Assembly (NCBI GenBank): GCA_963779415.1
Contig: CAVZYA010000001.1
Span: forward strand, 516,519-580,518
DNA from: an uncultured Acidobacteriota bacterium
Lineage (GTDB): Bacteria > Acidobacteriota > Thermoanaerobaculia > UBA5066
DNA: 64,000 nt
Direction of reading: 5' to 3'
Shown: in pieces, positions 1 through 64,000 of the stretch
Position numbering within the stretch: the stretch's first letter is position 1
Layout: every line of letters begins with the position of its first letter
The notes under the pieces: model-generated
What the model saw: the letters and a program-made list of their open reading frames with translations, nothing else
What the model was told of the DNA's origin: nothing
Databases searched by the model: none
Translations under genes and position numbers: made by a program

Positions 1-1158
1 GCCCACCTGGGTGATCCAGGCGTCGAAGGGACCGTCCCGATCGGAAAGAAACGCGACAAACGTCCCGTCGTTCGAGATCGCCGCGTCCACCTCGGACCCT
101 TCCCAGTCCGTCAGCCGCGTGAAGCGGGCGCCGGCAAGAGGGTTCTTCCAGAAGTAGTCGCGCTGACGGAGACGCCATCCGCCGATCCCGAGGGCAAGCA
201 GAATCGCCGCGGCGATGACCGCCGGGATCCACCAGCGTCGTCGGCGGATCCGCTCGGTCACTCTCGGAAAGCCCTCGGGCGCGCTGATGGCCTCAGAAAG
301 ATGATCTCGAATCGTCGCGAGCTCGCGAGCGAGATCCTCCGTCGAGGCGTATCGGTTCCGCGGCTCCTTGGCCAGGCATCGCTCGATGATCCAGCGAACG
401 GGGGCCGGTATCTTCGGATTCAGCGCCGAGATCGGCCCGGGCTCGTCCTGAATGATCGCTGTCAGCGTTTGCGGCGGCGAGGCACGCTGGAAAGCGCGCA
501 TCCCCGTCGCCATTTCGTAGAGGATCGACCCGAACGAGAACTGGTCCGACCGGAAGTCGACAGACCCTCCCGTCGCCTGCTCGGGAGACATGTAGCCGAC
601 GGTCCCCAGAACGACACCCGCACCGGTCTGGCCCGATACCGTCGGCGCCTGCGTCGCTTCGCCGCCGCTCGTGTCCGGCTGCGTCAGCTTCGCCAGGCCG
701 AAGTCCAGAATCTTGACTAGGCCGTCGTCGGTCAGCATGAGGTTTTCGGGCTTCAGGTCCCGGTGGACGATCCCCGCGGCATGGGCCTTCGCCATGCCTT
801 CAGCCACCTGCGTGCCGACTTGAAGGAGCCGGCGAACCGGCAGCGCTCCCTGCAGCAGTACGGACCGGAGGGAGTCCCCCTTCACCAGCTCCATCGCGAT
901 GTAGGAGATGGAATCGGCCGTGCCGATGTCGTGGATCGCGACGATGTTCGGGTGGTTGAGCGCCGACGCTGACTGCGCCTCGCGTTCGAAGCGCTTCAGA
1001 CGCTGCGGGTCCGAGGCGACTTCGGCGGGCAGTACTTTGATTGCCACCTCACGGCCGAGCCGCGTGTCCCGCGCGCGGTAGACCTCGCCCATTCCTCCGG
1101 CCCCGAGCAGGCCGAGCAGCTCGTAGGGGCCCAGCCGCGTTCCGGACGAGACGTGCAT
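1..1158 (-). CDS. Hanks-type Ser/Thr protein kinase. Start codon at 1158-1156; C-terminal (beta-propeller/TolB-like?) part runs off the window start.
   Basis: Reverse-strand translation [31 protein letters not shown]...VAIKVL...[11 protein letters not shown]...DFGLAK...[10 protein letters not shown], i.e. glycine loop, [15 protein letters not shown] and APE motifs. After the kinase domain comes a TM-like segment [22 protein letters not shown]. Confidence 0.85.
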
Positions 1159-1243
1159 GGCTCGTTCTTGAGACTGCCTCTCAGATTATAGGCCCGGGCA
1201 CCGGACCGCTCCGATCCCGCGCCGCCGTTATAATCTCTCCGGC

Positions 1244-2464
1244 ATGTCGACGACCGTCTCGCCGAAGGTCTCCCACCGGGGCGAGGTGATGCCCCCCTCC
1301 CCGATCCGCAAGCTGATGCCGCTGGCCGACGAGGCGAAGAAGCGCGGCGTGAAGGTTCTCCACCTGAACATCGGGCAGCCGGATCTCGAGACGCCCGAGC
1401 CGATGCGCCGGCGCCTGGCCCTCCTGAAGGAGAAGGTCTACGCCTACTCGCCCTCCGGCGGAACGCCGGAGTATCTCGACTTCCTGGCGACCTACTACCG
1501 CCGGATGGGGATCGACCTTGCGCCCGGCGAGATCCTCGGGACGACCGGCGGGAGCGAGGCGATCCTCTTCGCCTTCATGGCCTGCTCCGATCCGGGGGGC
1601 GAGATCCTGACGGTGGAGCCCTTCTACACGAACTACCGCTCCTTCGCGACGATGGCGGGGCTGTCGCTCTGCCCGATCGTGACGCGCGGCGAGGACGGGT
1701 TCCACCTTCCGGGGCGCCCCGAGTGGGAAAAGGTCCGGACGCCGAAGACGCGCGTCGTCCTCCTCTGCAACCCGAACAATCCGACCGGGACCGTCTACTC
1801 CGGCGAGGAGATCCATGTCGTCGCGGAGTTCTGCCGCGACCACGGGCTCTTCTTCATCTGCGACGAGGTCTACCGGGAGTTCCTCTACGACGGGCGGGGG
1901 TCCCGGAGCGCCCTCTCCCTCGCCGGCTTCGAGGAACAGGTCGTCGTCGTCGACTCCCTCTCGAAGCGCTTCTCCGCCTGCGGCATCCGGCTCGGCGCCC
2001 TCGTGACGCGCAACGCCGACGTCGCCGGCGCTGCGGGCCGGATGGCACAGGGGCGGCTCTCGCCTCCCGGCCTCGCCCAGTTCATCGCTCCCGGCGCGCT
2101 GGAGCTGGGGCCGGAGTACTACCGGGGGGTCGTGACCGAGTACCAGAAGCGGCGCGACACCCTCTACGAAGGGCTCTCGAAGATCCCCGGCGTCCTCCTT
2201 CGGAAGCCGGAGGGGGCGTTCTACTTCGTCGCCCGGCTGCCGATCGCGGACAGCGACGACTTCGCCGCGTGGCTCCTCACCGACTTCTCCCTCCGCGGCA
2301 AGACCGTGATGGTCGCCCCCGCCAGCGGCTTCTACGTGACGCCGGGACTCGGGAAGAACGAGGTCCGGATCGCGTACGTCCTGAAGGACGAGGAGCTGCA
2401 CGAAGCCGTGCAGCTCCTCGCCTCCGCGCTTCCCGTCTACCGGAGGGCCCGGAACCTCGTCTGA
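1244..2464 (+). CDS. PLP-dependent aminotransferase, class I/II (aspartate/aromatic aminotransferase-like)
   Basis: 406 aa ORF with a PLP-lysine motif context (SLSKRFSACGIRLG) and the typical fold-type I length. A GAGG-less but AT-poor leader precedes the ATG at 1244. Confidence 0.8.
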   Translation: MSTTVSPKVSHRGEVMPPSPIRKLMPLADEAKKRGVKVLHLNIGQPDLETPEPMRRRLALLKEKVYAYSPSGGTPEYLDFLATYYRRMGIDLAPGEILGTTGGSEAILFAFMACSDPGGEILTVEPFYTNYRSFATMAGLSLCPIVTRGEDGFHLPGRPEWEKVRTPKTRVVLLCNPNNPTGTVYSGEEIHVVAEFCRDHGLFFICDEVYREFLYDGRGSRSALSLAGFEEQVVVVDSLSKRFSACGIRLGALVTRNADVAGAAGRMAQGRLSPPGLAQFIAPGALELGPEYYRGVVTEYQKRRDTLYEGLSKIPGVLLRKPEGAFYFVARLPIADSDDFAAWLLTDFSLRGKTVMVAPASGFYVTPGLGKNEVRIAYVLKDEELHEAVQLLASALPVYRRARNLV

Positions 2465-3991
2465 TCAGTGCTTCGACGTCTTCACGACCGGCTGGTCGGG
2501 GACGTCGATCTGCGCCTTCTGGATCTTTCCGGAGTAGTCGACGTAGATCGACTTCCACTCGGAAAAGACGTCGAGGCCCGCCGTGCCCGCCTCGCGGTGG
2601 CCGTTCCCCGTCTGCTTGATCCCGCCGAACGGAAGATGGGTCTCGGCCCCGATCGTCGGGAGGTTCACGTAGAAGATTCCGGCCTCGAGGTCCCGCATCG
2701 CCGTGAAGGCCTTGTTGACGTCCTGCGTGAAGATAGCCGAGGAGAGGCCGTAATCGCTGTCGTTCGCGACGTCGATCGCCTCCTCGAGGGACCCGACGGG
2801 GATCACGACAGTCACCGCCCCGAAGATCTCCTCGCGGGCGATCCTCATCTTCCGGTCCCCGTCGCCGAAGACGGTCGGCGAAAGGAACCATCCCCTGTCG
2901 AACGCCTTGCCCGTCAGTCGCCGTCCTCCCGCGACGAGCTTCGCCCCTTCGGCTTTTCCGATCGAGATGTAGTCGAGGACGGTGTCGAGCTGGCTCTCGT
3001 TGATGGCGGGGCCCATCTCGACGCTCTCGTCGAGGCCGCTCCCCACCTTCAGGGCCTTCGCCCGCTCGGCGAGAAGCTCCGTGAACTTCCTCGCGACCTT
3101 CCGGTGGACGAGGAGGCGCGAGGAGGCCGTGCACCGCTGTCCGCTCGTTCCGAAGGCCCCCCAGATCGCACCGTCCACGGCCAGCTCGAGGTTCGCGTCC
3201 TCAAGGACGATGATCGGGTTCTTCCCCCCCATCTCCAGGTGGACGTGCTTGAACGTGGGCGCGCAGGCCTCGTTGATCTTCTGCCCCACGGACGTCGAGC
3301 CGGTGAAGGAGATGACCTTCACGCGGGGATCCCTGATGATCGGGTTTCCGACCTTCGAGCCGCTCCCCGTGACGACGTTGAAGACCCCTTTCGGGAGGCC
3401 GGCTTCCTCGAGGGCCTGGGCGAAATGGATGACCGAATGCGGCGTGTCGGTGGCCGGCTTGATGACGATCGTGTTGCCGCAGATGAGCGCCGCCGTCGAC
3501 TTCCAGGCCGGGATCGCCATCGGGAAGTTCCACGGGGTGATGAAGCCGCAGACGCCGATCGGCGCACGGACCGACATCGCGAACTTGTCCGGCAGCTCGG
3601 AAGGAGTCGTCTGCCCGTGGAGCCGCCGCCCCTCGCCGGCCATCAGGAACGCCATGTCGATGGCCTCCTGCACGTCGCCGCGCGCCTCCTTCAGGACCTT
3701 CCCCATCTCGCGAGTCATCGCGCGTGCGTACTCCTCCTTCCGCTCCCGGAGGATCTGGCCGAGCCGGTAGAGGACCTCGCCCCGCTGCGGGCCCGGGACG
3801 AGCCGCCAGCTCCGGTAGGCTTCCGTCGCCGCGTCGACGGCATCTTTCACGTCACGCTCGTCCGAATCGGCGAAGCGTCCGATCAGGTCGGAGACGTCGG
3901 CCGGGTTACGGTTCTCGAAGGTCTTTCCCGAGCGGGCGCTGACCCACTCGCCTCCGATGAAGTTCCGGAGCACGGGAACGTTGCTCTTCAT
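2465..3991 (-). CDS. NAD(P)-dependent aldehyde dehydrogenase
   Basis: 508 aa. ALDH hallmarks FTGSTSVG, catalytic ELGGKNP/EMGGKNP region and a GQRCTA(S) cysteine motif. Confidence 0.9.
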
Positions 3992-4434
3992 GTCGCGTCC
4001 TTTCGCGGGGCGTCTCCGGCGGGTCCGTGCGGCCCGTCGGGAGACGCGACACCCTCGCCGCGCGCCTCCATGTCGACGCTCCCCCTGAATCTCGCTCCTT
4101 CGGCGATGACGATCTTCGGGGCCCGGATGTTCCCTTCGAGGGAGCCCGTCGGCAGCAGCTCGACCCTCTCGCCGGCGACGACGTTCCCGACGACATGGCC
4201 GCCGATGACGACGACGTTCGCGGTCACGTCGGCGAGGACCTCTCCTTCGGGTCCGACCCGGAACGAGCGGGCGACGTTCACGCGCCCCTCGATGCGGCCG
4301 TCGAAGAGCATGTCCTCCTCCCCCGTCAGATCCCCATGGAGGCGGACCTTGGGCCCGACGTAGGTACGCCGGACCTCGTGGCGGGGGGACTCCTTCTCGG
4401 GAGAAGGGGATCCGGACTTTCCGAAGATCGCCAT
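3988..4434 (-). CDS. Bactofilin (DUF583) cytoskeletal protein
   Basis: Repetitive beta-helix-like segments ([64 protein letters not shown]). ATG chosen at 4434 (MAIFGKSG...). The longer ORF to 4578 begins with TTG and GC-rich low-complexity sequence. Confidence 0.7.
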
Positions 4435-4919
4435 TCGAAACGAAACGAGTGTAACCGGGCTCGTCGGGGGGAACAATGAAGCCGGAACATCAGACGCCCC
4501 AGGCTCTTCAGAAGCTCCGACTTCGGCTCGCCTGCCCGAAACGGGACAGGAGTTCTTACTTGTGCCTTCGGCGAACAAGGTAGACCGGCTTCCGGACCCC
4601 TACGTGTTCGGAACGCCCCCTTTTACGGTTCGCGTTAATTCATGTCGTCTAGTGCAAGTGCTTCATCGGCCTCGCCAGATTCCTATTTGACTCGAACGGA
4701 TTCTGGATATGATCGCCGCGAAGTCGCGATGAAGACGGAATCCGGGCGGTCGTCCTTGGCCTCCACTCGCTCGTTCTCAGCGGGAATTCCGGTCGATGCG
4801 AGCCCGGTCAGCCCAGGGAGATATTAATAATGATGGCTCAATAGAGGTCCGGCCTCTGGCGTTTCCCATTTCGTTCGAAGACGAGGAGAGGAATGAAAGG
4901 AAAGGGAGGAAAGGGATAA

Positions 4920-6053
4920 ATGAAAGAAGTCAGAAAGTCGTTCTTCCGGTTCGTTCTTCCAGCCGCGATCGTCGTTACGATTCTGGTGGCCGCGGCGCCC
5001 GCAAACGCCCAGGCCATCCTCAAGGTCTCGGACACGGTGAACCTCAAGTTCGGCATCCTCATGCAGGGGTGGGCCGACTGGCAGCAGACCCAGGCGGCTG
5101 GGGAGACGAATGGCTACGCGCAGAACCTCTTCCTCCGCCGGATGCGCATCCTGATGGCCGGCCAGGTCGCGAAGGACGTCACGTTCTTCCTCGAGACGGA
5201 CGACCCCAACCTCGGCAAGGCCCCGAAGAATCTCTACAACGTCGCGGACACGGCGACTTCGCCGGGATTCATCATCCAGGACGCGTTCATGCAGTGGAAG
5301 ATCGCGAACGAGTTCATGATCCAGGGCGGCCTCATCCTGATCCCGCTCTGCCGCAACTGCAACACGAGCGCCGCCTCGCTGCTGACGCTCGACTATGGAT
5401 CCTTCTCCTTCCTCGAGAGCGCGACCACGCAGTCGGTCGTCGGCCGTGACACCGGCTTCCAGGCCGTGGGCTATCTCCTGAGCGATCGCCTCGAGTACCG
5501 GGCCGGCGCTTATCAGGGCTTCCGCACGGCCAACTCCCACAACTCGTTCCGCTTCACCGGACGCCTCCAGTACGACTTCCTCGACGTCGAGAAGGGGCAG
5601 TTCTACCCGGGCACCTACCTCGGGAAGAAGAAGGTCCTCGCGATCGGCGCCGGCTACGACACGCAGGGCGACTACAAGGCGTACGCCTTCGACGGCTTCC
5701 TCGATCTCCCGGTCGGAAAGGGGAACGGGCTCACTGTCGAGGCGGACTTCGTCCACTACGACGGCGGAACCTTCTTCACGACCATGTACAACCAGGACAC
5801 GGAGATGGTCCGGGCCGGCTTCTACTTCGGCGGCGTCAAGCTGATGCCGTTCCTCCAGTACGAGAACGAGTCGTTCAAGGACGACATCCGGAAGGTCCTG
5901 AACAGCAGGAACTTCCAGGCGGGCCTCGCCTACTATCCCTACGGCTACAACTTCAACATCAAGCTCGCGTACACCCTCCGCGAGAGGCCGAACGACCCCG
6001 TGACCGCGAACACGAACGAGTTCACGCTCCAGATGCAGCTTTTCTACTTCTGA
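4920..6053 (+). CDS. Outer-membrane beta-barrel porin (phosphate-selective porin O/P-like)
   Basis: Signal peptide (MKEVRKSFFRFVLPAAIVVTILVAAAPANAQA), alternating amphipathic strands and a C-terminal ...LQMQLFYF ending in Phe. RBS GGAAAGGGATAA precedes the ATG. Confidence 0.6.
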   Translation: MKEVRKSFFRFVLPAAIVVTILVAAAPANAQAILKVSDTVNLKFGILMQGWADWQQTQAAGETNGYAQNLFLRRMRILMAGQVAKDVTFFLETDDPNLGKAPKNLYNVADTATSPGFIIQDAFMQWKIANEFMIQGGLILIPLCRNCNTSAASLLTLDYGSFSFLESATTQSVVGRDTGFQAVGYLLSDRLEYRAGAYQGFRTANSHNSFRFTGRLQYDFLDVEKGQFYPGTYLGKKKVLAIGAGYDTQGDYKAYAFDGFLDLPVGKGNGLTVEADFVHYDGGTFFTTMYNQDTEMVRAGFYFGGVKLMPFLQYENESFKDDIRKVLNSRNFQAGLAYYPYGYNFNIKLAYTLRERPNDPVTANTNEFTLQMQLFYF

Positions 6054-6118
6054 CACGACGTTCAGACGTCTCGTCGATTCCTGTTCTTTCGATAAATCAC
6101 GGAGGATAAGGAGGCTTC

Positions 6119-7345
6119 ATGGCGGAGGAAAAGCTACCCAACCGATGGATCATGGTCGTCGCGGCGCTGGTGATGCAGATATGCCTCGGCATCCTGTACG
6201 CCTACAGCGTCGTCCGGGGGCCCCTGACGAAGGAGCTCGGCTATACCGTCAAGGAAACCGGATACCCACTCATGGCCTCGTTCTTCTTCTTCGCGGTCGG
6301 CATGATCGTGGCCGGCCGCTGGCAGGACAAGGCCGGGCCTCGAACGGTCGGGCTCTTCGGCGGCGTGCTCCTCGCGATCGGGGCTGCGGTTGCCGGTGCG
6401 ATGTACAAGGACCTGACCATGCTGGTCATCGGCTACGGGGTCCTCGGTGGCCTCGGCGTCGGGTTCGCCTACGTCACACCGATCGCAACGTGCATCAAGT
6501 GGTTCCCTGACAAGAGAGGCACGATCACCGGCCTCGCGGTCTTCGGGTTCGGCGCGGGGACTCTCGTATTCGGGCCGCTGCTCTCCAGCCTCATCGCCAG
6601 CAGCGGCATCGCCACCACCTTCTACACCGTGGCCGTCATCATGCTCGTCTTCGTCTGTGGCTCCGCGGCCGTCTTCAAGGTCCCGCCCGCGGGCTACAAG
6701 CCCGCCGGATGGAACCCGCCGGCGCCCGCGCCGGGCGCACAGGTGATCAAGACGAACTACCTGCCGAGCGAGATCATCAAGACCGGCTCGTTCTGGATCC
6801 TCTGGTTCACCTACTTCATCGGCGCGTCGGCCGGCCTGATGATCATCGGGCAGGCGGTTCCCATCGGCGTCCAGGTGGCCAAGCTCACCGCGGCGGTGGC
6901 CGCCGGCGGCCTCGGCGTCATGGCCCTCCTGAACGGCCTCGGGCGGCTCTTCTGGGGGAGCGTCTCCGACAAGCTGGGCCGGACGAAGACCGTCATCGTC
7001 ATGTTCGTCGTCTACATCCTGGCCTTCGTCTTCGTCCTCCCGAACAGCAATACGTTCATGCTCTGGCTCGTGGGCATCTGCGCGGTCGGCTTCGCTTACG
7101 GCGGATACCTCGCTCTGATGCCTTCGCTCACGGCCGACTACTTCGGCACGAAGTCGCTCGGGGCGAACTACGGCTACCTCTTCACCGCGTGGGGCGTGGC
7201 CGGCGTGGGTGGCCCCTTCATGATCGACTGGATCAAGACGGCGACAGGCGCCTTCACGAACGCGATGTACGTCACGGCGGCCGCCTGCGTCGTCGGAATT
7301 ATTCTCGCTGCGATCGCGAAGCCCCCGAAACCGGAGGCCGCATAG
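6119..7345 (+). CDS. MFS transporter, oxalate:formate antiporter (OFA) family
   Basis: 408 aa, 12 predicted TM segments, OFA-type N-terminus (ILYAYSV...GYPLMASFFFFAVG...GRWQDKAGPR). RBS GGAGGATAAGGAGG upstream. Paralog at 49208..50467. Confidence 0.85.
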   Translation: MAEEKLPNRWIMVVAALVMQICLGILYAYSVVRGPLTKELGYTVKETGYPLMASFFFFAVGMIVAGRWQDKAGPRTVGLFGGVLLAIGAAVAGAMYKDLTMLVIGYGVLGGLGVGFAYVTPIATCIKWFPDKRGTITGLAVFGFGAGTLVFGPLLSSLIASSGIATTFYTVAVIMLVFVCGSAAVFKVPPAGYKPAGWNPPAPAPGAQVIKTNYLPSEIIKTGSFWILWFTYFIGASAGLMIIGQAVPIGVQVAKLTAAVAAGGLGVMALLNGLGRLFWGSVSDKLGRTKTVIVMFVVYILAFVFVLPNSNTFMLWLVGICAVGFAYGGYLALMPSLTADYFGTKSLGANYGYLFTAWGVAGVGGPFMIDWIKTATGAFTNAMYVTAAACVVGIILAAIAKPPKPEAA

Positions 7346-7466
7346 ACTTAGGAGAGAAACTCTCGTAAGTGATAAGCCCGCGGGGCCGGGAGTTCCGGGC
7401 CCGGCCTCGTGGGTCATCTCTCGCAAGGCACCGGATTCGCTCCGTCAGACTTAATAACGTGCCTTC

Positions 7467-8966
7467 ATGGAGGTCCAAAACATGGCGGAAAAAAGAAATG
7501 TCGAGATCAAGAGCCGACAGGACACGCTGGCTCTGATCACTCCAGAAATCAGGCCCTGGCCTGTCTCACCACCCCCTTCGCCGGAGGAAGTGAAGAAGTC
7601 CTACGCCAAGCGGAAAGCCGAGGTGTTCGGCCAGTGGCTCGAAGACAACATGCGTCTCGAGTATTCCTGGCAGAAACCCGAGGCCCTGCAGGGCCTGAAG
7701 GTCCTCGACATCGGGCTCTGGAGGCTGGGGCACAAGTTCGGCGCCTCCACGCTCGCGCAGGCCGGTGCCGAGGTGATCTGTATCGAGCCCCCCACGGGCG
7801 ACCCGCTCAGACAGCTGACCCCCTTCGGGCGGGAAGAGTACATGCTCGCCGACAAGGAAACCGGCGAGAAGTGCGGCCTCGGGTTCATCGACATACACCG
7901 GAACACGCACTCGGTCACCCTCAACGTCGAGACTCCGGAGGGGCAGGAGCTGTTCAAGAAGCTCGCGGTCCACGCCGACATCGTCCTTGACGGGATGCTC
8001 CCCGGCTACATGGACAACCTCGGGATCGGGTACCGGGACCTCTCCCAGATCAACTCCCGCCTCATCTACGTGAACGTCATGCTCCGGGGATCCTGGGGCC
8101 CGGCAAAAGACCGCGTCTCCAAGTTCGGCCAGTGGGAACTGGATCCCTTCGCGCAGGCGACCAATTCGTACATTCACAACACCGGCTTCGCTCAGGACGC
8201 GCTGCCGCGCGGCAAAGGGGGCGACCCGACCCGGGCCGGGTCGTGGCTCGCCGACTATGTCGCCGGCGAGCAGGCGGCCGTCAACGCCCTCGCGGCGATC
8301 TACTGGCGGGAAGAGGTCAGCAATGAGGGGCAGTTCATCGAGGTGACCGGCGCCGAGACCCTGATGGACATCCTCGACTTCGACATCTCCTGGTACGGCT
8401 TCAACGGCAGCATCAAGGCGCGGACAGGGGGATGGGACCCCAACCTGAACCAGTATGCGTGGAACCCGTGCCGGGACGGCTACATGATGATCGGCGGCCA
8501 GAGCGACCGGCTCTGGTACCGGATCGGCATGTGCATCGAGCGGGACTTCCCGCAGTTCGGCCGGCTCATCCACGAAGACCCCTTCCTGAAGGAAGTCGGC
8601 GCGCGGAACGCCCTCCACGCCCTCATCAAGACCTACACCGTCACGACGCGCTGGCTCCGGGAGACCAATCGGATCGAGGCCGAAGAGAAGCTGATGGACT
8701 ACGAGATCGCGGCCGGCCCGCTCCTCTTCATCGACGAGACCTGCGAGTTCCCCCACTTCAAGTACCGGCCCTGGGTCTACAACTGCGAGACGGACTACGG
8801 GACCGTCCTCTACTCGACGGTCAATAACGCCTATCAGATGAGGACGCCGCACCGGGTCAAGTGGCTCGGGAGACGGCTCGGCAAGGACAACTACGACGTC
8901 TACCAGCGCTGGGCCGGACTGGGCCCGAACAAGGTGGACCAGCTCAAGGGAAAGGGGGCGATCTAA
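7467..8966 (+). CDS. CoA-transferase family III (CaiB/BaiF/Frc-like), subunit 1. Alternative ATG at 7482 has the better RBS (GGAGGT).
   Basis: GLKVLDIG...[22 protein letters not shown] matches the family-III N-terminal Rossmann signature. 499 aa. Stop TAA overlaps the ATG of the next gene (TAATG). Confidence 0.85.
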
Positions 8967-10354
8967 TGGCCGGCGAGATCAGACCCAAGAGTGCGGGCGA
9001 GCTGCATGAGATGCGGGCGCCCTACGAGGAGTTCTGCCGGAAGGCCTTCGATCCCGGCAACGAGCACTCGAAGCCCGAGTCGCTGAAGGGGATCCGGTGG
9101 CTCTCCTGCACGATGTACATCTTCACGCCCCACTCGGCCGCGAACCTGGCCGAGCTGGGCGCCGAGGTGATCAAGATCGAGATCCCCCGGATGGGCGACG
9201 CCATGCGGCACACCTCGCCCTTCAACGAGGCGTACCTCTATCCCCTCCACGACACCCGGCCGGGGACGGGAACCGGGTTCGGGTTCACGAACGCCAACCC
9301 GAACAAGCACTTCATCTCCCTCGACTATCACGTACCGGAGATGCGGGAAGTTTTCTACAACATGGTCCGGCAGAGCGACGGGCTGACCGAGCTCTACCGT
9401 CCCGGGACCTTTGACCGCTGGAAGATGAGCTACCCGACCCTCGCGCAGATCAACCCGCGGTTCATCTACGTCTGGGGCGGCGGGTTCGGCTACGGGCCGA
9501 AGGTCTTCGGGGGCTCCTATGACATCCTCGCGCAGTCCCACGCCGGGTTCGCGTCCATCACCGGAATGCACGACTTCATGGGCGGCCACTGCTCCAAGTC
9601 ATCCAACTGGGTCATGGACTGGGCCTCCGGCACCCTGATCACGTTCGGGATCCTCGCCTCCATTCTCTGGCGCCGGAAGACCGGCCTCGGCACCATGATC
9701 GAGTTCTCGCAGGTGCAGACCTCCACGATGTTCACCGAGTATGCCGTTCCTCTTTACGGCCGGTTCGGCATCGTCCGGCAGCGGTGGGGAAACTGGGACA
9801 CCCAGCTCTGCGCCCACGGGATCATCCTTTGCGGCAAATCCGACTTCCCCGATGCCCAAAACCCGCAGGACAAGTTTGACGCCCGGTACGTCATGGTCTC
9901 CGCCTTCCAGGATGCGGACTTCAAGGAACTCTGCAACGTCGTCGGCCGGAAAGACATCTACGATAAATACAAAACGCACAAGGACCGGCTCGACCCCCGG
10001 GCCCAGGTCGACATCTACCAGGCGCTCGAGAAATGGGCCGGAGACAAGACCCGGGCGGCGGTGGTCAAGGTCCTGACCGACGCCGGCATCCTCGCCTCCC
10101 CCGTCATGAACGACCGGGAAGTCTACGAGTACGAGCACTACCGCGAGCGGGGCACCGTCCGCTGGATCGACGACCCCCTCTTCGGCGACTTCCTCCTGCA
10201 GGCCGGCTACAGCGCCGGCCACCTGGCCAAGACCCCGAGAAGGACGAACTGGATCTGGCGGCCCGTTGGCGCCGACAATGTCAAGATCTACCGGGATCTG
10301 CTCGGCTATCCACTGAGCAAGATCGAGGAGTGGTATGGCAAGGCCTACATCTAA
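8966..10354 (+). CDS. CoA-transferase family III, subunit 2 (paralog of the upstream gene)
   Basis: [42 protein letters not shown] signature. Translationally coupled to the upstream paralog, suggesting a heteromeric enzyme. Confidence 0.85.
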
Positions 10355-10368
10355 AAGGAGGCAGCGCC

Positions 10369-10854
10369 GTGTGTGACATCATCTGGTGCAAGAAGCAGGT
10401 TTCCGGCAAGACGTGCAACACCGTCAATTACCTGGACCCGTACAACTTCTGGAACTGGGAAGGCAAGGTGAACTGCGCCGAGTGCGGGACCGTCTACGCC
10501 ATCCACATGATCCAGGGCTTCATGTACAAGGGGCCAACGGAGAAACCCGGAGAGAAGCCCGACATGAGTCCCCTCTACGCCGACAAGCCGCTGGAGGGCT
10601 ACCGGTGTTACCTTCCCGGGATCGAGGGCAGGACGAGGCCTTGGCAGTGCCTCCCCCGACATATCTACCTCGGCCACGCGGACACGGTGAAGTGGAGCCT
10701 CCGCGGAAGACCCGTGCGTGGCTGGCGTCCTCAGCCGAAGTCTGCAGGCATCGCTGGAAGCTTCGGCCACAAGTGGGATATCGAGAAACTCTCACCGGAG
10801 ATCTGGGCCGAATACCAGGAGAAGCTGAAGAGCGGGAAGCTGAAGGACTGGTGA
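10369..10854 (+). CDS. Hypothetical Cys/Trp-rich small protein (zinc-ribbon-like N-terminus)
   Basis: GTG start 15 nt after the CoA-transferase stop, preceded by AAAGGAGG. Cys pattern C-x4-C-x8-C...C-x2-C. Coding-like composition, 161 aa. Confidence 0.5.
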   Translation: MCDIIWCKKQVSGKTCNTVNYLDPYNFWNWEGKVNCAECGTVYAIHMIQGFMYKGPTEKPGEKPDMSPLYADKPLEGYRCYLPGIEGRTRPWQCLPRHIYLGHADTVKWSLRGRPVRGWRPQPKSAGIAGSFGHKWDIEKLSPEIWAEYQEKLKSGKLKDW

Positions 10855-10876
10855 GACATTCAGAAAGGAGCGCCAC

Positions 10877-11137
10877 ATGGCCGAGGGAAAACAGTTAACG
10901 CCTGAAGAATTCCTGGCTACGGTTCTCGTGCCGCAGTATGGCCGGGAAAGCGGGCACATGTGCTGGGATTGCAAGCACTTCAAACCGGTTCTGAAGGGCT
11001 CCAAGTTCCCGCCCACCGACACGATCGGCTGGTGCACGCAGATCCACTGGCCCTTCTACTGGTGCGTGACGGACTTCAACGTCGTCAAGAAGTGCTACGC
11101 CTTCGAGAAGGGCATTTACACCTTCAAGAAGTTCTGA
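10877..11137 (+). CDS. Hypothetical small Cys/Trp-rich protein (86 aa)
   Basis: RBS AAAGGAG 8 nt upstream of the ATG. CxxC plus three further Cys and many Trp. Tight spacing with neighbours. Confidence 0.55.
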   Translation: MAEGKQLTPEEFLATVLVPQYGRESGHMCWDCKHFKPVLKGSKFPPTDTIGWCTQIHWPFYWCVTDFNVVKKCYAFEKGIYTFKKF

Positions 11138-11138
11138 C

Positions 11139-11432
11139 ATGGAGGAGAACGTCCGGAAGGAGCTGGATACGCTCACGGGGATGGTGCTGACCTGGAAGAA
11201 GGACTATCTCGGGTCGGTATCATCCGATGAGGACTGCGAGTACCTCGCTCGGGAATTCCTGGACGAGGTGGAGACCCACGTCTACCCCTACGTGAGGAGG
11301 CTCATGGAATGCAATTTCCTCACGGGACCGGAGGCGACGGAGTTTCTCGACTCCTGCTATCGCCAGGCAGAGGAGCTGAACAAAGCCATCCAGCAGCCGG
11401 ACGCCAAACAGGGTGAAACGATAGGAGGGTAA
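11139..11432 (+). CDS. Hypothetical small acidic helical protein (97 aa) ending in ...ETIGG-stop
   Basis: ATG overlaps the upstream stop (TGACATGG). C-terminal diglycine immediately followed by TAA. Next gene starts 3 nt later. Confidence 0.5.
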   Translation: MEENVRKELDTLTGMVLTWKKDYLGSVSSDEDCEYLAREFLDEVETHVYPYVRRLMECNFLTGPEATEFLDSCYRQAEELNKAIQQPDAKQGETIGG

Positions 11433-11434
11433 AC

Positions 11435-11854
11435 ATGGCTGAGAAATGCCGAGTGGGGGTCTGCGGGTACGACCCCGTTCTGGTGAAGGGATACGTCAAG
11501 ACAGGCGAGCGAGCCCTCTGGTGGCACCTGTCGGACGAGGTGTACGAACAATACCAGGTGAAGCCGGGTGACACCGTCACCGGGAAGATCCTGGCGGTTT
11601 ACGACGGGACCGGCACGAAGACGGCCTCCCCGAACGAGCCCTTCGAGTGGAAGTGCCCGAAGGAGTCGGGCCTGGCGGTCCTCCTGCCGCCTGCGACCAT
11701 CGTCAAGTTCAAGCTCTCCGCTTTCCATTTCCTCGAGCTGCTCGTGGAGAAGGTCGGCGGAAAGGACGTCTATCCCGGCAAGGAGCAGATGAGCTTGAAA
11801 TGGTGGCCCGAAGAGAGGATGAAGCTCGACTACAAGGTGCCTTACATCGAGTAG
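11435..11854 (+). CDS. Hypothetical protein (139 aa)
   Basis: RBS GGAGGG upstream. Coding-like composition. Last gene before the intrinsic terminator. Confidence 0.55.
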   Translation: MAEKCRVGVCGYDPVLVKGYVKTGERALWWHLSDEVYEQYQVKPGDTVTGKILAVYDGTGTKTASPNEPFEWKCPKESGLAVLLPPATIVKFKLSAFHFLELLVEKVGGKDVYPGKEQMSLKWWPEERMKLDYKVPYIE

Positions 11855-11948
11855 AACACAGGACGCTCTCTCCCCCGCTCCCTTGAAGCGCCGGTTCCGT
11901 TCGGACCGGCGGGCAAGGACCGGGCGGGGCGAAATCAGTCGCTCACGG

Positions 11949-11994
11949 CCCCCTCTCCTGGCCCTGAAGCACCAGGAGAGGGGGATTCTTTTTC
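11949..11994 (+). terminator. Rho-independent terminator: 13-bp perfect stem CCCCCTCTCCTGG / CCAGGAGAGGGGG, 10-nt loop, then ATTCTTTTTC
   Basis: Perfect inverted repeat followed by a T-tract on the + strand only. Sits 95 nt after the stop at 11854 and ends the OFA/CoA-transferase/small-protein operon. Confidence 0.75.
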
Positions 11995-12048
11995 ATGTAT
12001 CCTCGGCGATGGAACGGTGACATTCGATCGGAAGGGAGAATCGCGTAC

Positions 12049-12291
12049 ATGACAGAACACGACAAGCCGAATGAAGAGGGCTACACGGCTCCGGCGTACG
12101 TCGACCCGGCGATGGGCGACAGCCCCCCCGTCGGAGGCCTGATTGACAACGAGGCCGTCTGCCGGGACTGCATGACCGCCGCCGAGGAAGTCAGCATGCG
12201 GCGCGGGTTTGTCGACCCCGTCTCCGAGCAGCAGGCCAAGGCGAAGGGGACCGTCTGCGCCCGGTGCGGCAAGAAACTCGTCGCCGCGTAG
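12049..12291 (+). CDS. Hypothetical small protein with two CxxC pairs (zinc-ribbon-like), 80 aa
   Basis: ATG at 12049 preceded by AAGGGAG. CRDC...CARCGKK motifs. The upstream in-frame ATG at 11995 lies inside the terminator T-tract. Confidence 0.45.
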   Translation: MTEHDKPNEEGYTAPAYVDPAMGDSPPVGGLIDNEAVCRDCMTAAEEVSMRRGFVDPVSEQQAKAKGTVCARCGKKLVAA

Positions 12292-12334
12292 CGCCCCCTT
12301 CAATCCAGCCGGACGGGGCGGGCGGAATCACCTC

Positions 12335-12748
12335 ATGGCAGAGCCGGAAAAGGCCCCACGACGAGAGGTCGTCGAGCAGCTCCTGCCGCTCGTGGTGGAG
12401 TTGATTCCAGGGCAGGCGGCTGAAGGCCTGATCGAAGTGCTCGAGCCGGGCAGCTACGAGGCCCATTCCCTCCGGACGCTTTGCGAGAATCTCCTCAGGA
12501 GAACGAACTGGAGCGTGGAGGAGCAGCAGGTCCTGGAGGACATCAGGAGACAGCTCGACGGGGGCCGGCTCCTCTGCCGGGGCCGACCCGTCGACGGCCG
12601 GGCTCTGGATCTCGCGGTGGTCGAGGAAACCGAAGCAGGCGAGAAGTATCTCTATGTGCCTGTCCACGCCATCAGGCCGCAGGAAGGCGGAGGCGCGGCA
12701 CCCCGGATCGCGCACCAAAGTTCAGCAGACGAGAGCAGGAGCCTATGA
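12335..12748 (+). CDS. Hypothetical protein (137 aa) and candidate ubiquitin-like modifier precursor: helical N-terminal half, then ...KYLYVPVHAIRPQEGGG followed by a 17-aa tail
   Basis: ATG at 12335 (MAEPEK...). Coding-like composition. The C-terminal half resembles a beta-grasp ending in GG(G), like MoaD/ThiS/ubiquitin tails, with a removable extension. Stop overlaps the next ATG (ATGA). Confidence 0.5.
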   Translation: MAEPEKAPRREVVEQLLPLVVELIPGQAAEGLIEVLEPGSYEAHSLRTLCENLLRRTNWSVEEQQVLEDIRRQLDGGRLLCRGRPVDGRALDLAVVEETEAGEKYLYVPVHAIRPQEGGGAAPRIAHQSSADESRSL

Positions 12749-12951
12749 GTTCCAGGTTCGTAGTCACGGAGAGCACCACGGTGGACGATGTTGCCGCGGC
12801 GGGCCGGCCCGACCCCCTCTACTGCAAACTCGGCCTGGGCCAGCAGGCCCGCGTCCTCGCGGACGAGATCGATGCCGCGCTTGGTGGGGATACGAGCTGC
12901 GGGGGCGCCGGACTCGGATATGTTCCGGACATCGTAGAGGTTGAAGAATAG
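12745..12951 (+). CDS. Hypothetical small protein (68 aa) with internal ...CGGAG... motif
   Basis: ATG overlaps the upstream stop; GGAG 8 nt upstream. Could alternatively be a spurious ORF. Confidence 0.35.
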   Translation: MSSRFVVTESTTVDDVAAAGRPDPLYCKLGLGQQARVLADEIDAALGGDTSCGGAGLGYVPDIVEVEE

Positions 12952-13159
12952 CCTGGAGAATCGCGTGGAGATAGAGGCTCCCAAGGACTGGGACCCGAAG
13001 TGCCCAAAGTGCCAGGAAGAGCTTCGACGAATGCTCGAGCTGTCACAGTCGGTCTACGAGGACCTCGACCACGGCGCGGGGTTGTACCGGTTGCCGTTGC
13101 CACCTTGCACGCACCATGCGGCGCAGGGCGAGCACAAAGACGCAGGAGGGGTCGCTTGA
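12941..13159 (+). CDS. Hypothetical small protein (72 aa) with CPKC motif
   Basis: Overlaps the previous ORF by 11 nt. Weak support; composition only. Confidence 0.3.
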   Translation: MKNSLENRVEIEAPKDWDPKCPKCQEELRRMLELSQSVYEDLDHGAGLYRLPLPPCTHHAAQGEHKDAGGVA

Positions 13160-13199
13160 CAGACCCACTTGTGGCTTTCCGGCCGTCGGGCGCCCCGGC

Positions 13200-14411
13200 A
13201 TGATGGATCTGCTGGAGTCCGACCTGGAGCTCGTCGTCCGGTCAGGATTCATCTACCTGCCGCTCCTCTTTGATCCTTCGGTGGCGACGGAGATCGAGGG
13301 GAACGTGGGCAATCACCTGGTCGCCCGGGACGCCGGCAGGCATTTCGTTCGGACGATGAGCCTGCGATCGCTCGTTTCAAGCTACGAGGCTCTCTGGCCG
13401 AAGTCGTACGAGAAGTTGCGGCGGTCGAAGCTGTGCCGGTTCTCCGGGGACCTTTCGCCGGCCGAAACGGGCGCCAGCGAGCGGCTGAAGGAGATCCTCT
13501 TCTCCGTCATGCCGCACTTCGTCAGGAGGGGGAAGCGGCTCGACAGGAGGCGGCTGACCGAGGAGGACGTGCTGGACCTCATCGAGGAGAGAACCGGACT
13601 TCCCGGCGGATACGCCATGGCTGCAGCCAGCGCTCGGGATCCGGGCTCCATCCGGCAGATCCTCGTGGAACTCGAGGAACGCCGCCCGGCGGCCGAGCCG
13701 CTGCCCGAGGGCCGAATGTCTGCGCGGACCCTCGCGGATTGGCTTCTGCGCGCCCAGGAAGCCCGGATTCTGGAAGAGGAGAGCCAGCGACTGACGGGGT
13801 TTCTCTCCGCGCAGGAGGGCCTCGATACGAGGGCGGCCAGGCGGCTGGCGATTTTGCGGTGCGTCGCGGAGAAGGGGACGTTGGAAATCGACGGATTCGG
13901 CTTTCTGAGGACAGGACCCGGCGACGACTACGTGATCTACAAGCGCACCGGCGAGTTCGCTCTCAAGGACTACTACGGTCGGCTCTATCTGTTTCCGGAT
14001 TGCCGGGTTGCCGTGTCGACGGCCGCTGGCCTCAGGCCCTTCGTCGTGGAGACCTACAAGCATCCGTTTCTCGAGGCCCACGACTCCGGCCAGGAGATCT
14101 GCCTGGGCCGCACCACGGCGCGCCGCTTCTCCGGAGCGGCGGCGATCGTCGAGGCTCTGCAGGAGGGAATCAACGCCCTGCTCCATGGCTACAGCAGCCG
14201 GCGCCGAAACGGGTACCACAGACTGGAGGGACTGTTGAGGTCGGTCCGGCTCCCTGGCCCGGACGATCCCGGCTACCCGGAACCGCCGGACGACAGGCCC
14301 CGCTCCAAGCGGCACATCCTGGACGTCGACTTCGACGACTACCGCATCCCGGCCGATCACCCCGGGATCGTGTCGGGTCGGGTCGAGATCACCAACGACG
14401 TCGTGCCGTGA
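13200..14411 (+). CDS. Protein with a C-terminal UBC/E2-like domain (HPF...GQEICLG) and a ~250 aa N-terminal domain of unknown function
   Basis: ATG-ATG at 13200. C-terminal segment LYLFPDCRVAVSTAAGLRPFVVETYKHPFLEAHDSGQEICLGRT...IVEALQEGINALL mirrors the UBC core: beta-sheet, HPN-like motif, then catalytic Cys in G-x-I-C-L. HPF codons at about 14061-14069, Cys codon about 14099. Confidence 0.6.
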   Translation: MMDLLESDLELVVRSGFIYLPLLFDPSVATEIEGNVGNHLVARDAGRHFVRTMSLRSLVSSYEALWPKSYEKLRRSKLCRFSGDLSPAETGASERLKEILFSVMPHFVRRGKRLDRRRLTEEDVLDLIEERTGLPGGYAMAAASARDPGSIRQILVELEERRPAAEPLPEGRMSARTLADWLLRAQEARILEEESQRLTGFLSAQEGLDTRAARRLAILRCVAEKGTLEIDGFGFLRTGPGDDYVIYKRTGEFALKDYYGRLYLFPDCRVAVSTAAGLRPFVVETYKHPFLEAHDSGQEICLGRTTARRFSGAAAIVEALQEGINALLHGYSSRRRNGYHRLEGLLRSVRLPGPDDPGYPEPPDDRPRSKRHILDVDFDDYRIPADHPGIVSGRVEITNDVVP

Positions 14412-14884
14412 TGACGACGGACGACACCCTCTCGCGGGACGAGCCGCCCCGGGCGACGCCGGATCTGTTGCGGGACATAAGAACCATGCGCGCCGGCAGG
14501 CGGCGGAAGGAGCCCTTTCGGACGAGCCTCTACTCCCGGGTCGGGGGTCTGGTGAGGCGATATGGCCTGGACGAGGCGTTCCTCCGGGCGCTCGACTCCC
14601 CGGGCGGCTTCTCCCGGGACGGCCGTCCGGATGCCGTCCGGCCGAAGGGGAAAGCGCCCTATGCTCCTCCCCTCTTTTTCCTTTCCACGGAGAGAGAGCA
14701 CCGCGTGACGACGGTCATCCTGGAGAAAGTGAAGAGCCCGTTCCTCGCGTACGCCACGTCGCCCGACGAGATTCTCCTCTGCGAACGCCTGTTCCGTGAG
14801 GACCCGTCCCTTTCTCAGGAAACGCTCGCGTGCCATCATTTCGAGACGTTGATGCCGGCCGGAGCGGATTCCGGGCCGGGCTGA
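14411..14884 (+). CDS. Hypothetical protein (157 aa), operon member
   Basis: ATG overlaps the upstream TGA (GTGATGA). Coding-like composition. Confidence 0.5.
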   Translation: MTTDDTLSRDEPPRATPDLLRDIRTMRAGRRRKEPFRTSLYSRVGGLVRRYGLDEAFLRALDSPGGFSRDGRPDAVRPKGKAPYAPPLFFLSTEREHRVTTVILEKVKSPFLAYATSPDEILLCERLFREDPSLSQETLACHHFETLMPAGADSGPG

Positions 14885-14899
14885 GGCGGGAGGAGAGTC

Positions 14900-16000
14900 G
14901 TGGAACGGATTTCGCCGCAACGCCGCCGGGAGATCGGGGAGAGAGTCGGCGCATTCCGCGAGAGCCAGGTCGGCGACGCCGTCAATCAGATTCTCGAGTT
15001 CGACAAGACGCCGGCCGACCTCAAGGCCTACATGGACCGGTTCGTCATCGGCCAGGAGCAGGGGAAGAAGATCATCTCCGTCGGCATCGCCTACCATTAC
15101 CGGAGGCTCGCGGCGGCCCTCAGGCGCGCCGTCGTCGAGAACGGCGAGGAGCTGGGCGCCGCCTTGCACGGCGCGGCCACGCCGAAGGCCAACATCCTGA
15201 TCGTGGGGCCCCCCGGCTGCGGGAAGACCTACACGGGCGAGGTCGCCTCCCGGCTCGTGGGGGTGCCGTTCGCCGTGGAGGACCTGACGAAGTTCAGCGA
15301 AACGGGCTACGTGGGCCAGAACGTGAGCGACATCCTCCTGGACCTGCTGATCGCGGCCGGCGGCAACCCCCAGGTGGCCCAGATGGGCATCGTCTACCTG
15401 GACGAGATCGACAAGATCGCCGCCGAGCCGATCGTCTCGAAGGACGTGTCGGGGCGCGGGGTCCAGAAGGGGCTCCTCAAGCTCGTCGAGGGGGCCGAGA
15501 ACACCATCGACCTGGGCCAAGAACGGATCTCCCTTTCCACCCGACACGTCCTGTTCATCGCAGGAGGCGTGTTCGAGGGGCTGGAAGGAACCGTCGGAAA
15601 GCGGATGGAAAGGGATCGTCTCGAAGGCGAGTGGAAGGACCACCTCCTCACGGACGACTTCGTCGGCTGCGGGATGGAGCGGCAGCTCATGGGGAGGTTC
15701 CCCGTTCGGGCCGTCTACGACCCGCTCAGCGTCGAAGACCTCAAGAACATCCTGCTCGAGAGCGAGGAGAGTCCGTCCCGCGCCTACATCGACGACCTGA
15801 AGGCGTGGAACATCGAACTCCGGTTCACGGACGGCGCTCTCACGGAGGTCGCGAGGCGCGCGCAGCAGGATCGGACGGGCGCCCGGGGACTCATCGGCAT
15901 CCTCCACAAGGTGCTTCTGGAGGACATGTACCGGCTTCCGGGCGTCCACACCGGCGAGCTGGTGGTGGACGAGAAGTACATCCGGGAGCGGCTCGGGTGA
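14900..16000 (+). CDS. ClpX-like AAA+ ATPase (unfoldase) lacking the N-terminal zinc-binding domain and the IGF ClpP-docking loop
   Basis: [22 protein letters not shown], Walker [25 protein letters not shown], Walker [30 protein letters not shown] and sensor-2 TGARGL all align with ClpX/HslU. 366 aa, against ~420 aa for canonical ClpX. Confidence 0.85.
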
Positions 16001-16050
16001 GATTCCGGGGGCTCTCGGAGCTGAAGCGCGCGCCATGCTTCGAGGCTCCC

Positions 16051-16803
16051 GTGGGAACCCTGCCGGAGTGGATCCGGATGACGCGTCACTCCCTCGCGAA
16101 GGCCTTCAAGATCAACGAGCTCGTCCGGTCCGTCCACGGGGACAGCTACGAGTGGTACGGATTCACCGTCGCCGAGCGGAGCGATCCGGAGCTGGTCGTG
16201 GACGTTCTTCTTCCGGCCAACGACGAGAACTTCACGGACCACACCCGCGTCGCACCCGAGGCGATCGACGCGTCGAGAGAGTCCCTCCCCCGGGATCGGG
16301 TGATCAACGGCTGGATCCACTCCCACGGGGCCCTGCCGTACGAAGGGTTCTCCTTCGTGGACGAGAGGAACCAGGAGGCCGTGACCGATTACGTGAACAC
16401 GCTTCTCAGGAAGCCGGTGGCCAAGAAGGAGATCCTGATCAGGGACCTCGCGATCCTCGTCGAGGGCCGCTTCTCGGAGAAGGAGCTGGAGCAGGGAAGC
16501 GTCGCGCTCATCACCGACGCCCCCGTCAAGGAGGCCCGGATCATCGAGACCATATACGGAAGCTTCTGCTTCGCCATCGTCATCGGCGACGACGGCTGGC
16601 ACAGGCAGCAGGTCCATTACCGCAGGCGGGGCATCCTTTCCGGGCAGACGACCGAGGAGAGCCGGGACACCGACATCGTCCTTTCGGGCGACGCGCGGCC
16701 GCTCACCGAGGCGGAGATCCAGATGCTGGCGGACGAGGTCCGCACCCGGATCCGGCCGGGCGTGGCCGTTCCACCCGAGCGGTTCGAGCGGGAGGCGACA
16801 TAA
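16051..16803 (+). CDS. JAB/MPN (JAMM) family metalloprotease, deubiquitinase-like
   Basis: Motif GWIHSHGALPYEGFSFVDE = H-x-H-x8-S-x2-D with upstream Glu residues. GTG at 16051 or ATG at 16078. Lies in the long frame after the ClpX-like gene. Confidence 0.75.
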   Translation: MGTLPEWIRMTRHSLAKAFKINELVRSVHGDSYEWYGFTVAERSDPELVVDVLLPANDENFTDHTRVAPEAIDASRESLPRDRVINGWIHSHGALPYEGFSFVDERNQEAVTDYVNTLLRKPVAKKEILIRDLAILVEGRFSEKELEQGSVALITDAPVKEARIIETIYGSFCFAIVIGDDGWHRQQVHYRRRGILSGQTTEESRDTDIVLSGDARPLTEAEIQMLADEVRTRIRPGVAVPPERFEREAT

Positions 16804-16840
16804 GGTCGGCGGCGGCCTGGGGCGAAGGGACGCGATCGGC

Positions 16841-18118
16841 ATGGAGACGGGACCGGCTCGCGAGAAGGCGCATGACCCGAGGCTGGACCGCCAGCTCCGG
16901 ATCCCGAACTGGAACCAGCGGGCCCTCGAGGAGGCGCGGCTCGCCGTCTTCGGCGACGACGACCTTCTCGCCTCGCTCTACGTCCTCTCCGCCGCGGCCC
17001 TCGGCGTGAACGACGTCGTCCTGATCGCGCCCGCCTGGAATGAGAAGCTGATCGAAATCGCCCGCCAGCTCAATCCGAGGCTCAGGCTGGCCCTCCTCGA
17101 GGGGCTCCACACCCACCCGGTCCTGGAGGAGCTCTTCAGGCCCTGCACGGCCATCGTGGACCTCACCCGCTACGCTCTGGCCAACAAGCTTCTGCTGGAG
17201 ACGGGCTACCGGTCGGGAATTCCGGTGATCCGTGGGTTCTGCCTCGAGAAAGACGGGTGGGAAGGGCTCTCCGTCTTCACCTACAGGCGCGGCCGGGAGT
17301 GGGAGGAGCTCCGGGAGCTCGTCTCGCCCTCCAATCTTCCCTGCGACCACTTCGACGACGCGATTCTGGCCCTCGTCGCGGCCGGCATCGCCCTGGAAGA
17401 AACCAAGAACGTCATCATGGGACACCGGGTGTCGGAGGAGCTGATCGGCTACAGGCGGCCGAAGGTGGTTCCCCTGGAGCCCGACTCCGGCGTCATCATC
17501 GTCGGCGCCGGCGCCCTGGGTAACTTCGTCGGGCTCGGACTGGCCTGTACGGGGCTCCGGCGAATCACGGTCGTCGATCCCGACGTGGTGGACGTGACTA
17601 ACCTCAACAGGCAGGTGCTCCTGGCCGGCGGCGTAGGCCGAAGCAAGGCCGAGGTCCTCTGCGAGCGCCTGCACTCCCTCTTCGGAATCCGGGCGGAGGC
17701 CCGGGTGGCTTATTTCCGGAAGGACTCCGAGCTCGACGCCTCCGACGCTGTCTTCGATTGCGTGGACAACTTCGAGACCCGGGTGATCCTGAGTGAGAGG
17801 TGCCGGGAAGAGGGAAAGGTGCTCATCAGCGGCGGCACGGGCCCTCAGGCCGGACAGGTCATCGTGTTCGATCCGGCGCGCCCGAGCGAAACGCCCGCGG
17901 AGGTTCTGGGACTCTACGAAATCGTCGAGAGGCGGGAGATCGACGCCTTCCGGAGGGAGACGGCGTCCTGCGCCTACCAGCCCGATCCGTCCGTCGTCAT
18001 GACGAATCAGATTATCGGAGGATTGATGGCCGATTCCTATCGTAGGCTCCTGGCCGGAGAGGAGACCCCGAATATCTTCTACGATTCGAGGAACGACGCC
18101 CGGATCTTCGGGGGGTGA
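16841..18118 (+). CDS. ThiF/MoeB/E1-like activating enzyme with a degenerate N-terminal and a canonical C-terminal adenylation domain
   Basis: N-terminal LDRQLRIPNWNQRALEEARLAVFGDDD... lacks GxGxxG. C-terminal IIVGAGALGNFVGLGLACTGLRRITVVDPDVVDVTNLNRQVL is the classic E1 nucleotide-binding motif. Cys in ...ETASCAYQPD is a candidate thioester site. Confidence 0.85.
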   Translation: METGPAREKAHDPRLDRQLRIPNWNQRALEEARLAVFGDDDLLASLYVLSAAALGVNDVVLIAPAWNEKLIEIARQLNPRLRLALLEGLHTHPVLEELFRPCTAIVDLTRYALANKLLLETGYRSGIPVIRGFCLEKDGWEGLSVFTYRRGREWEELRELVSPSNLPCDHFDDAILALVAAGIALEETKNVIMGHRVSEELIGYRRPKVVPLEPDSGVIIVGAGALGNFVGLGLACTGLRRITVVDPDVVDVTNLNRQVLLAGGVGRSKAEVLCERLHSLFGIRAEARVAYFRKDSELDASDAVFDCVDNFETRVILSERCREEGKVLISGGTGPQAGQVIVFDPARPSETPAEVLGLYEIVERREIDAFRRETASCAYQPDPSVVMTNQIIGGLMADSYRRLLAGEETPNIFYDSRNDARIFGG

Positions 18119-18191
18119 TAGAGTCGCGGCGAATTGCGTCCTGACGTGATGCGACGGCGAAAGGCCGCGGATCAGGGCCGAAGGAGCCGAG

Positions 18192-19415
18192 ATGAGCAGC
18201 GAGAACGACGTCGCGCAGACTCAGGAGGACCAGCCGATCGGCTGGCAGCGCCTCGGCGACGTCCTGACACCGCCGATTCCCGGCTTCGAGGACCTCCTCT
18301 TCCTTCCGAGCCTCGACAATCAGTCCTCCAACATCTACGTCCTGCCGGGGGACTGCGTAACGATCGTGGACCCGGGGAACGATTACACGGCCTTAATGGA
18401 GCTCTTCCCTGCGAGAGCCAGGCCCGAGGACGTCAGGAAGATCGTCCTGACGCACGGGCATTTCGACCACGCCATGGGGGCGCTCGAGTTCCTCAGGACG
18501 TATCCGGATCGCCCCACGGGCGCGCGCATCGAGCTGATCCTCCACGAAGGGGGTCCCGACCAGTTCAAGCAGACGGCGAGGGAGCAGGGCGCCTCCGTGA
18601 CCGAGGTACGGGGCGGGGAGACTCTCGAGCTGAGCGGCCTTTCCTTCGACGTGATCTACACGCCAGGCCATACCATCGACGGCATCGCCCTCTATCACGC
18701 CCCCTCGAGGACCGTCTTCAGCGGCGACGTCGTGCTGCCGCTCGCGGTAGCCGGACCCGATCCCAAGGCCGGGGGAAGCCTGGACCAGTACCTGTTCGGG
18801 CTGAGGGCGTTGCTCGCGAGGGAGATCGAGAACGTCCTCCCGGGCCACGGCCCCGTCGTCGGCCCGGGCGGGAGGAAGGTCATCGAGCAGACCTACGAGG
18901 CCGTCATGATGAAGCTCCTGGGGGTCGAGAAGCCGATCCCGTGGATCCAGGGTGCCATTCAGCTCGCGGAGCGCGGGCTGCTGGAAGAGGCCGTTTTCTG
19001 CGCCGGGAAAGAGCTGGCCCGCGACCCGGGGCACGCCAAGGCCCTCGAGCTCAAGGCCGTGTGCCTCAACGATCTCGGGCGGTCGTCTGAGGCCCTCGAG
19101 GTCCTGGATCGGCTGCAGGAGCTGCAGGCCGGCGACGATGCGTTCATCCACGTCGGCAGGGGATATGCCCTCATGGGGCTTGGCCAGTTCGAGGAGAGCG
19201 TCAAGTGCTTCGACGCCGCTCTCCGCATCACGCCGGGCCTGAGGGACGCGCTCGTCTACAAGGGGATGGCCCTCCATCTCTCGGGGAACCACGAGGAGGC
19301 CATGGACATCGAGCCCTTCAGGACGGAGTTCATGGGGCGGTTCCGGAGCGAGCTGCTCAAGGCGTCGCGGCCCGCCCCGAAGGATGGCCTCGCCGAAGGC
19401 ACTGGAAAGGCCTGA
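18192..19415 (+). CDS. Metallo-beta-lactamase-fold hydrolase fused to C-terminal TPR repeats
   Basis: LTHGHFDH (HxHxDH), TPGHT and a later His-Gly; C-terminal half has TPR-like A/L/G/Y spacing. 407 aa. Last gene of the operon. Confidence 0.8.
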   Translation: MSSENDVAQTQEDQPIGWQRLGDVLTPPIPGFEDLLFLPSLDNQSSNIYVLPGDCVTIVDPGNDYTALMELFPARARPEDVRKIVLTHGHFDHAMGALEFLRTYPDRPTGARIELILHEGGPDQFKQTAREQGASVTEVRGGETLELSGLSFDVIYTPGHTIDGIALYHAPSRTVFSGDVVLPLAVAGPDPKAGGSLDQYLFGLRALLAREIENVLPGHGPVVGPGGRKVIEQTYEAVMMKLLGVEKPIPWIQGAIQLAERGLLEEAVFCAGKELARDPGHAKALELKAVCLNDLGRSSEALEVLDRLQELQAGDDAFIHVGRGYALMGLGQFEESVKCFDAALRITPGLRDALVYKGMALHLSGNHEEAMDIEPFRTEFMGRFRSELLKASRPAPKDGLAEGTGKA

Positions 19416-19540
19416 AAAAAGACTTCGAGATCCCGGGGCCAAGGGATAGACTCGCTCGCGTTTCACCCCAGATTCCGACCGCGGCCCGCGTCGCCGGCCT
19501 CTCCCGGCGAGCCGGGCAAGAGACAGGAGGAGACGTCGCC

Positions 19541-21214
19541 GTGAGCACGATTCCCGAAAACTATCTTCCCCCGAAGGAGTTCCAACCCGAGCGGATCTAC
19601 AAGCTGAAGGAGTTCGCGAGCTACCCGGATCCGCTGAACAGCACCGAGGAGCTACTCGACAAACAGATCGCCGCGGGCCGGGGCGACAGCCCGGCGGTCC
19701 TCTTTGCGGACAAGGTCCTGACCTACAAGCAGCTTCTGGGGGCGTCCTGCAAGATCGGGAACGCGCTCCGGAAGCTGGGGGTCGAGGAGTCGGACCGGGT
19801 GTTGCTCCGCTCTCCGAACGTTCCGCCCGCCCTCTTCACGAACTTCGGGGTCCTGAGGCTCGGGGCGGTCATCGTCCCGACCTCTCACATGCTCTCCCCC
19901 CCGGAGATCATCCACATCGCCAACAACGCCGAGGCGAAGGTGATCGTGGTGGCGTCCGCGTTCCTCGAAGGGGTCATCAAGGCGCGCCCGAACCTGAAGA
20001 CCGTCAAGCACGTCATCGTCTTCGGCGGCCAGCCCGAGGAGCTGAAGAAGCAGGATCTTCTCTGCTACGAGGAGCTCGTCGCGAACGAGGCGCCGGCCTT
20101 CGCCCCGGTACGCCGTCCGCGCAAAGCCGTCGCCGTTCTTCTTTACACCTCGGGCACGACCGGCCTGCCGAAAGGGACGGTCCACTACCAGGAAGAGGCC
20201 CTGATCGTTCCGGACACCTTCGGCAAGTACGGATGGAACGTCCAGCCGGAAGACATCATCTGCGGACCCGCGCCCATCTCGCTGGCCGGCGGATACTCGA
20301 CCGTGGCGACGATCCCCTTCCGGTTCGGCGCCGCGGCCTCCCTGATTCCCAAATTCACGCCGGACGGGCTCTTCGAGACGGTCCAGAATCACAAGGTGAC
20401 GATCCTGAGCGCCCTCCCCACGGCGTACCGCAAGATGCTCGAGGTTCCCGGCGCGGAGAAGAAATACAACCTCTCCACCCTCCGCGTCCTGACCGGTGGC
20501 GGTGAATCGCTGACCGCAAAAACCTACAACGACTGGAAGGGGCGCTTCGGCCAGGAGATCTACGAGGGGCTCGGCACGTCGGAGATGATGTACGTCTTCG
20601 TCTCGAGCGTGGTGACGCGGAAAGTCAAGCCCGGCGCGATCGGCACCGCCGTCCCCGGTTACGAGATCCAGGTCATCACCGAGGAGGGAAAGGTCGCCAA
20701 GCCCGGAGAGCTGGGCCGGCTTTACGCCCGCGGGCCGACGGGGACGCTCTACTGGCGCCCGTACGAGGACGGCGGCAGCATGCTGGAGAAGCAGAAAGCC
20801 GTCATCCGCGAGGGGTGGGTGCTCGTCGGGGACTTCTGCACGATAGACGACGACGGGTACCTCAGCTTCGTGTCGCGCCAGGAGGACCTGATCAAGAGCT
20901 CCGGCTACCGGATCGGACCCGAGGAGGTCGAGGACGCTCTTCTCAAGCACCCGGCCGTGGCGGACGCCGGCGTGATCGGGGTTCCGGACCCCGTCCGGGG
21001 CCACAACGTCAAGGCCTTCGTCCTCCTGAGGCCCGGACAGACGCCGAGCGACGAGCTGAAGCAGCAGATCATCGACAGTTGCCGAGATCACATCGCGATC
21101 TACAAGCTTCCCCGCATCATCGAATTCACGAGCGAACTCCCGCGCACCCTCCAGGGGAAGCTCCTCCGGCGGGTTCTGCGGGACAAGGACAAGGGGGCGG
21201 CTCCCGCGAGCTAG
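19541..21214 (+). CDS. AMP-forming acyl-CoA synthetase/ligase (benzoate/aryl-CoA ligase-like)
   Basis: GTG at 19541 with AGGAGG 11 nt upstream. LLYTSGTTGLPKG (AMP-binding box I), YEGLGTSE, and C-terminal ...GKLLRRVL with Lys. Confidence 0.85.
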   Translation: MSTIPENYLPPKEFQPERIYKLKEFASYPDPLNSTEELLDKQIAAGRGDSPAVLFADKVLTYKQLLGASCKIGNALRKLGVEESDRVLLRSPNVPPALFTNFGVLRLGAVIVPTSHMLSPPEIIHIANNAEAKVIVVASAFLEGVIKARPNLKTVKHVIVFGGQPEELKKQDLLCYEELVANEAPAFAPVRRPRKAVAVLLYTSGTTGLPKGTVHYQEEALIVPDTFGKYGWNVQPEDIICGPAPISLAGGYSTVATIPFRFGAAASLIPKFTPDGLFETVQNHKVTILSALPTAYRKMLEVPGAEKKYNLSTLRVLTGGGESLTAKTYNDWKGRFGQEIYEGLGTSEMMYVFVSSVVTRKVKPGAIGTAVPGYEIQVITEEGKVAKPGELGRLYARGPTGTLYWRPYEDGGSMLEKQKAVIREGWVLVGDFCTIDDDGYLSFVSRQEDLIKSSGYRIGPEEVEDALLKHPAVADAGVIGVPDPVRGHNVKAFVLLRPGQTPSDELKQQIIDSCRDHIAIYKLPRIIEFTSELPRTLQGKLLRRVLRDKDKGAAPAS

Positions 21215-21241
21215 GCGCCGACCCCGGCGAGGAGGCCGGCC

Positions 21242-22054
21242 ATGGCGGTCGTCACGGTGTCGCGCGGAGCCGGGAGCAAGGGGCAGGCATTCGCCCGGCA
21301 GCTTGCCGACCGCCTTGGATACGAGCTCGTCAGCCGGGAGGACGTCGTTCAGGCGGCGGCTAAATCCGGCGTCCCCGCCGAGAGGTTGCAAAAAGCGCTT
21401 CTCGAGGCGCCCGGCTTCTGGGACAGGCTCACCCTCGACCGGAAGCGATATCTGGCGTTCGTCCAGGCGGCGCTTTCGGAGCGGGCCCGCAAGGACCGGA
21501 TCGTCTACGAGGGGAACGCGGGACACCTGCTGCTCCGCGGCGTCTCGCACGTCGTCTGCATTCGTCTCCTGGCGCCGCTCTCGCACCGCGTCCAGACGGC
21601 CGTGGAAACTCTCGGGATGAGTCACGACGAAGCCGTTCGTTACATCGAGAGCTCGGATCACGAACGGGAGAACTGGACGCGCTTTCTCTACGGCGTGGAC
21701 TGGCTCGATGCCGCCCTCTACGACGTCACCCTCAATCTGAGGACGCTCCTGATCGACGGCGCCGTCGAGGCGGCGCTGGCGGTCGTCCAGCGCCCGGAGT
21801 TCGCGCCGACCGGAGAGAGCCGGAGCGCGATGGAGAACCTCGTTCTGGAAAGCCGCGTGCAGGCGGCCCTCGCGTCCAATGGCGAGACCGCGGCGGCGGC
21901 GGTCCAGGTACATGCCGGGGACGGAGTCGTGTCGCTTCGGGGCCGGGTCCGCCCGGCCCGGATGGTCGACGCCGTCCTCGGCGTCGTCGGCCGCGTGGAC
22001 GGTGTGAAGGAGATCGACTCGCGGGACCTCGGAGCGCCCGACTACACCGTTTAG
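21242..22054 (+). CDS. Cytidylate-kinase-like P-loop protein with C-terminal BON domain
   Basis: N-terminal VVTVSRGAGSKGQAFARQLADRLGY P-loop. C-terminal ...VVSLRGRVRPARMVDAVLGVVGRVDGVKEI resembles BON. Confidence 0.55.
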   Translation: MAVVTVSRGAGSKGQAFARQLADRLGYELVSREDVVQAAAKSGVPAERLQKALLEAPGFWDRLTLDRKRYLAFVQAALSERARKDRIVYEGNAGHLLLRGVSHVVCIRLLAPLSHRVQTAVETLGMSHDEAVRYIESSDHERENWTRFLYGVDWLDAALYDVTLNLRTLLIDGAVEAALAVVQRPEFAPTGESRSAMENLVLESRVQAALASNGETAAAAVQVHAGDGVVSLRGRVRPARMVDAVLGVVGRVDGVKEIDSRDLGAPDYTV

Positions 22055-22082
22055 GCGAGACGGCCGAAAATCTCCGTTCCCC

Positions 22083-22460
22083 TCAGGACTTCGGACCCCC
22101 CGTCAGGCTCACGATGAGGTCCCGAAGCTGCGTGATCTTGAACGGCTTGGGAATGAAATCCACCGCTCCGCTCCGCATCGCCTCGCGCGCCGTGTCGACG
22201 GTGGCGAAACCGGTGATGATGATCACCTTCGTCGCCGGCGCGTGCTCCTGCGCAAACCGGAGGACATCGATGCCGTCCGGCCCCTGCATCTTGAGATCCG
22301 TCACGAGGACGTCGAATTTCTCTTCCATCAGCCGGTCGATGACCTTCTGGCTGTCCGTGTAGGTCTCCACTTCGAAGCCGCTCTTCTCCAGCGCCGGCTT
22401 GAGCCTCTCGCACACGATGGGCTCGTCGTCGAGGATCAGGATCCTCCGTTTGCCTCTCAT
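22083..22460 (-). CDS. Single-domain CheY-like response regulator
   Basis: ILILDDEP...DVLVTDLKMQG...IIITG...KPF motifs. 125 aa. Stop overlaps the start of the upstream PEP-utilising enzyme gene. Confidence 0.85.
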   Translation of the reverse strand: MRGKRRILILDDEPIVCERLKPALEKSGFEVETYTDSQKVIDRLMEEKFDVLVTDLKMQGPDGIDVLRFAQEHAPATKVIIITGFATVDTAREAMRSGAVDFIPKPFKITQLRDLIVSLTGGPKS

Positions 22461-25069
22461 CGCGTCTGTCGTCTCCTTTCCATGCCGCCATCGTCAAAGC
22501 CCGACACCACGCCGTACTTCCCCTCCATGAAGCTGCTCACGAACCGGTCGACGAGACCGTCGTCGCGCAGGAGGATGTCGAGCTGTCTCGTGAAGCCGAT
22601 CAGGCGCCCGATCATCCGGAGGCGATCGACCATGGCGTCGCAGGGGATCTTCTTCACCCTCCCGATCACGAGGTCGCCCGCCCCGCCGACCACGAAGTCG
22701 TGGGCCGTGAGAATCTGCCGGAGGAGGACGGCGCGACGGGCCCGACGCGTCATTTCGGTCACGCCGCCGGTGAAGCGGAAGTAGATGTAGTTGTCGCTGC
22801 GCGACTCCGAAAGAAAGGACTCCACGATGTTGAAGTGATACCCGAGCCGGAGGCTCAGGTTCAGGTAATCGGCGGCAACGATGGCGACGTTCAGGTCCGG
22901 GCGCATCGACGACTGGTCGGTGAGCGCTTGGGAGCGGGTCATGCTCGACATGAAGCCGTCGAGGTCCATGTCGGCCGGCCCGGTGGCCCAGACGCCTTCG
23001 GTGGCCAGTCCCTCCATCACGGCCTGGAGCGGGCGCGAGCGGATCTGTTCGGGGCGGAGTGGCGTCCGGTCATCGCCGGATTCCACGCCCCCGCCGAGGT
23101 CGATGACGACGAGGTCGAGCGGCACCTTCAGGTCCAACCGGCGAACGGACCGGTCGCCCGGCCGGGGCGTCAGCCGGTGCCCTTCGGCCAGCTCCTCCAT
23201 CGCCTTCTCGTGGGCGAAGCGGATGATGTCGTGGTACGTCAGGCAATACTTGGGGAAGAAGTTCGACCCCCGGGGATTCTTGAGGTTCAGCGGGGCGATC
23301 TTCCGGAGCATCCGCCGGAGGAGACGGAACTCGGGCGTGTCGGAGAACGTCGCCCGGCGTAGGAGCTGATCCTCCAGAAGCTCGCGGACGCAGCCCGCGT
23401 AGACCACGTTCTCTTCGGCGTCCACGGTCACCTCGCCGGCGTCCCTGAGAAGCTCCGTGGCGTTCCCGGCGTCGACGATGGCGGGCACGCGGAACTCGCG
23501 CGCGATGGCGGCGAGGTGGCCGGTGGAGGTGCCGATGTCGGTAATGACGGCGGCGGCCTGCGCCACGGCCGCCGCCAGCCGAGGCGAAGAGGTCCTCGCC
23601 ACCAGAACGACGCCCGGGGTGACGACGTCCAGCTCCTCGGAGCCCGCGAGGATGCGGACGGGGCCGGAGCCGATGCCGCGGCATGCCACGACGCCGCGGT
23701 TCTTCAAAAGGACGGGATGACGGCTCGTCACCTCGTCCAGATCGAGAGACAAAGGGGGCGGGAGATTCACGAGACGAAGCGGCCTCGATTGCAGGACGAA
23801 GAGACGCCCGTCGGGATCGATCGCCCACTCGATGTCCTGCGCTCCCTTCATGTACCTTTCGATCCGGAGCGCCGTGGCCGAAAGCTGCTGAAGCTCCGGA
23901 TCCGACACCGCCGGGACCGATCTCTCGGCCGCCGGAACGAGGACTCTTTCCACGCCGCCGCGGCCGACCGAGTACATTTCCGTCTTCTCGGCCACTCTCC
24001 TCGCGAGCACTTCGTGCGGCGCCTCCCGCGACACTTCGAACCGGTCGACGGCGAGGTTCCCTTCGACGACCGCCCGTCCGAGGCCGCGGGCGGCGGAAAT
24101 CTGGAGGACCCTTCTCGACGGGTCGTTCGGATCCAGTGTGTAGACGACGCCCGAAGCGCGCGCCGGGACCATGCTGAGGCAGGCCACGGCCATCAGCCCC
24201 TGTGCCGGATCGAGTCCGCCGCTCTTCCGGTACTGCATCACTCCGGCGGAGAAGAGGCTCGACACCACCTGCCGGTAGGCCGGGAGGACGTCCGCGGGCG
24301 AGACCCCCAGCCGGGTCTCGTACTGCCCGGCGAAGCTGAGCTCGCCGTCCTCGCCGAGCGCGCTGCTCCGGACGGCGAGGGCCACGAACTTCCCCTTCTG
24401 CTTCAGATCGTCGAGAGCTTTCCGGACCGCTCGCGCGAGCTCCTTCGGCAACGCCGCGTCCCGAACCTTCGCTTGGAGGGCGTTCGCCAGCCCGGCCATT
24501 CCAGCCGTCCGGTCCGCCTCGTTCCCGCTCCGCCAACTCTCGATCATGGCTCCGATTCCCGCCTGCTCGAGGAAGAGCTGGCAGGCGTAAGCCGTGATCA
24601 CGAAGCCCTCCGGAACGTGGCAGCCTTCCAGCTTCTTCAGGGAGCCGAGGCGGGCGATCTTCTCGCCCACGGTGTCGGCCAGCTCCTCCCCGACGCTCTC
24701 GAGGGGAACGACGATGTCCGCCTCGGGGACGAAAAGGCGCGACTCCAGCGTGGCGCGCACCGAGGCGTCGGCGCGCTTGAGGGCGTCGACGAGATCCGGG
24801 TAGCGGTCGCCCGTGATGGCGTTGAGGTCGAAGACGACCGCGCGGGTCGCCGCCTCGAGCTGCCCGGCGAGGGTGGCGAGCGTGTTCCGGTCGAAGACGT
24901 ACTCGCCTCCGAGCATCTCGCCCGCCTTCGCGATCAGTTCCAGGACCTCGTTGTTCTTGTCGACGAGGTCGCGCAGCCCCTCGATCCTCCGGCGAACGGC
25001 GTCGACCGTCTCCTCGGGCCGGGACTCCCGGGTGACCCTCTTCCAGAGGCTTCCCATATCGAGTGCCAC
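22457..25069 (-). CDS. PEP-utilising enzyme family protein (PEP synthase/pyruvate phosphate dikinase-like, 870 aa)
   Basis: ATP-grasp-like N-terminal part. Phospho-histidine mobile domain ...TSSPRLAAAVAQAAAVITDIGTSTGHLAAIAREFRVPAIV... and a PEP/pyruvate-binding C-terminal part. Confidence 0.8.
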   Translation of the reverse strand: MALDMGSLWKRVTRESRPEETVDAVRRRIEGLRDLVDKNNEVLELIAKAGEMLGGEYVFDRNTLATLAGQLEAATRAVVFDLNAITGDRYPDLVDALKRADASVRATLESRLFVPEADIVVPLESVGEELADTVGEKIARLGSLKKLEGCHVPEGFVITAYACQLFLEQAGIGAMIESWRSGNEADRTAGMAGLANALQAKVRDAALPKELARAVRKALDDLKQKGKFVALAVRSSALGEDGELSFAGQYETRLGVSPADVLPAYRQVVSSLFSAGVMQYRKSGGLDPAQGLMAVACLSMVPARASGVVYTLDPNDPSRRVLQISAARGLGRAVVEGNLAVDRFEVSREAPHEVLARRVAEKTEMYSVGRGGVERVLVPAAERSVPAVSDPELQQLSATALRIERYMKGAQDIEWAIDPDGRLFVLQSRPLRLVNLPPPLSLDLDEVTSRHPVLLKNRGVVACRGIGSGPVRILAGSEELDVVTPGVVLVARTSSPRLAAAVAQAAAVITDIGTSTGHLAAIAREFRVPAIVDAGNATELLRDAGEVTVDAEENVVYAGCVRELLEDQLLRRATFSDTPEFRLLRRMLRKIAPLNLKNPRGSNFFPKYCLTYHDIIRFAHEKAMEELAEGHRLTPRPGDRSVRRLDLKVPLDLVVIDLGGGVESGDDRTPLRPEQIRSRPLQAVMEGLATEGVWATGPADMDLDGFMSSMTRSQALTDQSSMRPDLNVAIVAADYLNLSLRLGYHFNIVESFLSESRSDNYIYFRFTGGVTEMTRRARRAVLLRQILTAHDFVVGGAGDLVIGRVKKIPCDAMVDRLRMIGRLIGFTRQLDILLRDDGLVDRFVSSFMEGKYGVVSGFDDGGMERRRQTR

Positions 25070-25070
25070 C

Positions 25071-25874
25071 CTAGTGCGGCCGTCTGGACCCGCGGCCGAA
25101 GACGACTCCGGTGAACATGCCCGCGGCGATCGCGACCACGACGGAGACGATTCCGTAGAGGAGGCCGCGCTCGTGCGCCATTCTCGAGGTGAACGCGGCG
25201 AATCCCACCTGCTGCACGATCATGGCCGTCCCGGCCACGGCGGCCCCCTCTCCGTCGCGAAACGAGAAGAGCCGGACCCGGTACTCCCCGGGGGGGGTTT
25301 TCGCCGGGAGAAAGAGGTCCGCCGCGACCTCGAGGCGGCCTTCGCCCCCCGGTTTCAACGAGACCGTGCCTTCCACGAGGGACCAGAGCCCTTCGCCCTT
25401 CTTGAGCCGCACCAGCTCGCCGAACAGCGCCGCGCTGCCGGCGGCTGCCTCTCCGGCGGTCGCCCGGGCCTCCAGGGCATCCACGCCCACGCCGAGGCGT
25501 GCGAGGACCCCGGCGGGCGCGAGATCTCTCAGGGGCCCGGAGGTGCAGAGGAGATAGACGGACGGAACGTGGTCGAAGGCGACATCGCCGGTATTCATCC
25601 AGAAGAGACCCCAGACTCTCCCCTTTCTCTTGAGATCGAGCCGGCCCTCGCTCCCCTCGCAGACGACGGCGGCCTTCTGGCCGGCCGGAATCGTCCCGTG
25701 GACGTGAAGCAGGGCCCCATTGAAGAAGAGGCCGACCCGGACGACATCGGGCTCCACCGAAAGCGTTCCGTGCCCTTCGGCGGGGTCGCCCGGCGTCTGG
25801 CCGCCGGATCGGGTCGCCAGGACGGCGAGGCCCAGTGCGCCCAGCGCCCGAAGCCCCCAGCGCGAGGCCCTCAT
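25071..25874 (-). CDS. Conserved hypothetical secreted/membrane-anchored protein, a frequent partner of TauE/SafE exporters
   Basis: Signal peptide, C-terminal TM (LYGIVSVVVAIAAGMFTGVVF). Stop 3 nt before the TauE start codon. Confidence 0.5.
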   Translation of the reverse strand: MRASRWGLRALGALGLAVLATRSGGQTPGDPAEGHGTLSVEPDVVRVGLFFNGALLHVHGTIPAGQKAAVVCEGSEGRLDLKRKGRVWGLFWMNTGDVAFDHVPSVYLLCTSGPLRDLAPAGVLARLGVGVDALEARATAGEAAAGSAALFGELVRLKKGEGLWSLVEGTVSLKPGGEGRLEVAADLFLPAKTPPGEYRVRLFSFRDGEGAAVAGTAMIVQQVGFAAFTSRMAHERGLLYGIVSVVVAIAAGMFTGVVFGRGSRRPH

Positions 25875-25877
25875 CGC

Positions 25878-26807
25878 TCAGTGCCCTCCCCCGTACGTCA
25901 GCATGACGTCCGGCTTCAGAAGAAGGCCGAGAAGCATCTTCACCATCACGGCCAGAACGATGACGGACATGAGGATCTTGAGCTGATCGGCCTGCAGCCG
26001 CTTGCTGAAGCGGGCGCCGACCTGGGCCCCGATGACCGAGCCGATCAGCAGTATCAGCGCCAGCACGACGTCCACGTTGTGGTTCACCGCGGCCTGGAGA
26101 ATCGTCACGTTGATGCAGGTGGCGAGGATCTGGAAAAGGCTCGTCCCCACGACCACGTGCATCGGCATCCGGAGGAGGTAGACCATCACCGGGACCATGA
26201 TGAAGCCCCCTCCGACCCCCATCACGGCGGCGAGCGCGCCGACCACCACCCCGAAGAAGAGCGGGACGAGCGCCGAGAAAGTGACGTTCGAGCGCGCGAA
26301 GTGCATCTTCATGGGAAGGGCCTCGACGAGGCGAGCGAGCGGCGACCGACGCCGTTCCGCGCCCTGCGGAGTCGGACGGCGCCCCCCGCGAAGCCCCTGA
26401 AGGCTCTCGAAGAACATGTAGCTGCCGACGCCGCCGAGCATCAGGACGTACGTCGCCGTGATCACGAAACCCGCCTCGCCGGCGCTCCGGAGAAGCTTGA
26501 TCAAAACGACGCCGAGCGACCCGCCGACGATGCCGCCGACGAGGAGCAGTCCCCCCATCCTGAAGTCGACCGACCCGGCCCGAGCGTGCGCATACGTCCC
26601 CGAGGCCGAGGCCGCCACGATCTGGTTGGAGTCCGAGGCGGCCGCGATCGTGGCGGGAACGCCGATCATCATCAGGAGGGGGGTCATCAGGAACCCGCCG
26701 CCCACCCCGAAGAGGCCCGAGAGGAAGCCGACGAGCCCTCCCAGCCCGAGGAGAAGGAAGACGTTCACCGCGTTGCCGGCGATCGGCAGATAGACGGAGA
26801 AGCTCAT
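25878..26807 (-). CDS. TauE/SafE family sulfite/anion exporter
   Basis: 309 aa polytopic membrane protein with the duplicated 4-TM GxxxG pattern (LGGLVGFLSGLFGVGGGFLMTPLL...). Confidence 0.85.
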   Translation of the reverse strand: MSFSVYLPIAGNAVNVFLLLGLGGLVGFLSGLFGVGGGFLMTPLLMMIGVPATIAAASDSNQIVAASASGTYAHARAGSVDFRMGGLLLVGGIVGGSLGVVLIKLLRSAGEAGFVITATYVLMLGGVGSYMFFESLQGLRGGRRPTPQGAERRRSPLARLVEALPMKMHFARSNVTFSALVPLFFGVVVGALAAVMGVGGGFIMVPVMVYLLRMPMHVVVGTSLFQILATCINVTILQAAVNHNVDVVLALILLIGSVIGAQVGARFSKRLQADQLKILMSVIVLAVMVKMLLGLLLKPDVMLTYGGGH

Positions 26808-26814
26808 CGGCGCA

Positions 26815-28335
26815 TCAAGCCTCCGTTCTTTGAATCCGGGCGACGGGGATGAGGACGGTGAAAGTCGTCCCTTCTCCCACCGCGCTCTCGACCGAGATCT
26901 TCCCGCCGTGCTTCTCGACGATCGACTGCACCACGGTGAGGCCGAGCCCGGTCCCCTTGCCGGCTTCCTTCGTGGTGAAGAAGGGCTCGAAGATCTTTCC
27001 GAGATTCTCGGCGCTGATCCCCACTCCCGTGTCGCTCACGTCGACGCGGACCATCGACTCGCCTTCCGGGCGCGCCCGGATGCCGAGCACGCCCCCCTTC
27101 GGCATGGCGTGAATTCCGTTGAGGCAGAGGTTGAGGAAGACCTGCTGGAGGTTGCGCGGGTTGCCGAGGACGGGAGGGAGGTTCCCGTCGGTCTCCAGCC
27201 GGGGCTCCACCCGGGCCAGGCTCAGCTCGTTGCCGATCAGCTTGAGGGTCGATTCGAGGATCCCCGCGATGGCCACCTGCGTGAAGGCGGGCTGGTCCTT
27301 GCGGGTGAAGTCGAGAAGCTGGCGGACGGTCGCGCTCGCCCGCTCCACCTGCGTGGAGATCTGGTCGAGCATCCGGAGCTTTTCGTCCTCCGAAAAGCTC
27401 GCGAAGTCGTCGAGAAGGGTCTCGGTCGTCAGGCTGATGTTGTTGAGCGGGTTGTTCAGCTCGTGGGCGATGCCCGACGTGAGCGACCCCACGGCGGCCA
27501 TCCGCTCCGAATGGACGAGACGCTCCTGATGGGCCTTGAGCTCGTGAAGCGTGCGGTTCATCGCCATGGCGAGGTTCGAGAACTCGTCGCGATACTTGCG
27601 AACCGGCGTGATCGGGGAATAGTCCCCCGTTCCGATCCGCTCCATGTACCTCATGAAGCGCCCGAGCGGCTGAAGGACCGTCCGGGCGAGAAAAGCGGCC
27701 ACGAGGACCATCGTGAGAACCATGAAGACGAGAAAGCCGACGGCGGAGACCAGGGCGGTGTTCAGCGCGGCGTGCACCGCCAGGCGCTCCTGGTCGAGCG
27801 TCTCCTCGGCATCCAGCACGATCTGGGCGCCGTGCTGCCGGAGAAGGGTTTGGATACTCAGGCGTTCCTCCGCCGGCCGGTCTGCCGGCGCCTGCGTGAG
27901 GTGCAGGAGTCGTTCCAGGCTCGTCTCGTACAGCGTCAGACTCGCGCGCATGGCGGCGAGCTTCTTCGCGCCGAGGACCGACTCCAGCTCCTGCCGGTTG
28001 CGCTCGAGATAGGCGTCCGCCAGGTGGACGCTGCTCAACGCGTCGTCGAGGTTCGTGCCATAGAGAAAGAAGTTCTTCTCGTACCGGCGCGCCTGCTGGA
28101 TCTCGAACTCGTAGCCGGCCGCCCGCTCGAGAAATCCCTGCTTCACCTTGAGGTTCGAGATGAGCACCACGGCCATCACCGTGATGGCGGCGAGAAGAAG
28201 GAACAGGGCGCCGAAAGCCGCCGCGATGCGCGCCGCCACGCTGAACCGCGGACGTTGAAAAAGCGCACGCTGCGCCTCGACCTCCGCTCCTTCTCCCGCG
28301 ACCTTCGGTCGGGGCATGGACTCCGGAGAGGTCAT
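26815..28335 (-). CDS. Membrane sensor histidine kinase (HisKA + HATPase_c)
   Basis: H-box SERMAAVGSLTSGIAHELNNPL, N-box LQQVFLNLCLNGIHAM, G-boxes DTGVGI and GTGLGL. Two TM segments flank a periplasmic region. Confidence 0.85.
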   Translation of the reverse strand: MTSPESMPRPKVAGEGAEVEAQRALFQRPRFSVAARIAAAFGALFLLLAAITVMAVVLISNLKVKQGFLERAAGYEFEIQQARRYEKNFFLYGTNLDDALSSVHLADAYLERNRQELESVLGAKKLAAMRASLTLYETSLERLLHLTQAPADRPAEERLSIQTLLRQHGAQIVLDAEETLDQERLAVHAALNTALVSAVGFLVFMVLTMVLVAAFLARTVLQPLGRFMRYMERIGTGDYSPITPVRKYRDEFSNLAMAMNRTLHELKAHQERLVHSERMAAVGSLTSGIAHELNNPLNNISLTTETLLDDFASFSEDEKLRMLDQISTQVERASATVRQLLDFTRKDQPAFTQVAIAGILESTLKLIGNELSLARVEPRLETDGNLPPVLGNPRNLQQVFLNLCLNGIHAMPKGGVLGIRARPEGESMVRVDVSDTGVGISAENLGKIFEPFFTTKEAGKGTGLGLTVVQSIVEKHGGKISVESAVGEGTTFTVLIPVARIQRTEA

Positions 28336-28527
28336 GCGCGGAAGACCTCCGGGAGACGGAAGACGGGCGCGACCCGGGCCCAGAACACGTTTTCAGATCG
28401 TGGCACCGTTTCATGCGGACGTCCACCGTCTCCCGCGTCGGAGGGTTCCAAAAAGCCGGTACGCCACGACTTCGTGGAAGACGGGACGACGCCCGCTCCT
28501 GATCTATCATCGGGTCCGGTGACCACG

Positions 28528-29376
28528 ATGGTGCTGCAGGCCGTCGCGTCGGGAGTGGCGCTCGGTCTGATCTATGCCGGCGTCGGGGCCGGTCTCTCCC
28601 TGATCCTCGCGACCGGTCGGCTGACGAACCTCGCGCACGGAGAGTTCGTCCTCGCCGGCGGCTACATCCTTTACGCCCTCTGCCATGGTATCGGGTGGCC
28701 CTGGCCGGCCGCTCTCGCCGTGGCGGCTCTCGGCGGCGCCCTCCTGGGCGGGGCTCTTCCCCCCTTCGTCCGACGGCTTCCAAGGCGGGAGGTGGACGGT
28801 CTCGCTTTTACCCTCGGCGTGGCTTTCATCCTCCAGAACCTCCTTCTTCTCGGGGCCACCGCGACGTACCGTGTGATTCCCGGAGGTTACTGGCTCCGGA
28901 CAGTCCCCTTCGGGCCGGTGATTCTGAGCCGGGTCTCTCTCGCGGCCGCGGGGGCGGCCGCGGCCGCACTCGTCGGACTCGACCTCTGGCTCCGCTTCAG
29001 CTGGACCGGATCGGGCCTCCGGGCCGTCAGTCAGTCCCGGCCGGCGGCCGCCAGTCTCGGGATCTCCCCCGCCCGGATGGAGCGGATTGCCTTTCTCGCC
29101 GGTGGCGCGACCGCGGCGGCTGCCGGAGGACTTGTTCTTCTGACCCGATTCCTGACGCCGGGAGAAGGTCCCGCCTGGACGCTCGTGGCTCTTGCGGTCG
29201 CTTTCCTCGGCGGCCGGCCGGCCGCAGGGGCGCTCATGGCGGCCGGAGTCGGGCTCGGCGTCGCGGAGTCCCTCGCCACGGTTCTCGCGGGAGGAGCGTG
29301 GCGGGAGGTCGTGGTGAGCGCGTCGGTCCTCCTCTGGCTTCTCGTCCGCGGGAGAACTCTCCTCACCGATGCGTGA
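28528..29376 (+). CDS. Branched-chain amino acid ABC transporter permease (LivH-like)
   Basis: ATG at 28528. Hydrophobic, with the LivH-type N-terminus MVLQAVASGVALGLIYAGVGAGLSLI. Confidence 0.8.
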   Translation: MVLQAVASGVALGLIYAGVGAGLSLILATGRLTNLAHGEFVLAGGYILYALCHGIGWPWPAALAVAALGGALLGGALPPFVRRLPRREVDGLAFTLGVAFILQNLLLLGATATYRVIPGGYWLRTVPFGPVILSRVSLAAAGAAAAALVGLDLWLRFSWTGSGLRAVSQSRPAAASLGISPARMERIAFLAGGATAAAAGGLVLLTRFLTPGEGPAWTLVALAVAFLGGRPAAGALMAAGVGLGVAESLATVLAGGAWREVVVSASVLLWLLVRGRTLLTDA

Positions 29377-30991
29377 GGGGACGCGCTTCTTCGTCCTCTG
29401 GGCGGTCGTTTTCTCGGCCGCAGGCATCGTCGCCGCGTCGACGGGCCGGTACGGCCTCAACGTCGTCGCCTTCGGATTCCTCTACGCCGTTCTCGCCACG
29501 AGCTGGAGCTGGCTGCGGGCGGCTGGGCTTCTTTCGCTCGGGCAGGCGGCCTTCTTCGGGGCCGGAGCGCTGACGCAGGCCTGGCTGGTCACTGCGGAAC
29601 GGATCTCCCCGTGGCTCGCCCTCTGCGCGAGTGCCGCCGCCGGCGCTCTCGCCGCGCTCCCCCTGATCCCGGCTCTTCGCCTGAGGCCGGCAAGCTTCGG
29701 CCTCGCGACACTCTCCTATGCCCTTCTCCTGAGGGGTCTCGCGGGGGGCGTCCTCGCTTTCGGCATGGAGGGATTCCTTCTTCCGAAGGTGCCGGGCTTC
29801 GAGGGGGCGGCGCCCGCGGCCGTGGCGACGCTTGGAGTGCTGGCCCTCGCCTCGAGCCTCGGTTACGAGGCGTTCCTCCGGCGGCCGGGGGGCCGGGCCG
29901 CGGCCGCCATCCGCCAGTCCCCGGCGACGACCTCGAGCCTCGGCATCGACCTCGTCGGAGAGCGCTGGCGTCCGCTGGTCCTGAGCGCCGCCGCCACCGG
30001 ACTCTCGGGAGCCCTTTACGCACACTTGACCGGGAGCGTCGAGACGGCCGTCGTCTTCTCACCCACCTTCTCGATTCTGCCGCTCGTTTTCGGAATGCTC
30101 GGGGGCGCCCTCCACCCGCTGGGAGGAATCCTCGGAACGCTCCTCCTCTACCCGTTCGACGAAATGCTCCTCAGGCAAGCCCTCCCCCAGGCTCATCTGC
30201 TGGCCTACGGGCTCATTCTCTGCGGTCTGTTGATGGTGAGGCCCGAGGGGATCCTCCGACAGAGGGTTCCGGCGGTCCCGCCGCAGACGACACCGAGGCG
30301 CCGACGACAGGAGCCCTTCGCTCTGGCCGTCCAGGACGTGACCGTCCGCCGCGGAGGGATCCCCGTCCTCAGGAACGTCAGCTTCACGGTCGAGCCGGGA
30401 GAGATCCTCCGGGTGGTCGGGTCCAACGGGGCCGGCAAGACCTCGCTGCTGCTGGCCATCGCTGGAGGAATTCCGATCGCAAGAGGAGCCATCCTCTTCG
30501 GCGGAGCGCCGTCTCCCCGGGGTGCCGCCGCACGGGCGCGGCGCGGCGTGGGCCGGTCGTTCCAGGCTCCCCGCCCCTTTCCGGAGTGGACGGTTCGAGA
30601 GAACGTGGCGCTCGCCGCCGAGCGAGGCGGAACCCGGGTCGACGTGGACCGCCTCCTCTCGGAGCTTCGGCTCGCCGCCCTGGAGGACCGCCCCGCCGGC
30701 CAGTTGAGCCTCGGAGAGGGAAAGCGACTGGAATTCGCGAGGGTTCTCGCGGCGGATCCGGCGCTCCTCCTCCTCGACGAGCCCCTGGCGGGCCTCAGTC
30801 CCGAGGCGGCCGAGCACGTCTCGGGCCTCATCGATCGGGCGCGGCGGCAGGGCGCCGCCGTCGTCTGGGTCGAGCACGGTCCGGCCGCGGGGAAGCTCGC
30901 GGACCGCCTTATCGTCCTCGAGAGGGGGCAGATCCGATTCCGCGGATCGGTCGCGGAATGGGAAGCCGCACGTCTGGAGCCTTCGTCGTGA
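29369..30991 (+). CDS. Fused LivM-like permease / LivG-like ABC ATPase
   Basis: N-terminal ~300 aa polytopic permease. C-terminal ABC ATPase with Walker A GSNGAGKTSLL, signature LSLGEGKRLEFA and Walker B LLLLDEP. Confidence 0.8.
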   Translation: MREGTRFFVLWAVVFSAAGIVAASTGRYGLNVVAFGFLYAVLATSWSWLRAAGLLSLGQAAFFGAGALTQAWLVTAERISPWLALCASAAAGALAALPLIPALRLRPASFGLATLSYALLLRGLAGGVLAFGMEGFLLPKVPGFEGAAPAAVATLGVLALASSLGYEAFLRRPGGRAAAAIRQSPATTSSLGIDLVGERWRPLVLSAAATGLSGALYAHLTGSVETAVVFSPTFSILPLVFGMLGGALHPLGGILGTLLLYPFDEMLLRQALPQAHLLAYGLILCGLLMVRPEGILRQRVPAVPPQTTPRRRRQEPFALAVQDVTVRRGGIPVLRNVSFTVEPGEILRVVGSNGAGKTSLLLAIAGGIPIARGAILFGGAPSPRGAAARARRGVGRSFQAPRPFPEWTVRENVALAAERGGTRVDVDRLLSELRLAALEDRPAGQLSLGEGKRLEFARVLAADPALLLLDEPLAGLSPEAAEHVSGLIDRARRQGAAVVWVEHGPAAGKLADRLIVLERGQIRFRGSVAEWEAARLEPSS

Positions 30992-31692
30992 ACGCCCGCC
31001 TCGAGACGCGCGAGCTCACCGGCGGCTACCCCGGGGTGAGCGTTTTCTCGGATGTCGGGCTCTCCGTCGAACCCGGCGAGGTCCTGACGATCCTGGGGGC
31101 CAACGGATCCGGGAAGTCCGCGCTTCTCGAGACGCTCCAGGGCCTCCTTCACCCCCGCCACGGGGCCATTCTTCTGGACGGCGAGCCGGTGCAGGATCTT
31201 CCGCCCGAGGTCCGCGCCGCACGCGGAATGAGCCTCGTCTCGGATCGTCGCCGTCTCTGGAAGGAGATGACCGTCCGGGAGCATCTGCGGGTCGGCGCAT
31301 ACCGCCGGGCCGCGCGGGGCGGCTGGCGACGCCGTGAAGCATTCTTCCGGAATCTCTTCCCGGCTCTTTCCGGGAAACGCGGGGCGCGACCGGGGCAGCT
31401 GAGCAGCGGTCTCCAGCAGCAGCTCGCGCTGGCCCGATTCGGAATGTCGTCCCCGCGCGTCTGGCTCCTCGACGATCCTCTCCGGGGCCTCGACGAGTCG
31501 GCGTCGAGGCGCGCGCTCGAATGGATACGGGATTCGGCCGGCGGCGGCGCCGCCGTCGTCCTGACGGGCCAGAACGTTCCGGCGCTCCTCGGCGTCGCCA
31601 CGAAGGCGATGCTGCTCGAAGAGAGCCGCCTCTCCCCGATCCCCTCCGGTGCCGACGGCCTGCGGGACCCGCGGGTGCGCCGGCTGCTCTGA
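30988..31692 (+). CDS. ABC transporter ATP-binding protein (LivF-like)
   Basis: GTG overlaps the upstream TGA. Walker A GANGSGKSALL, signature LSSGLQQQLALA, Walker B LLDDPLRGLD. Confidence 0.8.
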   Translation: MNARLETRELTGGYPGVSVFSDVGLSVEPGEVLTILGANGSGKSALLETLQGLLHPRHGAILLDGEPVQDLPPEVRAARGMSLVSDRRRLWKEMTVREHLRVGAYRRAARGGWRRREAFFRNLFPALSGKRGARPGQLSSGLQQQLALARFGMSSPRVWLLDDPLRGLDESASRRALEWIRDSAGGGAAVVLTGQNVPALLGVATKAMLLEESRLSPIPSGADGLRDPRVRRLL

Positions 31693-31729
31693 ATTCCCGG
31701 CGGAGAAGAGTCGTATAGTCGTCGCCACC

Positions 31730-32140
31730 ATGAGTGAGCCTCTCCTCAATTCAACGGCGTCCGCGCGCCTCAAGGTGGCGCCCTCCGACCTCGCCAACAC
31801 CCTGAATTTCGAGCCCGGGGACTCGTTCCCGCCGGTGTTCGCCACCTCCCGCATGGTGGCTCTGATGGAGGTGGCCGCCGCCCGGGTTCTCGGCCCCCAT
31901 CTGGCAGCGGGCGAAGTCTCCGTGGGCGTCTCCATCGATGTCGTCCACACGGCCGCCACTCCCCCGGGCGCCACGGTGACCGCCACGGCGAAGTTCGTCG
32001 GACGGGACGGAAAGCTCTTCCTCTTCGAACTCTCGGCGGCGGACGACGCGGGTGAAATCGGAAAAGGGACTCACAAACGGGCGATCGTCGCGTCGGAGAG
32101 GATCGTCGCCGGCGCGGCCAAGCGCCGAGCGCAGAGCTGA
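31730..32140 (+). CDS. Hotdog-fold acyl-CoA thioesterase (PaaI/FcoT-like)
   Basis: 136 aa. ...PVFATSRMVALMEVAAARVL... resembles the thioesterase superfamily central helix. Size fits. Confidence 0.6.
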   Translation: MSEPLLNSTASARLKVAPSDLANTLNFEPGDSFPPVFATSRMVALMEVAAARVLGPHLAAGEVSVGVSIDVVHTAATPPGATVTATAKFVGRDGKLFLFELSAADDAGEIGKGTHKRAIVASERIVAGAAKRRAQS

Positions 32141-32148
32141 ACCGCCGG

Positions 32149-34179
32149 TCAGTCCGCCCTACCGAGGACGACCCGCGCATCCACGACCGTGAGCCCGCTC
32201 TCGTGAACGAGGACCGGATTCAGGTCCATCTCGTCGATCTCGGGGTGCCGCGCCACGAGGTCCGAGAGCTGCACGAGAAGGCGGCGCAGGGCCGACACGT
32301 CGGCCGGCCTCGCTCCGCGGACCCCTTTGAGCAGCTTCGCTCCCCGGGTCTCCTCGATCATCTCGGCCGCGTCTTTCTCTCCGAACGGCACGATCCGGAA
32401 GGAGACGTCCTTGAAGAGCTCCACGAGAGTCCCCCCCATGCCGAACATGACGGCATGCCCGAACTGGAGATCGCGGGTCACCCCGACGATGACCTCCGGT
32501 CCGGCCGCGGACATGGCGCTCACGAGGACTCCCCCGTCCCGCGCGCCGATTCGCTTCACGATGCCGCCGATCTCCCGGAAGGCCTTCCGGACTCCCGACT
32601 CGTCTCTCACGTTCAGGATCACTCCCCCGACGTCGCTCTTGTGCGTCACGTCGACGGAGTTCATCTTCACCGCGACGGGGTATCCGATCTCCCCCGCCGC
32701 CCGGACGGCCTCCTCCTCGTTCCCAGCCTGCCGCGAGGAAACGACCGGCAACCCCTCGCGCACGAGAAAGCTGATGGAGTCTGCCGGGGAGAGTGACCTC
32801 GCGGCGGACGACGGAGCCGATGCCACGGCCGCCGGGGCCGCCTCCACCGTCCGGGGCCAGCGGTCGCCGGCGAAGCGGACATGGCAGGAGAGCGCCTTGA
32901 CGGCGCGCTCCGGCGTCGGAAAGACGGCGATTCCCTTCTCGTGAAGGAGAAGCCGCTCGGCGCGCTCCACGTCGGCGCCGCCAAGGAACGCGACGAGGTC
33001 GTTCCGGCCCGGCTCCAGGGCCGTCGAGGCGTTTGCGATCGGATCCCCGAAGATCGTCAGAACGACGTCGTAGTGATCCCGTGACGTCGCGATGACTTTC
33101 CGGAAACAGTCGGCGTCGCCGTCGCCCGTCAGGTCGAGGGGGTTCCCGACGATGAAATGGGATGGCAGCGTCCGCCGCAGCTCCGAAGCCAGGGCCGCGG
33201 GGAGCGGGCTCACGTGGAAACCGTTGTCCGCCGCGACGTCGGTGGCGATGATGGCCGAGCCTCCGGAGCTGGTGACGATCAGCATCCGGGGGCCCGCGGG
33301 TGCGGGAACGTAGGCGAGGGCCTTGGAAAAATCGTAGAGCTCCTCGAGGGAGGCCGCGCGGTGGATCCCGTACTGCCGGAAGACCGCGTCGTAGATCTCG
33401 TCCTTCGTGGCGAGCGTCCGGGTGTGCGATTCGGCGGCCTTGCGTCCCTGATCGGTCCGGCCGGCCTTGAAGATGACGATGGGCTTGCGGCATTCCTTCA
33501 CGGCGGCCAGGAACCGTTTGGGGTCGCGTATGCCTTCGATGTAAAGGGTGATCACCTTCGTGTTCGGATCGGACGCGAAGAAGGTGATCAGGTCGGCCTC
33601 GTCCACGTCGATCCGGTTCCCCATGCTCACGAAGGCCGAAAAGCCGAGCCTCTCCTCGGCCGCCCAGTCGATCAGCGCCGCCCCGACGGTTCCGCTCTGA
33701 GACGCGATGGCCATCGCCCCTTTCCGCGTGATGAGCGGCCAGGAGGCGCAGAGGCCGTGGTGGGGGTAGTTCACTCCCTGGCAGTTCGGACCGACGACGC
33801 GGATGCCGCACCGGGTGGCGTTCTTCTTCAGCTCTTCCTGAAGGCGGGCCCCGTCCGACCCCGATTCGGCGAAACCTCCCGTGATGACGATGGCCGCCCG
33901 GACCTTCCGTTCGCCGAGCTGAAGGATCGTCTCGGGGACGGAGAGGGCCGGAACGATGACGACGGCCAGGTCCGTTCCGGACGGGATCTCCCCCACCGAC
34001 CGGACGGACGGCGTTCCGAGAATCGTCTCCCCCTTCGGATTCACGGGGGTGACGGGCCCGGCGAAGCCCGCGTCGAGGATGTTCTTCAGGATCTGGTACC
34101 CGAGCTTCCCCGGTTTCGCGGAGGCGCCGATGACGGCAAGGCCGTTCGGCCGAAAGAGAGCCTGCAGGGAGTCGTTCAT
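32149..34179 (-). CDS. ADP-forming (NDP-forming) acyl-CoA synthetase, fused alpha/beta domains
   Basis: CoA-binding N-terminus (GLAVIGASAKPGKLGYQIL), succinyl-CoA-synthetase-like flavodoxin domain and C-terminal ATP-grasp. 676 aa. Confidence 0.85.
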   Translation of the reverse strand: MNDSLQALFRPNGLAVIGASAKPGKLGYQILKNILDAGFAGPVTPVNPKGETILGTPSVRSVGEIPSGTDLAVVIVPALSVPETILQLGERKVRAAIVITGGFAESGSDGARLQEELKKNATRCGIRVVGPNCQGVNYPHHGLCASWPLITRKGAMAIASQSGTVGAALIDWAAEERLGFSAFVSMGNRIDVDEADLITFFASDPNTKVITLYIEGIRDPKRFLAAVKECRKPIVIFKAGRTDQGRKAAESHTRTLATKDEIYDAVFRQYGIHRAASLEELYDFSKALAYVPAPAGPRMLIVTSSGGSAIIATDVAADNGFHVSPLPAALASELRRTLPSHFIVGNPLDLTGDGDADCFRKVIATSRDHYDVVLTIFGDPIANASTALEPGRNDLVAFLGGADVERAERLLLHEKGIAVFPTPERAVKALSCHVRFAGDRWPRTVEAAPAAVASAPSSAARSLSPADSISFLVREGLPVVSSRQAGNEEEAVRAAGEIGYPVAVKMNSVDVTHKSDVGGVILNVRDESGVRKAFREIGGIVKRIGARDGGVLVSAMSAAGPEVIVGVTRDLQFGHAVMFGMGGTLVELFKDVSFRIVPFGEKDAAEMIEETRGAKLLKGVRGARPADVSALRRLLVQLSDLVARHPEIDEMDLNPVLVHESGLTVVDARVVLGRAD

Positions 34180-34290
34180 GTCGCTCCTCGAGAATGCCGC
34201 GCCTCGAAGTCTATCGCGGCGGAACGTCCCTCGCCGGCTCCGTCAGCAGCCGCTCACGTCTCGTCAGGCCGTCCGAGCGCGGCGGCCGGG

Positions 34291-34968
34291 CTACGCCCCG
34301 GGGGGCGAAAGGAAGCTCTCGAGCCGATCCTCATTCAGGATGAAGTGGCCCCCCTCTCGCTTGAGAAGGCCCATCTGCCTGAACCTGTTCACCTGCGTCG
34401 TGACCGTCTCGCGGGTGGTCCCGATCAGCTTGGCCAGGTCCTCGTGGGTCAGCCGGAGGGGAATCAGCGTCCCTCCGGCCGTCCTCACGCCGTGCTCCCT
34501 CCCGACCTGGAGCAGGACTTTCCCGAGCCTTTGGTACGACCACGTGTGGCCGAAAGCCGCGTACCCCTGCTCGATCTTGACGAGCCGCTTCGACAGGAGG
34601 CGGATGAAGTTCCGGGCGACCGCTGGAAAGGCGGACAGAATCTCCTCGAGGCTCTTCCTCGGGATGACGGTGACGACGACCTCCGTCTTCGTCACGGCGT
34701 CGAAGGCCCGCTTCTCCTCCGCGAAGAGAAGCTCGCCGAAGATCTCTCCCGGCTTCAGGATGTGGAGGGTGGTCTCGCCCCCTCTGCCCGAGACCGAGAC
34801 GAGCTTCACGATGCCCTCCGCGACGATGAACATGGCGTCCGCGCGGTCTCCCTCCGAAAAAACCGGGACTCCCTTCGCATAACGCCGCTCGCCAAAAATC
34901 CGCGTGATCCGGCGCATCTCCTCGTCGGCCACTCCCCGGAACAGCTCAAGGGCCGTCGGGCGCACCAC
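34291..34968 (-). CDS. Crp/Fnr family transcriptional regulator
   Basis: cNMP-binding beta-roll (GEIFGELLF) and C-terminal HTH (EDLAKLIGTTRETVTTQVNRFRQMG). Confidence 0.85.
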   Translation of the reverse strand: MVRPTALELFRGVADEEMRRITRIFGERRYAKGVPVFSEGDRADAMFIVAEGIVKLVSVSGRGGETTLHILKPGEIFGELLFAEEKRAFDAVTKTEVVVTVIPRKSLEEILSAFPAVARNFIRLLSKRLVKIEQGYAAFGHTWSYQRLGKVLLQVGREHGVRTAGGTLIPLRLTHEDLAKLIGTTRETVTTQVNRFRQMGLLKREGGHFILNEDRLESFLSPPGA

Positions 34969-35391
34969 AGCTCCCGAGTCTAGGGGCCCGGCTTGAGCCT
35001 TTCAACCGCCCGCCAGAAACACGAACGCCGATGACGTCCCCCCAAGAACGTCCCGGCGGTTCGTGTCTCGTCGTTCACGCCACATTGCGAGACATGTCGA
35101 ATCGGAATCTGACGGGCCTCAGGCCGCGCGGCGCATTTCGACGTCACGGGGGAGGAAATCGACCAGCTCCGACTCTGAAGAGGACGACTCCGTCCAGAAG
35201 AACCTCTTTCCGGCCTTTTCCTTGTCGGCGAGAGAGCCGAGAAGAATCCCTTCGACGGCGATGACGAGAAGCGCCAGGGCGGCAAGAACAACTCCCGGCC
35301 CGACGGTGAGTTCCGTAAGAATGCCTTCCATCTATCTCACCCCCTTTCCAACTCTCCAACCGGAATATGGTTCCCGCGATGAAAACTGTCT

Positions 35392-37287
35392 GTGCGACCT
35401 TTCACAACCCTCTCGGAAAGGAAGCTAGACTCGCCCCGCGTGATCGAAAACCAGCGACGCGCAGACGAGAGGCCTTTCAGCGTCCCTCGGTCGAAACAGG
35501 AGATCCTCGGGGATCTCGAGACATTGATCGCGGAGAGAAAGCTCTTCGGCGCGGAGCTGAACCCGACGATTCTCAAGAAGAGCGGCAAGGGAGCGCGATT
35601 TCTCGTCAGCAAGGTTCCCTCGCGGCGAAAGCTCCTTCGGAGCTGGAGGGCCCTCTTCGAGGACCGGATCCCGCCCGCCGCCCTCTTCCGGGCCCTCGGT
35701 CCCCGCTACGGCGAGTTCTCGCACCGGGAGAGCCTCCTCCTCTTCGGCAGGAACCGCATCCTCTACGACACGCAGATTCTCGAGGGCGAGGAGAGCGTCG
35801 GCGAGGTGACGCTCAGCTTCGCGTCTCTCCCGGATCCGGCGCTCGGGCTCACGGCCTTTCTCCGGGGCCGCCGCATCAGGGTCGTCTACATCGACCACAT
35901 CCGCGTGAACGCGCAGCGCTCCGGCTACGCCGCGACGCTGTTCCGCCACTACGAGGGGCTCTTCCGGGACCTGGGCTTCCGCGAGTTCCGGCTGAACGCG
36001 TCTCTTTCCATCGGTCGGTACTACTGGGGAAAGGAAGGATTCGATTTCGCCGACAGGTCCGAGGTCGAAAGGAGAAAGCAGGCCCTGCGTACTCTCGTCC
36101 GGGAGAAGGGCCTTCCCGTGCGCGAGATCGAGATCGGGCGTCTGAACCACCCGTTCGATCTCGCCGGGTTCCGGAAGGACCTGAGGATCCCCGTCTACCG
36201 GGATGCCGACGGATACCACTCGCTGACGGCCGATGAGCGGTTCACCGAGGAGGTCCAGCTGCCGCTGGGCAAGGCCTTCCTTCTCGCCTCGGCACCCTGG
36301 GAGGGGTACAAGACGATCTACACGAAGACACCCCGGAGGACGGGCTTCGTGACCTCTCCCGAATACCTTCGGCACCAGACCCGTGCCGGCCACCCGGAAA
36401 GCCACAAACGGCTCCGCGCCCTTCTCGCGGCCATCGAGAAGGAGGACCTCCGGAGGAGCCTCGTCTTCCTTCCTCCCTACGTCCCCGACCTCGAGTTCCT
36501 CGGGACGGTCCATGCCCCCGAGTACCTCGAGAGGTTCCGCGAGAGCGTCCGGAACGGAGACAAGATCTTCTCAACGAGAGACTGCTCGATCTCGGCCGCG
36601 ACCTGGGACGTCGCCCTTCTCGCGGCCGGCGGCGCGATGGCCGGCGTCGACGCCGTCATGAACGGGAGGGTCAAGAACGTCTTCTGCGCCGTGAGGCCCC
36701 CGGGGCATCACGCGGGACGGGCGTCCACGATGGGATTCTGCTTCATCAACAACGTGGCGGTCGGCGCCGTCTACGCACGGGCCGTCTACGGCGTCGAACG
36801 GATCTTCATCCTCGACTGGGACGTCCACCACGGAAACGGGACGCAGGCGATCTTCGAGGCGGACCCCCTGACGTACTACTGCAGCATCCACGAGCACCCG
36901 ACCTTCTGCTTTCCGGGGACGGGACGGCGGATGGAGCGGGGAACGGGGGCGGGAGCAGGGTTCACGCTGAACCTGCCGCTCAAGCCGTTCGCGGGGGACG
37001 AGGAGCTGGTGGAGACCTTCGAGAGGGAGGTCGTCCCGGAGATCGACCGGTTCCGGCCCGGCCTGATCATGATCTCCGCGGGGTTCGACGGACACGACAA
37101 CGACCCGATCGCCGACCTCCGGCTCACGAGGGAGTCATTCATCCACATGACGCGGAGGCTCTGCGAGCTGGCGGACCGCCATTGCGCCGGCCGCATCGTC
37201 TCGGTTCTCGAAGGAGGGTACGAGGGCCCCTGGTTCGCCTCGTCGGTCCTCGCCCATCTCCTGACGCTTCAGGGAAGGAGCCAATAA
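35392..37287 (+). CDS. Fusion protein: N-terminal GNAT-like acetyltransferase domain plus C-terminal class-II histone-deacetylase/AcuC-like deacetylase. Start uncertain: the GTG at 35392 lies inside a CRP-like palindrome.
   Basis: C-terminal HDAC motifs CAVRPPGHHAGRASTMGFCFINNVAV, DWDVHHGNGTQ, ISAGFDGHDNDP. The N-terminal region (RVVYIDHIRVNAQRSGYAATLFRHYEGLFRDLGFREF) is GNAT-like. Confidence 0.75.
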   Translation: MRPFTTLSERKLDSPRVIENQRRADERPFSVPRSKQEILGDLETLIAERKLFGAELNPTILKKSGKGARFLVSKVPSRRKLLRSWRALFEDRIPPAALFRALGPRYGEFSHRESLLLFGRNRILYDTQILEGEESVGEVTLSFASLPDPALGLTAFLRGRRIRVVYIDHIRVNAQRSGYAATLFRHYEGLFRDLGFREFRLNASLSIGRYYWGKEGFDFADRSEVERRKQALRTLVREKGLPVREIEIGRLNHPFDLAGFRKDLRIPVYRDADGYHSLTADERFTEEVQLPLGKAFLLASAPWEGYKTIYTKTPRRTGFVTSPEYLRHQTRAGHPESHKRLRALLAAIEKEDLRRSLVFLPPYVPDLEFLGTVHAPEYLERFRESVRNGDKIFSTRDCSISAATWDVALLAAGGAMAGVDAVMNGRVKNVFCAVRPPGHHAGRASTMGFCFINNVAVGAVYARAVYGVERIFILDWDVHHGNGTQAIFEADPLTYYCSIHEHPTFCFPGTGRRMERGTGAGAGFTLNLPLKPFAGDEELVETFEREVVPEIDRFRPGLIMISAGFDGHDNDPIADLRLTRESFIHMTRRLCELADRHCAGRIVSVLEGGYEGPWFASSVLAHLLTLQGRSQ

Positions 37288-37922
37288 TGTTCGTCGGCAA
37301 GCGGATGACAAAGAACGTGATCACGGTCTCGCCGGGAGACACCCTGAAATTCGCCAGCCACGCCCTGATGGAGAACCGGATCCATCAGCTCCCGGTCGTG
37401 GAGAACGGCGAGCTGGTCGGCTTCGTGTCGGGCACGGACATCCGCAACTCGACCTTCGAGACCTCGACGGTCACGCAGCTCGGAAAGATCCTCGTGAAGA
37501 ACCGGACCGTCGCGGAGATCATGATGCGCGACGTCGTCACGGTGATGCCGGAGGACACGATCGAAGACGCGCTCCTCGTCATCCACAAGAGGAAGCTCGG
37601 GGCCCTCCCCGTCGTGGAGGGGCGGAAGCTGGTCGGGATCATCACGAAGCGGGACCTCCTGGCGGCCTTCTGCGACGCCCTCAAGATCGAGGAGCCGGGG
37701 GTCCGGATCGAGGTCATCCTCCCACGCGGGGCCGCTTCCCTCGTCCCCCTCGTTCGGAAGCTCGCGGACATGGAGGCCGAGATCTGGAGCCTGATCCTTT
37801 CGCCCGTCCCCGGCGGCTTCCTCGCCCTCGTCCGCCTCGCCACGATCGACGCGGGTGGCGTTCGGAGGGCCCTTCGCGATGCCGGCTTCATCGTCCCGGA
37901 CGTGGCGGACTTCCTGAAGTAG
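37287..37922 (+). CDS. CBS-pair domain protein with C-terminal ACT-like domain
   Basis: ATG overlaps the upstream TAA (TAATG). Two CBS motifs (...HQLPVVENGELVGFVSGTDI... and ...GALPVVEGRKLVGIITKRDL...). Confidence 0.75.
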   Translation: MFVGKRMTKNVITVSPGDTLKFASHALMENRIHQLPVVENGELVGFVSGTDIRNSTFETSTVTQLGKILVKNRTVAEIMMRDVVTVMPEDTIEDALLVIHKRKLGALPVVEGRKLVGIITKRDLLAAFCDALKIEEPGVRIEVILPRGAASLVPLVRKLADMEAEIWSLILSPVPGGFLALVRLATIDAGGVRRALRDAGFIVPDVADFLK

Positions 37923-37943
37923 CGGCCCGCCGGAAGGCTCCCG

Positions 37944-39278
37944 CTACCGGAGCTGATAGCCTTTCATCTTCCGCCAGAGGGTATTGCGCGAGATGCCGAG
38001 TGTGGCCGCGGCCCGGCCCCGGTGGCCGCCGTGCCGCGCGATCGCGTCGCGGATGGTCTCCGCCTCGGCCTGCTCCAGGGGACTCGCGCCGGGGGGGGCC
38101 GCGATCGCCGGCGCGCCGGGGAGCGAGGCGATCTGGGAGGGGAGGTCGGAGACCTCGATGATCGAGCCGCCGCAGACCACGAAGGCGTGCTCGATGGCGT
38201 TTTCGAGCTCCCGCACGTTCCCGGGAAACGAATGGGACATGAGGCGCGCCATCGCCGTCACCGAGATACCCGAGATGCGCCTCCCCTGCGCGGCGTTGAA
38301 GCGCGCGATGAACCGCTCGACGAGGAGCGGGATGTCCTCTGGGCGGCTCCGGAGCGGCGGCAGGGTCAGCCGGACGATGTTCAGGCGGAAGTAGAGGTCC
38401 TGGCGGAAGCGCCGGTTCATCACCTCCGCCGCGAGGTCGCGGTTGGTCGCGGCAATGATCCGTACGTCGGCCTTCGCCGGCTTGACGGCGCCGAGCGGCG
38501 TGTACTCCCGCTCCTGAAGGACCCGCAGAAGCTTGACCTGTATGGCCGGCGACAGCTCGCCGACCTCGTCGAGGAGGAGCGTCCCTCCCTGCGCGAGGGC
38601 GAAACGGCCGGGCTTGTCCTTCTTGGCGTCGGTGAAGGCGCCGCGGACGTAGCCGAACAGCTCCGATTCCACGAGGGAGTCCGGGATGGCGCCGCAGTTG
38701 ACCGCGACGAAGGGCTTTCGGGAGCGCGCCCCGAGGTTGTGGATCGCCCTCGCGACGAGCTCCTTTCCGGTGCCGGGCTCCCCCTCGATCAGGACGGTCG
38801 CGTCGCTCCGGGCGATGAGCGGCAGCATGTCGCGCACATGACGCATCGCCGCGCTCTTGGAGATGACGTCATCCGACTTGTAGCTGGCTTTCAGCTGGCG
38901 ACGCAGCTCGGCGACCTCGGAGAGGTCGCGGAACATCTCGACCCCCCCGATCACCTGTCCGTCCTCGCCACGCAGCGCCGCCGTGCTGACGGCGATCGGA
39001 ACGGAGCGCCCCTCCTTCCGGAGGATCGAGACCTCGCTGTCGGCATGGCTCTGGCCGGCCCGCATGCTGTCGCGCAAGAGGCAGTTCCTCTCGCATCCGG
39101 TGCTCCGGAGCACATCGCCACAGAAGCGCCCCAGAACCTCTTCCCGGCCGTAGCCCGTGATCTCCTCCGCCGTCCGATTGAAGGCCGTGATCCGGCAGTC
39201 GCCGTCTACGGTGAAGATCGCGTGCGGGATGGAGTTGAAGATCAGGTTCGCGTACCTGATGACGAGAGCCCGCTGCAT
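37944..39278 (-). CDS. Sigma-54-dependent transcriptional activator (bEBP) with N-terminal PAS domain
   Basis: GAFTDA and ESELFGY (GAFTGA-type sigma-54 contact) motifs, Walker A GEPGTGKE, C-terminal HTH (GISRNTLWRKMK). Confidence 0.9.
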   Translation of the reverse strand: MQRALVIRYANLIFNSIPHAIFTVDGDCRITAFNRTAEEITGYGREEVLGRFCGDVLRSTGCERNCLLRDSMRAGQSHADSEVSILRKEGRSVPIAVSTAALRGEDGQVIGGVEMFRDLSEVAELRRQLKASYKSDDVISKSAAMRHVRDMLPLIARSDATVLIEGEPGTGKELVARAIHNLGARSRKPFVAVNCGAIPDSLVESELFGYVRGAFTDAKKDKPGRFALAQGGTLLLDEVGELSPAIQVKLLRVLQEREYTPLGAVKPAKADVRIIAATNRDLAAEVMNRRFRQDLYFRLNIVRLTLPPLRSRPEDIPLLVERFIARFNAAQGRRISGISVTAMARLMSHSFPGNVRELENAIEHAFVVCGGSIIEVSDLPSQIASLPGAPAIAAPPGASPLEQAEAETIRDAIARHGGHRGRAAATLGISRNTLWRKMKGYQLR

Positions 39279-39430
39279 GTCGGCAATCTAACTCCTATGC
39301 TCCAGAAGTGCAACAACAGATGAAGAGACGTCTCGAATCCGAGACACCACAATCGCAGCTGTTCAGACAAGAGGCCGTGTTTTCGAAAGCCAACACATTG
39401 TCAACGAAGAAGATGCCGCCGCCGCCCCGA

Positions 39431-39445
39431 TGGCACGTTGATTGC
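39431..39445 (+). promoter_or_regulatory. Sigma-54 (-24/-12) promoter TGGCAC-GTTGA-TTGC
   Basis: Exact match to consensus TGGCAC-N5-TTGC, 43 nt upstream of the ATG at 39489 and divergent from the bEBP gene. The TTG at 39438 listed as an ORF start lies inside the -12 element. Confidence 0.7.
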
Positions 39446-39488
39446 CATAGAGGACCATGCGGGACGAACCGCAGCGCGGAGGGCTCGA

Positions 39489-40880
39489 ATGGCGCTAACA
39501 ACTTCCTATTACATGGAGGCGGTCGACACGAAGAACCTCCCGGAGAGGTTCCTCGAGGCATTCGCCGCGATTCTTTCTCACTCGAACTACGCCGCCGTTC
39601 TCGACCTCTATGCCCGGATGAGCACGCGATGCGGACGCTGCGCCGCGAGCTGTCCGGTCTACGAGGCCTCCTGCGATCCGCGGGACATTCCGTGCAAGAG
39701 GTCGGAGCTGCTCCTCGACGTCTTCACCCGCTACTTCACCCCTCTCGGCGCCCTCAAGGCGCGCTTCGGCACTCCCTTCACCCTCACGGAGGAGCACATC
39801 AACAGGCTGGCAGAGGATCTCTACCGCTGCACCGCCTGCCGCCGGTGCAAGCTCGAGTGCCCGCTGGGGATCGACCACGCGATGATCACCCACCTCGGCC
39901 GCTGGGTCCTTGCGGAGGTCGGCATCATTCCGAAGGCGCTCAAGGTGGCGGTGCGGGAGCAACTGGACGGAAAGACGCACAACACGTCGGCGATTCCCGA
40001 GGCGGCGCTGCGCGACACGTGCGAGTTCCTCACGGACGACTGCAAGGACACCTGGGGGATGAAGATCGAGTTCCCGATCGACCGGGAGGGGTCGGAATAC
40101 GTCTTCTTCCCGGCGGTATCCGATTACCTCCTGGAGCCCGACACGCTGACGGGAAACTCCGCGGTCCTCACCGCGGCCGGCGCCTCCTGGACCATCGGCT
40201 CGCGTTACTTCGACGGGATCAACTACGGCCTCTTCTACTCCGACCGGATGCTCGACCGGATCCTGCAGCAGGAGGTCGCGGAGGTCCGCCGCCTCGGGGC
40301 ACGCAAGATCCTGATCGGAGAGTGCGGGCACGCCTCGCGCTCGGCCAAGTTCTTCGTCCGGACTTTCGGCGGCGGCCGGAACGCTCCCGAGGTGGTCAAC
40401 ATCATGGAGTACACGCTGAGGGCGCTTCGGGAGGGGAAGCTGGCCCTTAAGGCCGGTTCGATCGGCGAGCGCGTGACGTATCACGATCCCTGCAACATCG
40501 CCCGATCGGGCTGGGTTGTAGAACAGCCACGCGAGATCCTTCGCGCCATCTGCTCGGACTTCGTCGAGATGACGCCGCACGGCCGCGAGAACTACTGCTG
40601 CGGGGGCGGAAGCGGGACCGTCTCCATCGACGAGATCCGCTCCTTCCGGACGCTCGTCGGCGGCAAGACCAAGGCGGAACAGATCCGCCGCACCGGCGCC
40701 ACCGTCCTGGTCGCCCCCTGCGCCAACTGCAAGAAGCAGCTCCGCGAGGTCTGCGAAGACCACGGCCTCAAGGACGTCCGGGTCGTCGGGTTGCACGATC
40801 TCCTCTTGCCGGCCCTCCAACCGCCTGCGGCCATGCGCGTCGAAAAACCGGCGGCCGACGAAGCCGCGAAGGGGGCGTGA
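39489..40880 (+). CDS. HdrD/DsrK/HmeD-like Fe-S oxidoreductase (two CCG cysteine-rich domains)
   Basis: CGRCAASCPVYE and CTACRRCKLECP ferredoxin-type motifs, plus C-terminal CCG motifs (DPCN...NYCCGGGSG, APCANCKKQL). RBS GGAGGG before the ATG at 39489. Confidence 0.8.
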   Translation: MALTTSYYMEAVDTKNLPERFLEAFAAILSHSNYAAVLDLYARMSTRCGRCAASCPVYEASCDPRDIPCKRSELLLDVFTRYFTPLGALKARFGTPFTLTEEHINRLAEDLYRCTACRRCKLECPLGIDHAMITHLGRWVLAEVGIIPKALKVAVREQLDGKTHNTSAIPEAALRDTCEFLTDDCKDTWGMKIEFPIDREGSEYVFFPAVSDYLLEPDTLTGNSAVLTAAGASWTIGSRYFDGINYGLFYSDRMLDRILQQEVAEVRRLGARKILIGECGHASRSAKFFVRTFGGGRNAPEVVNIMEYTLRALREGKLALKAGSIGERVTYHDPCNIARSGWVVEQPREILRAICSDFVEMTPHGRENYCCGGGSGTVSIDEIRSFRTLVGGKTKAEQIRRTGATVLVAPCANCKKQLREVCEDHGLKDVRVVGLHDLLLPALQPPAAMRVEKPAADEAAKGA

Positions 40881-40883
40881 CGC

Positions 40884-41585
40884 GTGGACGCCTGGATCGC
40901 CCTCGCGCGGGGCCCCCTCTTTCGCATCTCCCTCGCGGTCTGCGTGCTCGGCCTTCTCTACCGTGTCGGCGTCGCCTGCTACTCCCTCCTGCGCGCGTGG
41001 CAGAGAGCGGGAGACCGGCTCCTGCCGCTCTCCGCGATCCGCCGCGCGACCCTGGAGTGGTTGGTGCCACGCCGTCTCCTCAAGGCGAGGCCGCTCTACT
41101 CGATCGCCTCGTTCGCGTTTCACGTCGGCATCATCGTCGTGCCGCTCTTCCTCGCCGGACACGTCCTCCTCTGGCAGCGCGACCTGCCGGTCGCCTGGCT
41201 TGTGCTCCCCGCCTTCTGGGCCGACCTCCTGACCCTCCTCGCCACGGCGGCGCTCTTCGGTGTCCTCGTCGCCCGGGCCGTGACGAAGGAGAGCCGCTTC
41301 CTGACGCAGACGCAGGACGTCGTGGTGCTCCTCCTCCTCGCAGGGGTGCTCGTCGCCGGCTTTCTCGCATCCCATCCGGGCCTCGCTCCGTTCGACGCAC
41401 GGGCGCTGCTCCTAGCCCACGTCCTCCTCGGAGATCTGGTGCTGATCCTGACGCCCTTGACCAAGATCGTGCACTGCGTCCTCTTCCCATTCATGCAGCT
41501 CGCCGGAGAGATCGGCTGGCACTTCCCCGCCGAGAGCGGCCGCCACGTGGCGCTCGCCCTCGGCAAGGAGGGTGAGCGGATATGA
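40884..41585 (+). CDS. NarI-like b-type cytochrome membrane subunit (DsrM/HmeC-like)
   Basis: 5-6 TM helices with conserved His (FHVGIIVVPLFLAGHVLLW..., AHVLLGDLVLILTPLTKIVHC). GTG start 4 nt after the HdrD-like stop. Confidence 0.6.
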   Translation: MDAWIALARGPLFRISLAVCVLGLLYRVGVACYSLLRAWQRAGDRLLPLSAIRRATLEWLVPRRLLKARPLYSIASFAFHVGIIVVPLFLAGHVLLWQRDLPVAWLVLPAFWADLLTLLATAALFGVLVARAVTKESRFLTQTQDVVVLLLLAGVLVAGFLASHPGLAPFDARALLLAHVLLGDLVLILTPLTKIVHCVLFPFMQLAGEIGWHFPAESGRHVALALGKEGERI

Positions 41586-42391
41586 GCGCCTGGGGCATCC
41601 TGACCGACGTTACGAAGTGCATCGGCTGCGAGGAGTGCGTCGCCGCTTGCAAGCGGACGAACGCGACCGGAGAGGACGAGCCGTGGAGCTGGCAGGGCTC
41701 ACCCGGGGATCTCTCGTCGACGCGGTGGACGACGATCGTCTCCGCGCCGCGCGGACGCTCCGTCCGCGTCCACTGTCGCCACTGCCTCGAGCCGGCCTGT
41801 GCCTCGGCCTGTCCGGTGGGAGCGCTCCGCCGGACGAAGGAAGGCGCGGTCGCTTACGACGCGGACATCTGCATGGGCTGCCGCTACTGCATGATCGCCT
41901 GCCCGTTCAAGATGACCCGCTACGAGTGGGAGTCGGCCACCCCCCGGGTCCGCAAGTGCATCCTCTGCTACGACCGGATCCGTAAAGGCGAGATCAGGGA
42001 GCCGGCCTGTACGGCCGCCTGCCCGACGAAGGCGACGATCTTCGGCGACCGGGACACCCTCCTCGCCGAAGCCCGCCGCCGCATCGCGGAGGAGCCGGGC
42101 CGATACGTCCACCACATCTGGGGCGAGCACGAAGTGGGAGGGACCTCAGTCCTCTACCTTTCCGACGTCAACCTCTCCACGGCTGGCTGGCCCTCTTCGC
42201 TGCGCGACACTTCGTATCCGGCGCTCACGCATCCGGCCATGCACGCCGTCCCTCCCGCGTTTCTCGGCGTGGGCGCCGTGATGTTCGGCCTCTCGTGGGT
42301 GATCGGCCGCCGGGAGCGCCTCGCCCGGGAGGGGGATCCGGAAACTCCGCCGCACGAGAAAGGCAACACGCCTCCGAAGGCTACGCCATGA
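41582..42391 (+). CDS. 4Fe-4S ferredoxin-type iron-sulfur subunit (PsrB/NrfC/DsrO/HmeA-like) with C-terminal TM anchor
   Basis: Four Cys clusters (CIGCEECVAAC, CRHCLEPACASACP, CMGCRYCMIACP, CILCYDR...CTAACP). Confidence 0.8.
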   Translation: MSAWGILTDVTKCIGCEECVAACKRTNATGEDEPWSWQGSPGDLSSTRWTTIVSAPRGRSVRVHCRHCLEPACASACPVGALRRTKEGAVAYDADICMGCRYCMIACPFKMTRYEWESATPRVRKCILCYDRIRKGEIREPACTAACPTKATIFGDRDTLLAEARRRIAEEPGRYVHHIWGEHEVGGTSVLYLSDVNLSTAGWPSSLRDTSYPALTHPAMHAVPPAFLGVGAVMFGLSWVIGRRERLAREGDPETPPHEKGNTPPKATP

Positions 42392-44314
42392 GCACGCCCG
42401 TCAACATCCGCCTGGCCACGACCAAGGCCGTCCTCTGGCTCCTCGTCGGCGTGGCGACCGCCGTGGCGGCGGTGCGCTACGCGTACGGCCTCGGCCTGAC
42501 AACGGCCCTCACGGACCTCACCCCCTGGGGTCTCTGGATCGGACTCGACGTCATGGCCGGTGTGGCGCTCGCCGCCGGGGGCTTCGTCATCGCGGCCACC
42601 GTGTACGTCTTTCACCGCGAGCGCTACCACGCTCTCGTCCGGCCCGCCGTCCTGACGGCTTTCCTCGGTTACGTGGCGGTCGTCCTCGGACTGCTCGTCG
42701 ACCTCGGCCGGCCCTGGAACATCTGGCGAATGACCGTCCGCTGGCAGCCAACCTCCGCCCTCTTCGAGGTCGGCTGGTGCGTGATGCTCTACCTGACCGT
42801 CCTGACCCTCGAGTTCGCCCCGGTCGTCTTCGAGGGCTTGCGCTGGAATCGAGCTTTCGCTCTGCTCAAGCGCGCGACCCTCCCCCTCGTCATCGTCGGC
42901 ATCGCTCTCTCCACGCTGCACCAGTCCTCCCTCGGGACGCTCCTCGTCATCGCACCCGAACGCCTCCACCCGCTCTGGTACTCGCCCATCCTGCCTCTGC
43001 TTTTCCTCGTCTCGGCCATCGGCCTCGGGCTCGCCACCGTCGTCGTGGAGGATGTAACGAGCACGTGGCTCTACCGGCGGCAGCCGGAGTGGGACCTCCT
43101 GCCGGCCCTGACGCGCGCCTCGGCTCTGGTTCTTCTGCTCTACCTCGCGCTCCGTGTCGGCGACCTGGCTTTTCGCGGGACGCTGGCACGTGTCCTGGAA
43201 GGCTCGTGGTGGTCGGCGCTCTTCGTCGTCGAGCTGCTGGTGAGCGTCGTCGTCCCCGTCCTGATCTTCCTCCTCCCCTCGACGCGCAAGAGCCCCCGCG
43301 CCCTCTCCGTGGGCGCTTTCCTCGTCATTTCGGGATTCGTCTTCAACCGGGCCATGGTGGGAGGGATCGCCCAGCTCGCCCGGACCCGGGACTTCTACGT
43401 CCCGGCGGCCACCGAGCTCGCCATCAGCCTCGGGATCATCGCGGTGATGGCGCTGGTCTTCATGTTCTTCGTGGAGCACCTCGGAGTTTGGGAGACGCCG
43501 CCAGCGGCACCCGACCACTTCCGGCCGGCCGTGACCGACCGGGCCTCGGCCGTGCGCCTCCGCGGGCCCTGGTTCGGAAGCGTGCAACGCTCGGGTCTCG
43601 CGTGGGTCGTCGGCGTCCTCCTCGGACTGGGGATCGTCTCGGCCGAAGTCCGTCACCGCGGCATGGTCCGGGCGACTCCCGTGGCTCCGCCCCGGACGGT
43701 CACCGTGGACCGGTCGGATCGCCCCGGGGGGCTTCTGCATCAGCTCCGGCTTCTCCCGGCGACGGCCACCGGAGAGACGACCGAGAACGCGCTCCTCCTC
43801 TCGGCGGCCGGGAGCGGGCGGTACGTCCTTTTCGAGCATGACCAGCACCAGAAGAGGCTCGGCGGCGTCTCTTCGTGCCGCCGATGCCATCACCTCAACC
43901 TGCCTCTCGACAAGGCGACGCCCTGCGCGTCGTGTCACCGCGACATGTACGCGGCGACCGACATTTTCGGGCACGAGCGGCATGTCGTTTCCCTCGGCCG
44001 CAACGCCTCCTGCTCGAGGTGCCACGCTCCCGGAAGGGCGCAGACGAGGGAGGCGTCGACCCCCTGTGCGTCGTGCCATGCCGCGGAAGGCGGCCCGCCC
44101 GTCGGCCTTGGCGAGAGAAAGGATGCCGCCGGTATCGCGCCCGGCTATCGGCGAGTCCCTCCACTCCCTCTGCATCTCGTGCCATCGGTCCGAGGAGGCG
44201 CGGACCGGACGAAAGCCGTATCTCTCGCGCTGTCCGGCCTGTCATCGCGGGGCGGCCGCTGGCGACGAGAACCTCCGGGTCCGCGAAGGCGCGGTCCTCC
44301 TGGCGAGAAGATGA
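42388..44314 (+). CDS. NrfD/PsrC-family polytopic membrane subunit fused to a C-terminal multiheme c-type cytochrome domain (4 CxxCH in frame plus 2 more after an apparent +/-1 frameshift near 44140)
   Basis: ATG overlaps the upstream stop (ATGA). About 8-10 TM helices. CRRCHH, CASCHRD, CSRCHAP, CASCHAA lie in the main frame. CISCHRS and CPACHRG sit in an alternate frame ending with TGA at 44314. Confidence 0.6.
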
Positions 44315-44737
44315 TGCGCGAAATGCCGGCTCACCCACGCCCGCGGGTGGCGGTGGTCGATGACGAGCCAGACGTCCTGACGTTCGTGCGGCTCGCTCTC
44401 GACGACCGGGGGTTCGACGTCCTGACCCTCGACCGCGTCGCCGGAGCGCTTCCCGCGCCTCCACGCCTTCGCCCCGGACGCGGTCTGCCTCGACCTCTTG
44501 ATGCCGGAGCGGACGGGACTCTCGCTCCTCGTCGAGATCCGGAAGGATCCCGATCTGGCGAAGGTCCCGGTGCTCATCCTCTCGGCACTCAACGCCCGGG
44601 AGGAGCTCCTCGCGACCCTCCGCCGCGAGGGACTCGGCCCGGAGCCTGCCGCCTTCGTCGAGAAGCCGCTGGATATGGAGTCGCTGGTCCGGGCCTTGCG
44701 CGAGTGCCTGGGGATCGCGGTAGGAGGTGGGCCATGA
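44311..44737 (+). CDS. Response-regulator receiver domain, interrupted by a frameshift near 44470
   Basis: RVAVVDDEPDVLTFVRLALDDRGFDVLTL in one frame. ...APDAVCLDLLMPERTGLSLLVEIRKDPDLAKVPVLILSALN... continues in another frame. Confidence 0.5.
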
Positions 44738-46608
44738 CGACGCTTGCTCGCCGGCAGGCCCTCTTGCGCGCCGGGCTGTTCGACGAACATTCCGAGCGAA
44801 ATCGCGATCATCGACCGGACGCTGCGGCTCGTCGACAACAACCGCGCCTGCGTCGAGCAGCACGGCGAGGGGCTCGGAGCAGCCGTGCTATCGAGTCCTC
44901 AGGGGCCGGAACACGCCCTGCAGGGACTGCCCGGCGCCCCGAGTCTTCGCCGAGGGCCGGCCCTCTGTGCTGGAGACGACCGGGCGCGACAAACAGGCCC
45001 GGGCGTTCCCACCTCCTGCTGCAGCTCATCCCGCTCCGCGGGCGCGAAAGGCGACGTGACCCACCTCGCGGAGCTCGCCATCGACCTGACGGCATCGAGA
45101 CAGCTCCAGAGCGAATACCAGACGCTCTTCGAGAAAGTGCCGTGCTACGTCTGCGTTCTGAACCGGGACTTCCGGGTCGTCAAGGCGAACGAGCGGTTCC
45201 GTGAGGTCTTCGGGGTCGCGGCCGGAGAGCCCTGCCACATGGTCTACAAGCGGCGGCCGATGAAATGCACGAACTGCGCCGCGGAGAAGGTCTTTGCCGA
45301 CGGCGTCCTGCGCACGGCGCACCATGCCGGCGTCACCCGTGAGGGGAAGGCCGCCTACTACATCGTGAGCACCGCGCCTCTGCTCCACTCGGGAAACGAG
45401 GTCACACACGTCATCCAGATGGCCCTGGACGTGACCGAGCTGCGCGCCTTGAGGCAGGAGCTGGATCAGGCGAGCCGCCTTCGCGAGGCGCTCGTGGAGA
45501 CCTCGCCGGAGGCCATCGTCGTCCTGGACAACGCCGGGAAGGTCCTGATCTTCAACCGCGCCGCCGAGGCGCTCTGGGGCGTGGCGCGCCAACGCGTGGT
45601 CGGCCACGTCTGGCGCTCCGCGTTCCTGGAGGCCTCGGTGGTCGATCTCTATCGCGGCCGTCAGGAGCGCCTCGAGCTCGAGGAGACGCTGGCCGCGCCC
45701 CGGCAGGGCGAGCCGATCCCGGTGCTCGCGTCGGGCGTGACGTCTGCGGGATGAGGACGGGGGCGTCGCTGGGGCGGCCCTGCTGCTGCACGACCTTCGG
45801 GCGCGAAAGCAGCTCGAGAAGGAGAAGCTGGAGGCCGAGCGCCTGGCCGCCGTGGGCCAGACGGTCGCCGGGCTGGCCCACGGCATCAAGAACATTCTCA
45901 CCGGTCTCGAGGGCGGAATGTACGTGACCTCCACGGGCCTCGAACGGCACGACGACGCCCGCATCCGCCAGGGCTGGGGGATGCTGGAGCGCAACATCGG
46001 CAGGATCTCCACGCCTCGCCCGCAACCTGCTGGAGTTCTCGCGCGGCGAGGAGCCGCACCCGGAGATGGTGGATCCGGCGGCCCTCGTGGCCGAGGTCGC
46101 CGACCTCTATCGCGACAGCGCCCGCCAGCACGGCGTCGAGATCGTGGTCGAGGCGAACGGGCCCGTGCGGCCCGCCTCGCTCGACCACAAGGGCGTGGCG
46201 AGCTGCCTGGAGAACCTGGTCTCCAACGCCCTCGACGCCTGCCTCGTCAGCCGCCGCCCCTCGCCCCGGATCACGCTTCGCGCCATGGATCACGGTGATA
46301 ACCTCGAGTTCGAAGTCGCCGACACCGGGTGCGGCATGGACTACGAGGTCAAGCAGAAGGTCTTCACGAGCTTCTTCTCCACGAAGGGCGCCGGGGGGAC
46401 GGGGATCGGCCTGCTCCTGACGCGGAAGATCGTCCAGCAGCACGGCGGCGCCATCACGTTCGAGACGACGCCGGAGACGGGGACCACGTTCCGGCTGACG
46501 TTCCCCCGGGAGCGCCTGCCACGACCGGCGGCGGGGGCAACGGGGCCCCGGAAGGCAGTTCCCGCCGAGAGCGGCGCCGGGGCGGTCCCCGAGGCCAGGA
46601 AGGAGTGA
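44734..46608 (+). pseudogene. Multi-PAS sensor histidine kinase broken by at least 5 frameshifts (pseudogene or indel-type sequencing errors)
   Basis: Recognisable PAS repeats with PC(Y/H)...C..C motifs, H-box GQTVAGLAHGIKNIL and HATPase_c (DTGCGM...GTGIGL) are spread over four reading frames (ORFs 44727-45059, 44744-45754, 45852-46298, 46066-46608). Confidence 0.6.
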
Positions 46609-46611
46609 TCG

Positions 46612-47058
46612 ATGCGTCAGGCAACCGAGGTGACGGTACTGGTGGTGGACGACGACCCGGACGTCACGACCTTCCTCGGGACGATCCTCGGCGACGCGGG
46701 GATGCATGTGGTCACCGCGCACGACGGCCAGGAGGCTCTGGACCGGCTGCACGAGTTCACGCCGGACCTCATCTCCCTCGACCTCGTGATGCCGGGCAAG
46801 TCCGGCGTGCGGCTCCTGCACGACCTGCGCAAGCATCCGAGCTGGCAGCGGATCCCGGTGATCATCGTCACCGGTCACGCGCGGGACGAAAAGATACGGA
46901 GGGATCTCGACCAGGTGCTGGCGGAGAGCGCCATCTCGGGTCCGTCCGTCTATCTGGAGAAGCCGGTCACGGCGCGGGCCTATCTGGAGACAGGTCTGCC
47001 GGGTCGTCGGTGTGACGCCGCCCGGGCGGGGGACCGGCCCCCGGGCCGGACCGGCTGA
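46612..47058 (+). CDS. Response-regulator receiver domain protein (C-terminus ambiguous, possible frameshift about 46990-47055)
   Basis: VLVVDDDPDV...DLISLDLVMPGKSG...IIVTGH...LEKPV. Starts 4 nt after the HK stop. Confidence 0.65.
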   Translation: MRQATEVTVLVVDDDPDVTTFLGTILGDAGMHVVTAHDGQEALDRLHEFTPDLISLDLVMPGKSGVRLLHDLRKHPSWQRIPVIIVTGHARDEKIRRDLDQVLAESAISGPSVYLEKPVTARAYLETGLPGRRCDAARAGDRPPGRTG

Positions 47059-47178
47059 AACACGAACTCGCCGAGCTGCTCGCCGGGGCCGACGAGGAGA
47101 GCCTGGCGCGGGCGATCGAGACTCTCAAGGCCGGGCGGCCGGTCAAGACGCCAGCCTAGGCGCGGAAGGGGAAGACGT

Positions 47179-47575
47179 CATGGAAAAGCCGGGACGGATC
47201 CTCGTCATCGACGACGATGCGGACATCGTCGCCTACCTCGGAACGATCCTTCGGGACCACGGCTACGAAGTCCTCTCCGCCACCGACGGCGCTGCGGGTC
47301 TCGAGCTGGCCCGCCGCGAGCGCCCCGACCTGATCTGCCTGGACATCGCCATGCCGCCGCCGACGGGCGTCCGCGTCTACCGCGATCTGCGGGACGATCC
47401 CGGCCCTGAAGGGGATCCCGGTGGTGATGGTGACCGGCGTCATGCCGCAGTTCAAGGAGTTCATCCATCACCGCAAGAAGGTCCCGCCCCCGGACGGCTA
47501 CATCCAGAAGCCGTTCGAACCCGCGGACGTGATCGCCACTCTCGGAAAGCTCCTGGCGCCGGCCGCGCGCGCCTG
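47179..47575 (+). CDS. Response-regulator receiver domain protein with a frameshift near 47400
   Basis: ILVIDDDADIVAYL...DLICLDIAMPPPTGVRVYRDLRDDP in one frame. ALKGIPVVMVTGVMPQ...YIQKPFEPADVIATLGKLLA continues in another frame, ending TGA at 47575. Confidence 0.55.
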
Positions 47576-47579
47576 ACGG

Positions 47580-49025
47580 TTACGTCGCCAGGTGGATCCG
47601 CTTCGTGTAGGCCATCTCCTCGATCTTGTCGGTCGAGCCGTAGAGGCCGCTGTCGCGGATGCCGCCGATGGGTAGCGTGTAGTCGCTGTAGAGAGGCCCC
47701 TCGTTGATCATGACCCGCCCGGCCGCGAGGTCCCGTCCGATCGCCGCCGCCTGCTCCCGCTCCCCGAAGATGCTGGCTCCGAGGCCGTAGGTCCCGTCGT
47801 TGGCGAGTGCCACCGCCTCGTCGACCGTATCGAAGACGACGAAGGAGCGGACGGGCGCGAAGGCCTCCTCGGTCCAGAGGAAGGGCTTCTCGTCATCGGG
47901 TTTTCCGAGAAGCTCCCCTTTCTCGAACTCGATCAGCGTCGGGTAGAAGAAGGGTCCGTCGGCCTTCCCTCCGATCAGGAGGCGGCCCCCCCGTTCCAGC
48001 GCCTCCTGGACCTGGTACGTCGCGATGTCCAGGCTCTCGTGCTTCCCGATCGGGCCGATGTCCGTCTCCTCGAGTCGGGGATCGCCCATCTTGAGCCGGC
48101 CGATTCCCTCGATGAGGCGCTCGCGGAACGCCGAGGCGACGGGGCGCTGGACGAGGAACCGCTTGGCGGCGATGCAGAGCTGGCCGCTGTGCGCAAACCC
48201 GCCGAGGAGGCCGGCGGCCGCGGCCTGTGGCAGGTCGGCGCTCGCGAGGACGATGAACGGGTCGTTTCCCGCGAGTTCGGGAACGTACTTCTTCATCCGG
48301 CCGCCGACGTGGAGCATGCACTCGCCGAGCGTCTTCTTCGTCCGTTCGAGATAAGACCCCATCTTGATCAGGTTGTCCTTCCCGACGGGGCTGGACGCAT
48401 AGTGGACGAGGACGTCGACCTCGGGGTTCTCGATGAACTCCCACGCGGCGTCCTCGCCGGGGCAAGTGGAGACCTGCGCGCCGTCCGCCGGGCAGCCCGC
48501 CTCGACGACGATCTGGACGATTCGCTGGCAGATCAGGGGAACGAGGCTGGAGGGCTTCTCGATGACGGCGTTCCCGGCCCCGAGCGCGGCCAGCATCGTG
48601 TAGAGCGGGACGACGAGGGGCGTGTTCCGCGGCGGGAGGACGCCAACGACGCCGTACGGCTCGCGGTAGAGGATGTTCCTTCCCTTGGCCGCGTGAAGCT
48701 CCCTCGGTTTGAGCAGCTCGAGACGCCGCTCGAGGTTCGCGGCGCTGGCGATGGCCCGCTCCATCTCCCACCGCGCGAATTTTCGCGGCTGGCCCCCTTC
48801 ACGAACCATCAGCTCCTCGAACTCGGCCCGCCTCGCCTCGAGCCGCGCCGCCACGCGGCGCCCCAGCCCGGCCCGCTCCTCGAAGGTCGTCTTTCGGACG
48901 GATTCCTTGGCCAGAAACGCCTTGTGGATCCTGGCGCGCAGGTCCCGGCGCGTGTCCACCGCCACCTCGCCGATCACCTCGCCCGAGAACTTGTCGCGGA
49001 TCTCCGTCCTTCTGAGGCTGAGCAT
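47580..49025 (-). CDS. Aldehyde dehydrogenase family protein
   Basis: 481 aa. ALDH fold motifs (...HVGGRMKKY..., GQLCIAAKR catalytic Cys region). Confidence 0.9.
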   Translation of the reverse strand: MLSLRRTEIRDKFSGEVIGEVAVDTRRDLRARIHKAFLAKESVRKTTFEERAGLGRRVAARLEARRAEFEELMVREGGQPRKFARWEMERAIASAANLERRLELLKPRELHAAKGRNILYREPYGVVGVLPPRNTPLVVPLYTMLAALGAGNAVIEKPSSLVPLICQRIVQIVVEAGCPADGAQVSTCPGEDAAWEFIENPEVDVLVHYASSPVGKDNLIKMGSYLERTKKTLGECMLHVGGRMKKYVPELAGNDPFIVLASADLPQAAAAGLLGGFAHSGQLCIAAKRFLVQRPVASAFRERLIEGIGRLKMGDPRLEETDIGPIGKHESLDIATYQVQEALERGGRLLIGGKADGPFFYPTLIEFEKGELLGKPDDEKPFLWTEEAFAPVRSFVVFDTVDEAVALANDGTYGLGASIFGEREQAAAIGRDLAAGRVMINEGPLYSDYTLPIGGIRDSGLYGSTDKIEEMAYTKRIHLAT

Positions 49026-49073
49026 CTCTTCGCGATGCTAGCACCGGCCTCCGACGACGATTTCCTCGGAACT

Positions 49074-49170
49074 GTGAAAGGTTTCACGGATAAACGGGGA
49101 GCTTCGGCCTATCCATGGAGGGTCAGGCGGGGAGAGTGCGGGACGCTGCGGTTTGGTGAGACGTTTCACA
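49074..49170 (+). promoter_or_regulatory. Two CRP/FNR-type palindromes (TGTGA-aaggtt-TCACg at ~49074-49089 and gGTGA-gacgtt-TCACA at ~49155-49170) in the divergent ALDH/OFA-transporter intergenic region
   Basis: Each matches 9/10 positions of TGTGA-N6-TCACA. Located 38-135 nt upstream of the transporter ATG at 49208. Confidence 0.4.
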
Positions 49171-49207
49171 ACAACAACCGTGCAACCGGCATAGTGGAGA
49201 GAAAACC

Positions 49208-50467
49208 ATGGAAGAGAAAACGCTCAGTCGCTCCTGGCGCATCGTCGGGGGCCTCTTCATGAACCTGGCGCTCGGCTCTCTGTATGCCTGGAGCGTCTTC
49301 GTCGCGCCCCTGGAGAAGGAATTCGGGTGGAAGCGGGCGGACACGTCCCTCGTCTTCACCTGGGCCGTCGTCGTCTTCGCGATCGCCTTCATTCTCGCGG
49401 GGCGGCTGCAGGACAAGCTCGGGCCCTTCAGGATCTCTCTCACCGGCTGCATCCTCCTGACGGCGGGTTTCATCCTCTGCATGTGGACCAGCAGCCTGAC
49501 CTATTTGATCATCTGCTTCGGCGTCCTCGTCGGCATCGGGAATGGCTTCGGCTACGCGACGCCGATTCCCGTCATGGCGAAGTGGTTCCCGGACAAGCGA
49601 GGCCTCGCCGTCGGACTGGCCGTGGCCGGCTACGGGGGCGGCTCGGCCATCTTCGGACCGCTCGCGAATCTCTGGCTCATCCCGGCGTTCGGGTGGCGCA
49701 GCACCTTCGTCATCCTCGGAGCGATCTTCTTCGTCATGACGCTCATCGGCTCTTTCCTGCTGAAGAACCCTCCGGTGGGCTACCGGCCGCCGGGATGGAC
49801 GCCCGCCGCCGCGGCCAGGACGACGGCCACGGCCTACGAGTTCTCTCCCGGTGAGATGTGGCGCACCCCGGCGGCGTATTTCATGTGGATCGCGTACGCG
49901 CTGGGCACGTCGGCCGGTCTCATGGTCATAAGCCAGCTCGTCCCCTTCGCCAACAGCATGAAAATCCCGAGCGAGGCGCTGGCGGCGATCACGCTCGTCA
50001 TCGGCGCGGCGGGGAACGCCTCGGGCCGGATCTTCTCGGGGTGGATGTCCGACGCACTCGGACGCCTCAATGTCCTGCGCCTCATGATCGGCATCTCCGC
50101 GGTCGCCATGCCGGTCCTCTACCTTACCGGCGGCAACGTGGGGCTGCTCTACGTCATGGTCTTCGTCGTCTACTGGTGCTACGGCACGCAGCTTTCGGTG
50201 AACGCGTCCACGACGTCCGATTTCTGGGGGACGAAGAACGCCGGGATCAACTACGGCATCCTGTTCACCGCCTGGGGCGTGGCCGGCATCCTGGGACCCC
50301 GGATCGGCGGCGCGTTGTTCGACAAGTACAAGAACTACGAAGCGGCTTTCTTCGTCGCGGCGGGCCTTGCCGTCGTGGCCCTCCTCTTCGAGCTTCTGGC
50401 GAGACGCCCCGCCGCGCCGGTGCAGACCGGCGTGGAGGCGCGACTCGCCGCCGGGGTCAAGGCCTGA
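49208..50467 (+). CDS. MFS transporter, oxalate:formate antiporter (OFA) family (paralog of 6119..7345)
   Basis: 419 aa. Shares the LYAWSV...GRLQDKLGPF...KWFPDKRG motifs with the first copy. Confidence 0.85.
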   Translation: MEEKTLSRSWRIVGGLFMNLALGSLYAWSVFVAPLEKEFGWKRADTSLVFTWAVVVFAIAFILAGRLQDKLGPFRISLTGCILLTAGFILCMWTSSLTYLIICFGVLVGIGNGFGYATPIPVMAKWFPDKRGLAVGLAVAGYGGGSAIFGPLANLWLIPAFGWRSTFVILGAIFFVMTLIGSFLLKNPPVGYRPPGWTPAAAARTTATAYEFSPGEMWRTPAAYFMWIAYALGTSAGLMVISQLVPFANSMKIPSEALAAITLVIGAAGNASGRIFSGWMSDALGRLNVLRLMIGISAVAMPVLYLTGGNVGLLYVMVFVVYWCYGTQLSVNASTTSDFWGTKNAGINYGILFTAWGVAGILGPRIGGALFDKYKNYEAAFFVAAGLAVVALLFELLARRPAAPVQTGVEARLAAGVKA

Positions 50468-50602
50468 TGGAGATCCTGCGGCTGTCGCCCGGGCCGTAGC
50501 CGATCCCGGTGAATCTCCGGACCTCCGCCAAGGTCTGCCGGGCGAAGGCGAGGGCCCGGGCGGCACCTTCTCGGCGTACCGGATCGCTTCGAAGGGCTCC
50601 TT

Positions 50603-51463
50603 CTAGGAAGAAAAGAGAGCGGCGGCGTTTTCGAAGAGGATCTTCCGCTTCACATCGGCCGGAAGCGGGAGCGAGAGAAACTCCTCCACGTTCCGGCGCA
50701 TCGACCGGACCCCCATCGAGGGCCAGTCCGTGCCCCACAGGACCCGGTCGGCAACGTCGCCGAGCCTCGGGAGGACGTCGAGAAGCCTCCTCGGCGGGAT
50801 CCCCGAGACGTCGAGCCGGACGTTCGGATGCCGGCGGACCAGAAAGAAGGCCGTGTCATACCAGAGCGGCCGGCCCGCGTGACAGAGGACGAGGGTCGTC
50901 CCGGGAAAGTCGACCGCCACGTCGTCGCACGGCATCGGGTCGGCGTGGACGTTCCGGGCTCCGGGGAATATGGACGTCCCGGTATGGATCAGGACGGGCC
51001 GCCTCGCTTCGCCGGCCAGCCGGTAGACCTCGGCGAGGGAGGGGCAATCGGTCCTGTAGGCGTTCGCCGCCAGCTCCATGTGCGGGGGGTGGATCTTGAT
51101 CGCGCCGACGCGGTGGACGTCGAGGAGCCTCTTCATCTCCCCGGCGACGTCGCGCGTGTGCCGAGGATGGATTCCGCCGACCGGGACGAGACGGTCGCGG
51201 TGTCCCGCGACGTATCGGGCGATCCAGGGGTTCACGCTCGCCGTGAGGCCCATGACCTCGGGCGAGACGGAGGTGATCAGCGCGGCCCGGGCGATTCCCT
51301 CGGCGTCCATCGCCTTGAGAAGCTCGTCGGCCGACTCGCCCACCCGCGCGACGAGGTCGAGGTCTTCCCGTCCCTCCGTCATCGCCCGCCGGGCCCCTTC
51401 CTTGAGCTGGTCGTTCGGGCCGACGTGGATGTGGGCGTCGAAAACCGGGAATGACGGCGACAC
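50603..51463 (-). CDS. Amidohydrolase-2 family metal-dependent hydrolase (TIM barrel)
   Basis: N-terminal FDAHIHVGP metal-binding HxH, with later conserved H and D residues. 286 aa. Confidence 0.75.
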   Translation of the reverse strand: MSPSFPVFDAHIHVGPNDQLKEGARRAMTEGREDLDLVARVGESADELLKAMDAEGIARAALITSVSPEVMGLTASVNPWIARYVAGHRDRLVPVGGIHPRHTRDVAGEMKRLLDVHRVGAIKIHPPHMELAANAYRTDCPSLAEVYRLAGEARRPVLIHTGTSIFPGARNVHADPMPCDDVAVDFPGTTLVLCHAGRPLWYDTAFFLVRRHPNVRLDVSGIPPRRLLDVLPRLGDVADRVLWGTDWPSMGVRSMRRNVEEFLSLPLPADVKRKILFENAAALFSS

Positions 51464-51548
51464 CCGCGGGATAATAACGAAGCCCGGCCGTCGCTCCTTC
51501 GGTGCTAAGCTGAAGGGGACGGGGGGAAAGGGGACGACTTCCGCGCCG

Positions 51549-54354
51549 ATGCGAACCCTCTTCCTGCCGCCGACCTACCAGGACTCCGCGGAATCGGGTC
51601 GGCTCATCCTGCGCGACGGATCGACGGCATTCATCCGCCCGGCAGAGCCGTCGGACTTCGAAGAGCTGCGGGAGTTCTTTCGCCAGCTCTCGCCCGAGTC
51701 GAAGCGCCGCCGCTTCTTCTCCATCGCCGACCCGGCGAAGGCGCTCCTCGAACGGCAGTGCGATTCCTCCAATCCCCGCGTCCAGCTGACTCTGATCGTC
51801 ATCCGGATCGTGAGCGGCGCCTCGCGGATCATCGCGACCGCCTCCTACGTCGCGCGGGACGAGACGAGCGCCGAGGTCGCCTTCGCGGTCGACGACGAGT
51901 TCCAGGGACGAGGCCTCGGAGGCCTCCTTCTCGAGCGCCTGGCCCTCATCGCCGCCCGGTACGGCTTTGTCCGCTTCTGGGCCGTGACGCGTCTCGAGAA
52001 CGCCCTGATGCTCGACACGTTCCGCCGCTCGGGCTTCCCGCTCCACACGAAGGTCGAGGACGAGTGTGTCGAGATCGACTTCTCCGTCGCCCAGAGCGAG
52101 GACAGCGTCAGTCACTCGGAGTCGCGGGACCGTCTCTTCACCACGGCCTCGCTCCACCCCCTGTTCCGTCCCCGCGCCGTCGCCCTCATCGGCGCCTCAC
52201 GCGACGTCTCCAGCATCGGCTGGCGCATCCTCGACGGGCTCGTTCAGAGCGGCTTTCACGGCCCGGTCTACGCGGTGAACCCGAATGCGACGCACGTCCA
52301 CTCGCTGCCGGCCTACTCTTCGGCCCGCGAGATCCCGAAGGGGACCGATCTCGCCATCGTGGCGATCCCGCGCGAGGGCGTGCTGGATGCCGTGGACGAT
52401 TGCGCCGCCGCCGGCGTCCGCGCCCTCGTCGTCGTCACGGTCGGCTTTCTGGACAGCTATTCCGGAGGACGTGACCTGCAGGAGAAGCTCCTCGAGAGGG
52501 TTCGCGGCCACGGGATGCGCCTCGTCGGTCCCAACTCGATGGGCGTCGTCAACACCGATCCGGAGATCCGGCTCAACGCCTCGGTCTCCCCCGTCCTGCC
52601 TCCACGCGGGAGCGTGGCGATGTCGTCCCAGAGCGGCGTCCTCGGCATGGCGATGCTGGCTCTCGCGCGGCAGCGCCATGTCGGCGTCTCGACCTTCATC
52701 AGCGTCGGCAACAAGGCCGACATCTCCGGCAACGACCTTCTGCAGTACTGGCAGGGGGACGATGCGACACGCGTCATCCTTCTCTATCTGGAGTCCTTCG
52801 GAAATCCGCGCCGCTTCGCCCGGATCGCGCGGGTCGTGAGCCGGGAAAAGCCGATCGTCGTCGTGAAGGCGGGACCGGCCCCGGAGCCCGCCCGATCCGC
52901 CGCCGCGACGCTCGTCGCGGGCGAAGCCGTCGTGAACGCGCTCTTCCGTCAGACGGGGGTCATCCGGGCCGACACGCTGGACGAGATGTTCGACCTCGCG
53001 GCCGCTCTCGACCGGCAGCCTCTTCCGGCAGGGCGCCGCGTCGCGATCCTCTCGGACGGGAGCGGTCCCGGCATCCTCTGCGCGGGCGCCTGCGAGGCGG
53101 CCCGTCTGACCGTGCCGCCGCTCTCGGAGACGACGGCGGAGCGGCTCGCGACTTTCCTCCCCTCCGGCACGCCGATCGGCAACCCCCTGGAGCTCGTCTT
53201 CTCGCCGACTCCGGAGCCGTACCGGCAAGCCCTCGAGACGCTCCTCAAGGCTCCCGAAGTGGACGCCCTCATCGCGATTCACACGCCGCTCGACGAGAGC
53301 GGTTCGGAGGCCATGGTGGAGGCGATCCGGCAGGGAGCCGCGGCGGCGCGCGCCTCGGGAGGCGACGGCAAGCCGGTCCTCGCGTGCCTCCTCGCGAAGG
53401 AGGACGCCGGTGCGCCGGTGGTTCTCGGAGAGTCGAGCATTCCGACGTATGCGTTTCCGGAGTCGGCCGCGCGGGTTCTCGGGAAGGTGGCCGCTTACGC
53501 GGAGTGGCGCGCCGGCTCCGCACGGGGTCATTCCCGACTTCGACGACATCGACCCGGCGGCCGCCCGTTCGATCTGCCGGAAAGCGATCGAGGAGCGCGG
53601 AGCCGGACCTCTCACTTCGGACGAGGCGAGGGCGGTCCTTCAGGCCATGCACCTTCCCGTCGCTCCGGGCGGGGTCGCCCGGACGCCCGACGAGGCCGTG
53701 GCGCTCGCCCGGGGAATCGGATTTCCCGTCGCCGTCAAGCTCGCTTCTCCCCGGATCCGCCAGAAGACCGAGAAGGGAGCCGTTCACCTGAACGTGGAGG
53801 AGGAGATCGGGGTCCGGCTGGCTTTCGGGGCGATCCGAAAGACGAGGGAAGCGGATCACAACCCGGAGGCGATGGAGGGAGTGCTGGTCCAGCCGATGGC
53901 CGGAACCGACGTCGAGGTGATGGTGAGAGTCGTGGAGGACCCTCTCTTCGGGCCTCTCGTCGTCTTCGGTCTGGGCGGGATCCACGTCGAGGTGATCGCC
54001 GATGCGGGTCTGCGCGTGACGCCGCTGACCGATCGCGCCGCCCAGGCGATGGTCCGGGAGATCCGGGGTTATTCCCTCCTCGAGGGGTACCGGGGGCATC
54101 CTCCCGCCGACGTTTCGGCCATCCACGACGTCCTTCTGCGCGTCTCTCGCCTCGTCGAAGAGGTCCCCGACATCTCGGAGGTCGATCTGAGCCCGATCTT
54201 CGTCGGGCCCCCCGGCGGAGGGTGCTACATCTTCGACTCGCGAATCGACGTGGCTCTCCCCCGGAAGGACCGGGCGGCCCGCTACACCGTTCCCCCCCTT
54301 CCCGTCGTCCGCAAGGAAGCGGTCGCCATCTCCCCCGCCGAGGCGCCGAGGTAG
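51549..54354 (+). CDS. Pat-like protein: N-terminal GNAT acetyltransferase fused to an NDP-forming acyl-CoA synthetase-like module; frameshift near 53520
   Basis: GNAT motif (AFAVDDEFQGRGLGGLLLERLALIAARYGF), CoA-binding domain (AVALIGASRDVSSIGWRIL) and ligase-CoA domain. The ATP-grasp continues in ORF 53410-54354 (another frame). Confidence 0.7.
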
Positions 54355-54366
54355 CGAGGAGCTTTC

Positions 54367-54813
54367 ATGACCGATTTCCCTGACCACGACTGGCTCTGCC
54401 GGAGAATCGTCGAAGACTCCCCGGTGGCGATTCTTTTTGCCGACCGGGAAGGAACGATCCGCCTCTGGAACGCGGGGGCCGAGGCGATGTTCGGCTACCT
54501 GGCAGACGAGGCGCTCGGCCAGTCGATGGACCTGATCATCCCAGAGCGCCAGAGGCCCCGGCACTGGGAAGGCTGGAAGAAGGTGATGGCGACCGGAGTC
54601 ACGCGGTACGGCCGCGAGGTGCTGGCGGTTCCGGCCATGCGAAAGGACGGCTCGCGAATCTCCATCGAGTTCAATATCCTCCTGCTGCGGACGGGCGACG
54701 GCGGGATCCCGGGCGCGGCCGCCCTGATTCAGGACGTGACGGCCCGGTGGCAGCGAGAGAAAGAGATGAAGGCGCGCCTCGCGGCCCTCGAAGCCGGGGC
54801 GCGGGAGGGCTGA
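54367..54813 (+). CDS. Stand-alone PAS domain protein
   Basis: ...SPVAILFADREGTIRLWNAGAEAMFGY...ALGQSMDLIIPE... typical PAS core. 148 aa. Confidence 0.7.
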   Translation: MTDFPDHDWLCRRIVEDSPVAILFADREGTIRLWNAGAEAMFGYLADEALGQSMDLIIPERQRPRHWEGWKKVMATGVTRYGREVLAVPAMRKDGSRISIEFNILLLRTGDGGIPGAAALIQDVTARWQREKEMKARLAALEAGAREG

Positions 54814-54814
54814 G

Positions 54815-55552
54815 ATGGATTTTCGGCGGGTGAACGATCTGAAGGCGCCGGACGGCCATGACATTCCGGCCTTTCTTCTCGCGCCAGCCTCGCCGCGCGG
54901 CGGCGCCGTCGTCTGTCACGGCTACGGGGGGTCGAAGGAGCAGATGCTCGGAATCGCGACGAGCATCGCCGAGAAGGGCGCCGCCGCGCTCGCGATCGAC
55001 CTCTGCGGACACGGCGAGAACAGGGCGCCGATCGGCCCGGCCATGCGCGAAGAGCTGGAGGCGGCCGTCGCCTTCGCCCGGCGGTTCGGCCGGACGGGCG
55101 CCATCGGCCACAGCCTGGGGGGAAGGCTGGCGCTCATGTCGTCGGCGGACGTCATGGTGGCGATGTCGCCGTCCGTCATGGTGCAAATGTCTCCCCAAGG
55201 GAAGTGGATGTTCGAGAACCTCCCGAGCCCCGGCGTCCGCGAGCCCTATTCCGGCTACGTCCTCGAGCTGCTGGAGAAGCTGGGACCGGTTCCGCCGCAC
55301 GGGCGCCCCTGCCTTCTCCTCTACTCCGAAAGGGACATCCAGGGGCTTCTGGACGGCGCGGCGGGCCTCCTCTCCCAGCTCTCCGGTGCCGAGAAGCAGC
55401 TCGTCACCCAGGACATCCGTCCCGACGTGCAGCACGAGAGCGGCCTGGTCCGGTACCTGCCGCGCTGGTTCAACCACATCGAGCTCAAGTCCAACGCTTC
55501 GGCTTCCGCCACGGCGGGCTCCTGGCTCGCCGGTCGCCTCGCCGGAGCCTGA
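54815..55552 (+). CDS. Alpha/beta hydrolase (dienelactone hydrolase-like)
   Basis: VVCHGYGGSKEQ...nucleophile elbow GHSLGG...later His. 245 aa. Confidence 0.7.
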   Translation: MDFRRVNDLKAPDGHDIPAFLLAPASPRGGAVVCHGYGGSKEQMLGIATSIAEKGAAALAIDLCGHGENRAPIGPAMREELEAAVAFARRFGRTGAIGHSLGGRLALMSSADVMVAMSPSVMVQMSPQGKWMFENLPSPGVREPYSGYVLELLEKLGPVPPHGRPCLLLYSERDIQGLLDGAAGLLSQLSGAEKQLVTQDIRPDVQHESGLVRYLPRWFNHIELKSNASASATAGSWLAGRLAGA

Positions 55553-55574
55553 GGGGCTCGGAAAGGTGCACGGA

Positions 55575-56351
55575 ATGACGTACGAGAACCTCACCTTCGA
55601 AACGGAGGGCCCGATCGCCGTCGTGACGCTCAATCGCCCGACCCGGCGAAACGCCCTTTCGCTGGGGCTCATGCGGGAGCTTCTCGACTGTCTGACGGAG
55701 ATCGGCCGAGACCGGCAGCTCCGCACCGTGATCCTCGCCGCCGCCGGGAAGGTCTACAGCTCGGGACACGATCTCTCCGAGCTGGTCGGGAGGGACCTCA
55801 ACGCCTACCGGGAGATCTTCGACGTCTGCGCCGACCTGATGACGAGGATCCAGGCGATTCCGCAGCCCGTCATCGCGGAAGTCCAGGGAGTCGCCACCGC
55901 GGCCGGCTGCCAGCTCGTGGCGACGTGCGACATCGCGGTGGCGGCCGAAGAGGCCTGGTTCGCCACGCCGGGCGTCAAGACCGGGCTATTCTGCACGACG
56001 CCGATGGTCGCGCTCTCCCGGGCGATCGGGCGCAAGCGCGCGCTCCAGATGCTCCTGACCGGAGATCCGGTCGACTCGAAGACGGCGGCCGAATGGGGAC
56101 TCGTCAACAGCGTCGTCCCCGCGGGGTCGCTCCGCGCCGAGACGCGGAAGCTCGCGGCGAAGATCGCCGAGGCGAGCCCCGTCACGGTCGCCATCGGAAA
56201 GCAGGCCTTTTACTCGCAGATCGACCTCGATCAGCCGAAAGCCTATGCCTACGCAAAGGAGATCATGGCGATGAACTCCCTAGCGATGGACGCCCAGGAG
56301 GGAATCTCAGCGTTCCTCGGAAAGAGGGCGGCCTCCTGGACGGGACGATAG
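55575..56351 (+). CDS. Enoyl-CoA hydratase/isomerase (crotonase) family protein
   Basis: ...PIAVVTLNRPTRRNAL...AAGKVYSSGHDLSE...AEVQGVATAAGCQL... crotonase fold motifs. 258 aa. Confidence 0.85.
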   Translation: MTYENLTFETEGPIAVVTLNRPTRRNALSLGLMRELLDCLTEIGRDRQLRTVILAAAGKVYSSGHDLSELVGRDLNAYREIFDVCADLMTRIQAIPQPVIAEVQGVATAAGCQLVATCDIAVAAEEAWFATPGVKTGLFCTTPMVALSRAIGRKRALQMLLTGDPVDSKTAAEWGLVNSVVPAGSLRAETRKLAAKIAEASPVTVAIGKQAFYSQIDLDQPKAYAYAKEIMAMNSLAMDAQEGISAFLGKRAASWTGR

Positions 56352-56366
56352 AAAGGAGACACTTCG

Positions 56367-56672
56367 ATGGTCACGTTCGAGTACCGGTTCGACGTCCTCC
56401 CCGGAAAGCTGCGGGACTACGAGAGGCATACGAAGGGCGCCGGAAAGGACATCTGGCTGAGGTTCCGCGGAGTCAAGACCGTCCGGGTCTACAAGAGCAT
56501 GCTCGGCGGGTCGTCGCCGCAGCGCGTGGTCCAGGTCGACCTGGAGAGCCTCGCGGCGCTCGAGAAGATCCTGACCGACCCGGGCTTCCGGAAGGTCAAG
56601 GAGAACTTCCACAAGATCGTCACGAACGTCACGGACTCGCTTCTCGTCCAGGTGAGCGAAAAGAAGAAGTAG
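56367..56672 (+). CDS. Hypothetical small protein (101 aa), possibly a Dabb/ferredoxin-like fold
   Basis: RBS AAAGGAG 8 nt upstream. Coding-like composition. Confidence 0.45.
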   Translation: MVTFEYRFDVLPGKLRDYERHTKGAGKDIWLRFRGVKTVRVYKSMLGGSSPQRVVQVDLESLAALEKILTDPGFRKVKENFHKIVTNVTDSLLVQVSEKKK

Positions 56673-56678
56673 CCGCGG

Positions 56679-57191
56679 TTACGGGCGCGGCTTCTTTCCC
56701 GTCGGGCGCGGGCGTCGCCTGACGCCCGCGCCCGACGAGAGCGCCCGGACGACGGCGCCCCAGTTGTCGAACCACGTTTCGAACGCGGCCCGGAGCTGGG
56801 ATCGTCCCTGCTCGTCGGCCGCGGCGCGCAGGGCCTCCACCACCGCGGCCGTGGACGGGCGAAGGCGGCGTTCGCCCTTCCGGGTCAGCGCCACGTGGAC
56901 GAAACGGCGATCCGTCGCGGAGCGCGTCGTGCGAACCAGACCGGCCCGCTCCATCCGCCGGACGAGGGCGGAGGTCGTGTTCATCGTGCCGAACGTCTGG
57001 CGCGCCAGATCGCCGATCGTCAGAGGGACCCCCGAGGGGTTGCCGGCCAGCGTCAGGAGGACGAACTGCTGGGCGGAGGTGAGTCCGCCGTCGGTCGGTT
57101 CGGTCGTGATCGTCCGGCGAACCGACTCGAAGAACCGCCTCAGGTGGGCCATCGAGCGGTAGATTTCCGCGAGGCGCCGCTGCGTGGTCAT
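56679..57191 (-). CDS. MarR family transcriptional regulator
   Basis: Winged-helix motif LTSAQQFVLLTLAGNPSGVPLTIGDLARQTFGTMNTTSALVRRMERAGLVRT...DRR. Confidence 0.8.
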   Translation of the reverse strand: MTTQRRLAEIYRSMAHLRRFFESVRRTITTEPTDGGLTSAQQFVLLTLAGNPSGVPLTIGDLARQTFGTMNTTSALVRRMERAGLVRTTRSATDRRFVHVALTRKGERRLRPSTAAVVEALRAAADEQGRSQLRAAFETWFDNWGAVVRALSSGAGVRRRPRPTGKKPRP

Positions 57192-57352
57192 TACGCGCGA
57201 TTATAGGGAGGAGGGACCGGGCGATTCCGCTTGACTCGGGGCGGCACCGGACACCTAAAATCATTCCACGTGACGAACAGTCGACGACACGTACTATTCG
57301 GCCCACAGCCCGACACGGGACTCCTCGCCGGAGAGGAATCCCCTTTCGTGTC

Positions 57353-58264
57353 GTGATGGCTCTCCCCGCTCTTCTCGCGCCCGCCGGAAGTCCCGCGGCC
57401 GTCCGCGCGGCGCTCGACGCGGGGGCCGACGCCGTCTACGTCGGCCTCAAGGGCTGGAGCCGGGGGGGCTCCCGAGGCGAGCTCGACTGGGACGAGCTGG
57501 TCTCCTCCCGGAGCGAGGCCGCCGCGGCGGGGCGGAGCCTTCAGGTGGCGCTCAACATCATCCCCAAGGCCCCGGAGCGCGCCCGGCTCTTCGAGCGAAT
57601 CCCCGCGCTCCTCGATCTGGGGATTCGAGAAGTCATCGTCAACGACATCGGGATTCTCGCCACGCTGCGCCGCGACTTTCCGGACCTTCTCCTGACGGCC
57701 AGCATCGGCTGCGGGGCACGGACGGCCGCGGACGTCGCGTTCTTCCGGGATCTGGGCGCCGACGCCGTCGTCCTGCCGGGGACGTTGAGCCCCGCGGAGA
57801 TGAACGAGATCCGGAGCGTCCGGGGGATCTCGATCGAGATCATGATCCACATGGTCGAGGAGTTCGTCCTCCTCGGAAAGTGCTGGATGCCGAGCTACGT
57901 GAGCCTGAAGCCGTCGCGGCTTCCGGACGCCGGGGGGCTTCGGCAGACCGGAAGCATGAAGCGAGGGGGCGTCGGGGCCTGCTTCCGGGTCTGTCAGGAG
58001 CCATGGGAGCTCTACGCCTGCGGGCGGCACCTCGAGACGCGCTTCCTTCCGGGACGACAGATCAGCCGGATTTCCGAGGTCCAGACCTTCGCGGACGCGG
58101 GCGTGGACGTCCTGAAGCTCCAGGGGCGGAGTCTTCCCCCGGAGCTTCTCGCGCCTCTCGTCCGGAGCTACCGGGAGGCGATCGACGCCCGGGACGTTCC
58201 GGCCACGGATGAAGAGATCGCTTCGCCGGCCCTGCCGGCGGCCTGGACGGTGGTCGGACGATGA
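57353..58264 (+). CDS. Peptidase U32 family protein (paralog 1 of 3)
   Basis: Canonical U32 N-terminus ALLAPAGSPAAVRAALDAGADAVYVG. Cys-rich central region (GKCWM...GACFRVC...YAC). Confidence 0.8.
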   Translation: MMALPALLAPAGSPAAVRAALDAGADAVYVGLKGWSRGGSRGELDWDELVSSRSEAAAAGRSLQVALNIIPKAPERARLFERIPALLDLGIREVIVNDIGILATLRRDFPDLLLTASIGCGARTAADVAFFRDLGADAVVLPGTLSPAEMNEIRSVRGISIEIMIHMVEEFVLLGKCWMPSYVSLKPSRLPDAGGLRQTGSMKRGGVGACFRVCQEPWELYACGRHLETRFLPGRQISRISEVQTFADAGVDVLKLQGRSLPPELLAPLVRSYREAIDARDVPATDEEIASPALPAAWTVVGR

Positions 58265-59244
58265 CGGCGACTGGCAAATCAGGAGGAGCATTGAGCTCGT
58301 TCGAGCTGAACACGACGATCGCGAACCTCCGGGACCTCCGTGAGTCGGACCTGACCGACTACGACGGGATCTACCTGGGCGACATCTACTGCCGGCTCTA
58401 CGAAGCGAACTTCCTCGAGCAGCTCGGAGACCTCAGGGAAGGGCTCCGCATCCTGCGGGATCAGGGGAAGCGCGCCTACGTGACGACCTACGCCGGGCCA
58501 CGCAACGACTTCCTTCCCAAGGTGATGAGGATGCTGGAAGCCGCCGCCGCGGCGGGAGCCGAGGCGGTCGAGATCCACAACATGGGGATCCTGCGGATGG
58601 CTCACGAGTCGTTCCCGGGGCTCCCGTTGCACGTCGGCGGCTTCGCGAACGTCTACACCGCCGCGGGCGCCGAGGTCCTGCGCGGTCTCGGGGCCGTGCG
58701 GTTTACGCCCAACTACGAGCTGAGCCTGGACGAGATCCGGGAGATGACGGACGCCGGCGCCGCTCCCATGGAGCTCCTCGTGCACGGGAAGATGCCTCTC
58801 GGGATCTCGGACTACTGCTTCCTCCTGGAATACGAGGAGAAGTGGGGCATCAAGTGTCCCGACCTCTGCCAGAAGGAGCTGTTCCTCAAGCAGGGCGAGT
58901 GGGCCATGAAGTCGCTCGGGAAGGGGATCCTGAGCGGCAAGGACGTCTGCATGCTGGAGCACCTGCCGCGTCTCCTCTCCGAGGGCCACCGGCACTTCCG
59001 GATCGAGGCCATTTCGGAGAGCCCTGCGTACCGGCGCGAGGTCGCGGCGGTCTACCGCGCGGCGCTCCAGGGGGCCGCCGGCGGCGAGGGCGAGGTCGAC
59101 GAAGCCTGGTGGGAGACGTTGCGGCGCCATGCGAGGATCGGTCTATGCAACGGGTTCTATTTCGGCAAGAGCGGAATGGACTATTCGGGAATCCGGCCGG
59201 GGGCGATGGGGTCCCTTCCGACGATCTCCCGTCTGGAATCCTAG
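58261..59244 (+). CDS. Peptidase U32 family protein (paralog 2 of 3, divergent N-terminus)
   Basis: Start overlaps the upstream stop. DGIYLGDIYC and Cys-containing segments (DYCFLL, KCPDLCQKE) in the U32 TIM-barrel-like region. Confidence 0.7.
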   Translation: MTATGKSGGALSSFELNTTIANLRDLRESDLTDYDGIYLGDIYCRLYEANFLEQLGDLREGLRILRDQGKRAYVTTYAGPRNDFLPKVMRMLEAAAAAGAEAVEIHNMGILRMAHESFPGLPLHVGGFANVYTAAGAEVLRGLGAVRFTPNYELSLDEIREMTDAGAAPMELLVHGKMPLGISDYCFLLEYEEKWGIKCPDLCQKELFLKQGEWAMKSLGKGILSGKDVCMLEHLPRLLSEGHRHFRIEAISESPAYRREVAAVYRAALQGAAGGEGEVDEAWWETLRRHARIGLCNGFYFGKSGMDYSGIRPGAMGSLPTISRLES

Positions 59245-59267
59245 AAAGGGTCGAGGAGGGCGGAGTC

Positions 59268-60236
59268 ATGGTCGAGCTTCTGGCGCCGGCAGGCAATCTT
59301 CCGATGGTCGAGGCCGCCCTGGCGGGCGGCGCGAACGCGATCTACGTCGGCGCCCGCGGGTGGAGTCGGCGGCGCGACCGTTACGAGCTGGCGGACGACG
59401 AGGTGAAGGCCGCGATCGGCATCGCCCACGGGGGCGGCGCGAAGCTGCGGGTGGCCATCAACACCAACATGCAGTCCCACGAGATTCCGCCCCTGCTCCG
59501 GAAGATGGAGCGCTTCGTCGCCTGGGGGGTGGACGGAGCGATCATGACCGACATCGGCGCGATCGCGGAGGTTCACCGGAACTTCCCCGACCTCACCCTC
59601 CACGCCAGCATCGGGGCCAACATCCTCAACGACGAGGACGTCCGCTTCTATCGTTCGCTCGGCGTTTCCCAGGTCGTGGCGGACACGAAGCTGACGCTCA
59701 CGGAGCTGGCGTCCCGGAAGGGGCGGATCGACGTCGGAATCGAGATCCTGATCCACGCCAACAAGTGCTACACCTACCTCGGAAAATGCTGGATGTCCCC
59801 CTATCACCGGCTGGAGCGGACGACGGACCCCTTCGGAAAGGACATGTTCAAGGGAAGTCCCAACCGCGGCGGCCTCGACTACCGTGTCTGTCTGGAATCG
59901 TGGGACCTTTTCCACGGTGACGAGCCGTGGGAAAAGGGCGTGGCCTTGAAGAACGACGCCTTCTTCCTCCTGGAAGACATCCCCCACCTGATCCACCTCG
60001 GCGTCCATTGCCTGAAGGTGCAGGGGCGGGAGTATCCGGTCCCCCTCGTGGAGCGAATCGTCCGGTTCTACCGGGATCTGATCGACGCGTGTCTGGCTTC
60101 CCCGAAGGGCGAGCCCTTCGACTGTTCGCCATGGCACTCCCGCCTCGAGGCCATTCAGTCGGGACGCGACGCGGCCCGAGAGGAGGGAACCCGCCTCCTC
60201 CTGATCGAGGCCCGGCAACCGGTGCCGGCGCCCTGA
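59268..60236 (+). CDS. Peptidase U32 family protein (paralog 3 of 3)
   Basis: MVELLAPAGNLPMVEAALAGGANAIYVG classic U32 start. NKCYTYLGKCWMSPYH and YRVCLESW Cys motifs. Confidence 0.8.
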   Translation: MVELLAPAGNLPMVEAALAGGANAIYVGARGWSRRRDRYELADDEVKAAIGIAHGGGAKLRVAINTNMQSHEIPPLLRKMERFVAWGVDGAIMTDIGAIAEVHRNFPDLTLHASIGANILNDEDVRFYRSLGVSQVVADTKLTLTELASRKGRIDVGIEILIHANKCYTYLGKCWMSPYHRLERTTDPFGKDMFKGSPNRGGLDYRVCLESWDLFHGDEPWEKGVALKNDAFFLLEDIPHLIHLGVHCLKVQGREYPVPLVERIVRFYRDLIDACLASPKGEPFDCSPWHSRLEAIQSGRDAAREEGTRLLLIEARQPVPAP

Positions 60237-60243
60237 CACGGGT

Positions 60244-61440
60244 TTGAGCCGCTCCCGGCGTTCCGTATCGGGCGCGATCCTGGCGCTCGGCCTTCTCTCG
60301 GCGCACTGCTCCCGGGATAAGGGGAAAGGGATCGAGATTCGGGTCGGAGAGATCGACTCGTTGAGCGGCGCCCTGGCAGCCCAGGGGACGGCGGTTCATG
60401 AAGGGGTCGTCTTCGCCGTTTCCGAGGTCAACGCACGGGGAGGCCTTCGGGGCCGTCCCGTGATCCTGCTGACCCGCGACGACAGCGGCCAGCCGGACGC
60501 CGCCACGAACGCGGCCCACGACCTCGCCGTCCGCGAGAGCGTGAGCGCGCTGGTCGGGGGTTACGTCGACTCGATCGTCGGCCCGGCGGCCCAGGTCGCC
60601 GAGAGGGAGCGCGTTCCGTATGTCGCGGCCTCCTCCCTGGATCAGCGTCTCACGCAGCGCGGAAACGCCTGGTTCTTCAGGATCAGCCGCCTGGAGCCGT
60701 TCGTTCAGGCCACGACCGCCGTCCCGCTCGAAATCCTCCCCGCACGAAACGTCGCGATCCTCTATTCGTCGACGCCGGGGGCCACCCAGCTCGCCAGGCT
60801 CCAGAAGGAGCGGCTCGAGGCCCGGGGCGTGATCGTTTCTTCGTTCGACAGCTTCCAGACGGGGACCCCCGACTTCATCCCGCTTCTCACCCGCGGGAAG
60901 TCGGCCGGGGCGACCCTCCTCCTCATGGACGGCTTCTTCGCCGACAACCTCGTCCTCCTGCGGCAGCTCCACGGATCGTCCGGGCCCGTCCTGCCCGTCG
61001 TCGGCGCGTTCGGCATGGAGTTCCCCGCCCTCATCAGGCAGCTCGGCCCTCTCGGCGAGGGCGCGATCGGAGCGATCGTCTGGGAGCCCGGGATGTCGCT
61101 CTCGGGGGACGTGGAAGGGAGCCGCGCGTACGAGACCGGCTTCGAGAGGCAGTTCGGCCACCCCCCGGCGCCGCTCAGCATGTATGGCTACACGGCGATG
61201 CGGGCGGTCCTGGCCGCGCTGGAGCAGTCCGTCGCGGTCGGCACGACGCCGGAACGGGAAGCCGTCCGGGACGCGCTTCGAAAGACAGATCTCCTCCTCC
61301 CTTTGGAGCGCCTGAAATTCGACGAGCACGGAGATCCGCTCTTCTACCAGGTCGGCATTTTCCAGATCCAGGAGGGGCGGCACGTGCTCCTCTATCCGCG
61401 CGAGAGAGCCACCGGGGAGCCCGTCCGGCCGAAGTCCTGA
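60244..61440 (+). CDS. ABC transporter substrate-binding protein, type-I periplasmic binding fold (LivK/amide-binding-like), lipoprotein-type signal
   Basis: Signal/lipobox (AILALGLLSAHCS). ...IRVGEIDSLSGALAAQG...VGGYVDSIVGPAAQVAE... pattern. Confidence 0.8.
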   Translation: MSRSRRSVSGAILALGLLSAHCSRDKGKGIEIRVGEIDSLSGALAAQGTAVHEGVVFAVSEVNARGGLRGRPVILLTRDDSGQPDAATNAAHDLAVRESVSALVGGYVDSIVGPAAQVAERERVPYVAASSLDQRLTQRGNAWFFRISRLEPFVQATTAVPLEILPARNVAILYSSTPGATQLARLQKERLEARGVIVSSFDSFQTGTPDFIPLLTRGKSAGATLLLMDGFFADNLVLLRQLHGSSGPVLPVVGAFGMEFPALIRQLGPLGEGAIGAIVWEPGMSLSGDVEGSRAYETGFERQFGHPPAPLSMYGYTAMRAVLAALEQSVAVGTTPEREAVRDALRKTDLLLPLERLKFDEHGDPLFYQVGIFQIQEGRHVLLYPRERATGEPVRPKS

Positions 61441-61456
61441 GACCGGAGGCGGGACC

Positions 61457-62581
61457 TCAGGTCCAGTACTGGCGGGCGAGGTCGAGCAGCCGCTCGGCCA
61501 CCTGCCGGTTGCGGTGCGAAACCTCGTAGCGGTTCGGGACGTCCGGACGCGCCGTCAGGGGATCGTGAAGGCTCTCCGGCAGCGTCTCGCCGACGGCCCC
61601 CTGCCATCTTTCCCTCCAGGGCTCCGGAACCCCGGACACGATCGGAAGATCGTGCAGCAGGAGATAGAGGATGGCCCAGATCCGCGGGGCCGCTCCGAAC
61701 GAGTAGCCGCCCCCCAGCGTGAAGAGAACCCTCCCCGAGGCAAACAGCTCCGCCCACTCGAGGATCTGCCGGAAGAGAGCTTCGTAGTCCCGCGTCGTCA
61801 GCATCAGATCGGCGAGCGGATCGTCGAAATGCGCGTCGGCCCCGGCCTGGACGACGAGGACGTCGGGCCGGAAGTGCCGGAGCGCCGGCGGGAGCACCTG
61901 TTCGAAGACCTCGCGATAGCTCTCGCCCGCGGTGAACGGCTGGAGGGGCACGTTGAGCTTCAGGCCGCGGCCCGCGCCGGCGCCGAGTTCCCGGATCTCG
62001 CCGCTTCCCGGAAAGAGAAACTGCCCCGACTCGTGAAGGCTGAGGGTCATCACGCCCGGGTCTTCGTAGAGGATCTCCTGGACGCCGTTTCCGTGATGGA
62101 CGTCGATGTCGATGTATGCGGTCCGGAGGCCCCTCCGGGTGAACAGGTCGATGGCGACCGCGAGATCGTTGTAAATGCAGAAGCCCGAAGCGGAGCTTCG
62201 CCCCGCGTGATGGAGTCCCCCACCCAGCTGAAGGACCCGCTTTGCATTCCCTTCCGCGATGAGACGGGCCCCGAGCAGGGTCCCGCCCACGTGCAACCGG
62301 GCGGCCTCGTCCATGCCGGGGAAGGCGGGCGTGTCCTGGGTACCGAGCCCGTACACCGCCGCGTCGGGAACCGTTCCGCCCGCGCTCAGCTCCTCCACGC
62401 GCTGCACGTAGGCGTCGGCGTGGACGGCGAGAAGGTCCTCTCTCGTGGCGGGCTCCGGCTCGACCGACTCCACGGAATGGCCGAGCGCAGAGACGAGATC
62501 GAGAGTCATCTCGACACGGAGCGGGCTGAACGGATGCTTTTCGCCGAAAGAGTATTTCCGGTAGGCCGGGGCGAAGATCAC
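61457..62581 (-). CDS. Histone deacetylase family / acetoin-utilisation AcuC-like deacetylase
   Basis: ...GGGLHHAGRSSASGFCIYNDLAVAI...DIDVHHGNGVQ...QAGADAHFDDPL. GTG start overlaps the CBS gene stop (GTGA). Confidence 0.85.
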   Translation of the reverse strand: MIFAPAYRKYSFGEKHPFSPLRVEMTLDLVSALGHSVESVEPEPATREDLLAVHADAYVQRVEELSAGGTVPDAAVYGLGTQDTPAFPGMDEAARLHVGGTLLGARLIAEGNAKRVLQLGGGLHHAGRSSASGFCIYNDLAVAIDLFTRRGLRTAYIDIDVHHGNGVQEILYEDPGVMTLSLHESGQFLFPGSGEIRELGAGAGRGLKLNVPLQPFTAGESYREVFEQVLPPALRHFRPDVLVVQAGADAHFDDPLADLMLTTRDYEALFRQILEWAELFASGRVLFTLGGGYSFGAAPRIWAILYLLLHDLPIVSGVPEPWRERWQGAVGETLPESLHDPLTARPDVPNRYEVSHRNRQVAERLLDLARQYWT

Positions 62582-63207
62582 CGCGGGCACGGCTTCTCCG
62601 GGGGCCAGAGGACCTGGAAGCCGCCTTTCCGCAGGTCCTGCGCCAGATAGGCGGTCTCCATCGAACCGATCCGCAGCACGGTGCGAATGGCACTCGGCCC
62701 CTCCGGATAGGAGAGGATCGAATGGATGTTCAGCTTCCGTTCGCTGAGGAAGCCGGCGAGGCGTGCCAGCTCGCCGGGCTGATCCGGAAGGCGCACGTCG
62801 AGGCGGCCCGACGGCTTGTCGACGCCCGTCATCCGGATGAGGGCGTCGAGCAGATCGAGGCCGGTCACGATCCCGATCAGGCGCCCGTCGTCCAGGACGG
62901 GAAGGCAGCCGATCTTCCGCTCGCGCATGACGCGCGCGGCGTCCTCGATCGGATCCGAGGGATCCGCCGTCAGCGGGCGGGAACACATGACGCCGGAGAC
63001 CCGGCTGCCGGGGGAGAACGGGTTCGGCACGAGGACGCTCGTCGCCAGCCTCAGATCGCGGTCCGTGATGACGCCGACGAGCCTTCCTTCGTCCAGGACG
63101 GGCAGATGCCGGATTCCCTTCTCCCGCATCGTTCGGTATGCGTCTTCAAGGGTGGTGTCCGCGGAGACGGTCACGGCCGGACTCCGCATGATGTCCCGTA
63201 CCAACAT
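62578..63207 (-). CDS. CBS-pair domain protein with C-terminal ACT-like domain (paralog of 37287..37922)
   Basis: Two CBS motifs (HLPVLDEGRLVGVITDRDL; CLPVLDDGRLIGIVTGLDL). Confidence 0.8.
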   Translation of the reverse strand: MLVRDIMRSPAVTVSADTTLEDAYRTMREKGIRHLPVLDEGRLVGVITDRDLRLATSVLVPNPFSPGSRVSGVMCSRPLTADPSDPIEDAARVMRERKIGCLPVLDDGRLIGIVTGLDLLDALIRMTGVDKPSGRLDVRLPDQPGELARLAGFLSERKLNIHSILSYPEGPSAIRTVLRIGSMETAYLAQDLRKGGFQVLWPPEKPCPR

Positions 63208-63220
63208 GGGTGCGCCCTCC

Positions 63221-64000
63221 TCAGACGGGTTTCAGGCTTCCTTCCTCCAGCCAGTGCGTGAAAAGGCGGCGGATTCTGAAGGAGTCGGCGGGGATCGACT
63301 CCTCGCAGAGGCGCGGGCTCGCACCCTGGGAGGCCCGGGCCCACACCTGCTGCTGAAGGACGGCGTCCGATTCCTCCCCAAGCGCCGTCGGCTTCTGACC
63401 CGAGGCCGTGAGGTAGAGATCGTCCGGAATGAGGGCCGCGGCGCGCTGGAACTCGTCGTAGCGCCGCATCCCCTCGAGAAGGAGCGGCACGACCTCGCGG
63501 GGCGGCGGATCGGTCTCCTTCCGCGGCGCCGTCTCCTGCTTCGTAAAGGCGAACGTCCCCGGGAATGGCCTCTCGAAGAACTGGTAGCAGGCGTCGTCCC
63601 CCTTCAGGATGCCGAACTGGGCCGCACGAACCCGCCCGTGCTCCATCGTGATCGTCCCGACGCCGTTTCCCTTCTGGTCACGGAGCACGAGCTGACCCGT
63701 GACCTCCGAGACGCCGAGGCTCTGGAGGAGGCTCGGAAGCTCGAAGAGCTCGAGGTCGCCCGAGAGGCTCGCCGTCGCCGCCTCCTGAACGTGCTGCACG
63801 TCGAAGCCTCCGAGGACCTTCGCGGCGATCCGCGAGAACTCCTGGTTCGGGAAGCTCTCGACGATGTTCTCCATCAGCTTCCGGACCTGGGGCAACGGGG
63901 TCCCGGAAAGGGACTCGATGATCTGGCCGATCCGCTCGTCGTTCTTCTTCAGGACGAGCCCGAGCACCTTGAACGGCAGCTCCGACCGAAGGCTCTTGAG
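63221..64000 (-). CDS. DUF4388-like (PatA-N-like) domain protein, N-terminus beyond the window end
   Basis: ORF open to the window edge; ...LSGDLELFELPSLLQSLGVSEVTGQLVL... is typical of DUF4388. Confidence 0.45.
   Translation of the reverse strand, partial: LKSLRSELPFKVLGLVLKKNDERIGQIIESLSGTPLPQVRKLMENIVESFPNQEFSRIAAKVLGGFDVQHVQEAATASLSGDLELFELPSLLQSLGVSEVTGQLVLRDQKGNGVGTITMEHGRVRAAQFGILKGDDACYQFFERPFPGTFAFTKQETAPRKETDPPPREVVPLLLEGMRRYDEFQRAAALIPDDLYLTASGQKPTALGEESDAVLQQQVWARASQGASPRLCEESIPADSFRIRRLFTHWLEEGSLKPV

Follow-up and report, generated by a model that had tools for sequence, protein, structure and literature searches.

Family-III CoA-transferases typically form interlocked dimers, and their catalytic aspartate (Asp169 in Frc/YfdW) forms an acyl-aspartyl anhydride. 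Some are heteromeric, like BbsEF (succinyl-CoA:(R)-benzylsuccinate CoA-transferase, PDB 9fn0), which consists of two paralogous subunits encoded by adjacent genes. In the oxalate module, the transferase Frc is found with the carboxylate transporter OxlT and the decarboxylase Oxc. In CoA-cycling systems, the transferase works with further proteins: CaiB with CaiD/CaiA and the ligase CaiC, CarA with CarC and CarB, and FldA in the phenyllactate dehydratase FldABC, where it is physically part of the larger enzyme. The logic of CaiB/CaiC, CarA/CarB and FldA is that of a priming ligase and a cycling transferase.

The locus described here lies on the plus strand of a 64,000-nucleotide stretch of DNA (the window) and recalls each of these systems in part. 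Its genes were all found where the original prediction had placed them: an MFS transporter gene (6119–7345, Pfam MFS_1), two CoA-transferase genes, referred to as A (7482–8966, 494 aa) and B (8966–10354, 462 aa), and four small open reading frames, S1 (10369–10854, 161 aa), S2 (10877–11137, 86 aa, Trp-rich), S3 (11139–11432, 97 aa, acidic) and S4 (11435–11854, 139 aa). The reading frame of A opens at 7467, its start being put at 7482 on the basis of the orthologue alignment and of a GGAGG located 8 nt upstream; S1 starts with a GTG codon preceded by the Shine-Dalgarno sequence AAAGGAGG. The small genes are tightly spaced, as announced, but the gaps that precede them are 14, 22, 1 and 2 nt; the 15, 23, 2 and 3 nt given earlier were coordinate differences and hence off by one.

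The transferase pair and the neighboring transporter

A and B had been described as two paralogous, translationally coupled family-III CoA-transferases, which is what we find: the stop codon of A is overlapped by one base by the start codon of B (TAATG), and both products match nearly the whole CoA_transf_3 profile (PF02515, cut-off 23.3), with 206 bits for A (E 9e-61) and 235 bits for B (E 1e-69), while sharing about 25–28% identity. The suggested kinship with BbsEF also holds, subunit by subunit: the best solved relative of B is BbsF (9fn0_B, E 1.5e-27, versus 2e-7 for 9fn0_A), and A is nearer to BbsE (9fn0_A, E 6.8e-17) than to BbsF (9fn0_B, E 1.5e-12). The position of the catalytic aspartate is conserved as well. 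More specifically, the B segment that aligns with AALGDSNTG of YfdW contains the aspartate in 76 of 76 orthologues, and the equivalent position in A, aligned with that of 4ed9 and of Frc 10uh, is occupied by an aspartate in the window; of 67 orthologues, 60 likewise have an aspartate there and the other 7 a serine. We propose from these sequence features that A and B form an interlocked heterodimer endowed with CoA-transfer activity. Note that the similarity to BbsEF is distant: A and B are 50–90 residues longer, with invariant blocks of their own, and the module adds four dedicated proteins and a gene encoding an MBL-TPR protein, whereas none of the bbs β-oxidation genes (bbsA–D, G, H) was found among the neighbors in the window or in the related loci inspected. 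Identity across phyla is unusually high, reaching 65–86% for A, 68–87% for B and 72–83% for S1.

The presence of an MFS carboxylate transporter next to family-III transferases led the original prediction to an analogy with oxlT–frc–oxc. A variant of this oxalate/formate module devoid of the decarboxylase would account for the OFA-related transporter and for the second-best NCBIfam matches of A and B, which are formyl-CoA transferase models. However, the scores of A (87–88 bits) and B (136–141 bits) against the Frc models TIGR03253 and NF003809 are far below the cut-offs (504 and 442, respectively), as are the matches to the YfdE model, and the transporter reaches 175 bits with the OxlT model TIGR04259, for a cut-off of 335. 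Instead, it passes the SfMCT L-lactate model NF049980 (412.9 bits, cut-off 320), and so does the second transporter foreseen at 49208–50467 (397.3 bits), which is indeed there and shares 39% identity with the one at 6119–7345; both are thus predicted to be of the SfMCT (L-lactate/monocarboxylate) type. The lack of a TPP-dependent decarboxylase, already noticed, extends to all annotated neighbors at 1244–25069, and no TPP enzyme was found among the called neighbors of the related loci inspected. We therefore rejected the oxalate pathway, which we regard as extremely unlikely here.

The transporter had also been counted as part of the unit, but it is a neighbor rather than a conserved part of the module: among the 91 related loci, only 2 have a similar MFS gene linked to it. 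Besides, two strong hairpins (7346–7414) separate it from gene A and argue against simple read-through coupling between the two. The RNA corresponding to 7346–7485 folds with −62.5 kcal/mol (z −4.4), and the second hairpin has a 15-bp G+C-rich stem that no T-run follows; these hairpins may act as terminators.

Four orphan families linked to the transferases

A search with the S1 profile retrieved relatives in 360 species genomes, which belong to some eight phyla of bacteria and two orders of archaea. Hundreds of bacteria, mostly anaerobic, and some archaea carry the module; among the taxa are Desulfobacterota, Terriglobia, Methylomirabilota, Binatia, Anaerolineae, Margulisiibacteriota, Thermoplasmata and Methanocellales. 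The order A–B–S1–S2–S3–S4–(MBL-TPR) is almost invariant in the 91 related loci, where S1 and S2 were each detected 89 times, S4 87, B 81, A 80, S3 78 and MBL-TPR 66 times. When the search was turned around and started from B, S1 followed B in 31 of 31 metagenome loci, i.e. all those with enough sequence beyond B. The conjecture that the small proteins are partners of the transferase is thus borne out by a gene order and a co-occurrence that are nearly universal, even though no fusion protein joining any of S1–S4 with A or B was found.

None of the four small proteins matches Pfam, NCBIfam or the PDB. They are nonetheless genuine, as the searches suggested beforehand establish: S1 has 117 homologues, mostly 60–93% identical, and S4 has 392. 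S1 comprises an N-terminal β domain with four invariant cysteines (C7, C16, C36 and C39) that form a Cys4 zinc-ribbon pattern, followed by a long extended C-terminal half. Its AlphaFold2 model (pLDDT 87), which has no PDB counterpart by fold or by profile, is extended over half of the chain, yet confidently so, a shape that would suit a subunit wrapped around a partner. S2 has five invariant residues (H27, C29, C32, C53 and C73; His+Cys4) in 19 diverse sequences, and PknG rubredoxin-domain matches, all below threshold, were obtained for 6 of these 19. The proposal that the small proteins bind metals is supported by these ligand patterns in S1 and S2, while the proposed electron-transfer role is disfavored, since no redox-cofactor domain exists anywhere in the module. 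S3 is the least conserved subunit (29–63% identity). Finally, S4 is predicted to fold into a compact β-rich domain (pLDDT 90, pTM 0.84), whose best fold match in the PDB has an E value of 0.024 and a TM score of 0.3–0.4; it has no detectable relatives outside its own family, as its profile retrieved no more than 22 proteins from 1.84 billion representatives, most of them short pieces of S4 family members. Altogether, S1–S4 are unrelated to the crotonases, acyl-CoA dehydrogenases and 2-hydroxyacyl-CoA dehydratases of the CoA-cycling systems, with which the module shares an operon logic (a transferase, an occasional priming ligase and further proteins), and no fold relatives were found.

Since they contain no recognizable catalytic domain, S1–S4 may be purely structural or regulatory. 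The module would then encode a plain heteromeric CoA-transferase of the BbsEF, SmtAB or phthalate type, which the small proteins would only stabilize, assemble or regulate. The zinc-ribbon and His/Cys motifs, which are typical of structural metal sites, and the largely extended shape of S1 are in line with this explanation, but four separate families conserved at 50–83% identity across phyla would represent a heavy investment for stabilization alone, S4 is a compact, autonomous and strongly conserved domain and, to our knowledge, no characterized family-III transferase requires accessory subunits. We therefore consider a plain transferase possible but rather unlikely.

Downstream genes and control of the operon

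The strong intrinsic terminator expected downstream of S4 is real (11949–11993): a perfect G+C-rich 13-bp stem (11949–11961/11972–11984) with a 10-nt loop (ΔG −28.9 kcal/mol, z −2.9) precedes the T-run AUUCUUUUUC. The consensus scanner, which accepts loops of up to 8 nt, overlooked it. A continuation of the unit had gone unnoticed: the module includes a seventh conserved gene (18192–19415), from which S4 is separated in the window by the terminator and by 6 kb of inserted genes. This gene encodes an MBL-fold hydrolase with C-terminal TPR repeats (Pfam Lactamase_B and TPR). It directly follows S4 in most related loci, is displaced by about 6 kb in the window and is absent from the Thermosulfidibacter-type locus.

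The nearest solved relatives of the MBL domain are the glyoxalase II/LACTB2-type proteins YcbL, GloB and LACTB2, from which the seventh gene product differs by its C-terminal TPR domain and by a GloB score (TIGR03413) of 45.4 bits for a cut-off of 200.8. It remains under every NCBIfam cut-off, so that its assignment as an MBL-fold hydrolase comes from Pfam only; it is a candidate thioesterase, although it could be a phosphodiesterase or a nuclease instead. The nearest named relatives being hydroxyacylglutathione hydrolases, one may think of a system for lactate or another 2-hydroxy acid, with the SfMCT-type transporter importing the acid, A/B making lactoyl-CoA or a similar 2-hydroxyacyl-CoA, which the S subunits would convert, and the MBL protein hydrolyzing 2-hydroxyacyl thioesters. 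Indeed, the adjoining transporter passes the L-lactate model, a second copy is present in the window, and several family-III transferases, among them FldA, HadA and SmtAB, use 2-hydroxy acids. This scheme is nevertheless improbable, given the rarity of the transporter linkage, the hairpins between the transporter gene and A, the weak GloB match and the lack of a recurring lactate-pathway enzyme nearby.

An AMP-forming acyl-CoA ligase gene (19541–21214, Pfam AMP-binding; start deduced from the Shine-Dalgarno sequence GGAGGAG) directly follows the MBL-TPR gene in the window and in loci L035, L094 and L095, and lies near the module in about 7 other loci; the ligase is thus an occasional partner of the module.

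The block inserted between S4 and the MBL gene (11995–18118) contains E1-like (ThiF), JAB-like and ClpX-like genes, which also follow the module in L012, L023, L027 and L037 and, in part, in further loci. The ThiF-like gene alone matches PADLOC defense models (the E1 domains of E1–E2 models); A, B, S1–S4 and MBL-TPR match none. Together with S3, which has a C-terminal Gly-Gly in the clade of the window and might be the tag, the block could form a protein-modification system; the Gly-Gly ending was seen in 8 loci. We hold this to be very unlikely: each block gene occurs in only 5–7 of the 91 loci, a sparse distribution which already implies that the module functions normally without it; the terminal codons of S3, GGA GGG, constitute the Shine-Dalgarno sequence of S4 (GGAGGG); L027 and L037 have the block, yet their S3 lacks the terminal Gly-Gly; and the S3 C-terminus is not conserved elsewhere.

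Regarding transcription, the σ54-like −24/−12 string AGGCACCGGATTCGCT reported upstream of A is present (7426–7441, 41 nt upstream of the start codon), but it is not significant on its own, the pattern GGCAC-N5-TYGC occurring twice in the window for 1.65 occurrences expected. In most related loci, the region preceding A yielded no canonical σ54 promoter. Indirect support for the string comes from a conserved −24/−12-like motif, YGGCA-N6-TTG(T/A)A, common to about 25 loci, and from the PAS/σ54 activator gene that directly precedes A in 35 related loci, a feature that had escaped the original prediction.

A proposed multi-subunit CoA-thioester enzyme

We give about an even chance to the idea that the module is a widespread, undescribed operon for an enzyme of several subunits that has a heteromeric family-III CoA-transferase as its core. 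According to this model, A and B would assemble into the interlocked heterodimer, in which the catalytic aspartate, invariably present in B and usually in A too, would form the intermediates (acyl-aspartyl anhydride and CoA thioester). S1, with its zinc ribbon and long arm, S2, with its His/Cys4 site, S3 and S4 would be dedicated partners, most likely within one complex. With a thioester such as succinyl-CoA or acetyl-CoA as the donor, A/B would attach CoA to a carboxylic acid. The S subunits would bind the resulting CoA thioester or convert it by non-redox chemistry (hydration/dehydration, isomerization, decarboxylation or cleavage), and A/B would then pass the CoA on to another molecule of substrate, as happens with carnitine, caffeate and phenyllactate. 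The MBL-TPR protein, which resembles glyoxalase II, might hydrolyze a thioester for product release or proofreading, the AMP-forming ligase, where present, would prime the cycle, and the PAS-sensor σ54 activator would switch the operon on in many genomes. No pathway enzyme that would point to the substrate recurs beside the module. Against the model stand the terminator and the inserted genes between S4 and the MBL gene in the window, the lack of the MBL gene at the Thermosulfidibacter-type locus, and the missing canonical σ54 promoter in most related loci. In conclusion, the conserved gene set points to an undescribed multi-subunit enzyme and not to the oxalate pathway.

Gene layout in the window and the two flanking gene groups

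The paired family-III CoA-transferase (CoA_transf_3) genes A (7482–8966) and B (8966–10354, overlapping A in a TAATG) are followed on the same, forward strand by genes encoding four small orphan proteins, S1 (10369–10854, with a GTG start), S2 (10877–11137), S3 (11139–11432) and S4 (11435–11854), with gaps of 14, 22, 1 and 2 nt at the B/S1, S1/S2, S2/S3 and S3/S4 junctions, respectively. An intrinsic terminator comes next (11949–11993, forward strand): a hairpin with a perfect 13-bp stem (−28.9 kcal/mol) and, after it, AUUCUUUUUC. The start of A was placed at 7482 rather than at the first ATG (7467) on the basis of orthologue alignment and of the position of the Shine–Dalgarno (SD) sequence. 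Every gene of the region has an SD sequence or a coupling overlap, and GC3 is 0.86–0.93 in all genes from the porin-like gene upstream (4920–6053, forward strand) to S4, as it is in their neighbours. Re-deriving the coordinates showed that the genes and the terminator had originally been described correctly to within one base.

The porin-like gene lies directly upstream of an MFS transporter gene (6119–7345, forward strand); its product has no Pfam match and scores 121 bits against the NCBIfam ExtI porin model (cut-off 150). Together with the lactate-type MFS protein, it may form an outer-/inner-membrane uptake pair. The original prediction likened the transporter and the transferases to the oxalate module (oxlT-frc-oxc), an analogy that is not supported. 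The MFS protein and a second one encoded at 49208–50467, 39% identical to each other, both pass the NCBIfam equivalog model of the L-lactate transporter SfMCT (413 and 397 bits, respectively; cut-off 320) and fail the OxlT model (175 and 198 bits versus 335), while A and B reach just 87–141 bits with the formyl-CoA-transferase models (cut-offs 442–504), and no TPP enzyme is annotated among the neighbours of the module in the window. Moreover, a similar MFS gene adjoins the module in only 2 of 91 related loci, and two strong hairpins separate the transporter gene from A in the window. Given these linkage data, hairpins and model scores, the transporter is a local neighbour outside the conserved unit, and an oxalate module was rejected on the curated model scores and the lack of conserved transporter linkage. 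A rival reading, a 2-hydroxy-acid or lactate system, is hinted at by the lactate-type transporter beside the module and by the glyoxalase-II-like character of the module's last protein, MBL-TPR, a metallo-β-lactamase-fold hydrolase with C-terminal TPR repeats.

In the window, the MBL-TPR gene (18192–19415, forward strand) is separated from S4 by a co-directional block (11995–18118), and a gene for an AMP-forming acyl-CoA ligase (about 19541–21214, forward strand) directly follows it, an adjacency seen again in the related loci L035 and L094/95. The block encodes a Zn-ribbon protein (12049–12291), three proteins of no known family (12335–12748, 13116–14411 and about 14408–14884), a ClpX-like AAA+ protein (14900–16000), a 268-aa protein with a JAMM-like HSH-x8-S-x2-D motif and no Pfam match (15997–16800), and a ThiF/E1-like protein recognized by PADLOC E1-E2 models and weakly by the NCBIfam 6A-MBL cap2_3 model (16841–18118), all on the forward strand. 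The block could represent a system for ubiquitin-like conjugation or one of the defence type. Only a small share of the related loci, such as L012, L023, L027 and L037, have the same block downstream of the module, and an alternative reading ties the module to it, with S3 as a ubiquitin-like di-Gly tag for the ThiF/JAB-like neighbours. The apparent Gly-Gly end of S3, however, is the ribosome-binding site of S4 read as codons, and Gly-Gly ends correlate only in part with the presence of the block; this role of S3 was rejected.

Conservation and distribution of the module

All 117 S1 homologues (mostly 60–93% identical) and all 392 S4 homologues are annotated as hypothetical, and none has a Pfam domain. 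With hundreds of conserved homologues known, the possibility that the small open reading frames are spurious was rejected. When one genome per species was scanned with an S1 profile, relatives were detected in 360 species genomes; 80 of these loci were retrieved, and they belong to Desulfobacterota, Terriglobia, Methylomirabilota, Binatia, Anaerolineae, Margulisiibacteriota and others. When the window proteins were mapped onto 91 loci, the order A-B-S1-S2-S3-S4-MBL/TPR was found nearly everywhere, with S1 and S2 detected in 89 loci each, S4 in 87, B in 81, A in 80, S3 in 78 and MBL-TPR in 66, missing genes mostly reflecting contig ends. The Thermoplasmata, Methanocellales, Desulfosoma and Desulfacinum contexts likewise contain two CoA_transf_3 genes, four size-matched small genes and then a Lactamase_B+TPR gene. 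Conversely, a search of metagenomes seeded with B found S1 next in all 31 loci having more than 600 nt after B.

Identity across phyla is high: 65–86% for A, 68–87% for B, 72–83% for S1 and 47–81% for S4. The archaeal copies have IS elements on their flanks, which suggests that the module spread horizontally. In two Thermoplasmata loci (L006 and L007), both transferase genes are inverted relative to S1–S4, and IS605 OrfB/TnpB-like and IS66 transposase genes lie on either side of the copy, suggesting a recent horizontal acquisition. Carriers, numbering at least 360 species genomes, stem from soils, sediments, groundwater, digesters and hot springs, and include the cultured Desulfacinum infernum, D. 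hydrothermale, Desulfosoma caldarium, Thermodesulforhabdus norvegica and Thermosulfidibacter takaii. A divergent, shorter module was observed in a Methylomirabilota locus (L093:1–1930): it comprises, in this order, a B-like gene and genes for a 130-aa S1-like protein and a 197-aa protein, in which an S2-like N-terminus (E 0.002) is fused to a C-terminal domain of no known family.

Upstream regulatory sequences

A gene for a PAS/sigma-54 activator of ~750–790 aa lies directly upstream of the module in 35 related loci, and a stand-alone receiver protein is encoded after the MBL-TPR gene in 28. About 25 loci share a −24/−12-like motif, YGGCA-N6-TTG(T/A)A, located 300–575 nt before A, which implies a long leader; no canonical sigma-54 promoter (TGGCAC-N5-TTGC-type) was found upstream of A in related loci. 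In an alignment of leaders (among them L040:6670–7090, L048, L050, L055, L084, L041, L046 and L054), the sigma-54-like motif instance TGGCAGGATTCTTG(A/T)A stands at the leader start. One clade, that of the Desulfobacterales loci, has an invariant leader hairpin, GAAAGGAGGUGAGA...GACGUCUCCUCCC, in which an SD-like arm pairs with an anti-SD-like arm. The leaders match no Rfam family and contain no conserved small open reading frame; they may represent an undescribed cis-regulatory RNA. As for the window, the sigma-54-like string proposed earlier, AGGCAC-N5-TCGC, is present but not significant by itself, and no PAS/sigma-54 activator gene adjoins the module; sigma-54 control of this copy is plausible, albeit unproven. 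Elsewhere in the window, a near-canonical sigma-54 promoter string, GGCACGTTGATTGC, occurs at 39432–39445, at the start of the open reading frame 39438–40880 and beside a divergent gene for an AtoC/PrdR-like sigma-54 activator (37944–39278, reverse strand).

The transferases, the small proteins and their possible reaction

Family-III CoA-transferases are generally taken as self-sufficient homo- or heterodimers. Among solved structures, B comes closest to BbsF, and A is more similar to BbsE than to BbsF; on this basis, the pair looks like a heteromer of the BbsEF type, as had been predicted. The catalytic aspartate, located by alignment to YfdW, Frc and 4ed9, is present in each of the 76 B orthologues; among the 67 A orthologues, 60 have it and seven have a serine instead. 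B is always, and A usually, predicted to be catalytically competent. Compared with characterised family-III enzymes, both A and B are 50–90 residues longer, and they hold long invariant blocks of their own.

Two of the small proteins have invariant potential metal ligands: C7, C16, C36 and C39 in S1, and H27, C29, C32, C53 and C73 in S2, which also has several conserved Trp residues. The AlphaFold2 model of S1 (pLDDT 87) displays a β-rich zinc-ribbon N-terminal half and an extended yet confidently predicted C-terminal half; neither fold nor profile comparison identified a PDB relative. Similarity of S2 to rubredoxin-type domains is sub-threshold only, and its profile found no relative in the PDB. 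S3 is acidic and poorly conserved; an acyl-carrier role was rejected, the 'DS' motif of the window protein not being conserved in orthologues. S4 is modelled as a compact β-rich domain (pLDDT 90, pTM 0.84) with no significant structural match and no PDB relative by profile. A PanD-like or other double-psi-barrel enzyme was discarded for want of a significant fold match, the best being the small archaeal protein PHS018 (2glw; E 0.07, TM 0.43–0.60). When 1.84 billion representatives were searched with a profile for remote S4 homologues, just 22 proteins came up, most of them short fragments of family members. A defence system was likewise discarded, no module protein having a PADLOC match.

From the obligate co-occurrence, the tight coupling, the catalytic residues, the invariant metal-ligand sets and the orphan folds, we infer that A, B and S1–S4 form a holoenzyme. 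In the mechanism that we propose, A/B would move CoA onto an acid substrate, and the S subunits would bind the resulting thioester or convert it in a step that is presumably non-redox, given the lack of any recognisable flavin, NAD or Fe-S-cluster domain in the module; CoA would then be recycled by A/B, by analogy with the logic of CaiB/CaiC, CarA/CarB and FldABC, and the glyoxalase-II-like MBL-TPR protein would be a thioesterase docking via its TPR repeats. A rival reading has purely structural small subunits. We put forward, as a tentative reading with a serious but less than even chance of being right, that the seven genes encode an undescribed multi-subunit enzyme, in which an A/B heterodimer scaffold and four subunits of new fold, two of them metal-binding, carry out a thioester-level reaction new to the family, and whose genes spread horizontally among anaerobic bacteria as well as into archaea.

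The catalytic core is that of a known family. Pfam, NCBIfam, PADLOC and the PDB contain neither the seven-gene unit nor the S1–S4 families, and full-text literature searches brought up no description of the module; a cluster from a benzene degrader, which includes two FldA-like transferases, has a different gene set. The chance that the module represents an enzyme complex of a new kind is substantial, and the existence of cultured carriers makes the matter directly testable. One clade of family-III transferases is tied to four orphan families, now 'hypothetical' in databases and here defined as four new protein families, and to an MBL+TPR hydrolase. This association and the wide occurrence of the module suggest an enzyme complex that has so far gone unrecognised, and probably also a step of anaerobic carbon metabolism that has been overlooked.

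Follow-up and report, generated by a model that had tools for sequence, protein, structure and literature searches.

The window analysed here is a 64,000-nucleotide stretch from an uncultured Acidobacteriota bacterium (GCA_963779415.1, CAVZYA010000001.1:516519-580518). An earlier note, made from the sequence alone, had singled out three ORFs of 137, 68 and 97 aa with Gly-Gly motifs as candidate ubiquitin-like modifiers (Ubls), and all three ORFs and their motifs are present at the positions listed in Table 1, together with the surrounding genes. Two gene groups are divided by a hairpin (11949-11984) with a 13-bp stem, a 10-nt loop and a U-run (dG -28.9 kcal/mol, z = -3.25), which was detected by folding; a pattern scan passed over the 10-nt loop. 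The 97-aa gene lies upstream of this terminator, as the note had it, although its assignment to a "CoA-transferase operon" proved too simple: the gene belongs to a conserved module, CoAT-p161-p86-p97-p139(-MBL-TPR), which often adjoins the Ubl operon in either orientation and also exists without it. Downstream of the terminator, the 137-aa gene is preceded by the 80-aa zinc-ribbon gene and is not the first gene of the window's operon, as had been proposed. The 80-aa gene had no match in the 84 Ubl loci of other genomes described below, and homologs of the 72-aa gene separate the Ubl gene from the E2-like gene in eight loci and in the window's clade. Pfam, NCBIfam and PADLOC models matched none of the small proteins.

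Table 1. Features of the locus, with positions counted from the first nucleotide of the window
Feature	Position	Strand	Basis or remark
97-aa protein ending ...ETIGG-stop	11139..11432	+	Excluded as Ubl
Intrinsic-terminator-like hairpin and U-run between p139 and Ubl operon	11949..11993	+	Folding
80-aa CxxC...CxxC zinc-ribbon protein, first gene 3' of terminator	12049..12291	+	Window's narrow clade only
Ubl core (candidate), residues 1-119, up to invariant PQEGG	12335..12691	+	Homolog conservation, AF2, Foldseek, hhalign
C-terminal tail G120-L137 and stop, non-conserved, predicted to be removed	12692..12748	+	Unalignable between loci, low pLDDT
68-aa ORF, small clade-restricted protein	12745..12951	+	Real gene, not Ubl
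72-aa CPxC...CxH zinc-ribbon-like protein, lineage-specific accessory	12941..13159	+	Homolog positions
E2-like candidate, 403 aa, invariant YKHPFL...GQxIC (Cys301) and Cys268	13200..14411	+	Invariant residues, linkage
p158 (157-aa protein)	14411..14884	+	Linkage, minimal loci included
ClpX-family AAA+ unfoldase	14900..16000	+	NCBIfam, E. coli ClpX alignment
JAMM/JAB metalloprotease candidate	15997..16803	+	Zinc motif, coupling to AAA+ gene
E1-like adenylating enzyme, N-terminal pseudo-adenylation half and active ThiF domain	16841..18118	+	Pfam ThiF 1.7e-35
Glyoxalase-II-like MBL hydrolase fused to TPR repeats	18192..19415	+	Pfam Lactamase_B and TPR; NCBIfam GloB-like

C-termini of the three candidate modifiers

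The terminal GG of the 97-aa protein is kept in 4 of 19 homologs (the window's and three others) and lost in the remaining 15, which end GE, KKEV, SAS, ESE, NQS or NDS. In the window, GGAGGG lies 8 nt 5' of the p139 ATG at 11435, and the p139 ribosome-binding site (RBS), AAGGAGG, always overlaps the end of the 97-aa gene. The protein therefore ends in GG because the RBS of the next gene is read in frame, which bears out the doubt already voiced over this diglycine; unconserved and without a family match, the 97-aa protein was rejected as a Ubl. The 68-aa ORF, with ...SCGGAGLGY... in its product and an ATGA overlap with the stop codon of the Ubl gene, is a real gene, since its substitutions by codon position are biased toward the third (3:3:14 and 4:2:15) and 18 homolog clusters exist, in which ...SCGGAG.GYVP... 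is invariant while the acidic ends vary. As a modifier it had to be dropped: its GG lies within the protein, with conserved residues after it, none of the 84 Ubl loci carries a homolog, and one homolog occurs at a locus (L089) without the Ubl operon.

The 137-aa ORF (12335-12748) reads ...YLYVPVHAIRPQEGGG at its C-terminus, followed by AAPRIAHQSSADESRSL, a tail of 17 aa counted from GGG or 18 aa from the conserved GG. Its family is unannotated, comprises 264 homologs and was found in 107 species genomes from Desulfobacterota, Methylomirabilota and Binatia; the genome-locus search was run with alignment A1 rather than the diverse alignment A2. Pfam and NCBIfam models, ThiS and MoaD included, matched none of 51 family members, and a search of the family profile against PDB sequences found nothing. 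PQEGG, and with it G118-G119, is invariant in an alignment of 30 sequences and at least 90% conserved in an alignment of 51 sequences with relatives down to 20–30% identity, and in neither could anything beyond the GG be aligned; it is retained in 82 of the 84 loci. Beyond the GG, tails range from 0 to 48 aa among the 84 loci (0 aa in 5, 1 aa in 14, 3 aa in 11), and at three loci a 151-aa GNAT domain is fused after the GG. In the window's tail segment (12692-12748), which also holds the RBS and start of the downstream gene, codon-position substitutions, whose counts are small, gave no clear third-position excess. Because PQEGG is invariant or nearly so in the 264 homologs and the 84 loci and the sequence beyond it is unalignable, only this one of the three GG motifs exceeds chance. 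By its sequence, the C-terminus appears to behave as in a Ubl precursor whose tail would be cleaved off, and what the 137-aa gene encodes is very likely the precursor form of a so far undescribed ubiquitin-like protein of bacteria, made with a disposable tail. It had been rated the best of the three candidates, a choice upheld by conservation that ends at the GG, hypervariable tails, a β-grasp-like model and linkage to E1 and JAMM genes in dozens of genomes.

The AF2 model of the 137-aa protein is a single domain (pLDDT 84.8 overall, >90 over residues 20–115) with the strand order β-β-α-α-β-β-short helix-β, the order of a β-grasp. Its first two strands span residues 19–25 and 32–36, which makes the earlier picture of a helical N-terminal half and a strand-rich half at residues 70–120 imprecise: the β-grasp order extends beyond the latter. 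The PQEGG tail sits outside the last strand, and the post-GG residues G120-L137 have a pLDDT of 55–58. In a Foldseek search against the PDB, the best matches were Ubl domains, and about 20 of the top 50 were Ubl or β-grasp domains (UBL3, Smt3, TBK1 ULD, USP7, Nip45, ubiquitin and parkin), yet the best E-value was 0.045 with TM scores of 0.36–0.53, below significance. Likewise, hhalign placed 78-RLLCRGRPV-DGRALDLAVV-96 on ubiquitin 42–62 at a sub-significant E = 0.089 over 19 columns. The structure prediction suggested as a check thus returned the β-grasp order at high pLDDT, but the Foldseek and hhalign matches to Ubls fell short of significance. As part of the best explanation, we model the mature product as a β-grasp domain that carries one additional helix and ends in a flexible tail, the invariant ...(R/K)PQEGG.

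Partner genes and their neighborhood

The Ubl gene is linked to genes for the E2-like protein in 74 of the 84 loci, for E1 in 70, p158 in 69, the AAA+ protein in 64 and JAB in 56. Around a Ubl of 38% identity in a low-GC organism, the six genes recur in identical order; whole orders of Desulfobacterota maintain the gene order, and the remote operon L092 has a ThiF-domain E1. The E1 is ThiF-only by Pfam, with GxGALGxF, TNLNRQ and DxVDN invariant among 58 homologs and a single invariant cysteine, Cys376; its adenylation motifs are intact as read from the sequence. The possibility that its own ...IFGG end serves as a Ubl was rejected, as the GG is unconserved and homologs end DRRF or DERI. In the JAMM protein, E53, H109-S-H111, S120 and D123, forming an E...HxH...S..D zinc motif, are invariant among 24 homologs, 11 of which gave weak matches to Pfam Prok-JAB (best E = 0.0025); its profile found nothing among PDB sequences. 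The JAMM start overlaps the AAA+ stop as GTGA in the window, where the two genes are translationally coupled, and lies 0–6 nt from the AAA+ stop in 55 of 55 loci.

The AAA+ protein scored 258 bits against the NCBIfam ClpX model, under its cut-off, and 195 bits against E. coli ClpX, in an alignment that begins past the zinc-binding domain and has gaps precisely at the RKH and IGF loops. It retains the Walker motifs and the GYVG pore-1 loop and lacks the zinc-binding domain, RKH and IGF. Directly upstream of its gene always lies that of p158, which has no Pfam or NCBIfam match. The earlier note overlooked both genes; they are conserved parts of the system and together with the Ubl and E1 genes form minimal loci (L001/L002, L007, L016), where only Ubl-p158-AAA-E1 occur within 9–10 kb and the Ubls are still tailed (2–13 aa). 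The E2-like and JAB genes are therefore non-obligatory neighbors.

The 403-aa E2-like protein is encoded directly after the Ubl where the two are linked. Its homologs share an invariant YKHPFL-x6-Q-x-I-C, resembling an HPN-type motif with a cysteine at E2-like spacing (~8–12 residues), and hhalign placed HPF and Cys301 on HPN and Cys85 of human E2s, namely on UBE2D2 and on a four-E2 profile (E = 0.074 and 0.44). Its secondary-structure elements run helix, β-meander, Cys loop, helix, which is consistent with a UBC fold. A Foldseek search with its model (pLDDT 74) gave no E2, and Pfam and PDB profile searches were empty. The label "E2" attached to this gene thus stands for the invariant HPF...C motif, without significant fold or profile matches, and the protein is an E2 candidate at the level of a motif.

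Since Ubl-p158-AAA-E1 is the tightest core across loci and the fold matches to Ubls are sub-threshold, the 137-aa protein might be no modifier at all, but serve the ClpX-like ATPase exclusively, as its adaptor, substrate or regulator, with PQEGG as a binding motif or degron and tails that vary since the protein merely ends there. We consider this highly improbable, as it leaves unexplained the near-universal linkage to an E1 with intact catalytic motifs, the invariant Gly-Gly beside a freely varying next residue, and the genes that stop right at the GG or continue past it into a GNAT domain.

The wider neighborhood raises a second alternative. In the window, two family-III CoA-transferases lie upstream of the Ubl operon and an acyl-CoA ligase downstream; CaiB-type CoA-transferases lie near the Ubl gene in the window and 12–13 other loci, and an acyl-CoA ligase is found close by in the window plus one or two loci, L003 among them. 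An MBL-TPR gene occurs within 10 kb of the Ubl gene in 27 of the 84 loci, in either orientation, and also where the Ubl operon is absent; it is a frequent neighbor whose membership of the system is uncertain. The CoA-transferases and the ligase echo the PDTC and quinolobactin operons, in which an AMP-acid ligase and a CaiB-like CoA-transferase accompany a ThiS-like Ubl, E1 and JAB (PMC1779556, Table 1 row 4a). By this precedent, the Ubl would be a sulfur carrier of the CysO/QbsE/PdtH type: JAMM would trim it, E1 would adenylate the GG, and the thiocarboxylate would pass its sulfur on to a small molecule, the product of the adjoining CoA-transferase, acyl-CoA-ligase and MBL-thioesterase genes, with no protein conjugation. 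The module adjoining the operon in many loci and the minimal loci lacking E2-like and JAB genes would fit as well. We nevertheless regard a sulfur carrier as unlikely. The E1 has neither a rhodanese domain nor CxxC pairs and is a single-chain pseudo-dimer resembling conjugation E1s; three gene-called Ubl-operon contexts contained no sulfurtransferase or cysteine desulfurase; and the ThiS/MoaD Pfam signal is absent. A sulfur carrier needs no Cys-bearing E2-like protein or ClpX-type unfoldase, and these are widespread among the loci. Nor is the metabolic neighborhood universal: the CoA-transferases and ligase also occur without the Ubl operon, as does the module, whose MBL-TPR marker is present in only 11 of the 28 loci having full 10-kb flanks.

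We also weighed a role in anti-phage defense, with the same Ubl/E1/E2/JAB biochemistry triggered by infection, phage proteins as conjugation targets, and the AAA+ and MBL proteins as effectors or regulators. The gene composition parallels BilABCD (PMC11601603), the E1 domain matches the E1-E2 models of PADLOC, and the "6A-MBL" system, labeled anti-phage by NCBIfam, pairs E2-E1-JAB triads with an MBL and is matched weakly by the E1 (45 bits). These matches concern a generic E1 domain only: the Ubl, E2-like and JAB proteins match no Bil or defense model in PADLOC, NCBIfam or Pfam, and p158 and the MBL none in PADLOC (PADLOC-DB 2.0.0, which may predate Bil models). The MBL is glyoxalase-II-like and not of the 6A-MBL type. 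Moreover, no Ubl homolog was found in 72,556 plasmids and 50,697 phages, the genes flanking the inspected loci have housekeeping or metabolic roles (aspartate kinase, TsaE, PdxJ, CoA-transferases), and the conservation of gene order over whole Desulfobacterota orders is unlike that of sporadic defense islands. A Bil-like defense system is, in our estimate, distinctly improbable.

Proposed pathway and relation to known systems

Our best reading of the locus is a system for Ubl conjugation that works together with an unfoldase, in which the 137-aa precursor enters an E1/E2-like/JAMM/AAA+ pathway, and we hold it to be moderately probable. The conservation of the family, its break at the GG, the gene linkage and the catalytic motifs are observed in the sequences, and from them we infer cleavage, activation, conjugation and unfolding. 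In this pathway, the post-GG extension of the precursor would be removed, with the operon's JAMM enzyme as the most likely protease. The exposed C-terminal glycine would be adenylated by the two-lobed E1 and then probably transferred onto its invariant Cys376, and the Ubl would be handed to Cys301 of the E2-like protein and thence to target proteins. The ClpX-family AAA+ ring would bind Ubl-marked proteins and unfold or remodel them; it is predicted to be unable to dock ClpP via IGF loops because the IGF loop is missing. Meanwhile, JAMM would recycle the Ubl, analogous to Rpn11 on the proteasomal ATPase ring. Besides the neighborhood shared with sulfur-carrier operons, this conjugation reading has against it that neither the structural nor the profile match to Ubls is significant and that E2-like and JAB genes are missing near the Ubl in the minimal loci, and no target, E3 or protease partner was identified.

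More tentatively, and as something possible rather than probable, we propose that the operon encodes a housekeeping bacterial "ubiquitin-unfoldase" pathway: a folded, GG-ended Ubl would be conjugated by its own E1 and E2-like proteins and read by a ClpX-clade ring without ClpP docking, with a welded JAMM deubiquitinase and p158 as dedicated adaptor. Such a pathway would be a bacterial counterpart of the Rpn11-Rpt or Cdc48 module; it would have passed down by vertical descent in Desulfobacterota, Methylomirabilota and Binatia and might control the adjoining CoA-transferase module.

Bacterial operons combining Ubl, E1, E2 and JAB are already known (CBASS type II, Bil and Bub) and, to our knowledge, have so far been tied to phage defense or left unexplained. 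The operon described here differs from them in three respects: its Ubl family is unrecognized by Pfam, NCBIfam and PADLOC; it sits on chromosomes and spans whole lineages in major anaerobic clades; and it is fixed to a ClpX-type unfoldase gene that overlaps the JAMM gene. In the literature searched, we found no description of a ClpX-linked bacterial Ubl operon. If conjugation occurs, this would be a bacterial case in which Ubl tags are read by an AAA+ machine that has its own deubiquitinase built in, bearing on the origin of ubiquitin-proteasome logic. The system is directly testable because a cultured organism, Desulfoferrobacter suflitae DRH4 (L081), carries the operon, and the ...PQE/GG end should yield a diGly remnant upon GluC digestion.

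With Type II Bil (BilA Ubl, BilB E2, BilC JAB/JAMM, BilD E1) and row 6d of Iyer, Burroughs and Aravind (2006), the operon has in common that each component is encoded by a gene of its own: a Ubl with a C-terminal glycine, here predicted to be a single β-grasp, an E1 with inactive and active adenylation halves, an E2-like protein bearing a cysteine, and a JAB peptidase. It differs from Bil in that its Ubl, E2-like and JAB proteins have no sequence-model match, in its extra conserved genes (ClpX-like AAA+, p158 and p118), in its chromosomal, lineage-wide distribution outside the defense-island and mobile contexts checked, and in the large N-terminal region of its 403-aa E2-like protein. As is proposed here, CysO-Mec+, QbsE-QbsD and PdtH-PdtG pair a Ubl whose post-GG residues are trimmed by JAMM with E1 activation, and PDTC operons have similar CaiB-type CoA-transferase and AMP-ligase neighbors; by contrast, the present operon has no rhodanese or sulfurtransferase, its Ubl is not ThiS/MoaD by sequence, and E2-like and AAA+ proteins are present. 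Pup-Mpa and UBact are also bacterial small-protein tags with a glycine-rich conserved C-terminus and a link to an AAA+ unfoldase. These tags are intrinsically disordered, terminate in GGQ/GGE or RxG(E/Q) and depend for ligation on the glutamine-synthetase-like PafA/Dop, whereas the Ubl here is a predicted folded domain accompanied by an E1, and no PafA/Dop-like gene was present in any inspected locus.

The likeness of the AAA+ protein to ClpX (195–258 bits) extends across the whole AAA+ module, the loops and zinc-binding domain described above being the differences. Compared with the eukaryotic system, no 20S or ClpP partner is evident here and no E3 was recognized, and the ATPase is of the ClpX clade, with its IGF loop deleted, and not of the Rpt/PAN/Cdc48 type. 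Nevertheless, the pairing of a JAMM protein with an AAA+ unfoldase, genetically welded in this operon, is that of Rpn11-Rpt in the proteasome lid and base or of the Cdc48 module. Eukaryotic ubiquitin precursors, too, continue past the GG into a residue, tail or fused protein that is disposable, Ub-L40/S27a being comparable to the Ubl-GNAT fusion, and an RL(I/L)xxG(K/R)x(L/I)xDGxxLxxY-like β3-β4 motif is common to ubiquitin and the Ubl described here.

The 137-aa protein as a probable Ubl precursor

The 137-aa protein, which the earlier note had put forward with a 97-aa and a 68-aa ORF as candidate ubiquitin-like proteins (Ubls), ends as described there in ...YLYVPVHAIRPQEGGG followed by 17 further residues. 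A word-indexed search returned 264 homologues; scanning all 1.8 billion cluster representatives with an HMM gave 66 matches, and 107 relatives came from a scan in which each species was represented by a single genome. The hosts belonged to Desulfobacterota (Syntrophobacterales, Desulfobacterales, Desulfobaccales), Methylomirabilota and Binatia, with Desulfoferrobacter suflitae DRH4 as a cultured carrier. Among 30 close relatives P115-Q-E-G-G119 was invariant and nothing beyond it could be aligned; two of the 30 end exactly at GG. The 51-sequence alignment, reaching down to 20–30% identity, contained only two blocks conserved at 90% or more, LPLVxEIxPGQAxEG near the N-terminus and PQEGG. PQEGG was kept in 82 of 84 Ubl loci, where the tail after GG measured 0 aa (five loci), 1 aa (14), 3 aa (11) and up to 48 aa. 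In three Desulfobacca loci from MAGs (L020 10001-10840, L035 and L044; protein P0121), translation runs on past GG into a GNAT acetyltransferase of 151 aa, a Ubl-cargo fusion recalling eukaryotic ubiquitin-fusion precursors. An invariant Gly-Gly borne on a flexible stalk, with any sequence or none after it, is what marks a Ubl precursor.

An AlphaFold2 model built on the 51-sequence alignment had a mean pLDDT of 84.8, exceeding 90 for residues 20–115, with a low-confidence tail. Its predicted elements (β19-25, β32-36, α46-55, α61-74, β78-81, short helix 90-93, β95-98, β104-113) fall in β-grasp order, a single extra helix being inserted; this order runs through the whole protein and is not confined to residues 70–120, where the earlier note would have looked for it. 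Foldseek returned nothing in the PDB at E ≤ 0.001, the best matches, UBL3 and Smt3 (E ≈ 0.045, probability 0.75), lying above that level; about 20 of the top 50 were ubiquitin-like or β-grasp (TBK1 ULD, USP7, Nip45, ubiquitin, parkin, ATG5, EccD). In profile-profile comparison with Ub/NEDD8/SUMO/MoaD/ThiS/Urm1, 78-RLLCRGRPV-DGRALDLAVV-96 aligned with ubiquitin 42-62 (the β3-β4 segment) in the register of the model (E = 0.089). The Ubl, E2-like, JAB and p158 proteins of the window matched no model in Pfam, NCBIfam or PADLOC, and the Ubl matched no PDB sequence. Because the structural and profile matches were weak and the family searches empty, the modelled β-grasp fold is graded probable, not proven.

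Two kinds of unusual protein were also seen. In P0155, P0178 and P0182, all predicted proteins, the first 40–53 Ubl residues run straight into the C-terminal portion of the E2-like protein; deletion, pseudogene formation or chimeric assembly may account for them. The long proteins P0160 (1033 aa), P0174 and P0184 carry 5–12 tandem stretches resembling Ubl residues 6–58, with the motif ...LVAExxPGKSADDLL...

The 97-aa and 68-aa ORFs

The 97-aa ORF has GGAGGG 8 nt 5' of the next ATG, and the suspicion that its diglycine reflects a ribosome-binding site was borne out: it is the site of the 139-aa protein gene (p139) read in frame. AAGGAGG was present at the 3' end of the 97-aa gene in every homologue examined; one clade reads it as ...GG-stop, another as KKEV-stop. 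Terminal GG occurred only in the window, L003, L006 and L010 among 19 homologues, the others ending in GE, EEGRHA, KKEV, SAS, ESE, NQS or NDS, and the protein was rejected as a Ubl.

The 68-aa ORF kept its length and at least 90% identity in four close relatives, with substitutions by codon position of 3:3:14 and 4:2:15; on this pattern of conservation it is a real gene. Its family (18 homologue clusters) shows an invariant ...AAGRPDPLYC...SCGGAG.GYVP.IVE... with variable acidic ends. These small proteins share two invariant cysteines and the SCGGAG.GYVP motif. The SCGGAGLGY noted earlier is present; a GG-type modifier is ruled out, since the GG is internal with conserved sequence after it. 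Tblastn found no copy in the 84 Ubl loci, and on a 4.36-Mb contig the gene lies 3' of a CoA-transferase/MBL-TPR module (MBL hydrolase with TPR repeats) with no Ubl, E1 or AAA gene nearby. Gene callers choose this ORF over the overlapping 72-aa zinc-ribbon gene.

Conserved neighbours and their motifs

Features of the plus-strand gene run at 7467-21214. Locus counts are from tblastn of window proteins against 84 Ubl loci, many of which end at contig ends.
Feature	Position	Strand	Loci (of 84)	Remark
Two family-III CoA-transferases	7467-10354	+
~160-aa Cys-rich protein, then p86, p97 (next row), p139		+		3' of CoA-transferases, before terminator
p97 (97-aa ORF)	11139-11432	+		ends ETIGG-stop
Intrinsic-terminator-like hairpin and U-run	11949-11993	+		between p139 and Ubl groups
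80-aa zinc-ribbon protein	12049-12291	+		CRDC...CARC; first after terminator
137-aa Ubl candidate	12335-12748	+
68-aa ORF	12745-12951	+		overlaps 137-aa ORF stop as ATGA
72-aa CPxC protein	12941-13159	+		zinc-ribbon-like, CPKC...CTH
403-aa E2-like protein		+	74	between 72-aa CPxC gene and p158
157-aa protein (p158)	14411-14884	+	69
ClpX-like AAA+	14900-16000	+	64
268-aa JAMM (JAB) candidate	15997-16803	+	56
ThiF-type E1	16841-18118	+	70
MBL-TPR protein	18192-19415	+
Acyl-CoA ligase		+		3' of MBL-TPR; last in run
118-aa coiled-coil protein (p118)			46	absent from window

The terminator hairpin (13-bp stem, dG -28.9 kcal/mol, z = -3.25) escaped a pattern scan because its loop is 10 nt. The commonest gene orders were [p118-E1]-Ubl-E2L-p158-AAA-JAB and Ubl-E2L-p158-AAA-JAB-E1 (E2L, the E2-like gene), and a Ubl with just 38% identity, from a low-GC organism, had the same six genes in the same order. 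Three kinds of minimal locus (L001/L002, L007, L016) held only Ubl-p158-AAA-E1; the E2-like protein and JAB are therefore no more central to the system than the unfoldase and p158. Other arrangements included L018 (Ubl-AAA-JAB, lacking E2-like and p158 genes) and one genome with two Ubl copies (L017 and L055, both on CP070843.1, MAG bin435), one of them in a full operon; the second copy had only a fragmentary E2-like match, and an AAA+ match on the opposite strand ~3.5 kb upstream. P118 (e.g. L003 4802-5158; weak Rx_N-like match) is an operon member in most genomes, usually directly 5' of E1. Two small zinc-ribbon-like genes flank the Ubl gene in the window; in loci of Methylomirabilota and Binatia the 72-aa one again separates the Ubl gene from the E2-like gene, and its product may be a minimal factor of treble-clef or E3-like type.

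The E1 consists of two halves, a pseudo-adenylation one at the N-terminus and an active one carrying GxGALGxF, TNLNRQ and DxVDN; Cys376 is the single cysteine invariant in 58 sequences, and the protein has neither a rhodanese domain nor CxxC pairs. Its own terminal ...IFGG, confined to this genome (homologues end DRRF or DERI), is probably due to chance. In the 268-aa protein the JAMM motif (E53, H109-S-H111, S120, D123) is invariant, and 11 of 24 homologues match Pfam Prok-JAB, weakly. The 403-aa protein has an invariant YKHPFL-x6-Q-x-I-C301 and an equally invariant C268. Hhalign laid this motif on the HPN...Cys85 and helix α2 of human E2s at E of only 0.074 and 0.44, and Foldseek found no E2 for its AF2 model (pLDDT 74); 'E2-like' is therefore a motif-level call. 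The AAA+ protein scored 258 bits against NCBIfam ClpX (below cut-off) and 195 bits against E. coli ClpX, in an alignment that starts past the zinc-binding domain and is interrupted precisely at the RKH and IGF loops, with GYVG retained. In all 55 of 55 loci its stop falls 0–6 nt away from where the JAB gene starts (GTGA overlap in the window).

A possible conjugation pathway and related systems

Directly supported are the end of conservation at GG, the linkage of the genes, the intact catalytic motifs and the loss of the ClpP-docking loop. We consider it likely that the 137-aa protein is a Ubl whose GG end the adjacent E1 activates. In a longer chain, the JAMM protease would trim the tail, E1 would adenylate Gly119 and take the Ubl onto Cys376, the 403-aa protein would accept it on Cys301, and target proteins would become modified; the ClpX-like ring, with p158 replacing its lost N-domain, would engage the marked proteins, with recycling of the Ubl left to the attached JAMM. 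This complete chain seems moderately probable. That the 137-aa protein is a mere AAA+ adaptor or degron appears very improbable.

A conserved module of two CoA-transferases, the ~160-aa Cys-rich protein (p161), p86, p97, p139 and often MBL-TPR, whose MBL is glyoxalase-II-like, adjoins the Ubl operon in many genomes, in either orientation (window 7467-11854 and 18192-19415; L006, L010, L027, L033, L043, L047, L077), and stands without it in L089. Its CoA-transferases are 70–87% identical across Desulfobacterota, Methylomirabilota and Binatia. This recurrent proximity would suit a sulfur carrier, for which PDTC/quinolobactin operons offer a precedent in combining Ubl, E1 and JAB with a CaiB-like CoA-transferase and an AMP ligase (PMC1779556, Table 1 row 4a); however, no sulfur-mobilising domain is present, and such a carrier would need neither an unfoldase nor an E2-like gene, so we regard this role as unlikely. 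Bil-like phage defence is quite improbable, with genomic context and model searches speaking against it.

Our full-text literature search, with most subscription-journal papers outside its reach, found none that connects bacterial Ubl operons with a ClpX-like AAA+. The known systems nearest to the proposed Ubl conjugation pathway are type II Bil operons together with row 6d of Iyer et al. 2006, which combine Ubl, E2, JAB and E1; CysO/QbsE systems as regards tail trimming; and Pup-Mpa or Rpn11-Rpt as regards the logic of tag and unfoldase.

What the first reader, a model, noticed from the sequence alone, without database searches (positions are those of the whole stretch)
12049..19415. Operon encoding E2-like, ClpX-like unfoldase, JAB/MPN protease, two-domain E1 and MBL-TPR proteins: candidate bacterial ubiquitin-like conjugation system coupled to an AAA+ unfoldase
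The terminator at 11949-11994 is followed by 11 same-strand genes with overlapping or tightly spaced junctions:
- four small proteins, including one with a beta-grasp-like ...QEGGG motif plus tail (12335-12748);
- a protein whose C-terminus carries a UBC-like HPx...G-x-I-C-L motif (13200-14411);
- a 157-aa unknown (14411-14884);
- a ClpX-like AAA+ ATPase lacking the ZBD and IGF loop (14900-16000);
- a JAMM-motif JAB protease (16051-16803);
- a ThiF/E1-like enzyme with an inactive-plus-active tandem adenylation architecture reminiscent of eukaryotic E1s (16841-18118);
- an MBL-fold/TPR protein (18192-19415).
E1+E2+JAB triads are the signature of prokaryotic Ub-like conjugation systems such as CBASS Cap2/Cap3 and Bil/Bub-type antiviral operons. 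A dedicated ClpX-like unfoldase plus an MBL-TPR protein in the same operon is not a combination I recognise as described. It suggests tag-then-unfold (or tag-then-degrade) logic analogous to ubiquitin-Cdc48/proteasome coupling.
Basis: partly seen in the sequence, partly recalled or inferred. Interest (0 to 1): 0.92.

Follow-up and report, generated by a model that had tools for sequence, protein, structure and literature searches.

The report
Ubiquitin-like tagging operon with own unfoldase
This is a real, widely conserved six-gene bacterial cassette: a ubiquitin-like protein, its activating, conjugating and removing enzymes, a small unknown protein, and a dedicated ClpX-type protein-unfolding motor. 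I found no description of this combination in the literature I could search, and its logic resembles eukaryotic ubiquitin-proteasome/Cdc48 coupling.

Summary
After a strong terminator (11949-11994) lie ten co-directional, tightly packed genes. Six form a core that recurs in the same order elsewhere: a Ubl precursor (12335-12748), a 403-aa E2-like protein, a 157-aa unknown, a ClpX-like AAA+, a JAB protease (true start 15997, not 16051) and a two-domain E1. All six are present in 27 of 31 public loci with enough flank (Desulfobacterota, Methylomirabilota, Binatia). A diverged version sits on a contig that also carries an archaeal-type TFIIB gene.

- **Ubl:** the predicted fold matches SUMO, ISG15 and BilA. 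The family has an invariant PQEGG followed by nothing, by variable tails, or by fused domains.
- **JAB:** invariant E...HxH...S..D.
- **E1:** a degenerate ThiF half followed by an active one.
- **AAA+:** lacks the zinc-binding domain and the IGF and RKH loops, and its stop codon overlaps the JAB start.
- **MBL-TPR:** belongs to a neighbouring CoA-transferase module, not to the core.

The closest known system is BilABCD. The unfoldase and p157 are new additions. The tag-then-unfold mechanism is inferred, not shown.

The parts
11949..11994 (+). Intrinsic terminator that closes the upstream CoA-transferase module and separates it from the Ubl operon
   Evidence: 13-bp perfect stem plus U-rich tail; dG -28.9 kcal/mol, z -3.6
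12049..12291 (+). z80: 80-aa CxxC...CxxC zinc-ribbon protein. Lineage-specific accessory gene.
   Evidence: ORF. Only weak zinc-ribbon Pfam hits. Homolog found only in L001/L012.
12335..12748 (+). Ubl precursor, 137 aa. Beta-grasp core of about residues 18-119 ending in the invariant P115-Q-E-G-G119 (GG codons 12686-12691), followed by an 18-aa non-conserved tail that is presumably removed by the JAB protease.
12745..12951 (+). s68: 68-aa accessory protein. In some relatives it is fused directly after the Ubl GG.
   Evidence: P0251 and P0263 (195 aa) carry this sequence as the Ubl tail. Homolog in L004.
12941..13159 (+). s72: 72-aa CPxC zinc-ribbon-like accessory protein. In some relatives it is fused after the Ubl GG.
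   Evidence: Fused in P0276, P0287 and P0305. Conserved in L001 and L004-L010.
13200..14411 (+). E2-like protein, 403 aa. It has an N-terminal domain of about 200 aa of unknown function and a C-terminal UBC-like domain with invariant H288-P289...C301 (candidate catalytic Cys). This is followed by an invariant GYSSRRRNGYH motif and a disordered loop.
14411..14884 (+). p157: conserved core protein of unknown fold. Candidate adaptor or receptor.
   Evidence: Present between E2L and AAA+ in essentially all loci. Alignment A5. Only a weak resemblance to bL20, E 0.0056. No Pfam hit.
14900..16000 (+). ClpX-clade AAA+ unfoldase, 366 aa. It lacks the zinc-binding N-domain, the IGF (ClpP-docking) loop and the RKH loop. 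It keeps Walker A/B, the GYVG pore loop, sensor motifs and the Arg finger.
   Evidence: Pfam and NCBIfam. Alignment to E. coli ClpX structures. Conservation map.
15997..16803 (+). JAB/JAMM metalloprotease, 268 aa, translationally coupled to the AAA+ gene. Invariant residues are E52, H108-S-H110, S119 and D122.
   Evidence: Start revised from homolog length and the GTGA overlap. Alignment A2. 15/30 family members weakly hit Pfam Prok-JAB, best E 0.0071. AAA stop and JAB start abut or overlap (gap of 5 nt or less) in 38/40 loci.
16841..18118 (+). E1, 425 aa. The N-terminal half is a degenerate ThiF-like domain in which GxGxxG is replaced by GDDDLL. The C-terminal half is an active adenylation domain with a conserved Cys377 in the crossover loop.
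   Evidence: Pfam ThiF on residues 216-411. The N-terminal profile hits E. coli MoeB, E 0.0026, collinear. hhalign of the N half against the C half gives E 0.015. Conservation map.
18192..19415 (+). MBL-fold hydrolase (glyoxalase-II-like) fused to TPR repeats. It is linked to the system but belongs to the CoA-transferase module; in this lineage it has been relocated downstream of E1.
   Evidence: Pfam and NCBIfam. In L001, L005-L010, L030, L032, L034 and L039 it sits next to uD139 rather than next to E1.
7467..11854 (+). Associated 'module 2': two family III CoA-transferases (7467-8966, 8966-10354) and four highly conserved Cys/Trp-rich small proteins with no family assignment (about 10369-10854, 10877-11137, 11139-11432, 11435-11854).
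   Evidence: Pfam. ORFs. Adjacent to the Ubl core in the window, L001/12, L005-L010, L030 (opposite strand), L032, L034, L039, L056 and L057.

Best explanation
The locus encodes a complete ubiquitin-like protein conjugation and deconjugation cascade, related in logic to BilABCD, that has acquired its own AAA+ unfoldase.

Proposed mechanism (steps 1-4 are inferred from homology to characterised E1/E2/JAB systems; steps 5-6 are inferred from gene architecture only):
1. The Ubl is made as a precursor, with an 18-aa tail here and with fused GNAT or zinc-ribbon proteins elsewhere. The JAB metalloprotease cuts after the invariant ...PQEGG to expose the C-terminal glycine.
2. The pseudo-dimeric E1 (inactive N-terminal half plus active C-terminal adenylation half) adenylates the Ubl C-terminus and takes it as a thioester on Cys377.
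3. The Ubl is passed to Cys301 of the UBC-like domain of the 403-aa E2-like protein.
4. The E2-like protein's roughly 200-aa N-terminal domain selects targets without a separate E3, and the Ubl is attached to them.
5. A hexamer of the ClpX-like ATPase recognises Ubl-tagged proteins, possibly through p157, and unfolds, extracts or disassembles them. It cannot dock canonically on ClpP because the IGF loop is absent.
6. The JAB protease, made in fixed stoichiometry with the ATPase through overlapping stop and start codons, strips and recycles the Ubl during translocation. This is the arrangement of Rpn11 on the proteasomal ATPase ring.

Because no peptidase is encoded, the output is more likely remodelling or inactivation (Cdc48-like) than processive degradation. 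The physiological role is probably housekeeping or regulatory. In several lineages it is linked to an adjacent CoA-transferase/small-metalloprotein module.
For: - **Conserved core:** Ubl-E2L-p157-AAA-JAB-E1 is complete in 27/31 loci with enough flank, across Desulfobacterota, Methylomirabilota and Binatia. The set stays together even when E1 moves upstream (L030, L039, L041, L052). It also persists in a far more diverged low-GC branch: L058 is E2L-AAA-JAB-E1 next to a TFIIB gene, and L062 is AAA-JAB-E2L-E1.
- **JAB:** invariant JAMM residues and weak Prok-JAB hits in 15/30 members.
- **E1:** active ThiF half, MoeB-like degenerate N-terminal half, and a conserved crossover-loop Cys.
- **AAA+:** all catalytic and pore-1 motifs are kept, while the IGF loop, RKH loop and zinc-binding domain are absent.
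- **AAA/JAB coupling:** the AAA stop and JAB start abut or overlap in 38/40 loci.
- **Precedent:** BilABCD shows the same Ubl tail processing by a JAB and the same IAD+AAD E1 (PMC10557695).
Against: - No biochemical data exist for any component.
- Only 1 of 5 Ubl models was confident.
- There is no evidence that the ATPase recognises the Ubl. p157 has no assignable fold.
- No targets are known.
- Four loci carry only part of the core. L026 and L044 have only Ubl-E2L-p157, L036 has only E2L-p157-E1, and L032 has only E2L. The modules can therefore be separated.
- The ATPase belongs to the ClpX/HslU clade, not the Rpt/Cdc48 clade. Any resemblance to the proteasome is analogy, not descent.
Confidence: 0.5

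Rival explanations
1. Anti-phage or anti-mobile-element defence system. On this reading it is a Bil-like Ubl conjugation system that tags invader proteins, with the unfoldase added as an effector that dismantles tagged viral assemblies.
For: The characterised bacterial E1/E2/JAB/Ubl operons cited here (BilABCD, CBASS Cap2/Cap3) act in defence, and other such operon families are predicted to (PMC10557695). The best structural match of the E2-like domain is BubB, followed by Cap2 and the CdnG-associated E2. The E1 adenylation domain hits the PADLOC CBASS E1-E2 models, 1e-16.
Against: - No PADLOC model matches Ubl, E2L, p157 or JAB.
- Neighbours are metabolic or housekeeping genes: CoA-transferases, ABC transporters, formate dehydrogenase, UvrA. 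No integrases, transposases or known defence genes appear in the Pfam-annotated flanks.
- Gene order and sequence are unusually conserved across phyla. Listed Ubl homologs are 58-99% identical to the window protein, and the small proteins of the linked module are also highly conserved. That is unlike fast-evolving, patchy defence islands.
- No relatives were found in 2.9 M viral contigs, though the scan is pattern-limited.
Confidence: 0.15
2. Sulfur-carrier or small-molecule biosynthesis pathway of the ThiS/MoaD/CysO/QbsE type. Here the E1 activates the beta-grasp protein to an acyl-adenylate and then a thiocarboxylate. The JAB only trims the precursor, as Mec+ and QbsD do. The neighbouring CoA-transferases, acyl-CoA synthetase, GNAT and thioesterase-like MBL handle a small-molecule substrate.
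For: - The E1 active half scores best against ThiF/MoeB models.
- A JAB that removes residues after GG is known from the CysO and QbsE pathways (my knowledge of those pathways; not tested here).
- There is recurrent linkage to CoA-transferase genes, and the MBL is glyoxalase-II-like.
Against: - The E1 has no rhodanese domain, and no sulfurtransferase or cysteine desulfurase is present in the core.
- Such pathways need neither an E2-like protein with an invariant Cys nor an AAA+ unfoldase, yet both are universal here.
- The pseudo-dimeric IAD+AAD E1 is so far a feature of conjugating E1s.
- In most Desulfobacterota loci the CoA module is not adjacent.
Confidence: 0.12
3. Dedicated maturation or assembly machine rather than a general tagging system. 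The Ubl acts as a cleavable N-terminal chaperone-like pro-domain for the proteins fused or encoded after it (GNAT, s68, s72). Alternatively it is attached to one specific client, for example the CoA-transferase/small-protein complex. The AAA+/JAB pair processes, unfolds or loads only that client.
For: - Post-GG fusions of the Ubl to GNAT, s68-like and s72-like proteins recur in independent lineages.
- Module 2 and the core are co-directional and contiguous in Methylomirabilota/Binatia-type loci. They sit behind IclR and sigma-54 regulators in L056.
- No E3 or substrate-diversity module is present.
Against: - Most Desulfobacterota loci have the six-gene core without any fused or adjacent client.
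- A processing-only role does not explain an E1 with an intact adenylation site and conserved Cys, or an E2-like Cys.
Confidence: 0.15
4. Chance juxtaposition of unrelated genes: an ordinary ClpX paralog, a ThiF/MoeB cofactor enzyme and hypothetical ORFs.
For: Automated annotations call the ATPase 'ClpX' and the E1 'molybdopterin/thiamine biosynthesis adenylyltransferase'.
Against: The same six genes occur in the same order in 27/31 testable loci from several phyla, with overlapping stop and start codons. The ATPase falls below the ClpX equivalog cutoff and lacks ClpX-defining parts.
Confidence: 0.01

Closest known systems
BilABCD (bacterial ISG15-like) operons, Type I/II: Ubl BilA, E2 BilB, JAB deubiquitinase BilC, E1 BilD
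   Same: - The same four activities are present.
- The Ubl is a beta-grasp with a conserved glycine followed by a non-conserved tail that is cut by the JAB.
- The E1 is a pseudo-dimer of an inactive and an active adenylation domain, with a Cys in the crossover region.
- No E3 is present.
(PMC10557695)
   Different: - This is a six-gene core with an added ClpX-like AAA+ and p157.
- The E2 carries an N-terminal extension of about 200 aa.
- The crossover insertion in the E1 is about 45 aa, not the roughly 80-aa CYS domain.
- No Pfam Prok-E2 or Bil-type family matches any component.
- The genomic context is metabolic rather than a defence island.
Type II CBASS Cap2 (E1-E2 fusion) / Cap3 (JAB), and Bub operons (BubA/B/CD)
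   Different: E1 and E2 are separate proteins here. There is no CD-NTase. A dedicated free Ubl is present. An AAA+ unfoldase is present.
ClpX of ClpXP
   Same: It belongs to the same AAA+ clade. It is alignable over residues 37-361 with Walker A/B, the GYVG pore-1 loop, sensor motifs and the Arg finger.
   Different: There is no N-terminal zinc-binding domain, no IGF loop (so no canonical ClpP docking) and no RKH loop. It scores 258 bits, below the 359-bit equivalog cutoff. It is encoded with a JAB protease, not with clpP.
Eukaryotic 26S proteasome base/lid (Rpt1-6 with Rpn11) and Cdc48/p97 with its deubiquitinases
   Same: This is a functional analogy. A Ubl tag system is combined with a ring unfoldase and a JAMM isopeptidase, and here the two are likely to form a complex because their genes are translationally coupled.
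   Different: The ATPase is from the ClpX/HslU clade, not the classical Rpt/Cdc48 clade. No 20S-type or other peptidase is encoded. No complex has been demonstrated.
Pup-proteasome system of Actinobacteria (Pup, PafA, Dop, Mpa/ARC, 20S)
   Same: It is the only established bacterial 'tag then AAA+ unfoldase' logic, and it includes a deconjugating enzyme.
   Different: It is not homologous. Pup is intrinsically disordered and is ligated by a glutamine-synthetase-like enzyme. This system instead has a beta-grasp Ubl with E1, E2 and JAB chemistry.
Archaeal SAMP/UbaA/HvJAMM1, and bacterial sulfur-carrier pathways (ThiS-ThiF, MoaD-MoeB, CysO-Mec+, QbsE-QbsD)
   Same: They also have a beta-grasp protein with a C-terminal GG, a ThiF-family activating enzyme, and a JAB that trims or deconjugates.
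   Different: Those systems have no E2 and no dedicated unfoldase gene, and their E1 is a homodimer, often with a rhodanese domain.
6A-MBL (E2/E1/JAB fusion 'cap2_3' plus MBL) candidate defence system
   Same: It co-occurs an MBL-fold protein with E1/E2/JAB activities. NF058523 is a weak hit on the E1.
   Different: The hit is 45 bits against a 320-bit cutoff and covers the adenylation motif only. The enzymes are not fused here. The MBL-TPR tracks the CoA-transferase module, not the Ubl core.

Membership tests
BilABCD | Beta-grasp Ubl with a conserved C-terminal Gly followed by a short non-conserved tail | tested here: met
BilABCD | UBC-fold E2 with a catalytic Cys | tested here: inconclusive
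BilABCD | JAB/JAMM deconjugating protease | tested here: met
   Invariant E52, H108xH110, S119 and D122. 15/30 members weakly hit Prok-JAB. The spacing is HxHx8SxxD, one residue longer than the canonical motif.
BilABCD | E1 with an inactive plus an active adenylation domain and a roughly 80-aa helical CYS insertion | tested here: inconclusive
   IAD: MoeB hit at E 0.0026 with a degenerate P-loop. AAD: ThiF at 1.7e-35. The crossover segment carrying the conserved C377 is only about 45 aa. No structure model was made.
BilABCD | Sequence membership in the Bil families (for example Pfam PF14459 on the BilD N-terminus; Prok-E2, Prok-JAB above cutoff) | tested here: not met
   No such Pfam hits at E of 0.1 or better for any window protein. 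Prok-JAB hits are sub-threshold only.
BilABCD | Four-gene operon | tested here: not met
   The conserved core has six genes, including an AAA+ and p157.
BilABCD | Anti-phage function | not testable with these tools
   Context argues against a defence island.
ClpX (ClpXP unfoldase) | Score above the equivalog cutoff | tested here: not met
   NF003745 scores 258 bits against a cutoff of 359. TIGR00382 scores 235 against 371.
ClpX (ClpXP unfoldase) | N-terminal C4 zinc-binding domain | tested here: not met
   The match to ClpX begins at residue 37, and residues 1-36 contain no Cys.
ClpX (ClpXP unfoldase) | IGF loop for ClpP docking | tested here: not met
   A 14-residue gap lies opposite 'tgsgigfgatvkak' of E. 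coli ClpX.
ClpX (ClpXP unfoldase) | AAA+ catalytic motifs and the GYVG pore-1 loop | tested here: met
   GPxGCGKTY, SEx[23 protein letters not shown] and GARGL are conserved across 42 homologs, most of their residues in at least 95% of sequences and the rest in 70-95%.
Type II CBASS Cap2/Cap3 | E1-E2 fusion protein next to a CD-NTase | tested here: not met
   E1 and E2L are separate genes. No CD-NTase is present in the window operon or in any annotated locus.
6A-MBL | cap2_3 fusion protein above the NF058523 cutoff | tested here: not met
   45 bits against 320, covering residues 215-291 only.
ThiS/MoaD-type sulfur carrier systems | Homodimeric single-domain E1, often with a rhodanese domain or a partner sulfurtransferase, and no E2 | tested here: not met
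   The E1 has two domains and no rhodanese. An E2-like protein is universally present. Thiocarboxylate chemistry itself is not testable here.

The most novel reading that the evidence does not exclude
Bacteria, and apparently some archaea, possess a housekeeping ubiquitin-like 'tag, unfold and untag' machine. A beta-grasp modifier is conjugated by an E1/E2 pair. A ClpX-clade hexamer carrying a stoichiometric JAMM isopeptidase recognises the conjugate, remodels or inactivates the tagged protein and recycles the tag. This would be an independent, convergent invention of the Rpn11-on-ATPase-ring architecture of the 26S proteasome and Cdc48. It would be used to regulate metabolism, for example a CoA-transferase/metalloprotein complex, rather than for immunity.
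Probability: 0.3. Interest if true: 0.92.

Novelty: new variant of a known kind. Interest (0 to 1): 0.82.

Why it matters
Bacterial E1/E2/JAB/Ubl operons have been shown to conjugate proteins only since about 2023, and so far only in phage defence. None of the characterised ones contains an unfoldase.

A Ubl cascade with an obligatorily linked AAA+ motor and a co-translated JAMM isopeptidase would be the first prokaryotic ubiquitin-type system whose downstream 'reader' is encoded in the operon. That would make a long-standing question directly testable: how did tagging become coupled to ATP-dependent unfolding? The question could be addressed with six small soluble proteins and one cultured host (Desulfoferrobacter suflitae DRH4, L039).

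The system would also define at least four protein families with no current Pfam, NCBIfam or PADLOC model: the Ubl, the E2-like protein, p157 and this JAB. It would correct the routine mis-annotation of the ATPase as 'ClpX' and of the E1 as 'MoeB/ThiF'. Finally, it points to a second uncharacterised, highly conserved enzyme module that may be its client.

Tried and rejected
**Searches that found nothing**
- Pfam, NCBIfam and PADLOC on the window Ubl, E2L, p157, JAB and the small proteins gave nothing usable.
- Single-sequence and profile searches of the PDB with JAB, E2L and p157 gave no meaningful hits.
- Per-member Pfam scans of the E2L family, of its long sister family and of p157 gave no informative domains.
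- Rfam, tRNA and tandem-repeat scans of the window were empty.
- The sigma-70 promoter scan was empty, as expected for a 67% GC genome.
- Five literature searches for a ClpX- or AAA+-containing bacterial Ubl operon found no description.
- A scan of viral contigs found no relatives.
- An exact look-up of the window AAA+ gene as I delimited it was not on record. The source contig is a 2.18-Mb NCBI/ENA record without an organism name in the tools.

**Ideas considered and dropped**
- uC97 (11139-11432) as a second GG-ended modifier. Its terminal GG is present only in the window, L008 and L010.
- p157 as an L20-like RNA binder. The evidence is too weak (E 0.0056-0.026, N-terminal helix only).
- MBL-TPR as a core component. 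It tracks module 2.
- The 166-aa protein of L058 as the Ubl equivalent. hhalign gives only E 0.12, so this stays open.

Contexts of three further sister-family proteins were too short (L060, L061) or truncated (L062).

Full report
**1. What is in the sequence.**
The window is about 67% GC. A perfect 13-bp hairpin followed by UUCUUUUUC lies at 11949-11994 (dG -28.9 kcal/mol, z -3.6). It ends an upstream operon. After it come ten + strand genes with overlapping or tightly spaced junctions:

| Gene | Coordinates |
|---|---|
| z80 | 12049-12291 |
| Ubl candidate | 12335-12748 |
| s68 | 12745-12951 |
| s72 | 12941-13159 |
| E2-like, 403 aa (E2L) | 13200-14411 |
| p157 | 14411-14884 |
| AAA+ | 14900-16000 |
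| JAB | 15997-16803 |
| E1 | 16841-18118 |
| MBL-TPR | 18192-19415 |

Homologs of the JAB protein are 268 aa, and the gene starts at a GTG that overlaps the AAA+ stop codon (GTGA at 15997-16000), not at 16051. I count 10 genes, not 11.

**2. Family assignments that are straightforward.**
- **AAA+.** It belongs to the ClpX clade (Pfam AAA_2/AAA). It scores 258 bits on NCBIfam ClpX, below the 359-bit cutoff. The alignment to E. coli ClpX structures starts at residue 37 and shows clean deletions opposite the RKH loop and the 14-residue IGF loop. Walker A/B, the GYVG pore loop, sensor motifs and the Arg finger are conserved across 42 homologs, most of their residues in at least 95% of sequences. 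It is therefore an intact unfoldase-type motor that cannot dock on ClpP in the canonical way.
- **E1.** Pfam ThiF matches only residues 216-411 (1.7e-35). A profile of the N-terminal 205 residues has E. coli MoeB as its best PDB hit (E 0.0026, collinear), and the GxGxxG motif is replaced by GDDDLL. A direct hhalign of the two halves is weakly positive (E 0.015). Cys377, in the crossover segment of the active half, is conserved in at least 95% of homologs. This is the inactive-plus-active pseudo-dimer architecture described for BilD and eukaryotic E1s (PMC10557695).
- **MBL-TPR.** It is a glyoxalase-II-like metallo-beta-lactamase fold fused to TPR repeats.

**3. Assignments that needed structure or family analysis.**
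- **JAB.** The single sequence has no Pfam or PDB hit. The family alignment shows invariant E52, H108-S-H110, S119 and D122 (E...HxHx8SxxD). Fifteen of 30 members give sub-threshold hits to Pfam Prok-JAB (best E 0.0071). I accept it as an active JAMM protease.
- **p157.** It has no assignable fold.

**4. Conservation of the gene set.**
A genome-collection scan with the E2L profile returned 52 loci. Searching them with all window proteins shows the order Ubl-E2L-p157-AAA-JAB-E1 almost everywhere.
- Of 31 non-redundant loci with enough flanking sequence, 27 have all six genes. The exceptions are L026 and L044 (Ubl-E2L-p157 only), L036 (E2L-p157-E1 only) and L032 (E2L only).
- In L030, L039, L041 and L052 the E1 has moved upstream of the Ubl, but the set stays together.
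- The AAA stop and the JAB start abut or overlap (gap of 5 nt or less) in 38 of 40 loci.
- Hosts are Desulfobacterota (Syntrophobacterales, Desulfobaccales, Desulfobacterales), Methylomirabilota, Binatia and a few others. One is cultured: Desulfoferrobacter suflitae DRH4 (L039).
- An exhaustive profile search finds 207 clusters at 50% identity. This includes a sister group of 430-590-aa proteins that share only the UBC-like domain.
- One sister-group member lies in a 33% GC contig as 166-aa protein, E2L-like, AAA+, JAB-like, E1, followed by a TFIIB gene. That makes an archaeal origin likely (L058). Another, at 27% GC, has the order AAA-JAB-E2L-E1 (L062).
- Chance juxtaposition is therefore excluded. 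The AAA-JAB pairing and the E2L-E1 association hold even in the deepest branch.

**5. What does not belong to the core.**
MBL-TPR is absent from most Desulfobacterota loci. Where it is present, it sits next to uD139 at the end of a second conserved module: two family III CoA-transferases plus four Cys/Trp-rich small proteins with no family assignment (window 7467-11854). In the window lineage and in L004 the MBL-TPR gene has moved to the other side of the Ubl operon.

This second module is adjacent to the Ubl core in the window, L001/12, L005-L010, L030 (opposite strand), L032, L034, L039, L056 and L057 (L052 retains only the MBL-TPR). In L056 it is preceded by IclR and sigma-54-type regulators. 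In the window a porin-like gene and an MFS transporter precede it. The linkage across phyla and in different arrangements suggests a functional connection, but it is not universal. z80, s68, s72 and a GNAT are lineage-specific accessories.

**6. Mechanism.**
The following steps are supported by homology to characterised systems:
1. The JAB trims the Ubl precursor after GG.
2. The E1 adenylates the Ubl and forms a thioester on C377.
3. The Ubl is transferred to E2L C301.
4. The Ubl is conjugated to targets, probably without an E3, with the E2L N-terminal domain as the specificity element.

The following are inferred from architecture only. The IGF-less ClpX-like hexamer acts on Ubl-tagged proteins, with p157 as a candidate adaptor. 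The JAB, co-translated with it, removes the tag during or after translocation, as Rpn11 does on the proteasomal ATPase ring.

No peptidase is encoded, so I favour remodelling, extraction or inactivation over degradation. The ATPase is from the ClpX/HslU clade, so the similarity to the proteasome and Cdc48 is convergent, not ancestral.

I put about 0.85 on 'a genuine Ubl/E1/E2/JAB/AAA+ system' and about 0.5 on the full tag-unfold-untag scheme.

**7. Rivals.**
- **Defence system, Bil-like (0.15).** It is favoured by precedent and by the structural neighbours of the E2. It is disfavoured by the metabolic context, the very high conservation, the absence of PADLOC matches and the absence from viral contigs.
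- **Sulfur-carrier or biosynthetic pathway (0.12).** It would explain the CoA-related neighbours and the JAB trimming. It would not explain the universal E2-like Cys protein, the pseudo-dimeric E1 without a rhodanese domain, or the unfoldase.
- **Client-specific maturation machine (0.15).** It is suggested by the post-GG fusions and the module-2 linkage. Most loci, however, lack both.
- **Chance juxtaposition.** Refuted.

**8. Comparison with known systems and novelty.**
The closest known system is BilABCD. It has the same four activities, the same Ubl tail processing and the same E1 architecture. However, no component reaches any Bil, Prok-E2 or Prok-JAB family threshold, the operon has six genes rather than four, and the AAA+ and p157 have no counterpart.

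The ATPase fails four of the five ClpX membership features tested. Five full-text searches found no paper that links a ClpX-like or other AAA+ ATPase to a bacterial E1/E2/JAB/Ubl operon. The searched library is incomplete, so prior description cannot be excluded.

I classify the finding as a new variant of a known kind (prokaryotic Ubl conjugation operons). The variant feature, a dedicated unfoldase paired with the deconjugating JAB, is what makes it interesting.

Noticed in passing
window 7467-11854 (also L001 3147-7581, L056 2955-7816, L030 11719-15928 minus strand): A second conserved module: two family III CoA-transferases plus four small proteins (about 161, 86, 97 and 139 aa). The small proteins are rich in invariant Cys, Trp and His, have no Pfam match and look highly similar across phyla in the alignments. 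The MBL-TPR gene normally ends this module. It looks like an uncharacterised metalloenzyme complex for an organic acid. A porin-like gene and an MFS transporter lie upstream in the window (4920-7345), and IclR and sigma-54 regulators lie upstream in L056.
   Followed up: partly
L002 9144-9956; proteins P0251, P0263, P0276, P0287, P0305: The Ubl is sometimes fused in-frame after its GG to a RimI-like GNAT acetyltransferase, or to homologs of the window's s68 or zinc-ribbon s72 proteins. This is reminiscent of eukaryotic ubiquitin-ribosomal-protein fusion genes. A free-standing GNAT sits between the JAB and E1 genes in L001, L009, L010 and L057.
   Followed up: partly
L058 2057-8224 (33% GC, TFIIB gene at 8597-9526); L062 (27% GC): A strongly diverged version of the cassette (E2L-like 487 aa, AAA+ 383 aa, JAB-like 403 aa, E1 448 aa) lies on a contig with an archaeal-type TFB gene. 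By eye, its JAB-like protein has F in place of the second JAMM histidine. In L062 the order is AAA-JAB-E2L-E1 and the JAB protein is 631 aa. The 166-aa upstream protein of L058 resembles the Ubl only weakly (hhalign E 0.12).
   Followed up: partly
window 14411-14884 (p157), residues about 25-60: The basic N-terminal helix region of p157 gives weak profile hits to the C-terminal domain of ribosomal protein bL20 (E 0.0056-0.026). This could be compositional, or it could reflect a shared RNA- or protein-binding helix.
   Followed up: partly
window 14187-14330 (E2L residues about 330-376): An invariant basic motif, GYSSRRRNGYH, follows the UBC-like domain. After it comes a variable, Pro/Asp-rich segment of about 45 residues that is predicted to be disordered and is deleted in some Desulfobacterota. 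A second invariant Cys (C268, in LFPDCRV) sits in the beta-meander. No function is assigned to any of these.
   Followed up: no
window 11139-11432 (uC97): This helical 97-aa protein ends in ...ETIGG. A terminal GG is also present in L008 and L010 but not in six other homologs, so it is probably not a second modifier.
   Followed up: yes
L001 11226-11546, L056 11238-11564, L057 11223-11543: An extra called gene of about 106-108 aa lies between E2L and p157 in several lineages. Gaps of 350-550 nt at the same position occur in L005-L009, L019, L025 and L031. It is absent from the window.
   Followed up: no
L026, L044, L036, L032: Four loci with ample flanking sequence carry only part of the core: Ubl-E2L-p157 without AAA-JAB-E1 (L026, L044), E2L-p157-E1 without Ubl, AAA and JAB (L036), and E2L alone (L032). 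They may be decayed copies, split systems or assembly problems.
   Followed up: no
window 19547-22054: An acyl-CoA synthetase (AMP-binding) gene and a cytidylate-kinase-like/BON-domain gene follow MBL-TPR on the same strand. This arrangement is shared only with the closest relative, L004.
   Followed up: partly
window 22083-25069, minus strand: The region holds a convergent response-regulator receiver gene (22083-22460). Next to it is an 870-aa ORF that resembles PEP-utilising or pyruvate-phosphate-dikinase-type enzymes by eye. I did not analyse it.
   Followed up: no
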